Source: an uncultured delta proteobacterium (GTDB taxonomy: Bacteria; Myxococcota_A; Polyangia; Polyangiales; Polyangiaceae). Taken from it: 64,000 bases of DNA. How positions within the stretch are numbered: the stretch's first letter is position 1; the number at the start of each line of letters is the position of its first letter. Below are positions 1 to 64,000 of this stretch, piece by piece. The notes beneath the pieces were generated by a model, which was not told the DNA's origin, ran no database searches, and saw only the letters and a program-made list of their open reading frames with translations. The stretch is taken from contig CAWKKR010000004.1 in the NCBI GenBank assembly GCA_963850305.1, positions 32,001 through 96,000 of the forward strand, in the 5' to 3' direction. The translations under genes and the position numbers were made by a program.

Positions 1-2
1 GC

Positions 3-107
3 ATCAAGACGGGGGTGCGCGGCGTCGGCTACGTGAAGGTGGATCCGTCCGCGATGTGGCCGACGCGGCTCCAGGATCTGGTCGCATCCGCGGACGAGCC
101 TCGATGA
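3..107 (+). CDS. C-terminal end of a HlyD-family membrane fusion protein (YhiI-like), 5'-partial
   Basis: Reads [20 protein letters not shown]...*, resembling the YhiI C-terminus; stop overlaps the next ATG (ATGA at 104-107). Confidence 0.65.
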
Positions 108-2916
108 GCGGTCCATCGACCACGCCCGAAGGTCGTGCCACGTCTCCCGTCCGTCCGAGCCGCGAGCCCGTCGCGCGCATCGAAAAGGTGACGCATCGTT
201 ACGGGAAGACCGTCGCCCTCGACGACCTCTACCTCGACGTTCCGGCAGGCATCATGGTCGGCATCATCGGGCCCGACGGCGTCGGAAAGTCGACTCTCAT
301 GGCGCTCGTGGCGGGCTCGAAGAGGCTCCAGACCGGGAAGGTGACCGTGCTCGGCGGCGACATCGACGACGGACGCCACCGACGCGATCGTGGGCCCGCA
401 GCATCGCTTACATGCCCCAGGGCCTCGGCAAGAATCTCTATCTCGAGCTCAGCGTCTACGACAACGTCGACTTCATGGCGCAGCTCTTCGGGCTCTCGGC
501 CGCGGAGCGAAAGCGCCACATCCCCGAGCTGCTCGAGGCGACGGGGCTCGGTCCCTTCGCGGCCCGACCCGCCGGGAAGCTGTCCGGCGGGATGAAGCAG
601 AAGGTGGGTCTCTGCGGCGCGCTCGTCCACGAACCGGATCTCTCGATCCTCGACGAGCCGACGACTGGAGTCGATCCGCTGTCGCGCCGGCAGTTCTGGG
701 CGCTCGTTGCGAACATCCGCGCGGAGCGCCCGGGGATGAGCGTCGCGATCTCCACGGCCTATATGGACGAGGCGCAGGGATGGGACTTCATCATAGCGAT
801 GGACGCGGGGCGCGTGCTCGCGACGGGGACGCCCGGGGAGCTCATGTCGCGAACGGCCACGGCGGATCTGGAGCATTGCTTCATCGCTCTTCTGCCGGAA
901 GAGAAGCGCCGGGGGCACACCGAGCTCACGATCCCTCCGCGCGCCTCCGGCCAGGCGGAGATCGCCATCGAGGCCCACGGGCTCACGCGCCGCTTCGGCG
1001 CCTTCACGGCCGTCGATCAGGTCACCCTGTCGATCGAGCGCGGAGAGATCTTCGGGTTCCTCGGCTCGAACGGCTGCGGCAAATCGACGACGATGAAGAT
1101 GCTGACCGGGCTTCTGCCACCGACGGAAGGCACGGCGACGATCTTCGGCAGCTCGGTCGAAGCCGGGCAGCATGGAGGTCCGGAAGAGCCTCGGGTACAT
1201 GACGCAGGCGTTCTCGCTCTACGGCGAGCTCAGCGTGCGCCAGAACCTGGTCCTGCACACGCGCCTCTATCACCTGCCGAAGGACGCGGCCAAGGCGCGC
1301 ATCGAGGAGCTCGTTCGAACGGTTCGGGCTGGCAGCACACATCGACGCGCTTTCGGAATCGCTTCCGATGGGGCTCCGGCAGCGGCTCTCGCTCGCGGTC
1401 GCCGTCCTCCACGAGCCGCAGATCCTCATCCTCGACGAGCCGACGTCGGGTGTGGACCCCGTGGCGCGCGACAGCTTCTGGGAGCTGTTGATCGAGCTCT
1501 CGCGGAAGCAGGGCGTCACCATCTTCGTCACGACGCACTTCATGAACGAGGGCATGCGCTGCGACCGCATCTCCCTCATGAATGCGGGCAAGGTGCTGGC
1601 CTGCCGACACTCCTCGCGCGCTGATCGAGGAGCGCGGGGCCCAGACCCTGGAGGAAGCATTCATCGCGTACATGGAGGACTCCGCCGCCGAGGGCGCGTC
1701 GCGCAAGGCTCCCGCGAGCGTCGCAGCCGACGACCGCGCCTCGGAGAAGGCGTCGCACGATGCGCCCCCGGCGTCCGCGCTTCGTCGGCGGTTCGAGCGC
1801 ATGCGCGCCTACGCCCGCAACGAGACGCTGCAGATCCTCCGCGACCCGGTCCGGCTCGCCTTCGCGTTCGTCGGCTCGGCGCTCTTGATGCTCGTCTTCG
1901 GGTTCGGCATCACGACGGACGTCGAGCACATCCGCTACGCGTCGCTCGACCTCGACCAGTCGCCCGAGAGCCACATGTATCTCGATGAATTCGCGGGCGC
2001 CGAGCGGTACTTCTCCGCGAACTCCGCCCGCCCGCTCGGCGGACGAGGCGCTCGAGCGGCTCCAGTCGGACGACGTCTCGTTGGTCATCGAGATCCCACC
2101 TGCGTTCGGCAAGGACTTCCGTCGCGGCTCCGGGCCGGAGGTGCTCGCGCAGGTCGACGGCGCCATGACCTTCCGCGGCGACACCGTTGCGCAGTACGTG
2201 CAGGGGGTACACGCGACGGCCCTCGCGGACCCGGCGAGCGGCCTCCAGTCGGGCGTTCGTCCGCCGCACTCGGCCGACATCGAGGAACGGTACATGTACA
2301 ACCCCACGTTCGAGAGCGTCTACTCGATCGTGCCGAGCGTCCCGGCCCTGCTGCTGCTCCTGATACCGGCGATCCTCATGACGGTGAGCATCGTTCGCGA
2401 GAAGGAGCTCGGGTCGATCATCAACTTCTACGTCACGCCGACGGGCAGGCTCGAATACCTCGCTCGGCAAGCAGCTCCCCTACGTCGCGATCGGGATGAT
2501 GAACTTCTTCATCCTGACGGCGCTGGCGTTGCTCGTCTTCCAGGTGCCCATCAAGGGGAGCTTCTGGATGCTGACGCTCTGCACGCTCCTCTACGTCACG
2601 GCGACGACCGGGATCGGCATGATGACCTCGACCTTCACGAGCAGCCAGGTGGCGGCCGTGTTCGTCACGGCGATCCTCACCATCGTGCCGACCATCCAGT
2701 TCTCCGGTCTCCTCCAGCCCGTCTCGACGCTCCAGGGGAACGCCGGATTCGTCGGGGTCGATCTGGCCCGCTTCCTACTACATGCACGCGAGTCTGGGCG
2801 CGTACACGAAGGGTCTGGGGCCGCGGCTCATGCTCGGGGACGTCGGATTCCTCTCGGCATGCATCCCCGTGTTCCTCGCGGTGAGCGTCTTCGGGCTCCG
2901 GAAGCAGGAACGCTAG
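104..2916 (+). pseudogene. rbbA: Ribosome-associated ATPase / ABC-2 transporter RbbA (two NBDs + permease), broken by about 7 frameshifts (possibly sequence errors)
   Basis: Pieces in successive frames: [64 protein letters not shown]; ends LRKQER* at 2916. Confidence 0.85.
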
Positions 2917-2918
2917 CC

Positions 2919-4049
2919 GTGACGTCGCTCGAGAACATCCTGTGGCTCGGCCTCAAGGAGCTCCGCAGCTTGCTCGGCGACGTGGTGATGGTCGCGTTCG
3001 TCGTGTACGCGTTCACGCTCGCCATCTACATCCAGGCGACGGGCACCTCGAGCGAGGTCAACAACGCATCGATCGCGTTCGTGGACGAGGACGGCTCCGC
3101 CCTCTCGAAGGAGCTCTTCAACGCGTTCTATCCGCCCCGCTTCAAGCTCCCCGAGGAGCTCGGACCGGAGAAGGCGCAGCACGAGATGGACGCCGGGCAC
3201 CTCATGTTCGTCGTCGTCATCCCCCCGCGATTCGAGCACGACCTGCGCGCGGGGCGTAACCCGGCCATCCAGGTCAACATCGACGCGACCGCCATGCAGC
3301 AGGCCAGCATCGGCGCGGGTTACATCAGGAACATCATCAAGGATCGCGTCGAAATCCTTCATCGGACGGACGGAGGAGACTCCGCCCGAGAGCCGATCAA
3401 CCTCGTCATCCGGAAGAGGTTCAACCCGAACGGGCGTCTCCTCGTGGTTCAAGAGCGTGGTGGCGCTCATCAATCAGATCACCCTCCTCACCGTAGTGCT
3501 CACCGGCGCCGCGGTGATCCGCGAACGGGAACACGGCACGCTCGAGCACTTGCTCGTCATGCCGCTCACGGCGTTCGAGATCGCGATGGCCAAGGTGTGG
3601 GCCAACGGCTTCGTGATCCTCGTCGCGACGGCGGCATCGCTCCTCCTGATCGTCGAGGCTGGCGCTGAAAGTGCCCTTCGCCGGATCGATGACCCTGTGG
3701 TTCGCCGGGGTCGTCCTCTACCTGTTCTTCGCGACTGCGCTCGGGATCTTTCTCGGGACCATCTCGCGGTCGATGGCGCAGTTCGCGCTCCTCATCATCC
3801 TCGTGATCGTCGTCCTGATGCTGCTATCGGGCGGAAGCACCCCGGTGGAGAGTCAGCCGAAATGGCTGCAGTACGCCACTTATCTCCTCCCCGCGCGCCA
3901 CTTCGTGAGCTTCTCGCAGATCATCATCTACCGCGGAGGCGGCCTCGACGCCGTCTGGCTGCACTTCCTGATGGTCACGGCGATCGGCCTCGTCTTCTTC
4001 GTCTACAGTCTGATCGCTGTTCCGCAAGTCCATCGCCGTGACGAAGTAG
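2919..4049 (+). pseudogene. yhhJ: ABC-2 type permease YhhJ-like, several frameshifts
   Basis: NILWLGLKELRSL, IQVNIDATAM, REREHGTLEHLLVMP, LSGGSTPVESQP split across frames; ends FRKSIAVTK*. Confidence 0.8.
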
Positions 4050-4104
4050 TCGCCGCCGACGATGAGCGGTCTGGGGGAGGTCGCACGCTCATCCGCGCGA
4101 GACG

Positions 4105-4923
4105 TCAGGCGCGCGGCAGCACGAAGCGCTCCACGGCGTTCGCGAAGCCCTCCTCCGAGTACGAGGTGGTGACGAAATCCGCTTCCCGCTGGACCTCGGG
4201 GCTCGCGTTGCCCATCGCGATGCTGAGCCCACCCTTCTCGAACATGAGCACGTCGTTCGATTGATCTCCGATCGTCGCGATCCGCTCGGTCGAAACGTGG
4301 AGGTATCGCGCGAGCCGCTCGACGACCGCGCCCTTGTTGGCGTCGGGATGCGTCACGTCGACGTAATGGGGCTGGGACCGGGCCGCGGAGGCGCGGGGGC
4401 CGAACCTTTCCTGTAGATGCCGTTCGCAGCGCGCCACGGCGGCGTGGTCCAGGCTGACGCCGACAATCTTGACCGCCCGATCGAGCACCGGCTCGTAGCT
4501 CGTCACGACGACCGGGGGCAGCTTCAGCGTGGACGTCTCTCGGTCGACCCGCGCCCCGCGAGGGTGTTGGACGTACCAGTCCGTCGCGCCGAAGATCCAG
4601 ACATCGAGGCCGTCCGCGGTGATCGCCTCCAGTACTTCTCGCGCGAGCGCGACCGGGAGCCGCTTCTCGTCGACGATGGACAGATCAGGGAGCACGATGA
4701 TCCCCCCGTTGAACGCGGCCATGGCCGTATTCAGCCCGAGCGGCTCGACGAGCATGCGGAGGCCACGCGGGGGGCGCCCGCTCGTTAGGCAGAACGTGAC
4801 GTGGCGCTCGCGGAGGTGCTCGACGGCCTCGAGCGTCCGCGGCGTCAGCATCTTTTCGGGTGTGACCAGCGTCCCATCGACGTCCGCGAGCAGCGCGGCA
4901 ATCCCGTCCGGGTCGTGCAGCAT
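4105..4923 (-). CDS. Cof-type HAD-IIB hydrolase
   Basis: DVDGTL motif I, TSGR, ANKG, GDQSND motif IV; start could be GTG 4932 overlapping the upstream stop. Confidence 0.9.
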   Translation of the reverse strand: MLHDPDGIAALLADVDGTLVTPEKMLTPRTLEAVEHLRERHVTFCLTSGRPPRGLRMLVEPLGLNTAMAAFNGGIIVLPDLSIVDEKRLPVALAREVLEAITADGLDVWIFGATDWYVQHPRGARVDRETSTLKLPPVVVTSYEPVLDRAVKIVGVSLDHAAVARCERHLQERFGPRASAARSQPHYVDVTHPDANKGAVVERLARYLHVSTERIATIGDQSNDVLMFEKGGLSIAMGNASPEVQREADFVTTSYSEEGFANAVERFVLPRA

Positions 4924-4928
4924 CGTGT

Positions 4929-5969
4929 TCACCTCACTTGATCGCGGCTCTGCTTTTCGAGGGCCTCCGTGTAAGCACCTCGCGCGGCGAACCCGTTGCA
5001 CTTCGCGCGGTGAAGGAACTCTCGCTGCGCCGCCTCGACGTTCGCAAACCCGCCTCGCCAAGTCGCCAGCGCGGCGTCCTGCAAGGCCCGGCCGTACGAG
5101 AAGCTCAGCTTCCAGGGCTTCGGCCCCCCGGCGCGATTGATCGCGTCGAGGTGGCGCGTCGCCTCGATGTCGTTCTGGCCGCCGGAAAGGAAGACGACAC
5201 CGGGCACCGCCGCCGGCACGTGGCGGCGCAGGCAGCGGAGCGTGGCCGTCGCGACCTCGGCGTCGCTCGACTGCCGCGGACATGCAACGCCGGACACGAC
5301 CATGTTCGGCTTGAGCAGCATCCCCTCGAACGACACGTCCTGCTCCGCGAGCGCCTCGAAGACGGTGTGCAGCACCGCATCCGTCACCTCCTCGCAGCGC
5401 TCGATCGTGTGGGAGCCGTCCATCAGCACCTCGGGCTCGACGACGGGAACGACGTCCTGCTCCTGACAGAGGGCCGCGTACCGCGCGAGCGCGTCGGCGT
5501 TCGCGACGACGCAGGCCGCGCTCGGCCGCGAATCGCCGACTTCGATCACGGCACGCCACTTGGCGAAGCGCGCGCCGAGCCGGCGGTAGTCGACAATCCG
5601 TTCGCGCAGGCCGTCGAGCCCCTCGGTCACGTGCTCTGCCGTGTGACCGGCGAGCGGCTTCGCCCCGGTGTCCACCTTGATCCCCGCGACCATGCCGAGA
5701 TCGTCGCAGACACGGGCGAACGGCTCGCCGTCGTCCGAAAACTGATGGATCGTCTCGTCCTGCAAGATCACGCCCGCGATGAACTCCGCGGCGCCCGGCG
5801 TCGTGAGGAGGATCTCGCGGTATTCGCGACGGCTCTCCGGGTTCGAGGCGACCTCGAGCGAATCAAAGCGCCTGGTCAGGGTCCCTGGCGTCTCGTCCGC
5901 GGCGAGGAGCCCCCTGGCGTTCGAGACCAGGCGAGCGGCGGTGTCGGTGAGGGTCGATGATGGATTCAT
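4929..5969 (-). CDS. Class I fructose-bisphosphate aldolase
   Basis: GLLAADET, GIKVDTG, ARFAKWR, VVEPEVL, LLKPNMV (Schiff-base Lys), FLSGGQ, FSYGRALQ. Confidence 0.93.
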   Translation of the reverse strand: MNPSSTLTDTAARLVSNARGLLAADETPGTLTRRFDSLEVASNPESRREYREILLTTPGAAEFIAGVILQDETIHQFSDDGEPFARVCDDLGMVAGIKVDTGAKPLAGHTAEHVTEGLDGLRERIVDYRRLGARFAKWRAVIEVGDSRPSAACVVANADALARYAALCQEQDVVPVVEPEVLMDGSHTIERCEEVTDAVLHTVFEALAEQDVSFEGMLLKPNMVVSGVACPRQSSDAEVATATLRCLRRHVPAAVPGVVFLSGGQNDIEATRHLDAINRAGGPKPWKLSFSYGRALQDAALATWRGGFANVEAAQREFLHRAKCNGFAARGAYTEALEKQSRDQVR

Positions 5970-7165
5970 GGTCTTGCCTCGATCACTTGGACGACCTGAG
6001 AGAGCATCGCGAGATCTTCGCGGGTCGCGATCACGAGGATCCGTGCCGGGCTTCCGCTCCGCGCGAGGTCCGCGTCCGGTCGACAGCGGGCATTCGCGTC
6101 CTCGTCGAGCTCGAGCCCCACGCACTCGAGTCCGCGGCACGCTGCCCTGCGGATCTCGGCCGCGTTCTCGCCGACCCCGGCGGTGAAGACGAGCGCGTCC
6201 AGACCGCCGAGCGTCACCGCGAGCGCACCGACGGCGGCGCGCACCCGGTGCGTGTACACGTCCACGGCGAGACGCGCGCCTTCGTGGCCGTCGCGTGCCG
6301 CCGCGAGGACCTCGCGCATGTCGGCCGAGATCCCCGACACGCCGAGCAGGCCGCAGCGACGGTTGAGCACGTCCTCGATCGCCGGCGCGTCGAGACCGTG
6401 GCGGAGCTGGACGTGGGTGATGACGCCCGGATCGACGGAACCGCTCCTCGTCGCCATCATCAGGCCATCGAGCGGGGTAAATCCCATCGTCGTGTCGATC
6501 GAGCGACCGTGCAGCACGGCCGTGGCCGAGCAGCCGTGCCCCAGGTGACAGATGACGAGTCTGAGCTCGCAGAGGGGCTTCGAGAGCATCTCGGCGGCCC
6601 GCGCCGAACAGTACGCGTAGCTCAGGCCGTGGAACCCGTATCGCCGGATCCCCCAGCCCTCCGTCCACTCGCGCGGAACGGCAAAGGTGCGGGCCGAGAG
6701 CGGCAACGTCGCGTGGAATTCCGTGTCGAAGAGGGCCACCTGCGGAACGCCCGGGAGGCTGGCTTCGGCCGCTTCGAGCGTCTCCAGGCCCGGCGGATTG
6801 TGGAGCGGCGCGAGTTCGGCGAGCGCCGCGATGCGGCCGCGTACGTCGCCCGTGATGCGGACCGGCGCGGTGAAATCACCGCCGTGCACGATCCGATGTC
6901 CCACAGCAATCGGCGGCCACTCGGCAGCCGCGGAGGCGTCCCGTCTCGCGCGAGAGAGATCGCCCAGCGCGCGCCGGACGGCATCGCCGTGACCGCGCCA
7001 TGCGACCCGCTCGGAGACGCGTTCGAGGCCGGCTCCGGAGCATTCGTAGCGCGTCACGGGTCCCGCCCAATCTGTCGCAGCGCGCGCGATGACGGCGCGA
7101 TCGGCGGAGTCCATGAACGTACACCTCAGACTGCTCGACCCGGCATTCAGTAAGAGGATCTTCAT
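5966..7165 (-). CDS. ackA: Acetate kinase
   Basis: LLNAGSSS, GHRIVHGG, APLHNP, RRYGFHG, HLGHG, TRSGSVDP, FTAGVGEN. Confidence 0.95.
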   Translation of the reverse strand: MKILLLNAGSSSLRCTFMDSADRAVIARAATDWAGPVTRYECSGAGLERVSERVAWRGHGDAVRRALGDLSRARRDASAAAEWPPIAVGHRIVHGGDFTAPVRITGDVRGRIAALAELAPLHNPPGLETLEAAEASLPGVPQVALFDTEFHATLPLSARTFAVPREWTEGWGIRRYGFHGLSYAYCSARAAEMLSKPLCELRLVICHLGHGCSATAVLHGRSIDTTMGFTPLDGLMMATRSGSVDPGVITHVQLRHGLDAPAIEDVLNRRCGLLGVSGISADMREVLAAARDGHEGARLAVDVYTHRVRAAVGALAVTLGGLDALVFTAGVGENAAEIRRAACRGLECVGLELDEDANARCRPDADLARSGSPARILVIATREDLAMLSQVVQVIEARP

Positions 7166-7173
7166 GGCGCTCC

Positions 7174-9642
7174 TCAGACGTTGTCGCCTTCCGTCGATGT
7201 CGCTCGCCGCTGGAGGCCGCCCGAATCGCCAGCGTCGTGCCACCGCCACCCGGTGATATCGGGCATGTCTTCCCCATGCTCCTCGATGTACTGCCGGTGC
7301 TCGATCAGACGATCGCGGATAGCCTGTCGGAAATACGCGGCGCGCGCACCGAGCTTCGGCAGTCGATCGACGACGTCCTCCGCGAGGTGGTAGCGGTCCA
7401 TGTCGTTCCGGACCACCATGTCGAACGGCGTCGTCGTCGTGCCCTCCTCCTTGTAACCGCGCACGTGGAGGCCGGCGTGGTTGGTGCGCCGGTACGTGAG
7501 ACGGTGGATGAGCCAGGGGTAGCCGTGGAACGCGAAGATGATGGGCTTGTCCGTCGTGAACAGACCGTCGAACTCGCGATCGGACAGGCCGTGCGGATGT
7601 TCTTCCTGGGGCTGAAGTCGCGTGAGGTCGACCACGTTGACGACCCTCACCTTGAGCTCCGGCAGGTGCCGGCGAAGGAGCGACACGGCCGCGAGCGTTT
7701 CGAGCGTTGGCACGTCTCCGCAGCACGCCATCACCACGTCCGGCTCGCTGCCCTGGTCGTTGCTCGCGAAGGCCCAGATCCCGATCCCGGCGGTACAGTG
7801 CTTGATGGCCTGATCCATCGTGAGCCACTGCGGAGCCGGCTGCTTGCCGGCAATGACGACGTTCACGTAGTTCCGACTCCGGAGGCAGTGATCCGTCACC
7901 GATAGCAGCGTGTTCGCGTCCGGCGGCAGATAGACCCGGACCACCTCGGGCTTCTTGTTCACCACGTGATCGATGAAGCCCGGATCCTGGTGACTGAACC
8001 CGTTGTGGTCCTGACGCCACACGTGGGAGCTCAAGAGGTAGTTGAGCGAGGCGATCGGTCTCCGCCACGGGATGTGGTTACACACCTTCAGCCACTTGGC
8101 GTGCTGGTTGAACATGGAATCGATGATGTGGATGAAAGCCTCGTAGCAGCTGAAGAAGCCGTGTCGTCCGGTGAGCAGGTACCCTTCGAGCCATCCCTGG
8201 CACTGATGTTCGGAGAGCACTTCCATCACGCGGCCGTCCGGCGCGAGGTGATCGTCTTCCGGGAAGATCTCCGCTTCGTAGCTCCGATTCGTGACCTCGA
8301 GGACGTCCTGCCAGCGGTTCGAATTGTTCTCGTCCGGGCTGAACAACCGGAAGTTCTGGTGGTCGAGGTTGAGTTTCATCACGTCGCGCAAGAACTTCCC
8401 CTGAACGCGCGTCGACTCCGCGTCCGTGGCTCCGGGAACCGCGACGTCGACGGCGTAGTCGCGGAAGTCCGGAAGGCGCAGATCCCTGAGCAGGAGCCCC
8501 CCGTTCGCGTGTGGGTTCGCGCTCATGCGCCGCGCCCCCCGTGGAGGGAGCTCGGCGAGCTCCGGCTCGAGGCGGCCCGTCGCGTCGAAGAGCTCCTCGG
8601 GGCGATAGCTCTGCATCCAGTGCTCGAGGATGCGGATGTGCTCGGGCTTGTCCATGTCGCCCATGGGCACCTGGTGACTGCGCCAGTATCCCTCGCATAG
8701 CTTGCCGTCGATCTCACGCGGACACGTCCACCCCTTCGGCGTACGAAGGACGATCATGGGCCAGGTGGGGCGCTCGGTGTGCCCGCGCTCACGCGCTACC
8801 TCTCTGATCCGGTGGATGTCCGCGACGACGCTCTCCAGCGTCTCGGCCATCAGCCGGTGCATCGCTTTGGGCTCGTGCCCCTCGACGAAATACGGACGAT
8901 AACCGTACCCCTCGAAGAGCTTCTGTAGCTCCTCCTTCGGGATGCGCGCGAGGTAGCAGGGGTTCGCGATCTTGTAGCCGTTCAGGTGCAAGATGGGCAG
9001 GACGCACCCGTCGCGAGCCGGGTTCAAAAACTTGTTGCCGTGCCAGCCCGTCGCGAGAGGCCCGGTCTCGGCCTCGCCGTCGCCGACGACGCACGCGACG
9101 ATCAGATCTGGATTGTCGAACGCGGCCCCGAACGCGTGAGACAGGGAGTAGCCGAGCTCGCCTCCCTCGTGGATCGATCCCGGAGTCTCGGGCGCGACGT
9201 GGCTCGGGATGCCGCCGGGAAAGCTGAACTGCTTGAAGAGACGTCGCATCCCATCTTCGTCCTCCGTGATGTTCGGATACACCTCACTGTAGGTGCCCTC
9301 GAGGTACGCGTTCGCGACGAGTGCCGGGCCTCCGTGCCCTGGGCCCGTCACGAAGATCATGTCGAGGTCGTGCTTCTCGATGACGCGGTTCAGGTGCACG
9401 TAGACGAAGTTCAACCCGGGCGTCGTGCCCCAGTGCCCGAGCAAGCGGGGCTTGATGTGCTCACGCGAAAGCGGCTTCCGGAGCAGCGGATTATCGAGGA
9501 GGTAGATCTGCCCGACGGAGAGGTAGTTGGCGGCCCGCCAATATGCGTCGATCTTCGCGAGCTCGGTCTCCGGGAGGGAACGGGAGCCTTGCCCCACGAA
9601 GGAAGGCTCTCTCGAAATCTTCTGGACGGTGCTTGTCGTCAT
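7174..9642 (-). CDS. xfp: Xylulose-5-P/fructose-6-P phosphoketolase
   Basis: [27 protein letters not shown] (ThDP), [22 protein letters not shown]. Confidence 0.97.
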
Positions 9643-9679
9643 GGATCCTCTGGGTTGGAGTGAGCGCTGCTATGCGTCG

Positions 9680-9695
9680 TGCAAGGCGCGTGCCC
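9680..9695 (-). promoter_or_regulatory. Putative sigma54 (-24/-12) promoter for the xfp operon
   Basis: Minus strand reads GGGCACG-CGCC-TTGCA, exact GG-N10-GC spacing, about 38 nt upstream of the xfp ATG. Confidence 0.6.
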
Positions 9696-9769
9696 TCGAG
9701 AGACCGCGCGTTCGCGGCTCTTGCAGGTCGGTCGTCCGCCAGCGGACTCGTCCTCGCACGAACCAAAAC

Positions 9770-9785
9770 GGGCATGGGAGATGCT
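9770..9785 (+). promoter_or_regulatory. Putative sigma54 promoter for the GH15 gene
   Basis: GGGCATG-GGAG-ATGCT, GG-N10-GC spacing. Confidence 0.4.
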
Positions 9786-9798
9786 TCGACGATGACCC

Positions 9799-11619
9799 AT
9801 GCAAGCTCAAACAACGACCCCATCCGACCAGTCGCCGCGCATGCCCGCTGCCGCGGCTTACGTGCAACCTCTCATCGAGGACCACGCGCTCATCGGCGAT
9901 CTGAACACCGCCGCGCTGGTCACTCGCGACGGCACGATCGATTTCATGTGTCTGCCGGACTTCGATTCCGACGCCTGTTTCACCGCGCTCCTCGGTACGC
10001 GCGAAAACGGTTACTGGAGGATCGCACCCACGTCGCCCGTGCGGAGGTCGCGCCGCCGCTATCGAGACGACACGCTCGTCCTCGAGAGCGAGTTCGACAC
10101 GGACGACGGCACCCTCCGGATCACGGATTTCATGCCGATCCGCGAGGCGGGATCGCCGCCGCGCGTCGTCCGTATCGTCGAGTGCACACGGGGCCAGGTG
10201 ACGGTGAGGAGCGACCTCGTACCCCGCTTCGCGAACGGCATGACGGTGCCGATGATCGGGCCGAGAGACGGCTCGGCGGCGGCGGTTGCCGGCCCCGACG
10301 CGCTCTACCTGCGGGTCGCCGGAGAACGAGCCCCGGCCTTCTCGCAGGAACTCGTCGTCAAGGCCGGCCAGAGCATTCCATTCGTGCTCACCTGGGCGAG
10401 GCCGTATGACCCGATCCCGAAGCGCCTGGACGCATCTTCGGCCCTCGGCGAGACGCAGGCTTACTGGGAAGACTGGGTTTCGAAGCTCGCGGCGCCCGCG
10501 AACTACCGTGACGCGGTGGTGCGCTCCCTCATCACGCTCAAGGCGTGCACTTTCGCCCCGTCGGGTGCGATCGTCGCCGCACCCACGTTCGGACTACCGG
10601 AAACCCTCGGCGGCGAGAGAAACTGGGACTACCGCTTCTGCTGGATCCGCGACGCGTCCCTCACGCTACGCGCCTTCATCAGGGCTGGCGCCAGGAAGGA
10701 GGCAGAACATTTCTACGACTGGCTGGTCGACGCGATCGCGGGCGCTCCGAGTCAGATGCAGATCATGTACGGCATCCGCGGCGAGCGCCGCCTGACGGAG
10801 GTGGAGCTCGGCTGGCTCACCGGATACCAGGGAGCGCGCCCGGTGCGGATCGGCAACGCGGCGTACGATCAGTTCCAGCTCGACGTGTACGGGGAGTTCG
10901 CGGCGGTACTGTACGACGGGACGCAGTTCTTCGGCGAGCTCGCACCGCGCGTCCGCAACGCGCTCAAGGTCGTCGCCATGGAGGTGGCGCGCGTATGGAA
11001 GACGAACGATCGCGGCATCTGGGAGGTCCGAGGACCCGAGCGCGCGTTCACCGCGTCGAAGGTTGCCGCGTGGGTGGCCGTGGATGTCTGGATCAAGGTC
11101 ATCGAGCAGCACCACCTCGATGAAAAGGTCGAGTCCTGGAAGGCGCTGCGGCAGGAGATCTTCGACGAGGTCTGCAAGTTCGGATACGACGCGGAGGGCC
11201 GGACATTCACGCAGTACTACGGCGGCAAGGGCCTCGACGCGAGCTTGCTCGTGATCCCGCTCGCGGGGTTCCTGCCGGCAAACGACCCGCGCGTCGTGGG
11301 CACGGTCGCGGCAATCGAACGCGAGCTCATGCCGAAGGGGCTCGTCCTCCGCTATAGAACGGAGGACACCGTCGACGGTCTCCTGGGCGAGGAGGGCACG
11401 TTCCTTCCGTGCTCCTTCTGGCTCGCGAACACGTATCAGCTCATGGGGCGCACCGAGGACGCGCGGCGGCTATTCGAAAAGCTCGTCGCCCTCTCGAACG
11501 ACCTCGGTCTGCTCGCCGAGGAGTACCTCCCCGACGAGCACCGCCAGGTCGGCAACTTTCCGCAGGCGTTCAGCCACCTCGCCCTGGTGCAGAGCGCCTT
11601 CCAGATCGGTGGCACCTGA
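9799..11619 (+). CDS. Glycoside hydrolase family 15 (glucoamylase/trehalase-like); true start may be 9841
   Basis: IEDHALIGD, RNWDYRFCWIRD, QLDVYGE, GIWEVR, LLAEE, GNFPQAFSH. Confidence 0.93.
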   Translation: MQAQTTTPSDQSPRMPAAAAYVQPLIEDHALIGDLNTAALVTRDGTIDFMCLPDFDSDACFTALLGTRENGYWRIAPTSPVRRSRRRYRDDTLVLESEFDTDDGTLRITDFMPIREAGSPPRVVRIVECTRGQVTVRSDLVPRFANGMTVPMIGPRDGSAAAVAGPDALYLRVAGERAPAFSQELVVKAGQSIPFVLTWARPYDPIPKRLDASSALGETQAYWEDWVSKLAAPANYRDAVVRSLITLKACTFAPSGAIVAAPTFGLPETLGGERNWDYRFCWIRDASLTLRAFIRAGARKEAEHFYDWLVDAIAGAPSQMQIMYGIRGERRLTEVELGWLTGYQGARPVRIGNAAYDQFQLDVYGEFAAVLYDGTQFFGELAPRVRNALKVVAMEVARVWKTNDRGIWEVRGPERAFTASKVAAWVAVDVWIKVIEQHHLDEKVESWKALRQEIFDEVCKFGYDAEGRTFTQYYGGKGLDASLLVIPLAGFLPANDPRVVGTVAAIERELMPKGLVLRYRTEDTVDGLLGEEGTFLPCSFWLANTYQLMGRTEDARRLFEKLVALSNDLGLLAEEYLPDEHRQVGNFPQAFSHLALVQSAFQIGGT

Positions 11620-12022
11620 GAGAGCGTGCCGTCCTCCGTTTCAGGACGCGACGGACGAGACGATTCACGGGACCGCGTGCGAGCAAGTACGGGACGAAGG
11701 CCAGGACGCCCGCGACGACGAGCGTCTGCAGCGGGCGGAGGCCCCTGAGCTCGATGATCTGGTAAGCGACGTCCATGATCACGGCGAGAGCGAAGACGCG
11801 GGAGACCGCGTGCCACCCGTCGCGAAACAGGGCCCGCCGCTCCGTCGCACCCTTCGCCCTGAAGAGCGCCCAAAAATACGCGGGCTTCCCCTCGTGTGCG
11901 TCGCGGACCCCGTCTCGCATGGCAAGGCACGTTGCCACGAAGGGCTGCAGGTAGAACCGGAACGCCAGAGGGCCCGTGGGCCTCGCCGCGATCTCCCGCC
12001 ACAGTCGGTCGACTACGTCCAT
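11570..12022 (-). CDS. Hypothetical membrane protein
   Basis: RPTGPLAFRFYLQP followed by hydrophobic segments and VPYLLARGPVNR; 3' end overlaps the GH15 gene by 50 nt. Confidence 0.65.
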   Translation of the reverse strand: MDVVDRLWREIAARPTGPLAFRFYLQPFVATCLAMRDGVRDAHEGKPAYFWALFRAKGATERRALFRDGWHAVSRVFALAVIMDVAYQIIELRGLRPLQTLVVAGVLAFVPYLLARGPVNRLVRRVLKRRTARSLRCHRSGRRSAPGRGG

Positions 12023-12246
12023 CACGTGCCGTGTCCCCCCTTCACGTACGCCTCGAGCACCTCGTCGGTCATCCGGAACTTGCTGTTCGGGTAGGGCTCG
12101 AAGGCATCCGGAGCGGGCTCGCGCGGCTGGGTCACGGTCAGCTCTCATGCAGCCGTCGCGCCACGTTGCCGTGCTTCGACCGGCAGCGATTCCGGCCGGA
12201 CCGGTCGAAGGCCGGTGCCGGTACGCAACCTGCACGCTGGCCCGAC

Positions 12247-13053
12247 ATGCCCATGCCAGACGATTCGATCGCCGAGCGTCTGCCCCCTTTCGTCATCGCG
12301 GCCATCCTGGCGGTCTCTCTGATCGTCGTGCTCTTTCTGTCCGCAGCTACCGGTCGGCGTGCCGCCTTGAAAGGGGGCACGCCTAGACTCGGATCCCTCG
12401 AGACCATGGCGTCGGGCCTCCTGGGTCTCCTCCTCGCATTCAATTTCAGTGTCGCCCAGAGCCGCTTCGACGCGCGGCAGGAGTTGATCGTTCGGGAGGC
12501 GGACGCGATCGGCACGGCGTATCTCCGCTGCTCGGTTCTTGCCGAGGAAGACCGCGCTGAATGCCGCGACGGACTGCACCACTACGCCCAGCTACGCATC
12601 ACCGCCTACGAGGCGTATGGTCGGTCGGGAGATCATGCGGAGTTCCGGAGTGCTCTTGCCGGAGGAGAGCGCATCCAGACCGAGCTGTGGACGCTCGCTT
12701 CCCGTACCACGCGCGCAGCCCCCACCGCGGCGAATGCCATTTTCATGATGGCGCTGAACGACGTCATCGATCGCGACTCGGACCGTCGAGCAGCGGTCCG
12801 GATCCAGGTACCCACCGCGGTCAGCCTTGCGCTCGTATTTTCGTGTCTCGCGTGGGCCGTCTTGCTCGGGCGCGCCTCGGGCGCCGAGGGGGCTCGCGCC
12901 CCGGCGGCGTGGGTCGTCGTGGCGCTCCTCATCAGCGTCGTCTTCGGAGTCGCGCTGGACCTCGATCGGCCCCGCACGGGCTTCGTCACGACGCGGGCGG
13001 CGGAGCAGTCCATGAATGCCGTCCTCCGAGCGACGTCCGGCGCGCACGATTGA
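12247..13053 (+). CDS. DUF4239 / bestrophin-like membrane protein
   Basis: LLGLLLAFNFS...RFDARQELIVREADAIGTAYLR; LDLDRPRTG; about 4 TM segments. Confidence 0.75.
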   Translation: MPMPDDSIAERLPPFVIAAILAVSLIVVLFLSAATGRRAALKGGTPRLGSLETMASGLLGLLLAFNFSVAQSRFDARQELIVREADAIGTAYLRCSVLAEEDRAECRDGLHHYAQLRITAYEAYGRSGDHAEFRSALAGGERIQTELWTLASRTTRAAPTAANAIFMMALNDVIDRDSDRRAAVRIQVPTAVSLALVFSCLAWAVLLGRASGAEGARAPAAWVVVALLISVVFGVALDLDRPRTGFVTTRAAEQSMNAVLRATSGAHD

Positions 13054-13077
13054 CGTTCGACGGCGGGACGGCGCTCT

Positions 13078-13221
13078 TCAGTGCAAAAACGGCAGATTCG
13101 TCTGGCATCCGTACGAGACGTGCACCTCTGCCTGCGACCCCGCCGCGCTCACGACGTCGCAGCTCGCTTTGCACAGCAAGATCTTCGTGGGGGCTTTCGG
13201 GTCGTCGTAGTACCAGCCGCC
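13078..13221 (-). pseudogene. C-terminal relic of a myxobacterial vWA-type Cys-containing protein
   Basis: GGWYYDDPKAPTKILLCKASC...VHVSYGC; no start, begins just after the glyoxalase stop. Confidence 0.55.
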
Positions 13222-13232
13222 GAGCGCGCGGC

Positions 13233-13625
13233 TCAGGCCGTCTCGCGGAGCTCGATGACGTTTCGATCCGGATCGCGAATGAAGAGGGACCGCTTGTCCC
13301 CAAGCTTGACGGGGCCCCCGGTGATCGGAATGCCGAGCCGGCCGAGCTCGACGACGGTTCCCTCCATCGACGCGACGCCGAGTGCCACGTGCGTGTAGCC
13401 CGTGTGCTTCTCCGGAACGTCCATCAGGACGTTGGTGGGTGAAGGGCTCTGCTTCGCATTGACGATGAGGTTGATCTCGACGCCCTGCGCGTTCCTCATC
13501 ACCACCACCGGCTCGGGGCCCCCGCGGAACGTCGCCTCGAACCCGAAGAGCGCGTAGAAGGCCTCCGAGCGCGGCGCGTCCGTCACTCTGATCCCGATGT
13601 GCTCGACCCGGTGAATGGTGATCAT
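13233..13625 (-). CDS. VOC / glyoxalase family protein
   Basis: HIGIRVTD..RSEAFY, HVALGV, FIRDPDRNVIE. Confidence 0.9.
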   Translation of the reverse strand: MITIHRVEHIGIRVTDAPRSEAFYALFGFEATFRGGPEPVVVMRNAQGVEINLIVNAKQSPSPTNVLMDVPEKHTGYTHVALGVASMEGTVVELGRLGIPITGGPVKLGDKRSLFIRDPDRNVIELRETA

Positions 13626-13849
13626 CGAAAAAGCATAGAATCGATGACGGGCGCTCGCCAGGGAAGGCAAGGATGCCGGCGCGCACTACAGCCCCGAGTG
13701 TGTCGTCCAACAATCGACGCCAGGAGCGGGCGCCGCATGCACGCGAACCGGAGTCTCCGCGGCGATATGCAGCGAGCTCGGTGCCGGCGCCGGCACGCTC
13801 CGTGGACCGACGCCGTACGGAACCGGTTTCACTCATCCCGGTGTGGCCT

Positions 13850-15103
13850 TCACCCGAGGCCGTCCGCGGCGCCCCGCACCCCGAGCGCGCGCGACACGAA
13901 CAGTGCCGTCACCACGAGCAGCGCCGCGGTACCAGCGTAAGGAAGAATGCTGGACATGGACAGGAAGGAGACTCCGAGGATGGGGCCGAGGACTCCTCCG
14001 GCGTCGCCGAACAGCTGGAGACAACCGATCGCTCGACCGCGCTCTTCGAGAGGGACGACGTCCCCGAGTGTGGCGAGGAGCGGCGTGGTGACGGCACCGG
14101 TCCCCAATCCGACGAGGGCGAGGCCGATGAGCAGCACGAGTGAACTGTGCGCGAAACCGAAGGCCAGGACCCCCGGCACGAGGGCTCCGATGCCGAGCAT
14201 CATGATGCGGAGCCGATGACCCGGATGGTCCGATAACCGTCCGGCAAGCGGGCCCGCGATGGTCATGAAGACGACCAGGACGGCCATGAACGCGCCCGCG
14301 GCCGTCTGCTCGGACATCGAGAAGAGGGTCAGGCGGCGCGCGTGAATGATGAGAGCAAGGGTAGCGAGCACGACGCCGAGGGCGCTGAACGAGGTGGCGG
14401 CGTTGAGCGCCGCGAGGGCCTGAACCGGACGGTGACGGAGGCTCGAAAAGATCTGCCGGAAAGATGGCGCCCGGTCGACATGGGCCGCACGCAGATCCGG
14501 CGCGCGCACGAGAGCCACGAACGCGGCGAGGAACAGCGCGACGAGGGCGCTCCCGAACGCCGCGGCGGGCCCGCGCCAGCCGGCAATCAGGCCGCCGAGA
14601 GCGAGCCCGAGGGGCACGCCGGCCGCCATGGCGGAGTTCGTGATGCCCGCCGCGAGACCGCGGTGGTTGCGCCCTCCGGCGTGCAAGGCGAGCGCCCCTG
14701 CCGCAATCAAGACACACGATGAGCTCGGTCCATGCAGAAGCCGTCCGATCAGGAAGAACGCGCCCGGGTGACCGCTCAGGACTCCCGCGAGGTAGCAGCC
14801 GAGCACGAGTGTCTGGGAGAGCAACCCGAACACCAGCAATCGCTTGCCGCCGAGGCGATCGACGGCGGCGCCCGCGAACGGATTGACGATCACGCGCCCG
14901 AACCGATTCGCGGCGAGGATGACGCCGATGAACGGCAGCGACAGTCCCGCCTTGACACCCACGATCGGCAAGATCGGAAAGACGATGCCGCCGCTCACAC
15001 CGGCGAAGAGCACGCCAGGAGCAATGGCCAACGCGGCCACCCGAGCGGCTTCTCGTTCCGCAACGAGCTCCTCGGAGGAGAGCTGAGGTTCTGATGAACT
15101 CAT
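13850..15103 (-). CDS. MFS transporter
   Basis: About 12 hydrophobic segments; motif A-like GAAVDRLGGKR and GRLSD; ERGRAIG. Confidence 0.88.
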   Translation of the reverse strand: MSSSEPQLSSEELVAEREAARVAALAIAPGVLFAGVSGGIVFPILPIVGVKAGLSLPFIGVILAANRFGRVIVNPFAGAAVDRLGGKRLLVFGLLSQTLVLGCYLAGVLSGHPGAFFLIGRLLHGPSSSCVLIAAGALALHAGGRNHRGLAAGITNSAMAAGVPLGLALGGLIAGWRGPAAAFGSALVALFLAAFVALVRAPDLRAAHVDRAPSFRQIFSSLRHRPVQALAALNAATSFSALGVVLATLALIIHARRLTLFSMSEQTAAGAFMAVLVVFMTIAGPLAGRLSDHPGHRLRIMMLGIGALVPGVLAFGFAHSSLVLLIGLALVGLGTGAVTTPLLATLGDVVPLEERGRAIGCLQLFGDAGGVLGPILGVSFLSMSSILPYAGTAALLVVTALFVSRALGVRGAADGLG

Positions 15104-15250
15104 CGTCGAAAGGACCATTCGGTTGAGCGGTATGACGTGGCGCGCGCTCACGAAGTCTCGCACGGACCCCAAGTTGCCCGCTGCGCAACTTGCACGCTCA
15201 GGGACGAAGCGTCGGAGCGCCGTGGGGCTTGAACGCGGGCCGCGAAGACC

Positions 15251-15424
15251 TCAGCTCGCCGTCGGATCGTCCAGGTGCCCGAGAAACAGGATGGCACCGG
15301 TGGGCACGTCGATCTGGAGGATGTCCGCGATGTAGAGATGTTCACCGTCGGGTGGATCCGGGCACATCGGGCTGAAGTCGGCGGCGGCTCCGTCGAAAGC
15401 GCCCGGCATGCCCATCGCTTTCAG
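15251..15424 (-). pseudogene. Serpin C-terminal relic with the reactive-centre loop deleted
   Basis: LKAMGMPGAFDGAAADFSPM...LYIADILQ joined directly to IDVPTGAILFLGHLDDP*. Confidence 0.65.
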
Positions 15425-15460
15425 AGAATGACGGTCCGCTGCGCGCCGCTTCTCGCCCGG

Positions 15461-16555
15461 TCAGGCGCGTTCGAGTCGTCGATACACGAGCGCGCCCGGC
15501 GCGAGGGCTTCTTCTTCCGCGCGCTCGCGGGCACGCCGGACGATGGAATGGAGCGGGGCGAGATCGCACGCGGGATCGGCCGCGCGCGCGTCGCCCGTGA
15601 GGTGATGGGCCTGACATCGGCATCCGCCGAAGTCCGACTCGCGATGCTCGCAGGTCCGGCAGGGCTCAAGCATGAACGCGGTGCCGCGGAAGCGTTCGAA
15701 CGCGGGAGAACTCGTCCAGGCTTCGGCGAGGGTACGCTCCCCTACCCTGTCGAAGTCGAGGCCGGGAATGGTGTGCGCGGCATGACACGGGAGGATCGAG
15801 CCGTCGGGGCTGACGACGAGGTAGCGCCGCGCCCAGCCGTCCATGCACGCGCGCGGACGATCGGCGTGATAGTCGGGGAGCACGAAATCGATTTCCATCG
15901 TTCCCGCGAGACGCTCGCGCGCGAGCACGACGATGCGCCGTGCTTCGTCGAGCTGGGCACGCCTCGGGAGCAGGTGCGCGCGGTTCAGGAGGGCCCATCC
16001 GAGGTATTGCGCGTTGGCAAGCTCGAGCCGATCGGCGCCGAGCTCTTCGGCGAGGGCGATGATGGCCTCGACGTCGTCGAGGTTGCCGCGATGCACGACG
16101 ACGTTGACGGTGAGCGGGTAGCCGAGCTCCTTGGCCCATTTCGCAACGGCGTGTTTGCGCGGGAGCCCGGCGTGGCTCGCCCACCTCTCGGTCGCGTCGG
16201 ACGCGCTCCCCTGAAACGAGAGCTGGACGTGATCGAGCCCGGCGTCGCGCAGCTCTTCGAGGCGACGTCGCTCGAGCGGGATGCCGCTCGTGATGAGGTT
16301 CGTATAGAGGCCGCACTCGCGCGCCGTCCGGACGAGGGCCGCGAGGTCGCCGCGGACGAGCGGTTCGCCGCCGGTGAAGTGGACCTGCAGCACGCCGAGC
16401 GCTGCGGCTTCCCCGAGAACGCGCTGCCAGACTTCGGTATCGAGCTCGGCGCGGTGCCTCGCGGCGTGGAGCGGGTTCGAGCAGTACACGCAGGCGAGCG
16501 GACAGCGATACGTGAGCTCGGCGACGAGGGTGTAGGGGGCATCCATGCGCGTCAC
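15461..16555 (-). CDS. pqqE: PqqA peptide cyclase, radical SAM/SPASM
   Basis: AELTYRCPLACVYCSNP, TGGEP, ELANAQY.GWA, CMDGW, DFGGCRCQA. Confidence 0.95.
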   Translation of the reverse strand: MTRMDAPYTLVAELTYRCPLACVYCSNPLHAARHRAELDTEVWQRVLGEAAALGVLQVHFTGGEPLVRGDLAALVRTARECGLYTNLITSGIPLERRRLEELRDAGLDHVQLSFQGSASDATERWASHAGLPRKHAVAKWAKELGYPLTVNVVVHRGNLDDVEAIIALAEELGADRLELANAQYLGWALLNRAHLLPRRAQLDEARRIVVLARERLAGTMEIDFVLPDYHADRPRACMDGWARRYLVVSPDGSILPCHAAHTIPGLDFDRVGERTLAEAWTSSPAFERFRGTAFMLEPCRTCEHRESDFGGCRCQAHHLTGDARAADPACDLAPLHSIVRRARERAEEEALAPGALVYRRLERA

Positions 16556-16881
16556 CGCCAGACGAGGAGGCCGCGTCGCATGAGCTCGGCGAAGAAGGGG
16601 AGCGCGTCGTCAATCGCTTCGGCGAAGGAGGCGCCTCGTTCGGCGGCCACGGCGCGGATCACTTCTTCGAGCGTGAGCTCGCCCCGGCATCGAAGCAGAA
16701 GGTCGGCCGCGCTGCCGTGGAGGGCGAGCGCGCGCTCCGGGAACACGAGGAAGTGCGCGTTCCTCAGGGCGTCGAAGCGCAGTCGGGCCTTGGGCGCGAG
16801 CGACGGCCGCTCGTGAAGCTTGGCGGATACGGTCCCCACCGAGACGACCCGCGCCGGCCGCGTGCCCCCCGAATCAGTCAC
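16552..16881 (-). CDS. pqqD: PqqA-binding chaperone
   Basis: LRFD...LVFPERALAL..SAADLL..C.G; GTGA overlaps with pqqC and pqqE; exact start uncertain. Confidence 0.85.
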   Translation of the reverse strand: MTDSGGTRPARVVSVGTVSAKLHERPSLAPKARLRFDALRNAHFLVFPERALALHGSAADLLLRCRGELTLEEVIRAVAAERGASFAEAIDDALPFFAELMRRGLLVWR

Positions 16882-17585
16882 CCGCCTCGTCCTGTCGTCG
16901 ACCAGGCGACGCAGTCGAGCAGGTGCCACAGGATCTCCGTCTTTCGAACGAGGGCGCGGACCGAGAGTTCCTGGGCTTCGTACGTCGTCGCGTGCGAGAG
17001 GACGTACGCCATCGCTTCCTCGGAGTCGCGCCGCGCCCGAGGGACGCGACTCCGGAAGTACTCGAGGGCCTTCCAATCGACGAACGGATAATGGCGTTCG
17101 AACGCGACGATCCGCGCCGACATGAGATCCGGCGCGAACAGCTCGGTCAAGGACGACGCGACCGCTTCGAGCAAGGTAGAGCTCCGGACGAACTCGACGT
17201 AAGCGTCGCACGCGAAGCGCACGCCGGGCAGGACGCCGCGCAGACTCGTGAGCTCGTCACGCGGGACGCCGATGGCTTCGCCGAGACGATGCCAGAGCTC
17301 GAGTCCACCGTTCGCGTCGTCGGTCCCGTCGTGGTCGACGATGCGGTGGAGCCAGGCCCGACGGAACGCGCTGTCCTCGGACTTGGAGAGGATGAGCGCG
17401 TCCTTGATGGGGATCCGCGTCTGATAATAGTAGCGGTTCATCACCCAGACCGAGAGCTCGCGGGCGGTCAGGTGCCCCTCGTGCATCTTCAGGTGGAACG
17501 GGTGTCGGTCGTGATAGCGCGACGTGCCCTCGTCGCGCATCCACTCGAAGAAGGCGTCGCGGGAGAGTGGCGGCTTTCCGGTCAT
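16878..17585 (-). CDS. pqqC: Pyrroloquinoline-quinone synthase
   Basis: YHDRHPFH, NRYYYQTRIPIKD, RIVDHDG, SSLTELFAP. Confidence 0.96.
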   Translation of the reverse strand: MTGKPPLSRDAFFEWMRDEGTSRYHDRHPFHLKMHEGHLTARELSVWVMNRYYYQTRIPIKDALILSKSEDSAFRRAWLHRIVDHDGTDDANGGLELWHRLGEAIGVPRDELTSLRGVLPGVRFACDAYVEFVRSSTLLEAVASSLTELFAPDLMSARIVAFERHYPFVDWKALEYFRSRVPRARRDSEEAMAYVLSHATTYEAQELSVRALVRKTEILWHLLDCVAWSTTGRGG

Positions 17586-17755
17586 GCCGCGGGAGGCGAG
17601 ACGACCGTGCTTCCCGCTTCACCGAGTGATGGGTGCGCGGGCGCGGGCTCCGGCTTCGCTTCGGTCGGGCGATCTGCGTCCCAATCCGGCTGATAAGAAC
17701 CGATCTCGGCGTTCATCGCGATCTCGCGAAAGCTCGGCTTCGTCCAGGTCTTCAT
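17582..17755 (-). CDS. pqqA: PQQ precursor peptide with a 36-aa C-terminal extension (57 aa)
   Basis: MKTWTKPSFREIAMNAEIGSYQPDWD...; W-x-x-P leader and E-x-x-x-Y core; GGAGG RBS; ATGA overlap with pqqC; below the ORF-track size cutoff. Confidence 0.85.
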   Translation of the reverse strand: MKTWTKPSFREIAMNAEIGSYQPDWDADRPTEAKPEPAPAHPSLGEAGSTVVSPPAA

Positions 17756-17828
17756 GGGGTGCGCCTCCGGCGTGGGGACCAGGGCAAGGCTAGCAGCTTT
17801 GACCGGCGATGATAACGTCGCCCGAGCC

Positions 17829-18743
17829 GTGCTTCGATTACGTATCCTCGGGGCTGCAGCAGGTGGCGGGTTTCCGCAATGGAACTGCGGCTGTTCGAAC
17901 TGCGCGCGCGTCCGCGCGGGAGAAACGGCTCTCGAACCTCGGACGCAAGATTCCGTGGCGGTGACGACCGACGGCGACTCGTGGGTGCTCCTGAACGCGT
18001 CGCCCGACGTGCTTCGTCAGATCCAGGCCAATCCCATGCTCTGGCCACGGTCGCGGCGCGACTCGCCCATCCGGGCGATCGTGTTGACGAACGGCGACGT
18101 CGATCACGTGCTCGGGCTCTTCGCGCTTCGCGAGTCCCAGCCACTCGCCGTATATGCGACGGCACGCGTCATCGCGGGGCTCGAGCAGAATGTGTTGCTG
18201 CGGACGCTTCGCCGATTTCCCGGTCACGTGGAGTTTCGAGCGCTCGCACCCGGACAGCCCGTGAACGTCGCGGGCGTCGATGGGTCGCCGACCGGTGTCG
18301 TGGTCGAGGCATTCTCCGCAGCGGGCAAGCCGCCCATTCACCTTGCGACCGCGTTCGAGCCGCACGCGGAAGACAACGTCGGACTGTTGCTCGGCCAAGA
18401 GGCGCGAGGGCGTGCGGCATACGTGACGGCAGCTCGTTCCGCGGACTCGATCGCGCGCGACGTCGCGGGCTCGCGCGTCCTGCTCTTCGACGGCACTTTC
18501 TTTGCGGACGACGAGCTCCCACGGCTCGGACTCGGAGCGGCCCGCGCCCACGACATGGCTCACGTGCCGATCGGCGGCGACGACGGGAGCCTACGTTTGC
18601 TCCGCGAGCTCGACGTGGGCCGCCGCGTCTACACGCACATCAACAACACGAATCCCATCCTCGATCGGGACGCGCCCGAGCGACGCGCCGTGGAAGCGGG
18701 CGGCTGGCAGGTCGCGCGCGACGGGATGGACATCGAGGTCTAG
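17829..18743 (+). CDS. pqqB: PQQ biosynthesis protein B (MBL fold)
   Basis: LGAAAGGGFPQWNCGCSNC, RTQDS, LNASPD, DHVLGL, HINNTNP. Confidence 0.95.
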   Translation: MLRLRILGAAAGGGFPQWNCGCSNCARVRAGETALEPRTQDSVAVTTDGDSWVLLNASPDVLRQIQANPMLWPRSRRDSPIRAIVLTNGDVDHVLGLFALRESQPLAVYATARVIAGLEQNVLLRTLRRFPGHVEFRALAPGQPVNVAGVDGSPTGVVVEAFSAAGKPPIHLATAFEPHAEDNVGLLLGQEARGRAAYVTAARSADSIARDVAGSRVLLFDGTFFADDELPRLGLGAARAHDMAHVPIGGDDGSLRLLRELDVGRRVYTHINNTNPILDRDAPERRAVEAGGWQVARDGMDIEV

Positions 18744-19799
18744 CTAGGGCCCGAGCGCGACGCCCCACGGTAGCCCGCCGATATGAACGCGCTTGTCGAC
18801 GTTGCCCGTCGCGATGTTCACGAGGGAGAGATCGTTCGACGTGCCGTTGGCGGTGTAGAGGTGAGTGCCGTCGTGACTGAGCGCGATGCCCCACGGACGG
18901 TTGCCGACGCCGTCGATGGAGCGCACTTGCTTGCGTGTCGCGACGTCGATGACGGCGACGGAGCCGCCCCGACCGGTCGATACGTAGAGCTGCTTTTCGT
19001 CGCGAGACAGCACGGCGCCCATGGGTTTGGGCCCGGCCGGCGTCGGCGAGTTCTCGTGGACGGGGATCGTGGCGAGCACGGAGAATCGCTGAGGATCGAT
19101 CACGGTGACGACTCTGCCGTCTTCGGCGGTGGCAAAGCCGAGCCGGCCGTCCTTCGTGAAGAGGATGAAGCGCGGGCGTGCGCCGGTCGGAATGTGCGCG
19201 AGGACGCCGAACGTGTTCGTGTCGATCGCCGTGACTTCGTTGTCGTGCTCCGACGTGACGAAGACGACCTTGCCGTCCGGACGCACCGTCACGCCCTCGG
19301 GCTCGGTGCCCACGGCGACCTTCCCCTCGATCCTGCCGGACGGGACGTCGACGACGGTCATCTGCGCAGTCTCCTCGTTCGAGACGTAGAGGGTCTCGTC
19401 GTCCGCCGATAGATCGAAGGTCTCCGGATCCTGTCCACTGTTCAGCGTGCGGACGAGCCGGTTCGTCCCGAGATCGACGACGCCGATTCCGTCGGCGCCG
19501 CGATCGGCGGGAGGGAGCGACCTGGGATCGACACCGGGAGGCGTCCGCGGCGAGCCGGACAGCGCCACGAAGAGCCGCGCGCCGTCGTGCGACACCTTGA
19601 CGCCGCGCGGGCGCTTGCCGACCGGAATGCGCGCCGTCACGCGGGCGTGGTCCGTATCGACCACGACGACATAGCCACCCGCTTCGTCGCTGACGTACGC
19701 CCTGCCACGTGACGGCGCTCGGTGCCTCGAGCAGGCGCACACGACGAATGCGAGCGCCGATAACGCGGCGCGACGCCGTTCCCAGGCGACGGCGCGCAT
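18744..19799 (-). CDS. YVTN beta-propeller protein, PQQ-catabolism-associated type, probable lipoprotein
   Basis: Repeated YVSNE / VG..PEG blades, GQDPETFD; signal ending VVCAC. Confidence 0.82.
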   Translation of the reverse strand: MRAVAWERRRAALSALAFVVCACSRHRAPSRGRAYVSDEAGGYVVVVDTDHARVTARIPVGKRPRGVKVSHDGARLFVALSGSPRTPPGVDPRSLPPADRGADGIGVVDLGTNRLVRTLNSGQDPETFDLSADDETLYVSNEETAQMTVVDVPSGRIEGKVAVGTEPEGVTVRPDGKVVFVTSEHDNEVTAIDTNTFGVLAHIPTGARPRFILFTKDGRLGFATAEDGRVVTVIDPQRFSVLATIPVHENSPTPAGPKPMGAVLSRDEKQLYVSTGRGGSVAVIDVATRKQVRSIDGVGNRPWGIALSHDGTHLYTANGTSNDLSLVNIATGNVDKRVHIGGLPWGVALGP

Positions 19800-19803
19800 C
19801 CCC

Positions 19804-21075
19804 TCAGATCCCGCCGTCCGCCTTCGGGCAGGTCCCGAACGAGTCGATCCATTGCGCAACGAGCGCCGTCGCCTGGGTGTCGACCTCGAAGCTCCCGGCG
19901 GGCGGCATGCGCCCCACGTCTTCGAGCTCGCCGGGATCCGAGGCGGGCACCGGAGTGTTCATGCGAATCCACATCGCAGACTTGGCGTGATCGCCGGGCT
20001 CGAAATCATCGAGCTGGGTCGTCGTCATCCCGGGGATGCCGTTCTGCTCGGGGAGACCGCAGATCCCGGTCGCGGCGAGCGACGCGCCGTAGCGCAGATC
20101 GAATCCCTGGTCGTTGACGTCGGGCCGATGGCAGAAGCCACAGTTTGCGCTCAGGTACGATCGGGCGCGCTCATCGACGCTCGCGCCCGGTGGCGGTCCG
20201 GTCAGGCCAAGCGCGGCGTTCGCGTACGGTTCGACGAGCGCGGTGGCGTACGGCTTCGCCGGCGCAGTCCCGAACAGACCCGCGGAGGCAAACGTGGCGA
20301 TCTGGTTCGCGCTCCCCACGACGCGGTTCATCTGATCCGTCTCGGGCCCGATCGGTCCGACCGCCGCGCTGTGGCACCCGATGCAGTCGATGAAGCTCGG
20401 ATAATTCCAGGTCACGGTCCGCTTGCCGGTGTCGAACGCGACCGCGGTCCGCGCGTCGGGGACGACGGTCGCTTCCGTTTGCTGCTCGTTCCATGCGTAG
20501 TTGTACCCGACCCAGTCGGTCCCATTGGCGATGAGCGCGGACGTCGCCGCATCGACGTGCATGAAAAGTCGTGTCTCGACGAACTTGCCGTCGAACATGA
20601 AATTCTTGATGAGGACGGTTCCGACGGGGAACTGCCACTTGCCGGTGACCGGGTCGACGTCGATCTTGCCGCCCGCGGGCAGCACGAACGCCCGTGTCTT
20701 GGCCGCATCATCGGACCAGAGCGGGCTATTGACCTCGTAAGGGACGGCGCGGCTGGTGAATGCGGTCGGATTCTGGGGCTCCATGCACCCGGTGAGCGAC
20801 AGGCGACAGAGGGGCAGCGCCGCCATTTCGGGCGCGGTGCAGTCTTCCGCCGACGAAGGCGTGATGCACGTCGGCGAAGAGCCCGCGTCCGAGCTCGGGA
20901 CGGCGCCGTCGGACCCAGGCTTCTCCGGGCCGGAATCCGTCACCGGGGCAGCGGCTCGATCGTCGGACGCGTCCGCGACGATGCCGTGATGCGGGTGGCT
21001 CGCGTTCGAACAACCGGCGCCGAGGGCGGCAAAGTAGAAGACGAGCCGCAGTCCGATGCGCGGGCTACGTGCCAT
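19804..21075 (-). CDS. Diheme c-type cytochrome lipoprotein (SO2930-like)
   Basis: Lipobox LGAGC; YEVNSPLWSD..K.R, FPVGTVLIK.F, ETR; CIGCH and CGFCH; RMPP. Confidence 0.8.
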   Translation of the reverse strand: MARSPRIGLRLVFYFAALGAGCSNASHPHHGIVADASDDRAAAPVTDSGPEKPGSDGAVPSSDAGSSPTCITPSSAEDCTAPEMAALPLCRLSLTGCMEPQNPTAFTSRAVPYEVNSPLWSDDAAKTRAFVLPAGGKIDVDPVTGKWQFPVGTVLIKNFMFDGKFVETRLFMHVDAATSALIANGTDWVGYNYAWNEQQTEATVVPDARTAVAFDTGKRTVTWNYPSFIDCIGCHSAAVGPIGPETDQMNRVVGSANQIATFASAGLFGTAPAKPYATALVEPYANAALGLTGPPPGASVDERARSYLSANCGFCHRPDVNDQGFDLRYGASLAATGICGLPEQNGIPGMTTTQLDDFEPGDHAKSAMWIRMNTPVPASDPGELEDVGRMPPAGSFEVDTQATALVAQWIDSFGTCPKADGGI

Positions 21076-22924
21076 GCGGCGACCAGGAGCACAGATGTCC
21101 GAGCGCGCTGACCACGATGCGGTTCTTGGTGGCGATCGGGAAGCTCAGGCTCGGGACGCCGTCGCAGGTGGCCCCGGTCGTGACGAAGACCACTTTCCCG
21201 GTGTCGCCGTCGACGGCCTCGAGCTGCGAGCCGTTGATGAACCAGACGAGGGCGTTGTCGCTGACACCATCGGTCGTCGTCGAGATCGGCGGATAATTCC
21301 GGTGACCGCCGCCGCTACCGGCGGCGCACCAGACCTCAGTCGCGATGGGCGTCTGTCCGGGCTGGATCCAGGTCGAGATGATCGCTTCCTGCGTGCCCGG
21401 TCCCTTGCCCGGGCAATTCGCCGGGTCAGTGCCCACGTTGATCGCCGCGTGGAGGCCGGAGGCAGACGTGTACACCGTCGGCGCCGTGTAAACCGATTCC
21501 GCGGTCGTGCTCGCTACGACGAGCTCGGCGAGCGCTCCGCCGGGTTTGGGATAGATCCCGCCGCTGAGGTTCGTGCCATCCAGGAAGAAGAGGCGCCCCG
21601 CCTTCGCCGGTGCGACGACGAGGCTCGGCGGATTCGAGCCGGGTGGCAGGGGCACGTACGCGGGAGTCGACGCGCCGAAGTCGAGATCGCCAGCCGGCCT
21701 GTCCCAGCTCTGCCACTCGGTCGGTACGAAGACACTGGCCGCGTTGCGAGTGAACTGCGCGAGCCCCGACAGACGCATCACTTCTTCGGAATCCGAGACA
21801 TTGCGCGCGAGGGCCGTGGTGTCGCCCGTCACGCCGAAGACGTAATTGCAGTCGGACGCGAGCCCTCCGGAGCCCCAGATCCCGGAACGGGCGCTCTGCG
21901 TCGTCCACCCGGCGACGCGCGAGGGGTTCGTCGTGTCAACCGCGATGATCCAGCCGCGATACGTACCGCCGTCGCCATACTGACCTCCGAACGGGATGTA
22001 GAGGATGCCGTTCAGGAGAAGGGACGCGCCGTGCTGGTTCTGGTCCGACGAATTGAAGGATTGCGTGCCGGAACTCACCGTCGTCTTCGACAGCGTCACA
22101 GGCCAGCCCCCGGTGGTCACTTCCGCGCCATTGTCGACGGACAGCGCGTGTACGACGTGTGGATTGCCTCCCGTGACGACGAACAGCCGCCGCGTCCCGG
22201 AGTCGATGACCGGCGTGCCCCGGATCCCGTCGCCGCCGGTCGCGACCTGCGCGGTCCACACCGCGAGCCCCGTCGTTTCATCGAAGGCCACGACGTTCGG
22301 ATTCGAGCCGAGCGCGGGGAACGCGAAGAAGAGCCCGCTCCCCGCGGCGCGCGCCGTGGCGGCGCAGCCGGTCGCGCCGGACGGGCAACCCGCCGTCGAT
22401 GGACCTTCTTCCAGGTACAACACAGAGGCCGTTCCCTGGTTGTCCATGCTGCCGTTCGCGGGGAATGTCGCGTTGTCGTCGAAGGTGCTGTCCGGCGCCA
22501 TCGTCTTCGCCGCCGCCACCGTGAGATCCGGCGCGTCGAACGTCGCGCGTCGATAGAGATCGTGGCCGCGCTGGAGCACCGAGAACGAAGCGGCGTCCGT
22601 CGCCGGGCATTCGGGGATCGTTCCGGCGCCGCCGCTGCTGGCGCCACCGCTGCTCGCGCCACCGTTGCTCGCGCCGCCGTTGCTCGCGCCGCCGCCGCCG
22701 CCGCCGACGCCCGCGGCTGCGCCACCCTCTTCGTTGCCGCCGTCGACCCCCTTTCCCGCGCCGGCAGTTCCGCCGTTCGTGCTCTCACCGCCGGTTCCAC
22801 CGTGCCCACCGGAGCCACAGGCGATGAGCAACGCCGCACCGAGCCAGAACACGCCGAGCGACGGCGGCGCGCGCCCGTCGCTGCGAGACCATCCGCCTTT
22901 CGTCACCCAGCCGCGCCGCGCCAT
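21065..22924 (-). CDS. PQQ-like beta-propeller lipoprotein with a Gly-rich linker
   Basis: Lipobox LIAC; AFDETTG..VW, IRGTPVID, HALSVDNG, GIWGSGG, DLDFG, AVDGDTG. Confidence 0.75.
   Translation of the reverse strand: MARRGWVTKGGWSRSDGRAPPSLGVFWLGAALLIACGSGGHGGTGGESTNGGTAGAGKGVDGGNEEGGAAAGVGGGGGGASNGGASNGGASSGGASSGGAGTIPECPATDAASFSVLQRGHDLYRRATFDAPDLTVAAAKTMAPDSTFDDNATFPANGSMDNQGTASVLYLEEGPSTAGCPSGATGCAATARAAGSGLFFAFPALGSNPNVVAFDETTGLAVWTAQVATGGDGIRGTPVIDSGTRRLFVVTGGNPHVVHALSVDNGAEVTTGGWPVTLSKTTVSSGTQSFNSSDQNQHGASLLLNGILYIPFGGQYGDGGTYRGWIIAVDTTNPSRVAGWTTQSARSGIWGSGGLASDCNYVFGVTGDTTALARNVSDSEEVMRLSGLAQFTRNAASVFVPTEWQSWDRPAGDLDFGASTPAYVPLPPGSNPPSLVVAPAKAGRLFFLDGTNLSGGIYPKPGGALAELVVASTTAESVYTAPTVYTSASGLHAAINVGTDPANCPGKGPGTQEAIISTWIQPGQTPIATEVWCAAGSGGGHRNYPPISTTTDGVSDNALVWFINGSQLEAVDGDTGKVVFVTTGATCDGVPSLSFPIATKNRIVVSALGHLCSWSPHGT
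22626..22705 (-). repeat. Four 15-nt tandem repeats plus a GGC run encoding a (GGAS[N/S])n linker
   Basis: gcgcc[g/a]ccg[c/t]tgct[g/c] x4, read directly from the sequence. Confidence 0.8.
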
Positions 22925-23121
22925 GGAACGTGGCGAGAGTATCATACCCTCCTCGCACGGGAACGCACGACGACAATCTGCGCGCGTGTAGGTCTCTCCG
23001 GACGCCGCCGTGTGTCAGTGACGCTCGCGCGACCGGTCCTTGTCGGATGCCGGCGACGGTGGATAACATGATGCTGTCGCTCGTTGGCGCTTCTCAGTTT
23101 CACCTGAAAGGACCATCCACG

Positions 23122-25731
23122 ATGTCGAACATGTGGGCGCACCGGTTCGGTCTCATGGGCAAGGCCGCGATCGCGCTCCTCTGGCTCACCGGCTGCGGTA
23201 ATTCGCAATCCGTCAGCGGCGGCGAAAACCAGGGCCACCCCGATGGTGGCGCCGCGTGCAACCCGAGCTGCGGCGAAAACGCGACCTGTGTGAGCAACGC
23301 CTGCGTCTGCTCCGCCGGCTACACGGGCGACGGGGTGACCTGCACCGGGGCCGCATGCCCGGCTCTCGCCGTGACGAATGGCACTGTCAGCCTCGCGGGT
23401 AGCGGCACTTACGGCGACATCGCAACGTACTCGTGCAACAGCGGCTTCACGCTGAGTGGGAGCAGCACCCGCTCGTGTCAGGCGGACACGACGTGGAGCG
23501 GCACTGCTCCCACCTGCAACGCGAGCTCGGGGCCGTGTTCGACCGCACCGTGCGTCCACGGCACATGCACCGAGTCCGGCACGACGTACTCGTGTGCCTG
23601 TGACGCCGGCTTTGCCGGCACCAATTGCGACCAGGGCGACCGCGACGGCCAGGCGGTGGCGTGCTCGGATCCGGTGACTCTGGCGAACGGCACGATCGCT
23701 CCTGCAAGCGTGGCGCCGAACGAGAGCCTGACGTACGCGTGCAACGCGGGCTTCACGCTGAACGGTTCCGCGACGCGCACCTGCAACGCGGACGGAACGC
23801 TCACGGGCACTGCGCCCACCTGCACCGCCGTGTCGTGCAGCGCGACCGCACCGACGAATGGCAGCGTCGACGCGACGACCACGACGTACGGCCTGACCGT
23901 CACGTATTCCTGTGACGCGGGCTATACACTTTCGGGCACCGCAACGCGCACTTGCAACGCGGACGGGACCCTGTCCGACGTCGCGCCGACCTGCATGCCG
24001 GTAACGTGCGCGGGTGTGGTGGCACCGGCGAACGGCGCGCTGTCTGCCACGTCCGCAACGCTCGGCAATGCGGTGACCTACACCTGCACCGCGGGCTACA
24101 CGCTCGCCGGCAACGCTTCGCGGACATGTCAGGCGGTCGGCACGTTCAGCGGTTCGGATCCGACGTGCGATCCGGTCGACTGCGGCGCGCTGACGGCCCC
24201 GGCTCACGGCGCCGTGGTTGCGGCGACGACGACGTTCGGCGCGACCGCGACGTACTCGTGCAACGCGAATTATGCGCTCGCTGGCGCCTCGACGCGCATG
24301 TGCCAGGCGGATACGGCTTGGTCCGGCGCCGCGCCGACGTGTGATCTGGTGACGACGGGATGCACGTCGGACCCGTGCAAGAATGGCGGGACGTGTTCGA
24401 CGTCGGGGGCGAGCGGATTCACGTGCGCGTGCGCGACGGGCTGGACCGGCAGCGACTGCGGTTCACCCGTGACGTGCTCCGGCGCGACGGCGCCGGCGAA
24501 CGGCGGCGTGAGCGCAAGCTCGGCGAACTACAACGGTACCGTCACTTACAGCTGCGACCCCGGCTACACGATGACCGGAACCACGACGCGCACCTGTCAG
24601 GCGAGCGGTGCATTCACCGGCACGGCTCCGACTTGCAAAGCAGTGGACTGCGGCGCGCTGACGGCGCCGCCCAACGGCGGCGTGACGACCCCGAACGGCA
24701 CGCTCTTCGGCGCGACCGCGACGTACACGTGCAGCACCGGCTTCGGGCTCAGTGGCACCGCAACTCGGACCTGCCAGGCGGCGGCCTCGTGGAGCGGCGC
24801 CGCTCCGACGTGCGTCGCGACGGCTCCGACCTACTGCGACGTCGTGTACGGCATGACGAACGGCGCCACGGATTACGGCACCTTCCACCTCTACAACAAC
24901 TCCATCATCGCGATCGACAAGCAGCCGACGATTGGACACAACACGCTCCTTCCAGAGTACGGGAACACGCCCACGTACACGACCATGCCGACGCCGTTCA
25001 CGACGGCGGCATATCCGTCCGGCTGGTTCCGGCTTCGCTACACGGCGAACGCGGCCGGAACGGCGCCCGCCGCGGGCCCGGTCTCCTTCATAGAGATGTA
25101 TGCGCCCGCGGACGTGTCGGGCCTCGCGCTCGCGCTGGGGTTGACCGTCCGCATCTCCGTGGACGCTTCGGCTGGTCTCCTGCAAACGACGACGACCGGC
25201 TGCGCCGGCGGTGCAGCGCGGTGCCTGGCCCTGGACGGCACGGGTTCGCCGCAGTTCCTTTCCGCCGCGAACCGCTGTCAGTCGCTCGCAACCGGTGTGC
25301 TCTCGGGCAATACCATCACGTGGGATGCTTGCAGCATCGCCGCGCCCGCGGGCACGACGGGCACGCCCTCCACCGCGCAGCTCACTTTCACGCCAGCGAT
25401 GTCGGTCGCCAAGGCGGCTCCGGCGGATCCAGGCTGCGCGAGAAACATGACCGTGTGGGGCGGGGTTGCTTGCACGGCGGGAGGTCTCCCCGGCTGCGGG
25501 GCTGCGGGCACACTGTCGACGGCGCCCATCGACACGGTGTGGGATGAAAACTTTCCGCCCACGACTCTCTCGTCGACGACGTACTCGACCGCAACGGCGA
25601 CGATCCCCGAGTTCATCATTCCCGACAGCGACGCGAACACTTACACGGGGGCGCGTGTGACCAACGCCGCCGTCGTCAAGGTCGAGTGCGGCACCGTCGC
25701 AAGCGGGAACCTCACGTGCGACGATCAGTGA
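23122..25731 (+). CDS. Lipoprotein with 3 EGF-like and 7 Sushi/CCP repeats and an unassigned C-terminal domain
   Basis: AAGGA RBS, lipobox LTGC; repeats C..P.NG...ATY.C..G[YF].L.G...R.C...W/.SG..P.C; EGF such as CTSDPCKNGGTC...CACATGWTGSDC. Confidence 0.88.
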   Translation: MSNMWAHRFGLMGKAAIALLWLTGCGNSQSVSGGENQGHPDGGAACNPSCGENATCVSNACVCSAGYTGDGVTCTGAACPALAVTNGTVSLAGSGTYGDIATYSCNSGFTLSGSSTRSCQADTTWSGTAPTCNASSGPCSTAPCVHGTCTESGTTYSCACDAGFAGTNCDQGDRDGQAVACSDPVTLANGTIAPASVAPNESLTYACNAGFTLNGSATRTCNADGTLTGTAPTCTAVSCSATAPTNGSVDATTTTYGLTVTYSCDAGYTLSGTATRTCNADGTLSDVAPTCMPVTCAGVVAPANGALSATSATLGNAVTYTCTAGYTLAGNASRTCQAVGTFSGSDPTCDPVDCGALTAPAHGAVVAATTTFGATATYSCNANYALAGASTRMCQADTAWSGAAPTCDLVTTGCTSDPCKNGGTCSTSGASGFTCACATGWTGSDCGSPVTCSGATAPANGGVSASSANYNGTVTYSCDPGYTMTGTTTRTCQASGAFTGTAPTCKAVDCGALTAPPNGGVTTPNGTLFGATATYTCSTGFGLSGTATRTCQAAASWSGAAPTCVATAPTYCDVVYGMTNGATDYGTFHLYNNSIIAIDKQPTIGHNTLLPEYGNTPTYTTMPTPFTTAAYPSGWFRLRYTANAAGTAPAAGPVSFIEMYAPADVSGLALALGLTVRISVDASAGLLQTTTTGCAGGAARCLALDGTGSPQFLSAANRCQSLATGVLSGNTITWDACSIAAPAGTTGTPSTAQLTFTPAMSVAKAAPADPGCARNMTVWGGVACTAGGLPGCGAAGTLSTAPIDTVWDENFPPTTLSSTTYSTATATIPEFIIPDSDANTYTGARVTNAAVVKVECGTVASGNLTCDDQ

Positions 25732-25760
25732 GCCCAGGGCGACCCTCGGCGCGCGGAGAC

Positions 25761-26438
25761 TCACCTTCGACCGAGGAGTAGTCGGTTCTTCGGCGTGATC
25801 GCGTCCGGGATCCGCTGGGTGAACACCTGGTAGCCCGCGGCGCGGAGACGGACGGCGCGGGTGACGTCGATGGCAAGCGTCACGTCGAGCCATCCGTCCA
25901 TGCCGCCCGTGTCGCACTTGGCGGTCGCGTGGCAGCACGGCAGGACCGCCACGCGCGCGCCCACGGCCATGGCCTTCGTCAAGACTTCGTCGGTGAGTGC
26001 GCCGCACGCGTGCGCGGACACGACGACGTCCGACGGCAGGATCTCGACATCCGCGATGGCTCCCTCCACGAGCGTGACGCGGCCCGCGAGCCGCGGCCAT
26101 TCAGCCGTGATGGCCGCCGCGACTTTCCGGGCGCTGATGGGGATGCGCGTGTCCACGGCGAGCGCGGATTCCGAAGTGGCATCGATGAGCAGCATCAGCT
26201 GCGCGAGCAGACCGTGACCACACGCGAGATCGACGACGCGCCCTCCACGAAACCGCCGGCGCGTGCGGCGCGCCACTTCCCAAGCCTCGAAGAGCTCCTT
26301 GCGCGGGATGCAACGCGCCGCCGCGAGTGTCCGGGCGACGTGATGAAACAGGCTGGCTTCGGGGAACCGCTCGACGTCCCGAGGGCCGAGCCGCGCGCGG
26401 CTCGACGGATCGTAGCTGGGGCCGCGCGTTGCTGCCAT
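25761..26438 (-). CDS. SAM-dependent methyltransferase
   Basis: VVDLACGHG, HACGALTD, LPCCH, TPKNRLL. Confidence 0.85.
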   Translation of the reverse strand: MAATRGPSYDPSSRARLGPRDVERFPEASLFHHVARTLAAARCIPRKELFEAWEVARRTRRRFRGGRVVDLACGHGLLAQLMLLIDATSESALAVDTRIPISARKVAAAITAEWPRLAGRVTLVEGAIADVEILPSDVVVSAHACGALTDEVLTKAMAVGARVAVLPCCHATAKCDTGGMDGWLDVTLAIDVTRAVRLRAAGYQVFTQRIPDAITPKNRLLLGRR

Positions 26439-26464
26439 CGTCCGTTCCATTATGCTCGCACGTA

Positions 26465-28258
26465 ATGCCTGATCATTCGGACGAGAACGCATCCACGCCC
26501 GCGGTCGCTCCGTCGATAGGGCAGATCACACCTCGCACCCTGCACGACTTCCGGCAAGAGCTCACGGTAGGCGAGGACGTCGTCAATCCAGCGACGTGGA
26601 CGGGCTCCATTCCAGCCGCCTTCGGGATCGCCCCTCGGGTACGGATCGGCGCAAACCGATGGCTCAACCTGCTCTGGCTGCTCCCCATCGGGTTCGTGAC
26701 CTTGATCGCGACAATCGCCGTGGCGAAAGGGCTCCGCGGGTTGCCGGCCATCCAGCAGTTCATTTTCCGACATCCAGGGGCCGGTTTCGCCACATCCTTC
26801 TCCACCGCGATGCCGGCATGGCTGCGAGTTCAGCACTTCCTGAACTTGTTTTTCATGATCTTCATCATCCGCTCCGGCCTGCAGATCCTGGCCGACCATC
26901 CCCGGCTCTACTGGACCCGACACTCGACACCCGGACGCGAGTGGTTCCGCATGCAGAAGCAGGTGCCGGACGTCCCGCTCTGGACGGCAAAGCAGGACTC
27001 CATCACCTTGCCGAGGCACATCGGTCTGCCGGGCCTCCGCCATTCGATCGGGCTGGCGCGCTGGTGGCACCTCGGCATCGACGTGCTCTGGCTCGCCAAC
27101 GGGATCGTCCTTTACGTACTGCTGTTTGCGACCGGAGAATGGCACCGTCTCGTCCCGACGAGCTGGCAGGTGTTCCCCGACGCCGCGTCGGTCCTGGTGC
27201 AGTACCTCTCTCTGCACTGGCCCACCGACAACGGCTGGGTTTCCTACAACGGACTGCAGAGCATCGCCTACTTCATCACCGTGTTCGTGGCCGCGCCGCT
27301 CGCGCTGGTGACCGGACTCGGGATGTCGCCCGCGCTCTCCACTCGGTTCAAGCGCCTGAGCAAGCCACTCAGCATACAGGTAGCGCGCTCGCTGCACTTC
27401 CTCGTCCTGTGCTGGTTTCTCTTCTTCATCGTCGTCCACGTCACGTTGGTCTTCACCACGGGCGCGCTTCGAAACCTGAACCATATCTACGCGGGCAGCG
27501 ACAGCAGCGACTGGGTCGGGCTCGGCCTGTTTGCGGCTTCGATGGCGGTGGTCGCGGTCGCCTGGGTCGCCGCGACCCCCGTGACCTTGCGACATCCGAA
27601 CTGGGTGCGGCGGATCGGTTTCGCCCTGATCGGTCCGGTGCAGCGCCTGTTCGAGCACGCGGATTCGAGACCCGGTGAATACACCGAGAAAGATATCTCG
27701 CCGTACTTCTGGCACAACGGGAAGTATCCCGATTCGGCCGAGTACCGGACCCTCTTCGACGGTCAGTTCGCGAACTATCGGCTCCAAGTCGGCGGGCTCG
27801 TCGAGAACCCGGTCGAGCTGAAGATGGACCAACTCCGCGCCCTGCCGCATCATGAACAGATCACCCAGCACTTCTGCATCCAGGGCTGGTCAGGCGTCGC
27901 GAAATGGGGCGGCGTCTCGATGCAAACCATCCTCGATCTGGTCAAGCCGAAGCCGGAGGCGAAGTGGGTGGTGTTCTATTCGCTCGGGGACGGCCCCGAC
28001 CAGGGCCCCTATTACGACGCGCACCCCATCGAGCAGATGAGTTACCGACTGACGATGCTGGCTTACGACATGAACGACCAGCCGCTGACGTACGGGCACG
28101 GAGCGCCGATTCGCCTGCGCAACGAGGTTCAGCTCGGCTTCAAGCAGGTGAAATGGATCGCCGGAATCGAGTTCGTCGCCCACTACGCCGGGATCGGCGG
28201 TGGGCAGGGCGGATACAACGAAGACCACGAGTTCTTCGGGTATCGACAGTCGATCTGA
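26465..28258 (+). CDS. Membrane cytochrome b domain fused to a sulfite-oxidase-family molybdopterin oxidoreductase
   Basis: TM His residues (QHFLN, RWWH, RSLHF, VVHV), YNGLQ; HFCIQGWS, HGAPIRL, GFKQVKWI. Confidence 0.88.
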   Translation: MPDHSDENASTPAVAPSIGQITPRTLHDFRQELTVGEDVVNPATWTGSIPAAFGIAPRVRIGANRWLNLLWLLPIGFVTLIATIAVAKGLRGLPAIQQFIFRHPGAGFATSFSTAMPAWLRVQHFLNLFFMIFIIRSGLQILADHPRLYWTRHSTPGREWFRMQKQVPDVPLWTAKQDSITLPRHIGLPGLRHSIGLARWWHLGIDVLWLANGIVLYVLLFATGEWHRLVPTSWQVFPDAASVLVQYLSLHWPTDNGWVSYNGLQSIAYFITVFVAAPLALVTGLGMSPALSTRFKRLSKPLSIQVARSLHFLVLCWFLFFIVVHVTLVFTTGALRNLNHIYAGSDSSDWVGLGLFAASMAVVAVAWVAATPVTLRHPNWVRRIGFALIGPVQRLFEHADSRPGEYTEKDISPYFWHNGKYPDSAEYRTLFDGQFANYRLQVGGLVENPVELKMDQLRALPHHEQITQHFCIQGWSGVAKWGGVSMQTILDLVKPKPEAKWVVFYSLGDGPDQGPYYDAHPIEQMSYRLTMLAYDMNDQPLTYGHGAPIRLRNEVQLGFKQVKWIAGIEFVAHYAGIGGGQGGYNEDHEFFGYRQSI

Positions 28259-28307
28259 CACAAAACGGAGGCCCCTCTCCGCCACCTTCGATCTTGCCGA
28301 GACGCAC

Positions 28308-28511
28308 TCAACCTTCGGCCGAAGCCCCGACGCGCCACAACGACCTGACCTTCTCGTGCGTTTCAGCGCCGGCGTCGATCACCCGCTCGGCGTGCGGATC
28401 ACAGAGCCGAACGATGCGATCCTGCAGGATGAGCGGCCGAGGGCGTCGCGACGGGTCCTTCGTTCGGTACGCTTCCGGCAACGCCGCGCAGACTTCGCAG
28501 ATCTGGGCCAT
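28308..28511 (-). CDS. Small hypothetical protein with CxxC...CxxH
   Basis: 67-aa ORF with CEVC and CDPH, filling an intergenic gap. Confidence 0.35.
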   Translation of the reverse strand: MAQICEVCAALPEAYRTKDPSRRPRPLILQDRIVRLCDPHAERVIDAGAETHEKVRSLWRVGASAEG

Positions 28512-28595
28512 AGGATGACCTTTTCCGGCTTCCGCCGAAATGGGCCAAGAAGATTGCGAGCGGCACCTGCACGGCGCGGACCGCCAGGGTAAGCC

Positions 28596-31253
28596 TCAGG
28601 CTCCCTCCGCTTCCACGAGCTCCGAGACGTATGGACGAAAGTTGGCTTTCTCGGTCCCGCAATCTGGACAACGAAAGCTGTCGTCGAGCGCGTCGAAGGG
28701 CGTGCGCGCCTGGATTTCCGGCGTGCCCTTGGACTCGTCGTAGACGTAGTAGCAGCCCCGACAGATGAAGGTTCCTCGGCCGGGTCGAGGCGGGGTGGGC
28801 GCGGGTAAGTCGCCCGCCGACGCATCGAGATCCGGGACCGTGACTCGATCGCCGACGACGACCTTGCCGCCCGTGCGAGCGACGAGGTAGACCCCGAGAT
28901 CTTTGTGGCCGAACGTTTTTCGGAGCGAGCCGGGGATGTCCATGTCCCGCTCGGCGGTGATCGGGTTGACGTTGGTGGCCCCGCAGCGCCCGTTGCGACG
29001 GTCGACGCGAAAAAGGACGTCGCCGAACAGGATGTCGCTGCCGACCCAATCGAATTCCTCCCAGGGTCGCACTCCATCGATGTAGAAGTTCGCCCGAAAG
29101 CGGTATGGGTCGATCTTGCGTCGCCACGCGGCCTCGAGGGTGCGGAGGGTCGCGAGGTTGATGCAGGAAATGACATTGTCCGGCTTGTCCATGAAGTGGC
29201 CATTCGGCAGGTGAACGAGCCTCGGCCCGCCGCGGGGTGACGGGATTTGCTCGGCGAAGAACAGCTCGACCGCGTCCCTGCCCTCCCGGCTCTGGAGATC
29301 GGCGCTGAGCAGAATCTCGGTGCGAGGGGTGTCACCATTGGACGCGCCGTTGGATCGCGACACGGTGAGCCGCATCGTCCGGGGATCGACGTGCGTTTGA
29401 ACGCGCGCCAGCTCCTCTTCCAGCATGAGCATCAGGAACAACCCCTTTTTCGCCCACCGGGGAGCGTCCGGGGCCATCGGCACCCCCGGCCGCGTCAGCG
29501 CAAACACTCGGTCGAACGGAAACGGTTTCCCCGCTTCGAGAACCACACCCCGCAAGGGCTCCGGGCTCAGACCTTTGATGGGGTAACGGCAAATCCCCCG
29601 GACGATGCGCATCGGCGTCGACTCCTCTCTCGTTCTCTTGTTCCGCGCCCGCAGCGAGATCGTGCGGATGGCGGGTTGCTGGCGCAGCAGAAGCGCCCGC
29701 CGTTTCGACTTTCTCAGGGGCGCGAGCGGCCGCCTCCGAGGCAAAGGCTCGTCGAGGAGTAGCTCGCGGATGAACTCGTGGTGATCGTCCAGTGTGTCGT
29801 CGACGGCATCGGAGAGACGCAAGATGCCCTGCTCGATCTGCTTGGGCGAGAGACCCGCGTAGCCGAGAAGGAGGCTCCGCCGCATCAGCGTCGAGGATGC
29901 CTGCTCGCACACGCCGGCCGACCCGAGCGAATACACCCCGACTCGATGACGTCGCGCAAGCTCTTCGAGCCGCGGAGCCTCTGGGACACCGGCGGGAAGT
30001 TGCCAGAGCACGTGCAGCCCGCTCGCCTCGCCGCTCGTCTCGACGCGGCCGAAATGACGTCTGAGCGCGTTCAGGAGAGCGTCGCGGCTGTCTCTGTACT
30101 GCGCTCGACTTCGCATCAGGTGAGCCGCGTAGCTCCCGCCACGGATGAGCTCCGCGAGCGCCGCCTGATCGAGCCAGGGGCTCCCGCCGTTGACCAGCCT
30201 CTTCACGGCGCAGAGCCCGTCGACCAGGCTCGGCGGCGCGACGACGTAGCCGATCCGGAGGCCGGGGCCGAGGGTAGTCGAGAACGTGCCGAGATGGATC
30301 GTACAGTCGGGTGCCATGCCCGCCAGAGCCTGCAGCGGCGAGCCGTCGTAATGAAAGTCGCCGTCGTAGTCATCCTCGATCAGGTACGTGCCGTGCCGCC
30401 GTGCCCACGCGATGACCTCCCTGCGGCGTGCTGCGGACAGGGCATGGCCGGTCGGGTACTGGTGCGCTGGCGTCAGATACAGGAGCGCCGCGGGTTCGTT
30501 CGGGAGGCGGGACGTCATGAGTCCGTCTTCGTCGACGCGAACGCCCAGAAGACGTGCTCCCGTTGCTTCGAAAGCCAGCGACGCGCCCTCATAACACGGG
30601 TCTTCCACGACGACCGTGCGGTCCGGCGACAGGAACAGGCGCGCGATCAGGCTGAGCCCTTCCTGAATGCCGAGGACGATCAGGATCTGCTCGGGGTCGG
30701 CCACGATGCCGCGGCTCATCGAGACGTGCGCGGCGATCGCGGAGCGGAGTACGTACAGACCGCCGGGCGCTCCATGCTCGGAGAGCCCCGCCGCACCGCG
30801 ATACGAGAGGCAGCCTTGCAACAAGCGTCGCCAGGTCTTCTGGGGAAAGAGCTCGCGGTTCGGGCGTCCTGGGGCGAAATCGTAGAGCGTACGCTGTCGA
30901 TCCGCCTCGATGCGCTTCGGCGCGCGGAGGAATGTCGGTGCCGGCATCGACGTCGCGGCGGCGGGTAGGCCCGAAGTCCCCGCCGTGGCAACGACCGCAC
31001 TATGCCGGGGACCTAGCGTTGCAAAGAACCCCGATGCGGCTCGCGACTCCACCAGGCCCTCGTCCAGCAAGGTTTCGTAGGCGCGCACGACCGTGTTCCG
31101 ACTCAGGCTGAGCTGCTCCGAGAACTGACGCGAAGAGGGCAGGCGAGCTCCGGGTGGCACCCGACCTTGTCGGATCGCGTCTCGCAGCTCATCGGCGAGC
31201 TGCCGGGCGAGCGGTCGAGGCGACGAGCGATCGAGGCCAACCGGAATTCGCAT
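28596..31253 (-). CDS. MocR/GabR-family regulator fused to MOSC and rubredoxin domains
   Basis: GntR HTH (LPSSRQFSEQLSLSRNTVVRAY), AAT-fold (LTPAHQYPTG, IEDDYDGDF), MOSC (RYPIKGLS, FDRVFAL, RFRAN, RCGATNVNP), rubredoxin (CRGCYYVYD...CPDC). Confidence 0.92.
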   Translation of the reverse strand: MRIPVGLDRSSPRPLARQLADELRDAIRQGRVPPGARLPSSRQFSEQLSLSRNTVVRAYETLLDEGLVESRAASGFFATLGPRHSAVVATAGTSGLPAAATSMPAPTFLRAPKRIEADRQRTLYDFAPGRPNRELFPQKTWRRLLQGCLSYRGAAGLSEHGAPGGLYVLRSAIAAHVSMSRGIVADPEQILIVLGIQEGLSLIARLFLSPDRTVVVEDPCYEGASLAFEATGARLLGVRVDEDGLMTSRLPNEPAALLYLTPAHQYPTGHALSAARRREVIAWARRHGTYLIEDDYDGDFHYDGSPLQALAGMAPDCTIHLGTFSTTLGPGLRIGYVVAPPSLVDGLCAVKRLVNGGSPWLDQAALAELIRGGSYAAHLMRSRAQYRDSRDALLNALRRHFGRVETSGEASGLHVLWQLPAGVPEAPRLEELARRHRVGVYSLGSAGVCEQASSTLMRRSLLLGYAGLSPKQIEQGILRLSDAVDDTLDDHHEFIRELLLDEPLPRRRPLAPLRKSKRRALLLRQQPAIRTISLRARNKRTREESTPMRIVRGICRYPIKGLSPEPLRGVVLEAGKPFPFDRVFALTRPGVPMAPDAPRWAKKGLFLMLMLEEELARVQTHVDPRTMRLTVSRSNGASNGDTPRTEILLSADLQSREGRDAVELFFAEQIPSPRGGPRLVHLPNGHFMDKPDNVISCINLATLRTLEAAWRRKIDPYRFRANFYIDGVRPWEEFDWVGSDILFGDVLFRVDRRNGRCGATNVNPITAERDMDIPGSLRKTFGHKDLGVYLVARTGGKVVVGDRVTVPDLDASAGDLPAPTPPRPGRGTFICRGCYYVYDESKGTPEIQARTPFDALDDSFRCPDCGTEKANFRPYVSELVEAEGA

Positions 31254-31289
31254 GGGGGTCCTCGAGGGTAAGACCCGCTTCGTTTCGGC

Positions 31290-32543
31290 TCAGTTGCGGA
31301 CGCTCACCTTCATCCCCTTGTTCTCCGGCAAGTACGGGCTGTAAGGGTTCGGCACGATCGGCTGGCTGCGGTAGACGACCTGGAACTGGCCGTCCCCGCG
31401 AATCTCGCCGATCATGACCGGCTTGGTCAGGTGGTGATTCGCGTTCATCGTGACCGTGTATCCGGTGGGTGACACGACCGTTTGTCCGATCATGGCCTTT
31501 CGGACGGCGTCGACGTTGGTTGTCCCGGCCTTCTTCACCGCCTGGGCCCACATGTTGAAGAGGAGATAGGCCGATTCCATCGGGTCGTTCGTCACGGCCT
31601 TCGGGTCGTGGATGTAGGCGTGCCAGTGGTCGACGAAGACCTTGTTTTCCGGTGTCTTCAGCGATTCGAAGTAGCTCCAGGCCGCCATGTGCCCGACGAG
31701 GGGCTTCGTGTCGATTCCCTTGAGCTCCTCTTCCCCGACCGAGAACGCAATGACTGGAATGTCGGTGGCCTTGACGCCCTGGTTCGCCAGCTCCTTGTAG
31801 AAAGGAACATTCGCGTCGCCGTTGATGGTCGAGATCACCACGGTAGGCTTCCCGCTCGCGAATCGCTTGATCGCGCCGACCTCGGTCTGCCAGTCCGAAA
31901 AGGCGAACGGCGTGTAGTTCTCCCGGATGTCGGCGTCGGCAACGCCTCTGTATTTCAGATAGGCGCGGATGATCTTGTTGCTCGTACGCGGATAGACGTA
32001 GTCCGTCCCTTCGAGCACGAACCGCTTCATCCCGCCACCCCTCTCGCTCATCAACCAGTCGATGGCGGGGATCGCCTTGTTGTCGGGGACCGATCCTCCG
32101 TAGAAGATGTTGCGCGAGCTCTCTTCTCCCTCGTACTCGAGCGGATAGAACAGGAGGCCATTCAGCTCCTCGAAAACCGGCAGCACCGACTTTCTCGAAA
32201 CGGAGGTCCAGCATCCGAAGACGGCGGCCACCTTCTCGCGCTCGAGCAGGTCCCGCGCCTTTTCCGCGAACAGCGGCCAATTCGAAGCGGGGTCGACGAC
32301 GACGGGCACGATCTGCTTTCCTAGAAGACCTCCCTTCGCGTTGAGGTCGGCCACCTGCATCAACATGAAGTTCTTCAGAATCGTCTCGCTGATCGCCATC
32401 GTTCCGGAGAGCGAGTGCAAGATGCCGATCTTGATGGTGCCCTCCGCGCGGGCTACCCCCGTTCCGAAGGGGGAAAGGCCGACCAAAAGTATGGCGGCGA
32501 GCCCGGTGAGTGATTGAATCCAAAGACGGCGTGACTTGTTCAT
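31290..32543 (-). CDS. urtA: Urea/short-amide ABC substrate-binding protein
   Basis: KIGILHSLSGTMAISE, DPASNWPLFAEKA, FGCWTSVSRKSV, GTDYVYPR, STINGDAN; AAAGGA RBS; RR-containing signal peptide. Confidence 0.92.
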   Translation of the reverse strand: MNKSRRLWIQSLTGLAAILLVGLSPFGTGVARAEGTIKIGILHSLSGTMAISETILKNFMLMQVADLNAKGGLLGKQIVPVVVDPASNWPLFAEKARDLLEREKVAAVFGCWTSVSRKSVLPVFEELNGLLFYPLEYEGEESSRNIFYGGSVPDNKAIPAIDWLMSERGGGMKRFVLEGTDYVYPRTSNKIIRAYLKYRGVADADIRENYTPFAFSDWQTEVGAIKRFASGKPTVVISTINGDANVPFYKELANQGVKATDIPVIAFSVGEEELKGIDTKPLVGHMAAWSYFESLKTPENKVFVDHWHAYIHDPKAVTNDPMESAYLLFNMWAQAVKKAGTTNVDAVRKAMIGQTVVSPTGYTVTMNANHHLTKPVMIGEIRGDGQFQVVYRSQPIVPNPYSPYLPENKGMKVSVRN

Positions 32544-32660
32544 CGGTGTTTCCTTTGCGAGTCTTCGACGTACGCTCAGCCGCGATGGCCTCACGCGCCG
32601 CTCTCGCGGTTGCTGAGCCCGATGACTCCGATGCTATCGAGCGCGCGCCTGCCTCACCGA

Positions 32661-32690
32661 GAGCCAACTCGGGAATATTTGTAGGAGCCA
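32661..32690 (-). promoter_or_regulatory. Candidate MocR-type operator: TGGCTC direct repeat, 24-nt period, AT-rich spacer
   Basis: GAGCCA at 32661-32666 and 32685-32690 around GAATATTTGTA, about 120 nt upstream of urtA. Confidence 0.4.
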
Positions 32691-32746
32691 GTCACCGCGA
32701 TCGCGCGACGAGCCGAAAAGAACCGATGTTTCGCGACCGCTTCGGT

Positions 32747-32827
32747 CTCGATCGGGGTGTCTGTTCCGTCACGGCGGAGCTCGAGGCCGGCTATGTCCAG
32801 TTCGAAGCCGTCGAACGCGTACCTAAT
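32747..32827 (-). pseudogene. N-terminal relic of an OmpR/CadC-type winged-helix regulator
   Basis: IRYAFDGFELDIAGLELRRDGTDTPIE, after which similarity stops. Confidence 0.5.
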
Positions 32828-33028
32828 ACGAGGGGCTACCGTCCTCTCGGGAGAAGCCGCAGCAACGGCCGCATGGCAGGCAACAATGGGTCCACCGCTA
32901 CGACCCGGGTTTCGTCGTGGGGCCCGACGGTGGCGCCACTGGCGCAACCCGCCGTCTGTTGCCGCTGGCGGCAGGGAGGCGTCTGACCCGTTTGACGGAG
33001 CCGGGACGCGACGCTATCCGGGTGGACG

Positions 33029-33904
33029 ATGCCGGCTCTAGCCGTGACGACTGCGGATGGCCCCTCGCGCGATACGGGACTGTTTGGCCCGGGGAGCATG
33101 ACGTGGCGCGTCCACTCGAGTCCCGCGATGCTGGTCGGCGGAATGCGGGCGCTGATCATCCAGTCGCTCCATCCACTGGCGATGGCCGGCGTCGCGCAAC
33201 ACAGCGATTACCGGACGCGAGGAGCGTACCGGCTACGGCGCACGGTGCGCTACGTGCTGACGGTGACGTTCGGGGACACCGCGTCCGCGGAAGCCGCCGG
33301 CGCGGTCGTCCGGAAGGTTCATGAGCGCATTCACGGGACGGATCCCGTGACGGGCAGAGCTTACAGCGCGACCGACCCCGAAACCCTGCTCTGGGTCCAT
33401 TGCGTGGAAGTGCATTCGTTCCTGACGGCGTATCGCGCGTACGCCGGTCCGTTGTCGCCGGAAGAACGCGACCAGTACTTCGCGGAGAGTGCACGCTCGG
33501 CCGTCCTGGTCGGCATTCCGCGCGAGCGCGTGCCGCGCAACTCGGCCGAGATGCGCGCGTACTTCGCGCGCGTGAGGCCATCCTTGTGTCTGTCGCAGTC
33601 GGCCCTGGACGCGATCCGGTTCATCGTGTGGCCGCCTCTGTCTCGAAAGCGGCTCGCGCTCGCCGCGTGGATGCGCGCAGTGGGCACGGCTGCGGTCGGA
33701 CTGGTGCCGGCGCACCTCCGCGAGCTCGCCGGACTCACGCGCCCCTGGCTCGTCGACGCCGCGACGTTCGCGAGCGCGCGTGCGGCGACCTTGCCGGTCG
33801 CGCTGGCTCTCGGCATCCCGTCCGCAGAACACCGGAACATCGAGCGGCTGAGACGATTCGCGGGGGAACATCCGTTCGCGCAGCACCCCCACCGGGCCCC
33901 GTGA
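33029..33904 (+). CDS. Oxygenase MpaB / DUF2236 family protein
   Basis: GLFGPGSMTWRVH, LIIQSLHPLAMAGVAQHS, VRKVHERIHG, YSATDPETLLWVH. Confidence 0.88.
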   Translation: MPALAVTTADGPSRDTGLFGPGSMTWRVHSSPAMLVGGMRALIIQSLHPLAMAGVAQHSDYRTRGAYRLRRTVRYVLTVTFGDTASAEAAGAVVRKVHERIHGTDPVTGRAYSATDPETLLWVHCVEVHSFLTAYRAYAGPLSPEERDQYFAESARSAVLVGIPRERVPRNSAEMRAYFARVRPSLCLSQSALDAIRFIVWPPLSRKRLALAAWMRAVGTAAVGLVPAHLRELAGLTRPWLVDAATFASARAATLPVALALGIPSAEHRNIERLRRFAGEHPFAQHPHRAP

Positions 33905-34563
33905 GCCGGCGGGGCAACGCCGCGTTTCGCTGCGGGCGGTGCCGTCTGCACGGGAGCCTGTGCATCTGTGCGCTCATCCCGCGACTCGAGACGCGAACGC
34001 GGCTCGTGCTCGTCATTCATCGGTTCGAGGATCGGAAACCGACGAACACGGGGCGCCTCGCGACGGAGTGCTTGCCGAACAGCGAAGTCATCATGCGCGG
34101 CGTGGAAGCCCGCGCGCGAGAATGCTTCGTGCCTTTGACGGATTCTCTGCCGCTCCTGCTCTTCCCGTTCGGGAACGCGACGCCGATCACGCGGTTTGCA
34201 AACACCTCCGAACCGGTGACACTGGTGGTCCCCGACGGCAACTGGCGACAGGCGTCGAAGATCCCGAAGCGTGTGCCCGGCCTGCGGGACGTGCCTTGTG
34301 TGTCGCTCCCACCCGGTCCGCCGTCGCTCTACCGCCTCAGGGCCGAAGCGCACGAGACTGGACTGTCGACGCTGGAAGCCATCGCTCGCGCACTCGGTAT
34401 CCTCGAGGGCGCAGAGGTGCAGCGGGCCCTCGAACACGTGTTCCTGGCCATGGTCGAGCGCACTCTATGGGCGCGCGGCAGTGTCGCGACCGATGCCGTC
34501 ACGGGAGGCGTTCCCGACGGCGCGCGCCGACACGATCCGAGGAGCGGCCTCGCGCGGGCCTGA
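33901..34563 (+). CDS. DTW-domain tRNA-uridine aminocarboxypropyltransferase
   Basis: CGRC..LCIC, KPTNTG, LLFP, DGNWRQA, LSTLEA; GTGA overlap with the upstream gene. Confidence 0.88.
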   Translation: MSRRGNAAFRCGRCRLHGSLCICALIPRLETRTRLVLVIHRFEDRKPTNTGRLATECLPNSEVIMRGVEARARECFVPLTDSLPLLLFPFGNATPITRFANTSEPVTLVVPDGNWRQASKIPKRVPGLRDVPCVSLPPGPPSLYRLRAEAHETGLSTLEAIARALGILEGAEVQRALEHVFLAMVERTLWARGSVATDAVTGGVPDGARRHDPRSGLARA

Positions 34564-34631
34564 CGGACCGCGCTCCGGTGACTCGCGGCTTGCCTCCTCG
34601 CCGTACGGACCGTAGACGGCAGCGGAGGCCG

Positions 34632-36353
34632 ATGAGCTCCCTCGCCACGTCCGTGCCGCTCGGTCTCCGGGTCCTGCTCGGAGCCATCGCGCTCACGGCA
34701 TGCGGTCATGCACGCACCCCATCGCCTACGCTAGAGGCGAAGCCGGTAACGATTTCCATCTTCGCGACCAACGACGTGCACGGACAGCTCGACAGGCTGA
34801 GGTACCTCGGCGGATTCATCGACAACCTGCGAAAGACGCGCTCGAAAGACGGCGGGGTGCTCCTGGTGGATGCCGGGGACGTGTTTCAGGGAACCCTGGA
34901 GTCGAGCCTCGACGAGGGAGCGGCCGCGATCCGCGCCTACGATGCGATGGGCTACGCCGCGATGGCGCTCGGCAATCACGAATTCGACTTCGGACCGGTC
35001 GGGCCCGCATCGATCCCCGGTCCGGGGGAGGAGCCGCACGGAGCGCTCGAGAGGCGCATCGAGGAAGCGCACTTTCCCGTCCTCTCGGCGAATCTCGAGG
35101 ATTCATCCGGCAAGCTGCCACCGTGGAAGAACCTCGCCGCGTCTACCATCGTGACCGTAGCGGGTCTCAGGATCGGCATCATCGGGCTTCTCACCGAGAC
35201 GGCGCCCCAGGTCATCAAGCGCGCCAACTTCAGCGATCTCCACGTTTCGCCTCTGACGTTCGCCGCGGCTCGCGAGGCGGTGCTGCTCCGGCACGCGGGT
35301 GTGGACCTCGTGGTCGTGGTCGCGCACGCGGGCGGCGAGTGCCGGAAGTTCGGCGACCCGAACGACCTCTCGAGCTGCGACCCCGGGAGCGAAATCTTCC
35401 GGTTTGCGCGGGCCCTGCCGAAGGGCCTCGTGAACGTCATCGTGGGCGGCCACCGCAACGCGGCCGTCGCCCAGATCGTCGCGGGGATTCCAATCGTCCA
35501 CGCCGCGTCGAACCTGCTCGGCTTCTCGCGAGTCGACGTGTCGTTCGACGCGAAGACACGTCGCGTGATCCGCTTCGACGTGAAGGCACCGCACCCCGTC
35601 TGCACCGTCCCGGTCGAAGCCGGCTGCGCGCCGGGGGACTACGAGGGAGGGCCCGTGACCCCGGACGCGGCCGTCGGCGCAGCCGTCGCACCGGCGCTCG
35701 ACGCCGCGCGCGCTCTCAAGGAACGGAAGCTCGGCGTCAGGGTCCTCGCTCCGCTTTCGGCGGCGCGCAAGGAAGAGACCGCACTCGGAAATGCATTCGC
35801 CGACTCGATGCGCCGGGCCGTCCCGGGCGCCGATGTCGCGATCAACAACGCCGGAAGCCTGCGTGACACGCTACCCGCCGGCGAACTCACGTACGGCGAA
35901 CTCGCGCACGTGATGCCATTCGACAACCAGATGGCGCGAGTGACGGTCACGGGGGCCGAGCTGCGGGCGATCATCGGAGCGAACCTGACGGACGGAGAGC
36001 ATGGTCTGCTTTCGATATCGGGGGCCACCATCGACGCCCGATGTCGCGGGGGCCACCTCGACGTCGAGGTGAAGCATCCCGACGGCAGGGCGATCCTCGA
36101 TGACCAGCACTTGCTTCTGGTCGCGAGCGACTTCATGGCGACGGGCGGCGACGGCCTGTTCGCGGCGGCGCACGTTGCGCCAGAGCGCGCGCAACTCGAC
36201 TCGAAGACCACCGTCATCGCCGCCCTCGTCGCCGGACTCGAGCAGCACGCCACCCTCCGCCCCGACGATCCGACCCTCCTCGATCCGAAGCACCCGCGCA
36301 TGGGGTACTCCCGGCCGTTTCCGGTGCGGTGTGGACCCAGGTCCGTCAAATGA
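34632..36353 (+). CDS. Bifunctional metallophosphatase / 5'-nucleotidase lipoprotein
   Basis: Lipobox LTAC; NDVHG, DAGD.FQG, GNHEFD, GGH, NAGSLR, PFDN. Confidence 0.9.
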   Translation: MSSLATSVPLGLRVLLGAIALTACGHARTPSPTLEAKPVTISIFATNDVHGQLDRLRYLGGFIDNLRKTRSKDGGVLLVDAGDVFQGTLESSLDEGAAAIRAYDAMGYAAMALGNHEFDFGPVGPASIPGPGEEPHGALERRIEEAHFPVLSANLEDSSGKLPPWKNLAASTIVTVAGLRIGIIGLLTETAPQVIKRANFSDLHVSPLTFAAAREAVLLRHAGVDLVVVVAHAGGECRKFGDPNDLSSCDPGSEIFRFARALPKGLVNVIVGGHRNAAVAQIVAGIPIVHAASNLLGFSRVDVSFDAKTRRVIRFDVKAPHPVCTVPVEAGCAPGDYEGGPVTPDAAVGAAVAPALDAARALKERKLGVRVLAPLSAARKEETALGNAFADSMRRAVPGADVAINNAGSLRDTLPAGELTYGELAHVMPFDNQMARVTVTGAELRAIIGANLTDGEHGLLSISGATIDARCRGGHLDVEVKHPDGRAILDDQHLLLVASDFMATGGDGLFAAAHVAPERAQLDSKTTVIAALVAGLEQHATLRPDDPTLLDPKHPRMGYSRPFPVRCGPRSVK

Positions 36354-36714
36354 AGCGGTACCGGACCCCGATTAACTCATACGTCCGTCTCGCCCGCTGA
36401 TCGCAAGTGGCCAGGGTGGCGCCGGCGTGAGCCGCCGCAGCAGCGACGAGGCCGTCGTACGTGGCTCCGCCCGAAATGCCGGCCTCTGCCAGCCGGGACA
36501 CGAGTGCAGGGCACGACCGGGAAGGAAGCGAGAGCCATCCGTCCGGAAATCGGTTCGCGAGAAACGCGGCGACAATGTCGCTCGGGGCTCGATGGGGGGC
36601 CGGCAGCCGAGTGAGGACGGAATAGCATTCGAGGCCGCAGTGCGCGACGAGGCGCGCGCCATCATCGACGACGGTACGCGCGGCGGCGTGTCGTTCGTGC
36701 CAGCAACCGAACCC
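36346..36714 (-). pseudogene. PIN-domain (VapC-like) toxin lacking its N-terminus
   Basis: WHERH, ECYSVLTRLPAPHR, GGATYDGLVA, LATCDQRA; no start codon or first DTS motif. Confidence 0.7.
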
Positions 36715-36718
36715 GGGA

Positions 36719-37114
36719 TCAAATGAACCGCGCGCGTATGTCCGGAGTCGGGACGCGGCAGATGTCGCGTTTGCCGAACCACCTGTATCGATTCGCCGCG
36801 AACCACCGATAGAGCGCGTTCCGGACCGGCCGGGGAACGATGACGGCGGCGCAGATGAGCGGCCAGGCGCCGCGGAGACCCCTGGCGATCCGGAGGACCG
36901 CGGTGCTCTCCGTGAACGCCCGATCTCGCTCGACGAGCACGATGGTGCCGACATCGCTCGAGAGCCCGTGGCGGGCGCAGAGCGCCTGACCGGCGTCGGA
37001 CTGGAGCGACGCGAACTTGAACCGAGAGACCGGGTCGCGATCGATGATGAAGTTCACCGCACCGTTGCAGACGTTGCAGACGCCGTCGAAAAGCACGATG
37101 AACGGCTCGCTCAT
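36719..37114 (-). CDS. DCC-family thiol-disulfide oxidoreductase (DUF393)
   Basis: LFDGVCNVC, FASLQS, Y...A.NRY.WFG. Confidence 0.9.
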   Translation of the reverse strand: MSEPFIVLFDGVCNVCNGAVNFIIDRDPVSRFKFASLQSDAGQALCARHGLSSDVGTIVLVERDRAFTESTAVLRIARGLRGAWPLICAAVIVPRPVRNALYRWFAANRYRWFGKRDICRVPTPDIRARFI

Positions 37115-37203
37115 GGGCTCGCGACGCTTACCACGCCCATCCACGTGGCGCGCGTTGACTCGGCGAGCCGGTTGAACGAGAAGTCGCGGGCCCGGGAAAG
37201 ACC

Positions 37204-38091
37204 ATGCCGCACCTTCTTGGCCCGGTCGTCGCGTTCGGAGCCTCGGTTTCCTGGGCGTACGCTTCGGTCCGGTACGCTCACGTGTCGCGCGACGCGGGGT
37301 CCGTGCGCATCAACTTCGCACGAGCGGCAACCGCGTTCCCCATCTTCGCGACGATCGTGGCGTGGACGCGCTGGGGGACCTCGTTCGAGGGGGTGACGAC
37401 CACGGGGTGCGCCATTCTCCTGGTCTCGGTGCTCGGGTCGTATGCAATGGCGGACTCGCTCTTCTTCACGGCGGCTCGCCGGATCGGCGTGACCACGGCC
37501 TCCTCGATAGCGTCCCTCTACCCGCTGTGGGCCGCGCTTTACGGCGCGCTCGTCGAAGGCGAGCCGTTCGGCATCGCGCGGGGCATCGGCACCCTGCTCG
37601 CCGTCGGCGGGATCGTCTGGCTCGTACGCCTCGCAGGCGGTGACGATCCCGGGTTTCGCGGCCGTCGCGACATGGGTGGTTTCCTGCTCGCGGGCGTCAC
37701 CTCGTTGCTCTGGGCCGCCAACACGGCGGCGGTGAAGCGCGGCGCCGTCGGCCTCGACATCCCGCAGGTCTCCGCGATCCGGTACGGCATGGCGTTCGTG
37801 CTCCTCTTGCCGCAACTCTACCGGACGCGCGAGTCGACTCTGCGGCTCCGGACCTGGTTCGAGCTGCTTCCGGCACTCCTGGTGGACACGGTCCTCGGTT
37901 CCACCTGCTACGTCTATGGGCTGTCGAACACGGATCTGGCCGTGGGTGCGACGATGACGTCCCTTGCTCCGCTCATCTCCGTCCCGGTCGCGGTGGCCCT
38001 CGGGGAAGAAACCTGGAGCGTGCGACGTCTCGGCGCGATCGCGACGACCGTCGGCGGCATCGTGCTCCTCGTCACCAGCGGTCGGACCTGA
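37204..38091 (+). CDS. DMT/EamA family transporter
   Basis: About 10 TM segments in two EamA-like halves. Confidence 0.85.
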   Translation: MPHLLGPVVAFGASVSWAYASVRYAHVSRDAGSVRINFARAATAFPIFATIVAWTRWGTSFEGVTTTGCAILLVSVLGSYAMADSLFFTAARRIGVTTASSIASLYPLWAALYGALVEGEPFGIARGIGTLLAVGGIVWLVRLAGGDDPGFRGRRDMGGFLLAGVTSLLWAANTAAVKRGAVGLDIPQVSAIRYGMAFVLLLPQLYRTRESTLRLRTWFELLPALLVDTVLGSTCYVYGLSNTDLAVGATMTSLAPLISVPVAVALGEETWSVRRLGAIATTVGGIVLLVTSGRT

Positions 38092-38092
38092 G

Positions 38093-38599
38093 TCAGTCGG
38101 AGGGCGCCTTCGCGCCGACGCGTTCCTCGATGGCACGGCGAAGCGGGGGGAACAGGTTCCGCTGGAGCGCGGCCTCCGGGGATACCCAGGACGCCTCGAT
38201 GACCTCGCGATGATCGATGTGAATGTCGGGGCGCGACGGGATGTCGAGGGTGAAGATCTCGACGTGATCGTGCTTGCCCTCCCACTCGTGAGTCACGTCG
38301 ACGGCCAGCGTCAAGGCATCGGGCGCCACGGCGAGCCCGATTTCTTCGCGCAGCTCGCGGATCGCCGCTTCCCGGCTCGCCTCCGCGGACTGAACGTAAC
38401 CGCCCGGCAGACTATAATAGGGAACATAGGAGTTACGGACGATCAGCACCTCCCCTTGGTTCCAGAGAGCCACGAGGGCACCGTGTGTCGTCGGGCGACG
38501 CATTCGCCAGTACGTTCGCATGAGCTGATACGCGCATGCGTACGCGACTTGAAAGCCACGATCGAGCACCGTCGGGTGCGCCCCGCCATCTTTGGCCAT
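38093..38599 (-). CDS. NUDIX hydrolase
   Basis: LPGGYVQSAEASREAAIRELREEIG Nudix box. Confidence 0.88.
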   Translation of the reverse strand: MAKDGGAHPTVLDRGFQVAYACAYQLMRTYWRMRRPTTHGALVALWNQGEVLIVRNSYVPYYSLPGGYVQSAEASREAAIRELREEIGLAVAPDALTLAVDVTHEWEGKHDHVEIFTLDIPSRPDIHIDHREVIEASWVSPEAALQRNLFPPLRRAIEERVGAKAPSD

Positions 38600-38721
38600 C
38601 GAACGGCGACTCTACTCCCAGTCGCAGCCCTCCCGCCAAAAAGGACGGCGCCCCCGCAATCGAACGACCGTCCGAACGAGGCCCGTAGCAGCGTCGGTTC
38701 GAGCATGGTATCGGCCGCGAT

Positions 38722-40071
38722 ATGAGCCGCATTTACCGCTCGCTTCCGCCGGAGGGGACTCGACTCGGCATCGCCTTTTCGGGGGGTCTGGACACCCGCT
38801 GCGCGGTCGCGTGGCTATCGCGACAGGGTATGCAAGTGTACGCTTATACGGCGGATCTGGCGCAGCCTGACGAGAGGGATCCAGCCGCGATTCCGCCCAT
38901 CGCACTCGCCCACGGCGCGGCCCACGCGCGGCTCGTCGATTGTCGCGAAACCCTGTCTCGCGAAGGGATCATCGCCATCCAGTGTGGGGCGTTCCACCTG
39001 TCCACCGGCGGAAAAAAGTACTTCAACACGACGCCGCTCGGGCGAGCCGTGACCGCGACGTCGATCATCCGGGCGATGCGGGAAGACGGGGTCGACGTCT
39101 TCGGCGACGGAAGTACCCACAAGGGCAACGACATCCAGCGCTTCTATCGATACGGGATCCTCACGAACCCGGCGCTCCGTATCTACAAGCCGTGGCTCGA
39201 CCAGAAATTCGTCGACGCTTTCGGCGGCAGAAAAGAGATGAGCGAGTACCTCGAGAGCGTGAAGCTCCCCTACACGATGTCGAAGGAAAAGGCGTACAGC
39301 ACGGACGCGAACGTGCTGGGCGCCACGCACGAGGCCAAGGACCTCGAGCACCTCGACCGGGGCCTACACCTCGTCGAACCGATCATGGGGGTTTCGCACT
39401 GGAAGAAGGGCGTCGATGTCGCGCCCGAGACCGTCGCCGTCGAATTTGCCGGCGGACTCCCGGTGGCCGTCGGCGGGAAGCGCTGCGCGTCTCTCATCGA
39501 CGTGATGCTCGAGGCGAACCGGATCGGGGGCCGTCACGGCCTCGGCATGAGCGATCAGATCGAGAACCGCGTGATCGACGCGAAGAGCCGCGGCATCTAC
39601 GAGGCTCCCGGCATGGCGCTCTTGCACGTCGCCTACGAGCGACTCCTGTCCGCGATCCACAATGAAAACACCCTTGACCTCTACTTCTCCCTGGGACGCC
39701 GTCTCGGGCGGTTCCTCTACGAGGGCAAATGGTTCGACGCGGAGGCGATGCTGCTGAAGGACGCGCTCACCCGCTGGGTCGCGCCGAGCGTGACGGGCAC
39801 CGTGACGCTCGAACTCCGTCGGGGCGACGACTATTCGATCCTGGATACCAGGGCAGAGCACATGGCGTACGCCCCTGAAAAGCTCTCCATGGAGCGAGTG
39901 GAAGACGCCGCCTTCTCGCCCGGCGATCGCATCGGCGCTCTCGAAATGCAAAATCTGTCGATCACCGACAACCGCGCGTTCCTGCTTCACCACCTCGACG
40001 CCATGTCGCGTCTCGGCGGCGGCGCAAACGACTTGCCGGAGTTGCTTGGAACCGAAAAGAAGAAGAGCTGA
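38722..40071 (+). CDS. argG: Argininosuccinate synthase (long, E. coli-type)
   Basis: [50 protein letters not shown]. Confidence 0.96.
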
Positions 40072-40950
40072 TCACCTTCGGCTGAAGAACACTTCACGTC
40101 CGCCGAGCGCGGCCCCCGCGACCAGGCCGCCCAGATGGGCGAAGTTCGCAACCGGACCCAGCGTGCCGGTGAACCCGAGGACCAGCCACACCATCAGCAC
40201 GATAACCGTCGAGCCGCGCAGGGCGAAGCCCAGCGTGCCGTCGAAGCGCCCCCGGACCCAGACGTAGCCGAAGAGCGCGTAGAGAACGCCGGACATGCCG
40301 CCGAAGGCCGGACTTCCGGTGACGACGTATTGAGTGATGTTCGAAAGAATCGCCGATACGAGAACGATGACGGAGTAGTGAGTCGCGCCGATCCGGCGCT
40401 CCAGGATGGTGCCCAGATCGAGCAGCATCCACATGTTGAAGAGGATGTGGAGGAGCCCAAAATGAAGAAAGATGGGCGTGACGAGCCGCCACACCTCACC
40501 TCGTTCCACGCGCAGAAACAGGTGTTGCCCCTCGCCGGTGCCGATCGACAGGGCGTTGATGACGGCTTCCCCGGGCCCCAATGAAATGGACAGGGTGACG
40601 AGGACGCTCACCACGAGCAGAAAGAGCGTCACGGTCGGCGGACCCGATCGCGCCCCGGCCCACCGGCGCCGCACGTCGATAACCTCGTGGCGCGACGGGC
40701 GCTGGCGAGCTTGGAGTCTCTGCTTCCGCTCGAGGCACCCGGCGGCGGCGAGGTGATCGGGCGCGTCGGGCACGGCATCGAACGCCGCCCACGCGGCGCG
40801 TGAGGCCTCCACGTCGCGCTCGTCGAGGACCCAGACGCCGTAGCTCCCCGAACGTCCCCGCGAGATCTCGGTCTCGATCTCTCGAGAACACAGCACGTCC
40901 GCGAACGACCTGGCCGTCCGCTCGTCGTCGAAGGTCGCGATTTCGCGCAT
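40072..40950 (-). CDS. glpG: Rhomboid intramembrane serine protease (GlpG-like)
   Basis: WRLVTPIFLH, HILFN, GMSG, AHLGG. Confidence 0.88.
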   Translation of the reverse strand: MREIATFDDERTARSFADVLCSREIETEISRGRSGSYGVWVLDERDVEASRAAWAAFDAVPDAPDHLAAAGCLERKQRLQARQRPSRHEVIDVRRRWAGARSGPPTVTLFLLVVSVLVTLSISLGPGEAVINALSIGTGEGQHLFLRVERGEVWRLVTPIFLHFGLLHILFNMWMLLDLGTILERRIGATHYSVIVLVSAILSNITQYVVTGSPAFGGMSGVLYALFGYVWVRGRFDGTLGFALRGSTVIVLMVWLVLGFTGTLGPVANFAHLGGLVAGAALGGREVFFSRR

Positions 40951-41134
40951 CAGGAGAGCCGTCTATAGCGCCACTTCGGAGTCCGGAGGACCCCTTTACC
41001 ACGGGCAGAGAGCCGACCGCTCGTCGCGGCGCCGCCAGGCGAGAGAGCCGATCGGTCCTTGCACCGCCGCTCCGCGACGGAAATCGTGATATTCGTTTGC
41101 ACGACATCCCGTCGTCAGGGACGCTCGGCGCGCC

Positions 41135-44100
41135 ATGGAGATCATCCGCGGGTCCCTCGCTCTCTCGCCTTCCGGACTCGCGAAGCGGCTCGTGGCGATC
41201 CGCGAAAGGAACCCCGGCGTCACGGAGCTCTTCGCGGAGTACGCGCATTTCGTGGACTCGTCCAGGGCGCTGTCCGCACCGGCGCGCGCGACGCTGGAGC
41301 GCTTGCTCGATTATGGCCGGAGGCCGGCCCGTGAAGCGCGCCCCGAGCGGACGCTCGTCGTCGTTCCGCGTCTCGGCACGATTTCCCCGTGGGCGTCGAA
41401 GGCCACCGACATCGCTCGTTCATGCGGGCTCACGGAGATCGCCCGTATCGAGCGCGGCGTCGTCTACGGCATCTCGGGCAGCGTCGCGGACGAGCGCGCG
41501 CTCCGCCTCGCGCTTCACGACCGGATGACGGAGTCGGTCCTCGACGAACTCGATGCCGCGTCAGCCCTCTTCGCCCGCGAGGAGCCACGACCGCTCCGTT
41601 CCATCGCCTTGCTCCGCGAGGGGCGTCAGGCAATCGAGCACGCGAACGCGGCGCTCGGCCTCGCGCTCGCTCCGGACGAGATCGACTATCTCGATGCCGC
41701 ATTCCGCAGTCTCGGCCGGAACCCGACCGACGTCGAGCTGATGATGTTCGCGCAGGCCAACAGCGAACACTGCCGCCACAAGATCTTCAACGCGACGTAC
41801 GAGCTCGACGGCGTGCGAGCGCCGTCGTCGCTGTTCCAGATGATCCGCAAGAGTACGGCGGCGAGCCCTCACGGCGTGCTCTCGGCTTACAGCGACAACG
41901 CGGCCGTCGCCGAGGGCCCCGTCGCGCGGCGGTTCTTTCCCGATCCGGAAAGCCACGTCTACGGCGCGCGCGAAGAGCCGGTGCACCTGCTGATGAAGGT
42001 GGAGACGCACAACCACCCGACCGCGATTTCTCCGCACGCGGGCGCGTCCACGGGCGCGGGCGGTGAAATCAGGGACGAAGGCGCGACGGGTCGCGGCGGC
42101 AAGCCGAAGGCAGGCCTCACTGGGTTCAGCGTGTCCGACCTTCGAATACCGGGAAGCGCGCGGCCATGGGAACGGCCCGACGCTGCGAAGCCCGCTCGCC
42201 TCTCGTCAGCGCTCGAGATCATGCTCGACGGTCCGCTCGGAGGCGCGGCGTTCAACAACGAATTCGGACGTCCCAACCTCGCCGGATACTTTCGAACCCT
42301 CGAGCTCGTCGCGAACGGCCCCGCGGGGCTCGAAGTCCGCGGCTATCACAAGCCCATCATGATCGCCGGTGGCTACGGCAACATCCGCGCCGACCACGTC
42401 CAGAAGCACGGATTCCCGCCGGGCGCGCCGATCGTCGTGCTCGGCGGACCGGCGATGCTCATCGGGCTCGGCGGCGGGGCCGCCTCGTCGGTCGCCGCGG
42501 GCGCGTCCGAGGAGGACCTGGATTTCGCATCCGTGCAGCGCGACAACGCGGAAATGCAGCGTCGATGTCAGGAAGTCATCGACGCGTGCTGGGCGCTCGG
42601 TGAGCACAATCCGATCGCGTCGATCCACGACGTGGGCGCAGGCGGGCTCTCGAACGCCCTGCCCGAGCTCGTCAACGACGCCGGACGCGGCGCGCGGTTC
42701 GAGCTACGCGCGGTGCCGAGCGACGAACCCGGCATGTCGCCGCTGGAGCTCTGGTGCAACGAATCGCAGGAACGCTACGTGCTCGCCCTCGATCCAGAAG
42801 GCGTCGAACGGTTCAGCGCCTTCTGCGCGCGCGAGCGCTGCCCGTACGCCATCGTCGGGAGCGCGACGGCCGACGGCCAGCTCGTGGTTCACGACGCGCG
42901 CTTCCGCGATCGGCCGATCGACATGCCGCTCTCGGTGCTCCTCGGGAAGCCGCCGCGGATGCACCGCCGCGCCGAGCGGGGCGCCTTCACGCCGAAGCCC
43001 TTCGACACGAAACACGTCGAGCTCCGGGACGCCATCTTTCGCCTGCTCCACTTGCCCGCGATCGCCGACAAGACGTTCCTGGTAACCATCGGCGATCGAA
43101 GTGTCACCGGGCTCGTCGTGCGCGATCAAATGGTCGGGCCGTGGCAGGTTCCGGTCGCCGACGCGGCCGTCACGGCCACCACTTACGAGGGGTTCACCGG
43201 AGAGGCCATGGCCATCGGCGAACGCCCCGCCCTCGCACTCCTCGACGCGGCGGCGTCGGCGCGAATGGCCGTCGCGGAGGCGATCACGAACCTAGCCTCC
43301 GCGCCGATACGCGCGCTCCCGGACGTGAAGCTTTCGGCAAACTGGATGGCCGCAGCCGGCCACCCCGGAGAAGATGCGCGTCTCTACGACGCCGTGCGCG
43401 CCGTCGGCGAAGAGCTCTGTCCCGCGCTCGGCATCGCGATCCCCGTCGGCAAGGACTCGATGTCGATGCGCACGGTATGGGAAGAAAACGGCGAGCGCCA
43501 CAGCGTCACTGCGCCTCTGTCGGTCATCGTGACCGCGTTCGCCACCGTCCCGGACGTCCGCCAATCGCTGACCCCCGAGCTTCGACGGGACGCGGGCGAA
43601 ACCGTGCTTCTCCTGGTCGACCTCGGACGCGGAAAGAACCGACTCGGTGGCTCGTCCCTGGCGCAGGTCTTCGGCGAGGTCGGCACCGACCCGCCGGATC
43701 TCGACGATCCGGAGCTCCTGAAGGGGTTTGTTGGTGCAGCTCAGGAACTCCGCGAACACGCGCGCGTCCTTTCGTACCACGACCGCTCCGACGGCGGACT
43801 CTTCGTGACCCTGCTCGAGATGGCCTTTGCGGGAGGAACCGGCGTCGTGATGGATCTGTCCGCGCTCGATGGGGACACGTTTGCCGCGCTGTTCGCCGAA
43901 GAACTCGGCGCGGTGATTCAGGTTCGCGCCTCGGACGAGGACGGCGTGCGCGCCACGTTCGCAAAGTGGAACCTTGGCGAGTACGTGCACCGCGTCGGAG
44001 CGCCGGCCGCGGACGACCGCATCACGGTGCGCCGAGACGGTCGCGTCTCGTTCGAGGAGTCGCGCGTCACGCTACGCGCCGCCTGGTCCGACACGACGTA

Positions 44101-45019
44101 CCGCATGCAGACCCTGCGAGACCATCCGGCCTCTGCGGAAGAAGAGCACGCGCTTCGCCAGGACACGTCGGATCCGGGACTTTCTGCCGTCGCGTCCTTC
44201 GACCCCGATGACGACATCGCCGCGCCCTTCATCCTTCGCGGCACGCGTCCCCGGGTAGCCATCTTGCGCGAGCAAGGCGTGAACGGACACGTCGAGATGG
44301 CCGCCGCGTTCGACCGCGCCGGGTTCGAGTCGGTGGACGTTCACATGAGCGACCTCGCGGACGGTCGCACGTCGCTCTCCGGCTTTCGCGGCCTCGCGGC
44401 GTGCGGCGGCTTCTCCTATGGCGACGTGCTCGGCGCCGGCGAGGGCTGGGCGAAGTCGATTCTCTTCAACACCCGAACTCGCGACGAGTTCGAGCGGTTC
44501 TTCGCGCGGAGCGACACGTTCAGTCTCGGCGTGTGCAACGGCTGTCAGATGCTCTCGAACCTGAAAGAGCTCATCCCCGGTTCCGACCACTGGCCGAGGT
44601 TCGTCCGGAATCGCTCGGAGCGGTTCGAGGCGCGGCTCTGCCTCGTCGGGATCGAAGAGTCGCCGTCCGTCTTGTTCCGCGGCATGGCCGGCAGCCGCCT
44701 CCCCATCGTCGTCGCGCACGGAGAGGGCTACGCCGACTTCGCGAGCGACACGGATCGCGTCGCGCTCGAGCGCTCGGGCCGCGTCGTCGCACGCTTCGTC
44801 GACCATCTCGGCGCGCCCACGACACACTACCCCGAAAACCCGAACGGTTCACCCGCCGGCGTCACGGCCCTCACGACCTCCGATGGCCGCACGACGCTCC
44901 TCATGCCTCACCCCGAGCGCGTGCTCCGCGCCATCCAATACTCCTGGCGACCACCCGAGTGGACGGGCGACGGCCCGTTTCTCAGATTGTTCCGCAATGC
45001 GCGCGTCTGGGTCGGGTGA
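41135..45019 (+). CDS. purL: Phosphoribosylformylglycinamidine synthase (large PurL)
   Basis: [55 protein letters not shown]. Confidence 0.97.
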
Positions 45020-45041
45020 AGGAAGACGTCACGACCCGAAC

Positions 45042-45314
45042 GTAACGCTCGCGCTGCTTCTCACGGAAGCGATCGAACCGACGACGCACCGCGGAGTCCT
45101 GTCGCAGCTCAGCCTCGAGTTCATCAAGCCCGGGAAGGTTCCCGCGGAGCTCGGCGCGACGTTTCGCCGGCTCCAACGGTTCCGCGAAGCGGCGGACTAC
45201 ACCCGGACGTTCACCGTGCCGGAAGGAGACGCACGACGCGAAGCCGCAACGGCGAAGGACTACATCGCGACGGTGCAATCGCTTCTCGACGGGTGGCGGG
45301 CGGCGCAGCAGTAA
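45042..45314 (+). pseudogene. HEPN-domain protein lacking its N-terminus
   Basis: ALLL...PTTHRGV...F...REAADY; no start codon after the purL stop. Confidence 0.6.
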
Positions 45315-45611
45315 CCACGGCGCCTCGCGCGTGAACGCGCAGGCGTGGGGTGTCGACTTCAACCTGTCATCCGAGCGGATCCAGTCCTTGCAAGCGCCCG
45401 TCGGGGCCAGCACCGTTCGGCACGAGCACTGGCCTCGATCATCACTCGATGTCCCTTGGCCTCCCGGCCCGAGCCGCGCCGGCCCGGTGGTTCACGCGAG
45501 AACCCTCTGCGCGTCACGTGTCGGCGCGGTGAGGTCGCGCGAACCGCGAGCGATCGGCCGGCTTTCCGGTTGGGTCTGGGTCAGGGTAGCGGCGGCACGA
45601 GGCGCTCGCCA

Positions 45612-48292
45612 ATGAACGAAACGGTCGTGATCGTCGATGACAGCGTGACGGTTCGAATGGACCTCACTGGGCCTTCGAGTCCGCCGGCTTCCGAGCAGTG
45701 CCGTGCGCAACCGGTCGAGCCGCTAGAGAGGCCTTGGCGCGCGGGAACGTGAGTCAATTGATTCTCGACATGGTTTTACCAGACATCGACGGCGTCGATC
45801 TTCTGAAAGAGGTTCGCTCCAATCCCGCAACGATGGGCATGCCGATCGTGGTGCTCTCGACCGAGGCGGAGGTGAGAGACCGGATCCGCGGTCTCGAGAC
45901 CGGTGCGGATGACTACGTGGGCAAACCCTACGACACCGGCTACGTCGTGGCGCGCACCCGAGAGCTCGTCCGGCGTCGCGCCGAGCCGGCGGCCGAGCCG
46001 GCGGTCGTTCTCGTGATCGACGACAGCCCGACGTTCCGCGAGGTTCTCCGCGGCGCCGTCGAGCGAGCCGGATACCGCGTCATCATGGCCTCGACAGGGG
46101 AAGAAGGGCTACGTATAGCCGCCACGCAGAAGCCCGCTGCAGTCATCGTCGACAGCGGAATGCCCGGGATCGACGGCGCCACGGTGATCCGGAAGATACG
46201 CCTGGATGCCGCGTTGCGGGGCACGCCGTGCTTGCTCCTGACGGCCACCGAGGGTGACGGCGCCGAGCTGCGTGCGCTCGACGCGGGAGCCGACGCGTTC
46301 GTGCGCAAAGAGGGGGACGTCGAGATCGTCCTGGCCCGCCTCGCGGCGGTGCTGCGGAGGGCCCAGCCGGATCCGACGAACGTTCCGAGTCTCGGAGGGC
46401 CAAAACGCATCCTCGTGGTCGATGACAGGAGCACTTATCGCGAAGCGATGGCGTCCTTGCTGCGAGGCGATGGGTGTGACGTCGTGCTCGCTCGGTCCGC
46501 CGAGGAGGGACTCGAAATGCTCGCGGCCCAAACGGTCGATTGCGTCCTGCTCGACGTCATCATGCCCGGTCTCGGCGGAAAAGAAGCCTGCCGACGCATC
46601 AAGGCCACGCCCGGTCTGCGCAACATCCCGGTCATAATGGTCACGTCGCTCGAGGATCGAGCGGCGGCCATAGACGGCCTTGCGATGGGCGCCGACGACT
46701 TCATCTTCAAGACGAACGACGACAACGTGATCAAAGCTCACGTCGGGGCGCAGCTGCGGCGGAAGCAGTTCGAGGACGAGAATCGACGCATTCGAGAGGA
46801 GCTTCTGCGGAGCGAACTCCAGGTGTCCGCGGAGCGCGCGGCCCGAATGCTCGCCGAGGCGAGTGGTCACTTGACGGAAGAGCTGGAGCGCAAGAACCAG
46901 GAGCTCGAGGCCTCCACCCGCGCCGCCGAGCTGACCGCCGCGCGCCTCGAGAGCGCCGTCGAAAGCATCCAGGACGCGATTGCGCTCTTCGATGCCCGTG
47001 ACCGTCTGGTCCTTTGCAACGGCGTGTATCGCCGCCTCATCGGGGACGCCGTGCGCGGCTCGATCGTCGGGATGCAGTATGAGAGCTTGCTCGACGCGTG
47101 GATTGGCGGGATCGCCTTCCAGAGCGAGGACGAGCGAACGCGCTACCGCGCGGAGCGCCTGGCCTTTTGGCATCGTGACGAGACGTCGGCTTTCGACCTG
47201 CGCATGCGCGACGGGCGTAGCCTGCGCGTGGTCGATCGACGGACCGCGGAGGGCGGCGTCGTCACGACAATCTGGGATCTCACCGACGACGTGCGGCTCG
47301 CCGAGGAGCTGCGGCGGGCGCGTGAGATGGCCGAAGCGGCGAGTAACGCCAAGAGCGAATTCCTCTCCGCGATGAGCCACGAGCTTCGAACACCGCTCAA
47401 CGCGACCCTCGGATTTGCCCAGCTCCTCCGCGCGGACAAGAAAGAACCCGCCTCGAACCGACAGAAGGAGGAACGCCTCGACCATATCTTGAAAGGCGGA
47501 AAGCACCTGTTGCGCCTGATCGATGACATCCTCGATCTGGCGCGCATCGAGGCGCGAGGCGTGTCCATCTCGAGCGAACCGGTGAGCCTGGACGATGTCC
47601 TCGGCGAGGTGAGAGCGACGCTCGAACCCATGGCCGAGGCACACGGGATTCGAGTCGAGAAGGACCTACTGCCCATCGGAGTCCATAGCGTCCAGGTGGA
47701 CCGGACGAGGTTCATCCAGATCCTGATGAATCTCGGCTCGAACGCAATCAAGTACAACCGTCCCGAAGGGCTCGTGACGTTCGCCGTATCGATGCTGACG
47801 CGAAAACTCGTCCGCGTTGCCGTGCGCGATACCGGCATGGGGATCCCTCTCGAGAGGCAGAGCGACCTTTTCAAGCCCTTTCATCGCGCAAGGCAGGAAA
47901 TGGGTCCGATCGAGGGAACCGGCATAGGACTCGTCATCACGAAGCAACTGGCGCGGTTGATGGACGGTGACGTCGGCTTCCAAAGCATTTCCGGGCAGGG
48001 TTCGGAGTTCTGGGGACGGCAGAGCTGGGGATCCAGCTCGCGGTCGAGCGAAAGCCGCACGTGATCATCATGGATCTCGAATCTGCCGGGCATGAGCGGC
48101 CTCGATGCGGCACGGACGCTCCGAGGTCTCGCGGAAACGAAGGACACGCCGGTCATCGCGTTGACCGCGGCTGCATTCTCGAATGACCGAACGCAAGGTC
48201 TCGCGGCTGGCTTCTACCGCTACCTCACGAAACCCGTGAACGTGGACGAACTCGTGAGCACCCTCGAAACGGCACTCGCGGCACGGCCTTGA
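45612..48292 (+). pseudogene. Hybrid histidine kinase (3 REC + PAS + HisKA + HATPase + REC), disrupted
   Basis: Three receiver domains, MSHELRTPLN, NAIKY, DTGMGI, GTGIGL; frameshift near 45670, deletion after GSEFW (about 48013) and frameshift near 48078. Confidence 0.8.
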
Positions 48293-48329
48293 CGGCTTCG
48301 AGCCCACGCTGGAGATGCGTCGGCCCGGT

Positions 48330-51134
48330 CTATCCGCTGTTGCGCAGCCCGGCGGCAATTCCGTTGATCGACAGGTGGATCCCGCGCTTGACGCGCTCGT
48401 TCGTACTTCCGGAGCGATGACGCCCGAGGAGCTCTACTTGCAGGTGATTCAGAGGGTCGAGGTACGGCATCCGGCTCAGGATCGAGCGTCGTAGGACCGG
48501 CGTGCCGCCGAGAATCTCCTTCTGTTCCGTGATGGCGAGAACGGCCCTGCGCGCGAGCTCCCATTCCCCCTCGATGCGCTCGAAGATCGCGTTTCCGAAC
48601 GCGGAGTCGACCACCAGGTCCGCGTACCGCGATGCGATCGCCATGTCACTCTTGGCAAGCACCATCTCTAGGTTGGAGACGACGGTGCGAAAGAACGGCC
48701 AGAAGGCGTACATGCGACGCAGCTCGGCGAGGGCCGATCGTCTTTCGAGCTCGACCGCGACCGCAGAGCCGAAGCCGTACCAGCCGGGGAGCAACACGCG
48801 ACTCTGCGCCCAGCTGAACACCCATGGAATCGCACGAAGGTCCTCGATGCGACCCGACGCCTTCCGAGACGCGGGCCGGCTCCCGATGTTGAGCTCGGCA
48901 ATCTCGAGCAGCGGCGTCGCAGTGCGAAAGTATTCGGCGAAGCGCGGCGTCTCGTAAACCAGCGACCGATACGCGGTGTACGCGCGCTCGGACAGGCCCT
49001 CCATCACGGCACGAAAGGCTTCGGAATCGGTGCGATGTTCCACGTCGAGAAGGCTCGCCTCGACCGTCGCGGCGACGATCGTCTCGAGGTTGCGGCGCCC
49101 GATTTCCCGATCCGAATATTTGCTCGCGATGATCTCGCCTTGTTCGGTGATCCGGATCTGACCTGCCACCGCCCCCGGTGGCTGCGCGAGGATGGCCTCG
49201 TACGTGGGGCCGCCGCCTCGTCCGATCGAACCCCCGCGTCCATGGAAGAGACGAAGCGTGAGGCCCGCTCGACGGCAGAGGTCGGTGAGTCGAACTTCCG
49301 CCTGATAGAGCTCCCAGCTCGAAGTGAGAAAGCCCCCGTCCTTGTTGCTGTCCGAATAGCCCAGCATGACCTCGACGGTGCCCCCCCAGCTCGACTCCGC
49401 CATCGACCGGACGCCGGGCAACGAGAGGAAGCATTCCATCACGGCCTCGCAACCGCGAAGATCGGCGATCGTCTCGAAGAGTGGAACGACGCGCATCGCG
49501 ATTGCCGGTTCGGCGCCGGGACGCATGAGCCCCGTTTCGCGCAGGAGAAGCATCACTTCGAGGAGATCGGACGCGGACGTCGTCTTCGATACGACGTAGT
49601 TGGGAAGGGCCGTCGCGCCATGGCTCGACTGGAGTTCGCGCGCCGCGCGCATGATGGCAAGCTCGCCTTCGGTCTCATCCGTGTACCGCACGAAGGGTGA
49701 CACCAGCGGCCGCGACGTCGATAGTTCGGTGGAGAGGATTGTCTGGCGCTCTCGTTCGGTTCTCTCGAGGTAGTTGGGGTCGACGGAAGCTTGCGCCAGG
49801 AGCTCCGTGACCACGCGCTCGTGGACGTCGGAGTTCTGACGCAGGTCGAGCGACGCGAGATGGAATCGAAATGTTCGCGCCGCGTGAAGAAGACGTTCGA
49901 GACGTCCCGAGGCGAGAACCGCCCCGTGATTCTCGACGAGAGACGCGCTGACGATCTCGAGCTCCGTCACGAACTCGGCAGCGCTCGCGTACGGCGGTGC
50001 GCTCGCGGCCGGGTGTCGGAGCGCGCGCTGCTCGTTGAGCTTGTCTGCCGTCGCCGCGAGTCGCGCATAAATGCCGACGAGCACGCGACGGTACGGCTCG
50101 TCCGCGCGGTGCTCCGAGTGATCCGGCGACGCGTCCGCGAGCGCGATGAGACGCGCCGACGCTTTGACCATTCGGAACGAGAGCGGCAACTCTGCGCCGA
50201 GCGCGTGCACCTCGTCGAAGTAGTGTTCGAACGCGACGCGCGACTGTGCGCGAACCGCATAGAGGAGCACGTCGCGCGTCACGAACGGGTTGCCGTCGCG
50301 GTCCCCCCCGATCCAGCTGCCTATGCGCAAGAACGGGGGCAGTTGCCACGGTTCCGGCCCCGGAAAGGCGCTCTCGAGGCGCTCCTCGAGCTTCGAGTAG
50401 ATCAGCGGCAGCACGGCGAGAAATGTGTGCCTGTAGTATGCGAGCGCGTTCTCGACTTCGTCGTAGACGGTGAGCTTCGAGGGCCGGAGCATGCGGGTCT
50501 GCCAGAGCGTTTCGATCTCGCGCTCGAGCGAGCGGGCGTTCTCCGCGCGCTCGTCCTCGAGGAGGCCGGCAGCGTCGCGCTCCGTCAAGAGCCGGGCGAT
50601 CGCTGCCTGGCGATCCAGGATGCTCTTTCTTTGCACCTCGGTCGGATGCGCCGTGAGAACGGGGCTGATGGACGCGTGTTCGAGGACGCGACGGAGCTCC
50701 GCTCCCGTTATTCGCGCGGCCTTGAGGACGTCGAAGGCTCGCTCGATCGAACCCTCTCCGGGACCGTCACCACCGAGGCACGCCTCACGATGGATCCGGT
50801 TGCGATGTCGGTCCTCGGCGATGTTCGAGAGATGCGAGAAATACGTGAAGGCGCGCACCACGGAGATCGCCGCTTCGATCTCGAGGCCGTCGAGCTTCCG
50901 GGCGAGCGCCGCTCTCACCTTCGGATCTCCGTGGCGACGAAATTCGATCGCAGTCCTGCGGATGTCTTCGACGGTGTCGAATAGCTCGTCGCCCTCGTGT
51001 CCGCGGAGCGTATCGCCGAGCAGCCGACCGAGAAGTCGAATGTCCTCGCGCAGGGCCGGGGCGAGACGATCCTCGCCGTTCAGGCGCGCAGGGACGCGAT
51101 CGGGGCGTCGGCGCGCGCTGGTCTTCGCGGGCAC
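48330..51134 (-). CDS. ppc: Phosphoenolpyruvate carboxylase
   Basis: VLTAHPTE, GGDRDGNP, MLGYSDSNKDGG, FHGRGGSIGRGG, LRAIPW, GLRNSG. Confidence 0.97.
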   Translation of the reverse strand: MPAKTSARRRPDRVPARLNGEDRLAPALREDIRLLGRLLGDTLRGHEGDELFDTVEDIRRTAIEFRRHGDPKVRAALARKLDGLEIEAAISVVRAFTYFSHLSNIAEDRHRNRIHREACLGGDGPGEGSIERAFDVLKAARITGAELRRVLEHASISPVLTAHPTEVQRKSILDRQAAIARLLTERDAAGLLEDERAENARSLEREIETLWQTRMLRPSKLTVYDEVENALAYYRHTFLAVLPLIYSKLEERLESAFPGPEPWQLPPFLRIGSWIGGDRDGNPFVTRDVLLYAVRAQSRVAFEHYFDEVHALGAELPLSFRMVKASARLIALADASPDHSEHRADEPYRRVLVGIYARLAATADKLNEQRALRHPAASAPPYASAAEFVTELEIVSASLVENHGAVLASGRLERLLHAARTFRFHLASLDLRQNSDVHERVVTELLAQASVDPNYLERTERERQTILSTELSTSRPLVSPFVRYTDETEGELAIMRAARELQSSHGATALPNYVVSKTTSASDLLEVMLLLRETGLMRPGAEPAIAMRVVPLFETIADLRGCEAVMECFLSLPGVRSMAESSWGGTVEVMLGYSDSNKDGGFLTSSWELYQAEVRLTDLCRRAGLTLRLFHGRGGSIGRGGGPTYEAILAQPPGAVAGQIRITEQGEIIASKYSDREIGRRNLETIVAATVEASLLDVEHRTDSEAFRAVMEGLSERAYTAYRSLVYETPRFAEYFRTATPLLEIAELNIGSRPASRKASGRIEDLRAIPWVFSWAQSRVLLPGWYGFGSAVAVELERRSALAELRRMYAFWPFFRTVVSNLEMVLAKSDMAIASRYADLVVDSAFGNAIFERIEGEWELARRAVLAITEQKEILGGTPVLRRSILSRMPYLDPLNHLQVELLGRHRSGSTNERVKRGIHLSINGIAAGLRNSG

Positions 51135-51146
51135 CGGTTCAACTCC

Positions 51147-52499
51147 TCAGTTTCGCCACGCGAGAGGTTGCCTCGTGGATTCGATGACCGCCATGAAGAG
51201 ATCGCCGCCGGTATCGACCTGCTTGCGAAAGCGCGTCGCCAGGGCGAGGGGGACATGCACGAACCGTCCGTGCCAGCGCCCGATGAGCACCTCCGTGTTG
51301 CCCGCCATCGCGGCGTGCACGGCATGCCGCGCGAGGTTCGAGCAATAGAGGCCGTCGGTCGGCGAGGCGGGACCGCTGCGGATGTGGTAGCTCGGGTCGA
51401 TGTATTTCAACGTCACGTCGATCCGACGCGACGCGAAATGCTCGAGGAGTCGCTCCTTGAGAACGATGCCCACGTCGTGAAGGCGGGCGTTGCCGCTGGG
51501 GTCGGTACGACCGGTCCGAGAGCCCGTGAAGAGTTCCTGACCGGCGCCCTCGGCCACGACGATGAGAGCGTGGGAACGCTCCCGGAGCCGCGTCTCGACG
51601 AACGCGAGGAGCCCGCCCTCGCCCTCGAGCGTCAGCGGTACTTCCGGAACGAGTACGACGTCGACGTCTGAAGAGGCGATCGCGGCGTGGCACGCGATGA
51701 ACCCCGAGTGGCGACCCATCAACTTCACCACGCCGATGCCGTTCTTCGCGCCAGTCGCCTCGACGTGCGCGCTCCGGATCACGTCCACGGCGGAAGAAAA
51801 CGCCGTCTCGAATCCGAAGCTACGGTCGATGAAATGGATGTCGTTGTCGATCGTCTTCGGTATGCCGACGACCCCGATGGAGAGGCCGCGGCGCTCGATC
51901 TCGCCGACCAGCGTCATTGCGCCCCGCAGCGAGCCGTCGCCACCGATCACGAACAGGACGCCCACGCCGAGCTCTTCGAGGCGATTCACCATTTCGCCCG
52001 GGTCCTGGAGGCCGCGCGACGTACCGAGCGCGGTGCCGCCGTCGCGGTGAATGGTCCCAACGAACGCGGGGGTGAGCCTCACGGGGTCATGGCCGCTCTT
52101 GCCCACGAGACCGCTGTAGCCATAGCGAAACCCGATGATGTCCTGGACGCCGTAGCCGTGGGCAAGCTCGAGGACCAGCCCGCGGATGACGTTGTTGATT
52201 CCGGGGCAGAGGCCACCGCATGTGACGATGGCCGAACGCAGTCGTCCCGTGTCGAAAAAGATGCGGTCGCGCGGCCCTGCAAGCTCGAACGCGGGGACTG
52301 GACCGACGCCGCGCTGGGCGATCTTCGATAGTCGGTCGTCGAGAAGGACCCGGTCCGCCTTGCCGACATAATGGAGCGCGCCGCGGGATAGGCGGCTCGC
52401 GAGCGGAGAGGGGTAACGACACTCGCCGAGGATCTTGATATCCAGATCGGGGGCTACGACGCGGTCGGCCCTGTCTGGAACGGTGAGCGAAGCGGACAT
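51147..52499 (-). CDS. pfkA: ATP-dependent 6-phosphofructokinase
   Basis: TCGGLCPG, GGDGS, GIPKTIDND, MGRHSG, IDPSY.IRS; GGAGG RBS. Confidence 0.9.
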   Translation of the reverse strand: MSASLTVPDRADRVVAPDLDIKILGECRYPSPLASRLSRGALHYVGKADRVLLDDRLSKIAQRGVGPVPAFELAGPRDRIFFDTGRLRSAIVTCGGLCPGINNVIRGLVLELAHGYGVQDIIGFRYGYSGLVGKSGHDPVRLTPAFVGTIHRDGGTALGTSRGLQDPGEMVNRLEELGVGVLFVIGGDGSLRGAMTLVGEIERRGLSIGVVGIPKTIDNDIHFIDRSFGFETAFSSAVDVIRSAHVEATGAKNGIGVVKLMGRHSGFIACHAAIASSDVDVVLVPEVPLTLEGEGGLLAFVETRLRERSHALIVVAEGAGQELFTGSRTGRTDPSGNARLHDVGIVLKERLLEHFASRRIDVTLKYIDPSYHIRSGPASPTDGLYCSNLARHAVHAAMAGNTEVLIGRWHGRFVHVPLALATRFRKQVDTGGDLFMAVIESTRQPLAWRN

Positions 52500-52596
52500 C
52501 CTCCTTCCCTGTTCTAGGGTCACACTGGTTTCATGTCGCTTTCGGCAATGCTAAGGGAGCAGCAACTGCCGAGCCTTGCCAGGCCTGTGGGATAGC

Positions 52597-53319
52597 TCAT
52601 CCGTCGGCGGCCGCGGCGAGGAGCGCCGGCGGGGACGTCGCGTGGTCGACACGGTCCATCCACTCGGCGACCCTCGGCCGCACGTGCACGAGCGACCAGC
52701 CTTCGACGGTCGCGCGGATGCAGAAGAACTGCGCGAAGACGGCGATATCCGCGAGGCTGAGCGCCGTCCCGACGAGAAACCGACGATCGCCGAGCATGTC
52801 GGCCACACTCGCGACGTGACGCTCGAGGTCCGCTCGAAACGTCGCCGGCGACTTTCGACCCGTGCCTTGCGCTCGCGTGAGCGCCCGGATCTCACGGGGG
52901 ACGACGACGCGCGCCATCCTTCGAAGTGCGGGGCCCTCGTACTTCGTGAGCTCGGGCACCCATTTCTGCGCGTTGTGGCGCATCGCGAAACGCAAGTGCG
53001 CCTCGTAGAAATAGAGGCTTTCGTCGGCCCAGTCCTCGAGGACGTGGACGAGCGCGCGCTCGGCGGGTTGCGACGGCACGAGCGCCGGCTCGGGAAAGCA
53101 CTCTTCCAGGTAGTAAGCGATGTCGGTGGAGTCGAAAACGACGCGACCGTCGTGGTCGATCACCGGAACCTTGCGGGCGGGGTTGATCTTGCGGAGCCTG
53201 CCGGCCGCGCGCGAGACGAGGTCGATCTCGCGAACCTCGAACGGTTGCCGCTTCACGTGGAGGATGCGACGGACCTTGTCGCAGAACGGCGAAATTTCCT
53301 GCTGATAGAGCGTGATCAT
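52597..53319 (-). CDS. Glutathione S-transferase family protein
   Basis: SPFCDKVR, NPARKVP, DSTDI, SLADI. Confidence 0.9.
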   Translation of the reverse strand: MITLYQQEISPFCDKVRRILHVKRQPFEVREIDLVSRAAGRLRKINPARKVPVIDHDGRVVFDSTDIAYYLEECFPEPALVPSQPAERALVHVLEDWADESLYFYEAHLRFAMRHNAQKWVPELTKYEGPALRRMARVVVPREIRALTRAQGTGRKSPATFRADLERHVASVADMLGDRRFLVGTALSLADIAVFAQFFCIRATVEGWSLVHVRPRVAEWMDRVDHATSPPALLAAAADG

Positions 53320-53529
53320 GCCCTCACCCATTCCCGCAGGCGTCGCCATGGCGCCTCGCGTCGTTTACCTTGCCACCCGCTCGGTGGGTGCGCCCTAGCG
53401 GCGAACATGCCGAAATCGCCCTGACTGGAGGAACCGAAGGTCTTCGCGCACTTGCGCCTCGGACGCGACTGGGATACTTCGCGGGCTCCCGACGGGGAAA
53501 CGAGGCGAATGGCAGACGCGAGGGATCCG

Positions 53530-54123
53530 ATGGGATGGGACGTGCGGATGGCCGTGCTCGCGATTGCATTCGCGGCGCCCGGGCTCGTCTCGCGGCCGGC
53601 CCTGGCGGAAGAGCCGCCGGCCCCGGCAACCGCGCCAGCGCCAGCCGCAGACTCGGCCACGGCTGGCCCCACGACGGACCTGGTCGACAAGAAGCCTTCG
53701 AACTACGAGTTCGCCTTCGTGTCCGTCGCCGCCTACCAGAATTGGACGCTGGTCGACCGCGTCCTTTTCTTCGGCGCGGGCGGCGGACTCGGCCCACCCC
53801 TCTACAGGTACTCGAAACTCGGCAGCAACAAGGCCGGCTGGGATCCGGACCTCGACATTGCATATGCCAACGTCTACCTGCGAGTCGCCGCCTCCCGCTT
53901 CGTCGACATCGATGTCGGACCCAAGATCGCGATCGGCAGCGCGCTCTACAACGTCAAGGACCCGCCGCAGAGCGCATTCTCGTTCGGTGGCTACGTCGAT
54001 CTGCGCGTCGGATCCCCGACGATAAAGTTCGGGCCCCGGTTCGAGTTCGATCACGTCGCTTACTCGGACTACTCCGAGACGGGCTGGCGGATCACGCCGC
54101 TCCTCCTTCGAATCGTTCACTGA
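53530..54123 (+). CDS. Hypothetical exported protein, possible beta-barrel; start uncertain
   Basis: Signal peptide ending ALA, Pro/Ala linker, alternating aromatic beta-strand pattern. Confidence 0.6.
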   Translation: MGWDVRMAVLAIAFAAPGLVSRPALAEEPPAPATAPAPAADSATAGPTTDLVDKKPSNYEFAFVSVAAYQNWTLVDRVLFFGAGGGLGPPLYRYSKLGSNKAGWDPDLDIAYANVYLRVAASRFVDIDVGPKIAIGSALYNVKDPPQSAFSFGGYVDLRVGSPTIKFGPRFEFDHVAYSDYSETGWRITPLLLRIVH

Positions 54124-54151
54124 GCGGCCCTTCCAGGTTGAACCATCCGAG

Positions 54152-54931
54152 ATGGCCGCCGACGTCTCGACCCTTTTCGATCTGACGGGCCGCGTCGCCG
54201 TGGTCACGGGTGCGTCGTCCGGGCTCGGGGTGACGTTCGCGCAGGGCCTCGCCGGAGCGGGGGCACGCGTCGTCGTCGCAGCGCGAAGACGGGAGCGAAT
54301 CGAGGCCCTTGCGAAAGATCTCATCGCAACCGGACACGAATCGGTCGCCGTCGAATGCGACATCGCGGATGCCGGTTCGGTCGATCGCCTCGTGGAAGCC
54401 ACGCTGGCGCGATTCGGACGCGTCGATGTGCTCGTGAACAACGCCGGGCGGGCAAACGTTGCGCCCGCGGCGGCCGAGAGCGCGGAGGATTTCCGGAGCG
54501 TGCTCGAAGTGAACCTCGTCGGCGCATTCGTGTGTGCACAGAGATTCGGCCGCGTGATGCTCGAACGGAAGAAGGGCACGATCGTCAACGTCGCGTCGGT
54601 CTTCGGCCTCGTCGCTTCGGGACTCATTCCACAGGCGTCGTACAGCGCCTCCAAGGGTGGGCTCGTCAACCTGACACGCGAGCTCGCGGCACAGTGGGCA
54701 CGCCTCGGCGTTCGCGTGAACGGCATCGCACCCGGATTCTTTCCGAGCGAGATGACATCGGACATGTTCGGGGCCGAGGACGGCGTCCGATTCATCCGGC
54801 GCCGCACGCCGATGGGGAGAGCCGGGGAGCCCCGCGAACTGCTCGGCGCGATGCTGTTTCTCGCGTCCGACGCGAGCAGCTACGTCACGGGGCAGACGAT
54901 CGCGGTCGACGGTGGCTGGACGATTGTCTGA
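54152..54931 (+). CDS. SDR family oxidoreductase
   Basis: TGASSGLG, NNAG, YSASK, VNGIAPG, DGG. Confidence 0.93.
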   Translation: MAADVSTLFDLTGRVAVVTGASSGLGVTFAQGLAGAGARVVVAARRRERIEALAKDLIATGHESVAVECDIADAGSVDRLVEATLARFGRVDVLVNNAGRANVAPAAAESAEDFRSVLEVNLVGAFVCAQRFGRVMLERKKGTIVNVASVFGLVASGLIPQASYSASKGGLVNLTRELAAQWARLGVRVNGIAPGFFPSEMTSDMFGAEDGVRFIRRRTPMGRAGEPRELLGAMLFLASDASSYVTGQTIAVDGGWTIV

Positions 54932-54943
54932 AGTCCGTCCGCC

Positions 54944-54983
54944 TTTACACTTCTTCACCGAGGCGCCGGCAGCCTCTTAACGT
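54944..54983 (+). promoter_or_regulatory. Candidate OmpR/CpxR-type box (TTTAC-N5-TTCAC) and -10 element (TAACGT)
   Basis: Direct repeat at 54944-54958 upstream of the cpxP-like/regulator/kinase genes. Confidence 0.4.
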
Positions 54984-55035
54984 TGGTGCCGCATCCTGAG
55001 CTCGCCGCCACGAAGAAGCGGCAAAGGAGACCAGG

Positions 55036-55497
55036 ATGTTTGGATTTTTGATCGGTACGGCTTGCGCATTCGGGGTCGCCGCCCTGGCGGCGCGGAGGCA
55101 CCACCGCTTCCACCACCACGGCCGGGGTCATCACGGCCGCGGGTTCCGCAGACGGTGGATGCGGCGCGTCTTCGAACGCCTGGACACGACGCCGGGACAG
55201 GAAAAGGTCATCGCGACGGCCATCGACGACTTCAGGGAGTACGCCGCTGCCGCGAAAGAGAACCTGGAAGACACCCGAAAGAAGGTCGCCGAGGCCATCG
55301 ACGCGGAGCACCTCGACGAACGCGAGTTCGGCCACATCTTCGACGAGCCGCTCGAGCGCCTCCGCGAAATCCGCGACGAGTTCGCGAAGACCGTGACCAC
55401 CATTCACGAGACGCTCACGCCTCGGCAGCGAGAGCAACTCTCGGGCGTCATAGGGCGGGGCACGCGCTGGGGCTTCCACCCCCGGCACGCGTGCTGA
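55036..55497 (+). CDS. Spy/CpxP-like (heavy-metal-sensor type) protein with a His-rich N-terminus
   Basis: GGAG RBS, N-terminal hydrophobic anchor, LDTTPGQ and LTPRQR motifs. Confidence 0.75.
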   Translation: MFGFLIGTACAFGVAALAARRHHRFHHHGRGHHGRGFRRRWMRRVFERLDTTPGQEKVIATAIDDFREYAAAAKENLEDTRKKVAEAIDAEHLDEREFGHIFDEPLERLREIRDEFAKTVTTIHETLTPRQREQLSGVIGRGTRWGFHPRHAC

Positions 55498-55517
55498 GAC
55501 GGAACGAACGCGAGTCC

Positions 55518-55543
55518 GGCGGGGCGGACGACGCCGCCCCGCC
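55518..55543. other. Perfect 10-bp GC stem-loop between the cpxP-like gene and the response regulator
   Basis: GGCGGGGCGG-acgacg-CCGCCCCGCC; no U-tract. Confidence 0.6.
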
Positions 55544-55575
55544 GCGGGCCTCGAGCCTGATAGGCTGAGGGAATC

Positions 55576-56256
55576 GTGGCACGAGTCCTCGTCATCGATG
55601 ACGACGTCCGGTTGTTCGAGCTTCTGTCGAGTTATCTCGATGAGAACGGCGTGGGGACCGCGCACGCCATGGACGGTCCGCATGGCCTCGATGCGCTCGA
55701 GCGAGACGCTTTCGACGCGGTGCTGCTCGACGTGATGATGCCCGGCATGGACGGCCTGGCGGTGCTCCGCAAAATCCGCGAGCGGCGTGCAGTGCCGGTC
55801 ATCATGCTCACCGCCAAGGGCGACGAGACCGACCGCGTCGTCGGCCTCGAGCTGGGCGCTGATGACTATCTCGCCAAGCCGTTCAGCCCGCGCGAGCTCC
55901 TTGCGCGACTGCGAGCGGTGCTGAGGCGCGCGCAACCGGACGCCATCGGACAGCGACTCTCGAACGGCGACGTCACGGTCGACGTGCCGTCGAGGCTGGC
56001 GGCGGTCCGCGGGGAGCCGGTCGAGCTCACTGGACTCGAGTTCGATTTGCTCGTCGCACTGATGCGGCGAGCCGGACGCGTGGTGCCGCGCACGGTGCTG
56101 CTCGAAGAAGCGGGGCGAAGCGACGTCACCGTGAGCGAGCGCACCGTCGACGTCCACATCTCGAACCTACGGAAGAAACTCGGCGACCGCGAGCGCGAAC
56201 GTCCCATGATCCGAGCCGTGCGGGGCGTCGGCTACGTGCTGTCGAAGGATGCATGA
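55576..56256 (+). CDS. OmpR-family response regulator
   Basis: VIDDD, LDVMMP, GADDYLAKPF, RTVDVHISNLRKK, VRGVGY. Confidence 0.95.
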   Translation: MARVLVIDDDVRLFELLSSYLDENGVGTAHAMDGPHGLDALERDAFDAVLLDVMMPGMDGLAVLRKIRERRAVPVIMLTAKGDETDRVVGLELGADDYLAKPFSPRELLARLRAVLRRAQPDAIGQRLSNGDVTVDVPSRLAAVRGEPVELTGLEFDLLVALMRRAGRVVPRTVLLEEAGRSDVTVSERTVDVHISNLRKKLGDRERERPMIRAVRGVGYVLSKDA

Positions 56257-57307
56257 AGCGGCACCGGGAGCTCCCCGAACACTGGCACCATCGTCACCGC
56301 CACCGGTTCGGGCCCCGCGGCGCGCCGCTCCACCGTCGCATCTTCTGGTGGTTCGGGCTCACCATCCTGTCCATGGGGGCGGTCACGTCGTGCGTGGCGC
56401 GGCTCCTCGCTCCCGGAGGGACGACGCTGAGGGCGCATGCCCTGCTCGCTTTCGTCACGAGCGGCGTCACGCTTTGGCTCGCGTCGTTCATCGTCGCGCG
56501 GCGGATCGGCAGACCGCTCCGCGAACTCGCGATCGTCGCGCGCGAAATCGGTGAAGGCAAGCTCGGGAGCCGCGTGCAGGTCGGCTGGCATCAGCCAGGC
56601 GAGGTCGGGATGGTCGCGGAGTCCATCAACGACATGGCGGCACGCATCGAGAAGCAATTGTCGGATCAGCGCGAGCTCGTCGCGGCCGTGTCACACGAGA
56701 TCCGTGCGCCCCTCTCCCGCCTGCGGGTCCTGGTGGAGCTGGTGCGCGAGCGCGGCGCCGACGACGCAACCCTCGCGAAGCTCGACCGCGAGATCGTCGA
56801 GATCGACTCGCTCGTCGGCGATCTCCTCGCCAGCTCCCGGCTCGAATTCGCGCTCGTTCAGTTCCGGGGACTCGACGCGGCGGCGCTCGCCGCGGAAGCG
56901 CTCGACCGAGCCGGGCTGCCCGCGGACCGACTGATCGTCCAGACCACGGACACGCGGTTCGAAGGCGATGCCACCCTCGTCGCCCGGGCCCTCGCGAATC
57001 TGCTCGAAAACGCCGCCCGCCATGGGAACGGCGCGACGCGGATCGTCGTCCGGGACGGCGACGCTCGGACAGTCGCGATCGAGGTGGAGGACGACGGACC
57101 AGGTTTCTCGCCGGACGTGCTCCCTCGCGCGTTCGAGGCGTTCCAGCGTGGACAGGTGGAGAGGCGCGGCTCGACTTCGCTGGGACTCGGGCTTGCGCTG
57201 GTGAGGCGCATCGCGGACGCTCACGAAGGTACGGTCAAGGCGGAGAACCGGGCAGAGGGGGGGCGCGGGTCGTGCTCGCCCTGTGTCGACAGCCCCGAAC
57301 GTCGTGA
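56253..57307 (+). CDS. HAMP-domain sensor histidine kinase; probable 1-nt loss in a G run at 57257-57263 (as given, the ORF runs to 57461)
   Basis: Two TMs, HAMP, VSHEIRAPL, NLLENA, DDGPG, GLGL; adding one G restores EGGARVVL...* at 57307. Confidence 0.85.
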
Positions 57308-57319
57308 ATCCCCTCCCCC

Positions 57320-58744
57320 ATGCAATCCATCGTCGACCTCCTCCTCGGGCGCGCCAATCTCGGGTGGTTCGGGTCACTCACTGCCGTATCCCAGATCATC
57401 GCGCTGCTCACGATCCCGTCGGTGCTGCTCCGGCGGCAGGGACGCCCCCGCTCGGCGCTGAGCTGGCTCTTGATGATGTTCGCACTTCCGGCGATAGGAG
57501 TGGTCGGGTGGTGGGCGTTCGGGCGTACGAGCATCCTCAGGCGGCGACGGCGACGAGTCGAAAGCACCCGGGCCTTCGTGGAGCGCTACGGTCGCGCCCA
57601 CTCCGAGGGACCGACCCCGTTCGACGGCCTCCTTCCCCCCGCCGCGCTCGGCGATTCCATTTTCACCAGCACCGGGAACGGAGTGGACCTGCTCTTCGAC
57701 GGTCCGACGGCCTTCCCGGCGATGGAAGAAGCCGTTCGAGGCGCGAAGCGGACGGTTCACGTCATGTTCTATATGTTCCGCAACGACGACACGGGCCGTC
57801 ACTTCCGCGACCTGCTCGTCGAACGCGCGCGAGCCGGCGTCATGGTCCGCGTGCTGGTGGACGCCTGGGGGACCCCGCGCTTCACGGGTTCGTTCAGCAA
57901 TCCTCTCCGGGAAGCGGGCGCCAAAGTCGCGGCCTTCCTGCCATCTCATTTCATGCCGCTCCTCGCTCCCCGGTTCAACTTCGCGAACCACCGGAAGCTC
58001 CTGATCGTGGACGAGTCCGTGGCGTTCGTGGGCGGGATGAACATCGGCGACGAGTATCGGTTGCGCTGGCGCGACGTGATGGCGCGCTTGAAGGGTCCGT
58101 CCGTGCGGGCTCTCGATCACGTGTTCCTGGACGATTGGTTCTTTGCGAGCGGCGATGACGTCGCTTACGCGGAGGCCGACAGCGGCGGACCGTACGGCGA
58201 CGTGGCCTGTGCGGTGGTCGCGAGCGGCCCCGACCGAGCGGCGTACATTCACGACGCGTATTTCTTGCTCTTCACGCGCGCCACTCGGCGCATCTGGATC
58301 GTCACGCCGTATTTCATTCCGAGCGACCCGATCGCAACCGCGCTTAGAACGTCGTCGAGCCGGGGCATCGACGTGCGCCTACTCGTGCCGCTGAGCTCGG
58401 ACGTCGGCGTCGTGAAGCACGCGGCACGCTCGTACTATCCGGAGCTCCTCGCTGCGGGCGCGAGGATCTACGAATACGAGGGCCCGATGCTGCACGCGAA
58501 GGCGTTCATCGTGGACGAGGACATCTCCGCCTTCGGTTCTGCGAACGTCGATTCGCGTAGCTTCCGGCTCAGTTTCGAGATCAGCTGCTTCGTGAAGGAT
58601 CGCGCAAAGAACCGACAGATAACGGGCTGGTTCGAAGATCTCCTCGCCGATTCCCACGAGGTCACCCTCGCCGAATGCGAGGCTCGCTCGACGGGGGAGA
58701 AGCTGCTCGAGTCCGCGGCGCACCTGCTGAGCCCGATGCTTTGA
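57320..58744 (+). CDS. cls: Cardiolipin synthase
   Basis: N-terminal TM hairpin, two HKD motifs (HRKLLIVD, HAKAFIVD), TPYF.P. Confidence 0.9.
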   Translation: MQSIVDLLLGRANLGWFGSLTAVSQIIALLTIPSVLLRRQGRPRSALSWLLMMFALPAIGVVGWWAFGRTSILRRRRRRVESTRAFVERYGRAHSEGPTPFDGLLPPAALGDSIFTSTGNGVDLLFDGPTAFPAMEEAVRGAKRTVHVMFYMFRNDDTGRHFRDLLVERARAGVMVRVLVDAWGTPRFTGSFSNPLREAGAKVAAFLPSHFMPLLAPRFNFANHRKLLIVDESVAFVGGMNIGDEYRLRWRDVMARLKGPSVRALDHVFLDDWFFASGDDVAYAEADSGGPYGDVACAVVASGPDRAAYIHDAYFLLFTRATRRIWIVTPYFIPSDPIATALRTSSSRGIDVRLLVPLSSDVGVVKHAARSYYPELLAAGARIYEYEGPMLHAKAFIVDEDISAFGSANVDSRSFRLSFEISCFVKDRAKNRQITGWFEDLLADSHEVTLAECEARSTGEKLLESAAHLLSPML

Positions 58745-58889
58745 CCCCTCCCGACTCCCCCGGCTGCAATATTCCGGAGAGACGGAAAAGATCCGACTGT
58801 TCTCATGTCGAATCGACATCCCCGGGCCTGCCAGCGCCACCAAGTTCCCGTAAAATCACGCACCTCGAACACCCGGAGTTGTGGCGACG

Positions 58890-61800
58890 ATGGACGCAGA
58901 TCTCCTCACGTTGTGCGCTGAGCTCGAGCGCGCCTTCGATCTCGACGAGCTGAAGACAATGAGCCGAGACGTCCTCGGCATGGACCCGGACGCCGTCGGC
59001 GGGGTCTCCGCTCTGGGGTCGTTCGTCAAGGCGCTGACCCAGCGCTGCGTCGAGTCGGATGCGGTGGTTGCGCTCTGCGATGCCATGGCGGCGGCGCGGG
59101 AGGATCTCGATCCGCGCGTGACTGAGCTTCGGTCGCACGGCGTGACTGGCGACGGCGACCTCGAGCTCGGCGACGACTTCGGACCGTACCTCGTGCTGCG
59201 CCGACTCGGACATGGACGACTCGGCACGGTGTACCTCGCACGATACGAAGGCACGGACGTTCGCCTCAAGGTGCTGCGCCGCGAGGCCACGTACGATCGA
59301 GTCGGTCTGCAGCGATTCCTTGCGGCCAGTCGCCTGGCCGGATCGGTCAGGCACGACGGGTTGCCGGGACACGTGGTGGCCGGCGACATAGAGGGCAGAT
59401 ATTTCGTGGCGCACCGGCATGTCGAGGGACAGACGCTCGCCGCCCGCATAGCGCGGACCGGCGCGATGCACATCGAGGAGGCGCGCGGCGTCTTGCAGGG
59501 CATCCTTCAGGCTCTCGCCCACCTTCACGACCGGCGCCTCGTGCACGGCAGTCTGCGGCTCGAGAACATCCTCGTCGGCACCGCGAAGGACGGATCGGAC
59601 GCCGTCGTGTTACTCGACGCGGGAACGTATCATCTCGGGGTCGCGCCGGTGCCGGCGAACGGGCGGAGCGATCGGCTCGCGTCGATGGGCTCTCCTAAGA
59701 CACTGTCCCCCGAACAGATCCAGGGACGCCTCCCGGACGCAAGCAGCGACCTCTACTCGTTCGGGGCCGTGCTGTTCGAGGTGCTGACGGGTCGCCCCGT
59801 GTTCGAGGCGGGCAGCGTCGCCGAAGCGTTCATGGCACACCTGACGCGTGAACCATCGCTCCCGAGCCTCAGCGCGCCCGCCGGCTGGGCGGGAGCAGAC
59901 GTCGACGACCTGGTCACGCAGCTGCTGAACAAGGACCCGGAGCATCGCCCGGGAGACGCGCACACGCTCTTTCGAGCGATCGAAATGCTGGGCACCGGTG
60001 GACCCGAGGGGGAACGGATCGACGGGGACGCGCTCGAGGAACGGGTTCGCGAGCTGCTTTCGAACCCGACGGACGCGTTCTGCGAAGAAGAGCTCGTGGG
60101 CGCGATCCGGCAGGGCGGCAGCCCGCGGCGCGTCGCGGAGGCGCTCCGACTCGCCGCCGATCTCGTGGACCCCGACGAGGGCCCGGAGGCGCTCGCCGCT
60201 CAGCGACGACTGCTGTCGCGCGCGGCGCGGCTCTTCGCGACGTCGCTGAAGGAACCGGAATCGGCGGAACCGCTCTATGCACGGCTCGCCCAGATCGATC
60301 CGGATGATGCAGAGACTCAGGCGACGCTCGACCGCCTGCGGCGCCAGCTCGGGAAGCACGAGGACATCGTCGAGGGACTCCTGGAACGGTGCGAGTTGGA
60401 AGAGGATCCTACCGCGCGCGCGCTCCTCTGGTCGCAGATCGGCCGACTCTACACGACGGAGCTCGGCGACGCCAATCAGGCGATGGTCGCCTTCATTCAG
60501 GCGTTCTGCGCGGACCCCCTGACGCCTGCCTACGCGATGGAAGTCGAGCGCCTGGCCAAGAGCCCAGACGCCTGGAGCGACGTGCTGCAGGAGTGCATGA
60601 ACGCCGCCCACGAGGAGATGCCGGCGGCGGCAAAGCAAGCTCTCTTGCTGCAAATGGCGCGCTGGTACGACTCGAAGATTTCGCGTCCCGATCTGGCCCT
60701 GCCCTGCTACACGGCGGTCCTGTCGACGGATCCCGCGAGCGACGCCGCGCTCGACGGCCTCTGCACGATTTACCGCAAGGCACAGCAATGGTCCGAGCTC
60801 GGGCAAGCGCTGCTCCTCCGCGCGGATCTCCGGTCCACGCCGGCGTCGATCGCGCGCGATCTGCGCGTCGAATCCGCCGAGATCTTGGAGAATCGCCTCG
60901 GCGCCTCGGAGGCGGCGAAGGAGATCTACGAACGCGTTCTGAAGGAGGACCCGTCGCACGAAGCCGCGTGCGATGCCCTGGTTCAGCTCTACGAGAAAGC
61001 CGGCGATTTCCCGAAGTTCGTCGCGACACTCGAATCGAGAGCGCGAGCGCTCCAGGGCGACGAGCGACGCGCCACGATGTTCCGGATCGCGGAAGCGACG
61101 GAACTCTACATCAAGGACATTCCCGACGCGATACGCCGCTACCAGCTCGTCGTGTCCGAAGATCCGAAGCACATCGACGCTCTCCACGGGCTCGACCGCT
61201 GTTACAGCCAGGCGGGGCGCTTTCGCGATCTCGTGCACAACCTCGAGCAGCAAATTGCCGCGGCGGCGACACCCCGCCAGAAGATCCAGCTCTGGGAGCG
61301 CGTGGCCGCCGTCTGGGACGAGGAGTTCATCGACCACGGCAAGGCCGCGGAGGCCTGGGAGAACGTCCTCGACCTCGACGCCGAGCACGACGGGGCGCTG
61401 ACGAATCTCGTCCGCCATTACCGTGCCCTCGAGCGCTGGAACGACGTCGTGGTCGTGTATGAGCGCCACATGGAGCTGCTCCAGAAGGACAGGCCCCGCC
61501 AGCTGGAAAAGGCCCTCGGGCTGGGGAAGGTGCTGGCCGACGGTCTCCAGGTTCCGGAGCGTGCCATCGCCGTCTACGAGCGTGCGCTCGCTCTCGACCC
61601 CGGCAACTCCGAAGCCCTCGAGGCACTGGCGGCGCTGCGCGTCGGGACCGGCGAAACGTCGGGCGCCGTGGATGCAATCGAAGCTCTCGCCCGGAAGGCT
61701 CAGACGCCGACGGAACGCTCGGAGCACTTCATTCGTGCTGCGCAGATCCTGGAAGCGCGCGGAGACATGGACGGGGCGATCGAACGCTACAAGCTCGCGG

Positions 61801-64000
61801 TCGAAGCGAACCCGAAGGATCGATCCGCGCCGCTCATCCTCCGCGCCGCGTACGTCGCGCGCGGAGACGTGAACGCAGCGGCCGAGCTGCTCGAGCAGGA
61901 GATCAAGCAGACCGAAGGCGAGTCCGCTCGCGCAAAACTCGCTGGCGAAATGGCCGCGCTCTGTCGCGATCGGCTTCACAACGACGCCCGCGGAGAGTCC
62001 TGGGCGAAGATCGCCCTTGGTCTCGACCCGACGAACCTCGACGCGCTCCGGGTCATGGGGGACGTCGCCTTCGACGCCGATCACTTCGTGGAGGCGATGC
62101 GCTACTACGACCAGGTCGCGAATCGCACGGACGCGCTGACGCCCCCCGATGCGGTCCGGGTGCTGTCGGCGTACGCCGAGTGCCTCGTGAAGAACAACGC
62201 CGGCAAGAAGGCCGTCGAGGTCGCGGAGAAGCTACTCGCGCTCGCCCCCAACGACGCGACCGTACTCACACGGGCCTCGGAGCTCCTCTTCGAGCACGGG
62301 GAGCCCCACCGTTCATTCGAGGTTCACTGGGACGTGCAGCATCACCTGCGGGACACGCTGGAACCGAGCGAGCGAGCGCGGGTTCTTTATCGTCTCGGCG
62401 AGTCCGCGCGGCGCTCCGGGGACTTCGGGGCGGCGTTGAATCCGCTCGAAGAAGCGGCGTCTCTGGACCCCGACCCGAAGGCGGCGCTGAGGTCCCTCGC
62501 CCTCGTTTACGGTGCGCGCGGCAACTGGGAAGTCGCCATCCGAACGATGTACCGCCAGCTCGAGTTCGAGCAGGGGGACGACCGCGCTCAGCTCTTGCTC
62601 GAAATTGGGGATCTCGCGGCGGAAAAGCTCAAAGACCCATCGTACGCCGCGAAGAGCTACCTGTCCGCGCTCAGCGAGAAGCCGAACGACCGGCGAATCC
62701 TCGCGAAGCTGATGCAGCTCTACAGCGCCGAGAAAGACTGGGATCGTCTCGTCAAGGTGGTGCTGAAGCTTGCGGACTTCGTCGACGACGACAAGCAGAA
62801 GGCCAAGTACCTCTACACCGCGGGGCGGGTCGCCTGGAAGGAGATGGGCGACGTCAAGCTCGCGAGTCAGATCCTCGCTCGCTCGCTCGAGCTCGACGCA
62901 GAGAACGAAGACGTCGCGAAGGACGGCGTCGAGGTCCATGCCCTCTCGGGCAACGCGGAGGGACTGAAGGAAGCTCTGAAGCGCCAGGTGAAGATCGCCT
63001 CGGACGCGGGCGACAGAGAGCAGATGCTGCGGTCGCTCGGCGCGCTCGCGGAGCTCTATCTCCGTCATTTCAAGCGCATGGATCAAGCGATCGCCGTTAC
63101 CGAAGCGGCGCTCGAAGTCGATCCCGACAACGTCGAGCGCAAGGAGCTCCTGGCGCAACTCTACGCGTCCGATACTTCACACTATCTCGACAAGGCCGTC
63201 GCGGCGCAGCTCGAGATCATCTCGCGCGATCCATTCCGACCCGACGCCCACAAGACGCTCCGCCGTCTCTACACCGAGCAGCACAACCCCGACGCGGCGT
63301 GGTGCTGTTGCCAGGCCCTCTACGTCCTCGGTCAGGCCGATGGCGACGAGCAGAGATTTTACCTTCGCATGCGGAACGAGGAGGGCATCACGGCGAAGTC
63401 GCGCCTCACCGAGCCGGATTTTCATTCGTTCTTGTTACACAAGCACGCGGATCCCCTCCTGACGGCACTCTTCACCGTCATACAGCCGGCGGTCATGCTG
63501 GCCCGCGGCAGGACGTTGAAGCAGCTCGGGTACGGGCCGGAACTCCTCATCGATCCGAGCCGCGGACAGTTCGCCTCTGCGCAGGTCATCCCTTACGTCG
63601 CGGACATCCTCGGCATGCCGTGCCCTCCGCTCTTTCAGAATCCGAACGAGTACGGTGAGCTCGCCTTCGTACATGCGCAGCACCCATCCATCGTCATCGG
63701 CACGGCGGTCATCGGCGTCGCGCTGCCGATCCAGACGATTGCCTTCATGGCGGCGCGTCATCTGAGTTTCTATCGGCCCGGCATGTACGTCCGCCAGCTC
63801 GTGCCTACCACGACGGGGCTCAAGGCCTGGCTATTTGCCGCCATCCGATTGATGACGCCGCAATTCCCGATCCCGCCAGACATCCAGGGTCCGGTTCAGG
63901 AGGCGTACCTCGCGCTCGATCGCGGCGTGACGGGATCACAGCGCGACCACCTCGCTCGCGTCGTCTCCAAGCTTCTGCAAGAGGGTACGGCGCTCGATCT
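58890..64000 (+). CDS. Giant Ser/Thr pseudokinase + TPR-repeat protein, 3'-partial (>1700 aa)
   Basis: ATG 58890; kinase fold (GHGRLGTV, LKVL, HGSLRLEN, DAG, SPEQ, DLYSFG) then many TPRs; absent from the ORF track, consistent with the frame staying open to the window end. Confidence 0.85.
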   Translation, partial: MDADLLTLCAELERAFDLDELKTMSRDVLGMDPDAVGGVSALGSFVKALTQRCVESDAVVALCDAMAAAREDLDPRVTELRSHGVTGDGDLELGDDFGPYLVLRRLGHGRLGTVYLARYEGTDVRLKVLRREATYDRVGLQRFLAASRLAGSVRHDGLPGHVVAGDIEGRYFVAHRHVEGQTLAARIARTGAMHIEEARGVLQGILQALAHLHDRRLVHGSLRLENILVGTAKDGSDAVVLLDAGTYHLGVAPVPANGRSDRLASMGSPKTLSPEQIQGRLPDASSDLYSFGAVLFEVLTGRPVFEAGSVAEAFMAHLTREPSLPSLSAPAGWAGADVDDLVTQLLNKDPEHRPGDAHTLFRAIEMLGTGGPEGERIDGDALEERVRELLSNPTDAFCEEELVGAIRQGGSPRRVAEALRLAADLVDPDEGPEALAAQRRLLSRAARLFATSLKEPESAEPLYARLAQIDPDDAETQATLDRLRRQLGKHEDIVEGLLERCELEEDPTARALLWSQIGRLYTTELGDANQAMVAFIQAFCADPLTPAYAMEVERLAKSPDAWSDVLQECMNAAHEEMPAAAKQALLLQMARWYDSKISRPDLALPCYTAVLSTDPASDAALDGLCTIYRKAQQWSELGQALLLRADLRSTPASIARDLRVESAEILENRLGASEAAKEIYERVLKEDPSHEAACDALVQLYEKAGDFPKFVATLESRARALQGDERRATMFRIAEATELYIKDIPDAIRRYQLVVSEDPKHIDALHGLDRCYSQAGRFRDLVHNLEQQIAAAATPRQKIQLWERVAAVWDEEFIDHGKAAEAWENVLDLDAEHDGALTNLVRHYRALERWNDVVVVYERHMELLQKDRPRQLEKALGLGKVLADGLQVPERAIAVYERALALDPGNSEALEALAALRVGTGETSGAVDAIEALARKAQTPTERSEHFIRAAQILEARGDMDGAIERYKLAVEANPKDRSAPLILRAAYVARGDVNAAAELLEQEIKQTEGESARAKLAGEMAALCRDRLHNDARGESWAKIALGLDPTNLDALRVMGDVAFDADHFVEAMRYYDQVANRTDALTPPDAVRVLSAYAECLVKNNAGKKAVEVAEKLLALAPNDATVLTRASELLFEHGEPHRSFEVHWDVQHHLRDTLEPSERARVLYRLGESARRSGDFGAALNPLEEAASLDPDPKAALRSLALVYGARGNWEVAIRTMYRQLEFEQGDDRAQLLLEIGDLAAEKLKDPSYAAKSYLSALSEKPNDRRILAKLMQLYSAEKDWDRLVKVVLKLADFVDDDKQKAKYLYTAGRVAWKEMGDVKLASQILARSLELDAENEDVAKDGVEVHALSGNAEGLKEALKRQVKIASDAGDREQMLRSLGALAELYLRHFKRMDQAIAVTEAALEVDPDNVERKELLAQLYASDTSHYLDKAVAAQLEIISRDPFRPDAHKTLRRLYTEQHNPDAAWCCCQALYVLGQADGDEQRFYLRMRNEEGITAKSRLTEPDFHSFLLHKHADPLLTALFTVIQPAVMLARGRTLKQLGYGPELLIDPSRGQFASAQVIPYVADILGMPCPPLFQNPNEYGELAFVHAQHPSIVIGTAVIGVALPIQTIAFMAARHLSFYRPGMYVRQLVPTTTGLKAWLFAAIRLMTPQFPIPPDIQGPVQEAYLALDRGVTGSQRDHLARVVSKLLQEGTALD

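Follow-up and report, generated by a model that had tools for sequence, protein, structure and literature searches.

The window, the whole stretch of 64,000 nucleotides that we analysed, carries a two-gene module on its minus strand: a gene for an orphan UrtA paralogue and, after a gap of 36 nt, a gene for a fusion protein (Table 1). The fusion gene is a single ORF (31253-28596) with zero internal stops. Its reading frame and its Pfam domains agree with the original prediction, which joined a regulator, a MOSC module and a rubredoxin in one uninterrupted 885-aa frame. There is no terminator-like site on the minus strand between the two genes, which likely form one operon in the window. A link to the convergent gene for an MsrP-like molybdoenzyme (26465-28258) was rejected, as that gene is not a conserved neighbour of the module.

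Table 1. Features of the module in the window; the operator, the -10 box and the short product are predictions.
Feature	Coordinates	Strand	Basis
Predicted operator: two TGG-led direct repeats 24 bp apart, A/T-rich spacer	32659..32690	-	EM motif; binding inferred
Predicted -10 box (TAGCAT), 22 nt past operator	32631..32636	-	nAnnnT spacing in family
Orphan periplasmic binding protein, a UrtA paralogue of 417 aa (counted from its ATG)	31290..32543	-	TIGR03407
Glu replacing urea-binding Gln144 of Prochlorococcus UrtA (YPLEYE motif)	32136..32138	-	Alignment; PMC10392092
Long product, MocR-MOSC-rubredoxin fusion, 885 aa	28596..31253	-	ORF, Pfam, homologue architectures
GntR winged helix-turn-helix, aa 15-77	31023..31211	-	Pfam PF00392, E 6e-14; aligns with GabR
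Aminotransferase-fold sensor domain, aa 160-473	29835..30776	-	Pfam PF00155 (Aminotran_1_2)
Thr326 at PLP Schiff-base Lys position	30276..30278	-	Aligns with Lys of GabR GTFSK and EnuR Lys302 (PMC8739950)
Basic, variable linker; PAIR peptide retained	29613..29783	-	Comparison with divergent relatives
Shine-Dalgarno-like site (GAGAGGAG) of internal start	29622..29629	-	Duplex energy -8.6
Predicted short product: MOSC-rubredoxin on its own, 338 aa, starting at Met548	28596..29612	-	Conserved internal ATG and Shine-Dalgarno-like site
mARC-like MOSC_N and MOSC module, aa 548-808	28830..29612	-	Structure model pLDDT 85; Foldseek; Pfam MOSC at aa 687-805
Cys757, predicted molybdenum ligand	28983..28985	-	Invariant; aligns with RC of mARC1
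Rubredoxin with two CxxC pairs, predicted electron donor to Mo centre	28638..28769	-	Pfam PF00301, aa 829-872

A comparison of homologue architectures finds the fusion genuine and conserved, with all four Pfam domains in 113 of the 120 best matches listed (query included). The carriers are Alphaproteobacteria and Myxococcota. We found no published description of the module or the fusion in the literature searched, and the consulted sections of a MOSC/mARC review include neither a regulator fusion nor a rubredoxin in place of the ferredoxin, with 0 mentions of rubredoxin.

The binding protein, the enzyme half and the regulator half

The binding protein scores 529.6 bits with TIGR03407 (cut-off 492.75), and its best PDB matches are UrtA proteins (E 1e-117 to 1e-84). 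What had been called a urea/amide-binding protein is thus a member of the UrtA family but not an ordinary urea binder: the same genome has a canonical urtA-urtB-urease operon on a different contig, and the pocket Gln is replaced by Glu. This Gln (Gln144) hydrogen bonds to both urea nitrogens (PMC10392092), and its equivalent is Glu in 71 of 73 paralogues, with 2 unread. Eight of the nine pocket positions named in the consulted part of that paper match the genome's canonical UrtA, to which the paralogue is identical at 247 of 398 positions. The paralogue retains the Ser and Tyr that bind the carbonyl oxygen of urea, so a ligand with a carbonyl is indicated. Compared with the UrtA of UrtABCDE, the paralogue passes the same TIGR03407 cut-off and shares most pocket residues, but differs in the Glu, in an altered hinge motif and in a predicted MocR-type operator. 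There are no permease genes beside it in the window, and this orphan state holds in 70 of 72 loci, the other two (L017 and L033) having urtBCDE-type genes next to the module. The paralogue is the sole conserved neighbour of the fusion gene, and adjoins it in 72 of 75 fused loci, the remaining 3 being interrupted by contig ends. A reverse search of 120 Glu-type loci sees the fusion in 65; the other 55 are too short on one side, and no Glu-type locus with room on both sides is without the fusion. This adjacency is consistent with the functional link to the upstream binding protein that had been put forward.

For the enzyme half, Foldseek matches the predicted model best to human mARC1 (E 2.6e-10, TM 0.5 over the query). 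In the model a MOSC_N barrel packs with the MOSC domain, as in the mARC/YcbX branch; Pfam finds MOSC_N (PF03476) on some homologues but not on the window protein, where it finds MOSC alone. The modelled fold and the Mo-ligating Cys are common to human mARC1 and E. coli YcbX, while the fusion's MOSC part is joined to a regulator and is only ~15% identical to either. The codon named in the original prediction for the cofactor ligand encodes Cys757, which is present in 120 of 120 proteins. Both CxxC pairs of the rubredoxin are also where expected (Cys codons 28761-63, 28752-54, 28668-70 and 28659-61), and the four Cys are retained in 119, 120, 118 and 118 of 120 proteins. Where YcbX/mARC use a [2Fe-2S] ferredoxin or cytochrome b5, the fusion has a rubredoxin; in YcbX, too, the electron carrier is C-terminal (PMC10637980). 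In a few loci the module is accompanied by genes for a reductase, a Rieske protein or a ferredoxin, and most loci are without a dedicated electron donor gene. The nearest relatives of the MOSC part are alphaproteobacterial MOSC genes adjoining clpB (42-45%). Our MOSC tree is a quick one, built after dropping 16 near-duplicate loci and roughly half of the outgroup sequences. We predict that the enzyme half is an N-O reductase with a Cys-ligated Mo cofactor; the invariant Cys and the mARC1-like model are consistent with the reductase role already proposed. The window genome has moeA and moaC, and moaA in two pieces. A complex prediction for the sensor-domain dimer with the MOSC domain scores 0.29 (mark 0.32). 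A link to Dirammox was dropped, as the consulted part of PMC13753816 mentions mosC merely as an unstudied neighbour of dnfABC.

The regulator half combines an N-terminal GntR winged helix-turn-helix with a fold-type-I aminotransferase-like domain, as do the MocR/GabR regulators B. subtilis GabR, B. clausii PdxR and R. pomeroyi EnuR, and its best PDB match is GabR (E 4e-55). The aminotransferase-fold domain is well conserved, with its EDD, phosphate-cup and stacking motifs retained. Unlike those three proteins, the fusion has a C-terminal MOSC-rubredoxin and a variable PLP Lys. The original prediction missed that the window has a Thr where MocR/GabR proteins have the Lys that forms the internal aldimine with PLP. 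To judge by this residue, covalent PLP is unlikely in the window's copy. The position is K in 54, T in 54 and R in 8 of 120 proteins; by locus it is K 38, R 14, T 9, Q 3 and E, N and H 1 each (67 readable of 80 loci). It is strictly kept as Lys in 278 EnuR proteins, according to the consulted part of PMC8739950, and is K in 109 of 120 members of the unfused sister family (R in 1, 10 unread). The NCBIfam label would make the regulator a PdxR-type vitamin B6 regulator, with 405.5 bits for NF052282 against a cut-off of 320. The hao-linked sister described below also passes NF052282, however, no gene of B6 synthesis or salvage is a conserved neighbour, and the PLP Lys is missing in the window's copy, so that we give this assignment next to no credence.

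In our tree, the regulator half is sister to hao-linked MocR proteins, neighbours of haoAB (joint support 100). These include R. pomeroyi SPO_RS20830 and Nitrosococcus proteins, and are 40-44% identical to the window's regulator. The sister-clade genes adjoin haoAB and cytochrome P460, and one member, on a Jannaschia plasmid, has no hao alongside. The hao-linked regulators are unfused, retain the PLP Lys and lie next to the oxidative haoAB; the fusion differs in all three. N. oceani Noc0891 is probably a member of the group, given its position in a table of PMC3772326 (2013), where, in the part consulted, the control of haoAB clusters is described as not understood. We found no characterisation of the hao-linked regulators in the literature searched. 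The text and supplement of the MocR regulon paper contain no entry for urtA, hao or rubredoxin, and one COG2258 MOSC row among regulon members.

Operators, the linker and the internal start

The operator motif was derived by EM from 73 upstream regions. At 30.0 bits, the window operator, which was itself in the training set, is the best of ~12.5 million genome positions. As to a wider regulon, the same genome has 25 sites scoring at least 11 bits, but apart from the window operator none exceeds 16.6 bits, the score of the runner-up, and a wider regulon was set aside. The predicted operator falls inside the stretch 32550-32750 that had been suggested for EMSA. In MocR subfamily operators, TGG-led direct repeats are spaced by about two helical turns (PMC5320631), and the repeats and spacing of the predicted operator follow this pattern, giving a motif of the TGG/TGT-led type near the regulator gene. 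The nAnnnT pattern appears 21 nt past the motif in 41 of 73 promoters and 22 nt past it in 26. A strict sigma-70 scan finds no promoter in the 32631..32636 region. With the predicted -10 box at this distance, the second repeat would adjoin the -35 position, as in an activator.

In divergent loci, the linker of the fusion holds a second predicted operator and -10 box like those upstream of the urtA paralogue, so that, unlike in GabR, PdxR and EnuR, a predicted operator and promoter sit within the regulator's own coding sequence. We scanned for this site with a matrix built solely from urtA promoters, ranking ~5,258 positions per locus. Amongst 64 divergent loci, the linker site ranks first in 50, in the top 3 in 62 and in the top 5 in all 64; in a metagenome set it ranks first in 47 of 53, where the loci of the first set share kinship and the metagenome set shares species with it. 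None of the 9 tandem loci and none of the 4 stand-alone loci has the site among its top 3. In the window, a tandem locus, it ranks only 43, and the internal operator and promoter are lost. The linker operator is spelled in rare codons, CTA in 95 of 103 (1.7% usage) and GCT in 84 of 103 (5.1% usage), with the -10 pattern at +22 in 99 of 103. A sigma-54 promoter in the linker, judged by eye, was dropped because its spacing misfits and the motif is that of the urtA operator. Amongst the unfused sister regulators we see similar operator-like sites, without the enzyme. One with equal spacing precedes R. pomeroyi haoA; in 3 of the 4 hao loci we found no such site upstream of haoA.

A further feature missed by the original prediction is a probable gene within the gene: the MOSC module opens with an internal ATG (codon 29610-29612), preceded by a Shine-Dalgarno-like site. 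The internal ATG is found at this place in 78 of 80 loci and in 53 of 53 of the metagenome set; 2 of the 9 tandem loci are without it. The mean duplex energy of the family is -6.2 (78 sites) vs -3.0 for 837 other in-frame ATGs. Four loci have the enzyme unit as a separate gene, with a start identical to the internal start; in these genomes, a close regulator was not found with this query (best 36%).

The linker frame is nonetheless held open. The 52 codons preceding the MOSC start have an in-frame stop in 0 of 76 fused loci, while the other two frames have stops in 30 and 14 of the 76; the metagenome set is stop-free in 53 of 53. These stop-free linkers, together with the four-domain matches, reject a sequencing artefact or chance read-through in a single genome. 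A different possibility is that the regulator reads incidentally into its target gene, and the enzyme tail of the long form is idle. The internal promoter, Shine-Dalgarno-like site and ATG do resemble an intact downstream gene, and the 4 stand-alone genes point the same way. We see only a slim chance of this, given linkers without stops where other frames contain them, and given that we found no locus with a clean adjacent pair of a regulator gene and an enzyme gene, the 3 broken loci being frameshifts. With an open linker frame and an internal start, both the long product and a short enzyme-only product are likely made. In the window, which is without the internal promoter, the short product would depend on the Shine-Dalgarno-like site and ATG alone.

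The long product, with enzyme and regulator in one chain, could also be a trigger enzyme, in which the fused MOSC-rubredoxin is the sensor, its turnover or redox state switches DNA binding, and the short form provides bulk activity only. The open linker frame with its 17 distinct in-frame lengths, the PLP Lys that is kept in unfused sisters and variable after the fusion, the two tandem loci without the internal ATG, and the linker peptide that is retained in 6 of 10 tandem loci despite loss of the DNA motif all speak for a sensing enzyme. But the unfused sisters have their similar sites with no enzyme, the aminotransferase domain remains well conserved, and the linker is long, variable and in part explained by a promoter constraint at the DNA level. 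We regard the trigger enzyme as possible but unlikely. The internal start, the internal promoter of divergent loci and the operators of unfused sisters together suggest that most of the enzyme arises separately, as an induced product of its own.

Substrate, mechanism and meaning

The genomes that carry the module tend to have urease. It is above cut-off in 44 of 50 carriers vs 80 of 301 and 29 of 201 in the class backgrounds, which are class-wide (within the class of the window, one family has it in 19 of 29). UrtB is found in 46 of 50 carriers, a count not independent of the first since urease and urtB are linked in genomes. haoB is found in 0 of 49 carriers, with the control genome positive.

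Our main reading, to which we give a probability of about 0.5, is that the altered binding protein and the fusion with its likely internal start bring N-hydroxyurea, or a small N-hydroxy compound like it, into the cell and there reduce it to urea, which feeds urease. Hydroxyurea, already named in the original prediction, becomes the leading candidate; mARC1 turns N-hydroxyurea into urea (PMC11513889). MOSC enzymes are promiscuous, and their substrates are not readable from structure (PMC10637980). We did not find a natural soil source of hydroxyurea in the literature searched.

Two other ligands fit part of the evidence. Free hydroxylamine might be both signal and substrate, captured by the binding protein and reduced to ammonia. 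Such a role would suit sister regulators adjoining haoAB and cytochrome P460, carriers without haoB, and the reduction of hydroxylamines by mARC (PMC10637980), but the retained Ser and Tyr indicate a carbonyl ligand and make it rather improbable. A short hydroxamic acid (formo- or acetohydroxamate) could be reduced to its amide, the module either feeding on it or shielding urease. Hydroxamates inhibit urease, and urease co-occurs with the module. The amide binder AmiC is structurally related to the paralogue (E 1e-45), and mARC reduces hydroxamic acids to amides (PMC10637980). Since the pocket is much nearer UrtA than AmiC, and an amidase is never a conserved neighbour, we find a hydroxamate quite improbable.

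For N-hydroxyurea or a similar compound, the module would work in five steps. The UrtA paralogue would bind the urea-like ligand and deliver it to a UrtBCDE permease encoded elsewhere. The long product would be the regulator, binding the direct repeat by the -35 position and activating on an N-hydroxy signal, either hydroxylamine or the substrate itself. The bulk of the enzyme would be the short MOSC-rubredoxin from Met548, made in Alphaproteobacteria via a second activated promoter within the regulator's linker, and in tandem Myxococcota loci, including the window, from the operon mRNA. The rubredoxin would pass electrons to the Mo cofactor for N-O cleavage, as expected from mARC/YcbX, and urease would convert the product to ammonia. 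As the regulator derives from a haoAB-adjacent clade, the module may be a reductive, assimilatory counterpart of hydroxylamine oxidation.

Regulator and enzyme share one chain in trigger enzymes and regulator-enzyme fusions such as PutA, BirA and NadR, and two products come from one frame in cheA and infB, as predicted for the fusion. Unlike in these five, a predicted target of the regulator is a promoter within its own coding sequence, whose activation would give the enzyme half by itself, an unusual gene layout. We know of no other case of a regulator activating an internal promoter of its own gene to release its enzyme half.

The most far-reaching version of these ideas is a self-nesting sensor-enzyme: a regulator derived from hydroxylamine-oxidation control that abandoned the PLP Schiff base, senses its N-hydroxy substrate via the fused molybdoenzyme-rubredoxin, and then induces the importer and, from the linker promoter, a free copy of the enzyme. 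We hold this version to be unlikely as a whole. If true, it would be the first bacterial pathway living on N-hydroxyurea-type nitrogen, it would for the first time assign a physiological substrate to a bacterial mARC-like enzyme, and it would name a hydroxylamine-linked regulator family found also in Nitrosococcus and Ruegeria hao clusters.

Which substrates MOSC/mARC enzymes have in vivo is still an open question, one that the data do not settle according to the consulted part of the review. Here a bacterial mARC-like enzyme is coupled to one binding protein and one predicted operator, so its substrate should be findable by a ligand screen with two small soluble proteins. Culturable hosts of the module include Prosthecomicrobium hirschii, Bradyrhizobium sp. 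LTSP885, Methylobacterium, Ancylobacter, Terrihabitans and Zavarzinia. For haoAB clusters, the module offers a candidate for both the operator and the regulator family, and it hints at an unrecognised soil sink for N-hydroxy nitrogen.

A four-domain fusion paired with a UrtA paralogue

The original prediction of a single uninterrupted ORF joining a MocR regulator, a MOSC domain and a rubredoxin holds: the frame at 31253-28596 (-) is open across 885 codons, Pfam domains follow the predicted order (GntR, Aminotran_1_2, MOSC, Rubredoxin), and the cysteine coordinates are correct on re-mapping. Homologues are not always separate genes, as all four domains occur together in 113 of the 120 best protein matches (query counted; identity of the others 54-73%). 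A scan of GTDB genomes identifies 143 relatives, and our locus figures rest on 79 of these, a set that spans Myxococcota and Alphaproteobacteria and includes one Acidobacteriota bin; 75 carry the fusion and four MOSC-rubredoxin only. The closest relatives are Polyangiaceae bins, and the window probably belongs to the same group. The distribution is patchy, with 2/201 genomes of the window's class and 2/301 Alphaproteobacteria (centre genome counted in each).

The fusion is paired with a gene for a UrtA-like binding protein, which adjoins it in 72/75 loci, the remaining three ending at contig edges. The two genes are divergent in 64 loci, and the UrtA-like gene lies upstream in tandem in eight and in the window. 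In the reverse direction, a paralogue-specific DNA pattern retrieves 120 metagenome loci: the fusion is visible in 65, the other 55 do not extend far enough on one or both sides, and none of the loci with sufficient flanking sequence on each side is missing it. No further neighbour is conserved across the fusion loci. Some Myxococcales loci also contain a gene for a Rieske protein, in part of them together with a ferredoxin-flavin reductase, and a few add a ferredoxin (for example L017, L020 and L054). One Pseudomonadota bin, L017, groups within the Myxococcota clade. In L073, the two genes of the divergent pair are separated by a DDE transposase (7991-9550) that lies outside the operator of urtA.

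We found no published description of a MocR-MOSC-rubredoxin protein in the literature searched, which was mainly open-access. The text of a MocR regulon survey contains no urea, urt or molybdenum terms (PMC5320631); a single COG2258 MOSC row appears in the supplement, with none for urtA, hao or rubredoxin. Every part has known relatives; the combination and the nested promoter described below appear to be undescribed.

Features of the window and of related loci (L-numbers, relatives' loci; G-number, genome)
Feature	Location	Strand	Remarks
PqqC-like (-) and PqqB-like (+) genes	window 16878-18743		divergent; next to beta-propeller genes
Long secreted-looking protein	window 22930-25731	+	at least 7 Sushi repeats, plus EGF-like repeats
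Cytochrome b fused to MsrP-like molybdopterin oxidoreductase	window 26465-28258	+	convergent with fusion; adjacency not conserved
Predicted operator	window 32690-32659	-	best-scoring site of the window's genome
Small PIN-domain gene	window 36346-36726	-	perhaps VapC-type toxin; weak Pfam match
Large kinase-TPR protein	window 58881-64000	+	continues beyond window end
Rieske ferredoxin between binding protein and fusion	L006:7311-8114, 9600-10004; L008:6192-7643; L011; L021:8532-9980		Myxococcales; 2Fe-2S flavin reductase also in L008 and L021; second MOSC gene close by in L006 and L011
urtBCDE-type genes with Glu-type binding protein	L017:2647-11000; L033:4140-9600
Stand-alone MOSC-rubredoxin	L005, L007, L042, L068		nested in fused family; lack the regulator, the operator and the binding protein; AraC and LysR regulators next to L007
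Alphaproteobacterial MOSC gene	L253, L255-L260		adjoins clpB and DUF4167 in most fetched loci
MocR beside haoAB	L252:4944-11737 (G460); L267:4048-8929; L268:6758-11308; L261:6169-10482 (R. pomeroyi NC_006569)

Predicted operator, nested promoter and internal start

Expectation maximization on 73 upstream regions finds the motif YGGnnCCAT..CATTT followed by YGGCTCTC, with 24 bp from GG to GG. These direct repeats resemble the TGG-led repeats described as typical of MocR operators (PMC5320631). Some training regions are poor (lowest scores -0.1, 0.6 and 7.5 bits); in the metagenome set, 67/73 upstream regions score at least 15 bits. An nAnnnT box lies 21-22 nt past the motif, and a predicted operator adjoining the -35 position suggests that the regulator would bind here and activate.

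The same matrix, built without any linker sequence, identifies a second site within the coding region. In the linker between regulator and enzyme, a site ending about 63 nt ahead of an internal ATG (Met548 in the window) ranks first of approximately 5,258 positions in 50/64 divergent loci and among the top five in all 64. It reaches the top three in none of the nine tandem or four stand-alone loci. In metagenomes it ranks first in 47/53 and is absent from the sole tandem locus. Amongst 103 distinct readable divergent linkers (of 106), Leu at the site is encoded by CTA in 95 and Ala by GCT in 84, codons that have shares of 1.7% and 5.1%, respectively, in the rest of these genes; a -10 pattern appears at +22 in 99. 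The constraint on the site acts at the level of DNA, as judged from codon choice. In tandem loci the codons are back to common ones, and there the urtA promoter is already able to drive the fusion. All these counts come from loci related by descent, in genome and metagenome sets that overlap, and are non-independent trials.

The internal ATG stands exactly nine codons ahead of a YPxKG motif in 78/80 loci (it is absent in L008 and L021) and in 53/53 motif-bearing metagenome loci, one additional metagenome locus being without the motif. Pairing before it with a generic anti-Shine-Dalgarno averages -6.2 kcal/mol, compared to -3.0 for 837 other in-frame ATGs; the metagenome set gives -6.3 and -3.1. 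In four loci the enzyme is a separate gene starting at this same Met, and a quick MOSC tree nests all four inside the fused family. In that tree the Myxococcota copies, including one Pseudomonadota bin, form one clade (support 99) within alphaproteobacterial diversity.

The reading frame for the predicted long product is also retained. The final 52 linker codons have no stop in 76/76 and 53/53 loci, while the other two frames of the same stretch have stops in 30/76 and 14/76; frameshifts lie farther upstream in three genome loci (L019, L059 and L062). Linker length is divisible by three in 68/69 measurable loci, across 17 lengths (11/80 loci have no anchor).

Because of the linker site, the codons, the Shine-Dalgarno and ATG, the stand-alone genes and the tree, a short MOSC-rubredoxin product (338 aa in the window) is well supported as a prediction in Alphaproteobacteria. 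It is likely in the window, where the Shine-Dalgarno and ATG alone remain. We put the probability that divergent loci make two products at roughly 0.85; that the window does so is probable.

Origin of the regulator

The nearest unfused regulator amongst 251 Alphaproteobacteria (44% identity) lies divergently to an octahaem haoA-like gene, to haoB and to genes for three cytochromes (c554, a NapC-type cytochrome and P460). Two more, from 401 Pseudomonadota, adjoin haoAB, as does the best plasmid match, which is carried by the megaplasmid of R. pomeroyi. A quick 45-row tree groups the 20 fused regulators in one clade (support 100) and joins them to the hao-linked clade, also at 100, against eight other MocR proteins, which places the two as sister groups. 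This uncharacterised family sits next to haoAB in non-nitrifiers. It has homologues in gamma-ammonia oxidisers, by name Nitrosococcus halophilus, N. watsonii, Nitrosoglobus and Nitrosacidococcus; in N. oceani, a GntR gene is described between cytL and haoA (PMC3772326). A Jannaschia member of the sister clade is not next to haoAB. On a Jannaschia plasmid (L262:7251-9509), the sister-clade regulator faces a cupin, an FAD oxidoreductase and a sugar-type ABC operon; the locus has a 16.1-bit operator-like site.

We scanned the hao loci with the fusion-family matrix at relaxed spacing. The best direct repeat of the 19-kb R. pomeroyi locus precedes haoA (17.5 bits); the best sites of genome G460 lie before cycA and, facing the regulator, in the haoA-regulator gap; that of G788 lies ahead of the regulator. 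The G725 locus has no convincing site with this matrix. The hao-linked family is a candidate for a hydroxylamine-responsive regulator of hao. Hydroxylamine reacts with PLP to give an oxime, and the PLP lysine is not required. That Lys is retained in 109/120 of the sister family (10 unread) and in 54/120 of the fused family, where it is no longer conserved. In EnuR the equivalent Lys is reported as required for induction (PMC8739950).

Enzyme, ligand and carrier genomes

A model of the 338-aa product (pLDDT 85) best matches human mARC1 (E 2.6e-10), then YiiM and YuaD, and also rubredoxins. The nearest unfused MOSC genes (42-45% identity) are next to clpB in 6/7 fetched loci, judged by eye from N-terminal sequences, the seventh being ambiguous; a neighbouring DUF4167 is Pfam-confirmed in one. 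This clpB-linked gene is widespread (45/301 alphaproteobacterial genomes at E 1e-40, two fusion carriers not counted). The window's genome has no MOSC match besides the fusion. It has moeA and moaC, and moaA in two overlapping frames (G000:C8:754527-755514), either a sequencing indel or a genuine break. The enzyme would use Moco chemistry.

Canonical urtA, urtB and a urease cluster are on a different contig of this genome. The window's paralogue retains the pocket Trp, Ser, Tyr, Glu, Tyr, Asn and Ser of Prochlorococcus UrtA (the Ser274 motif is readable in 64/73 copies). Its residue at the Phe192 position is Tyr, as in the genome's canonical UrtA. The pocket changes at Gln144, which hydrogen-bonds both urea nitrogens in Prochlorococcus UrtA (PMC10392092) and is Glu in 71/73 paralogue copies (2 unread). 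Since the residues holding the carbonyl oxygen are retained, the predicted ligand is a urea-like carbonyl compound altered at one nitrogen.

Human mARC1 converts N-hydroxyurea to urea (PMC11513889), and MOSC enzymes are described as broad N-reductases whose substrate rules are not clear (PMC10637980). We consider it highly probable that the enzyme reduces an N-O bond in a small imported compound, and give N-hydroxyurea an even chance of being the main substrate. Either is compatible with a different reading of the fusion, in which the fused MOSC-rubredoxin is itself the sensor controlling transcription; we regard that role as unlikely.

The 50 carrier genomes tested, picked from 75 for longer contigs and fewer near-duplicates, have urease over the cut-off in 44 (48 counting pieces), versus class backgrounds of 80/301 and 29/201 genomes, and UrtB in 46. 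We find haoB in 0/49 carriers. Urease also hydrolyses hydroxyurea, releasing hydroxylamine, and by freeing hydroxylamine in this way it would tie the substrate of the enzyme to the signal of the regulator.
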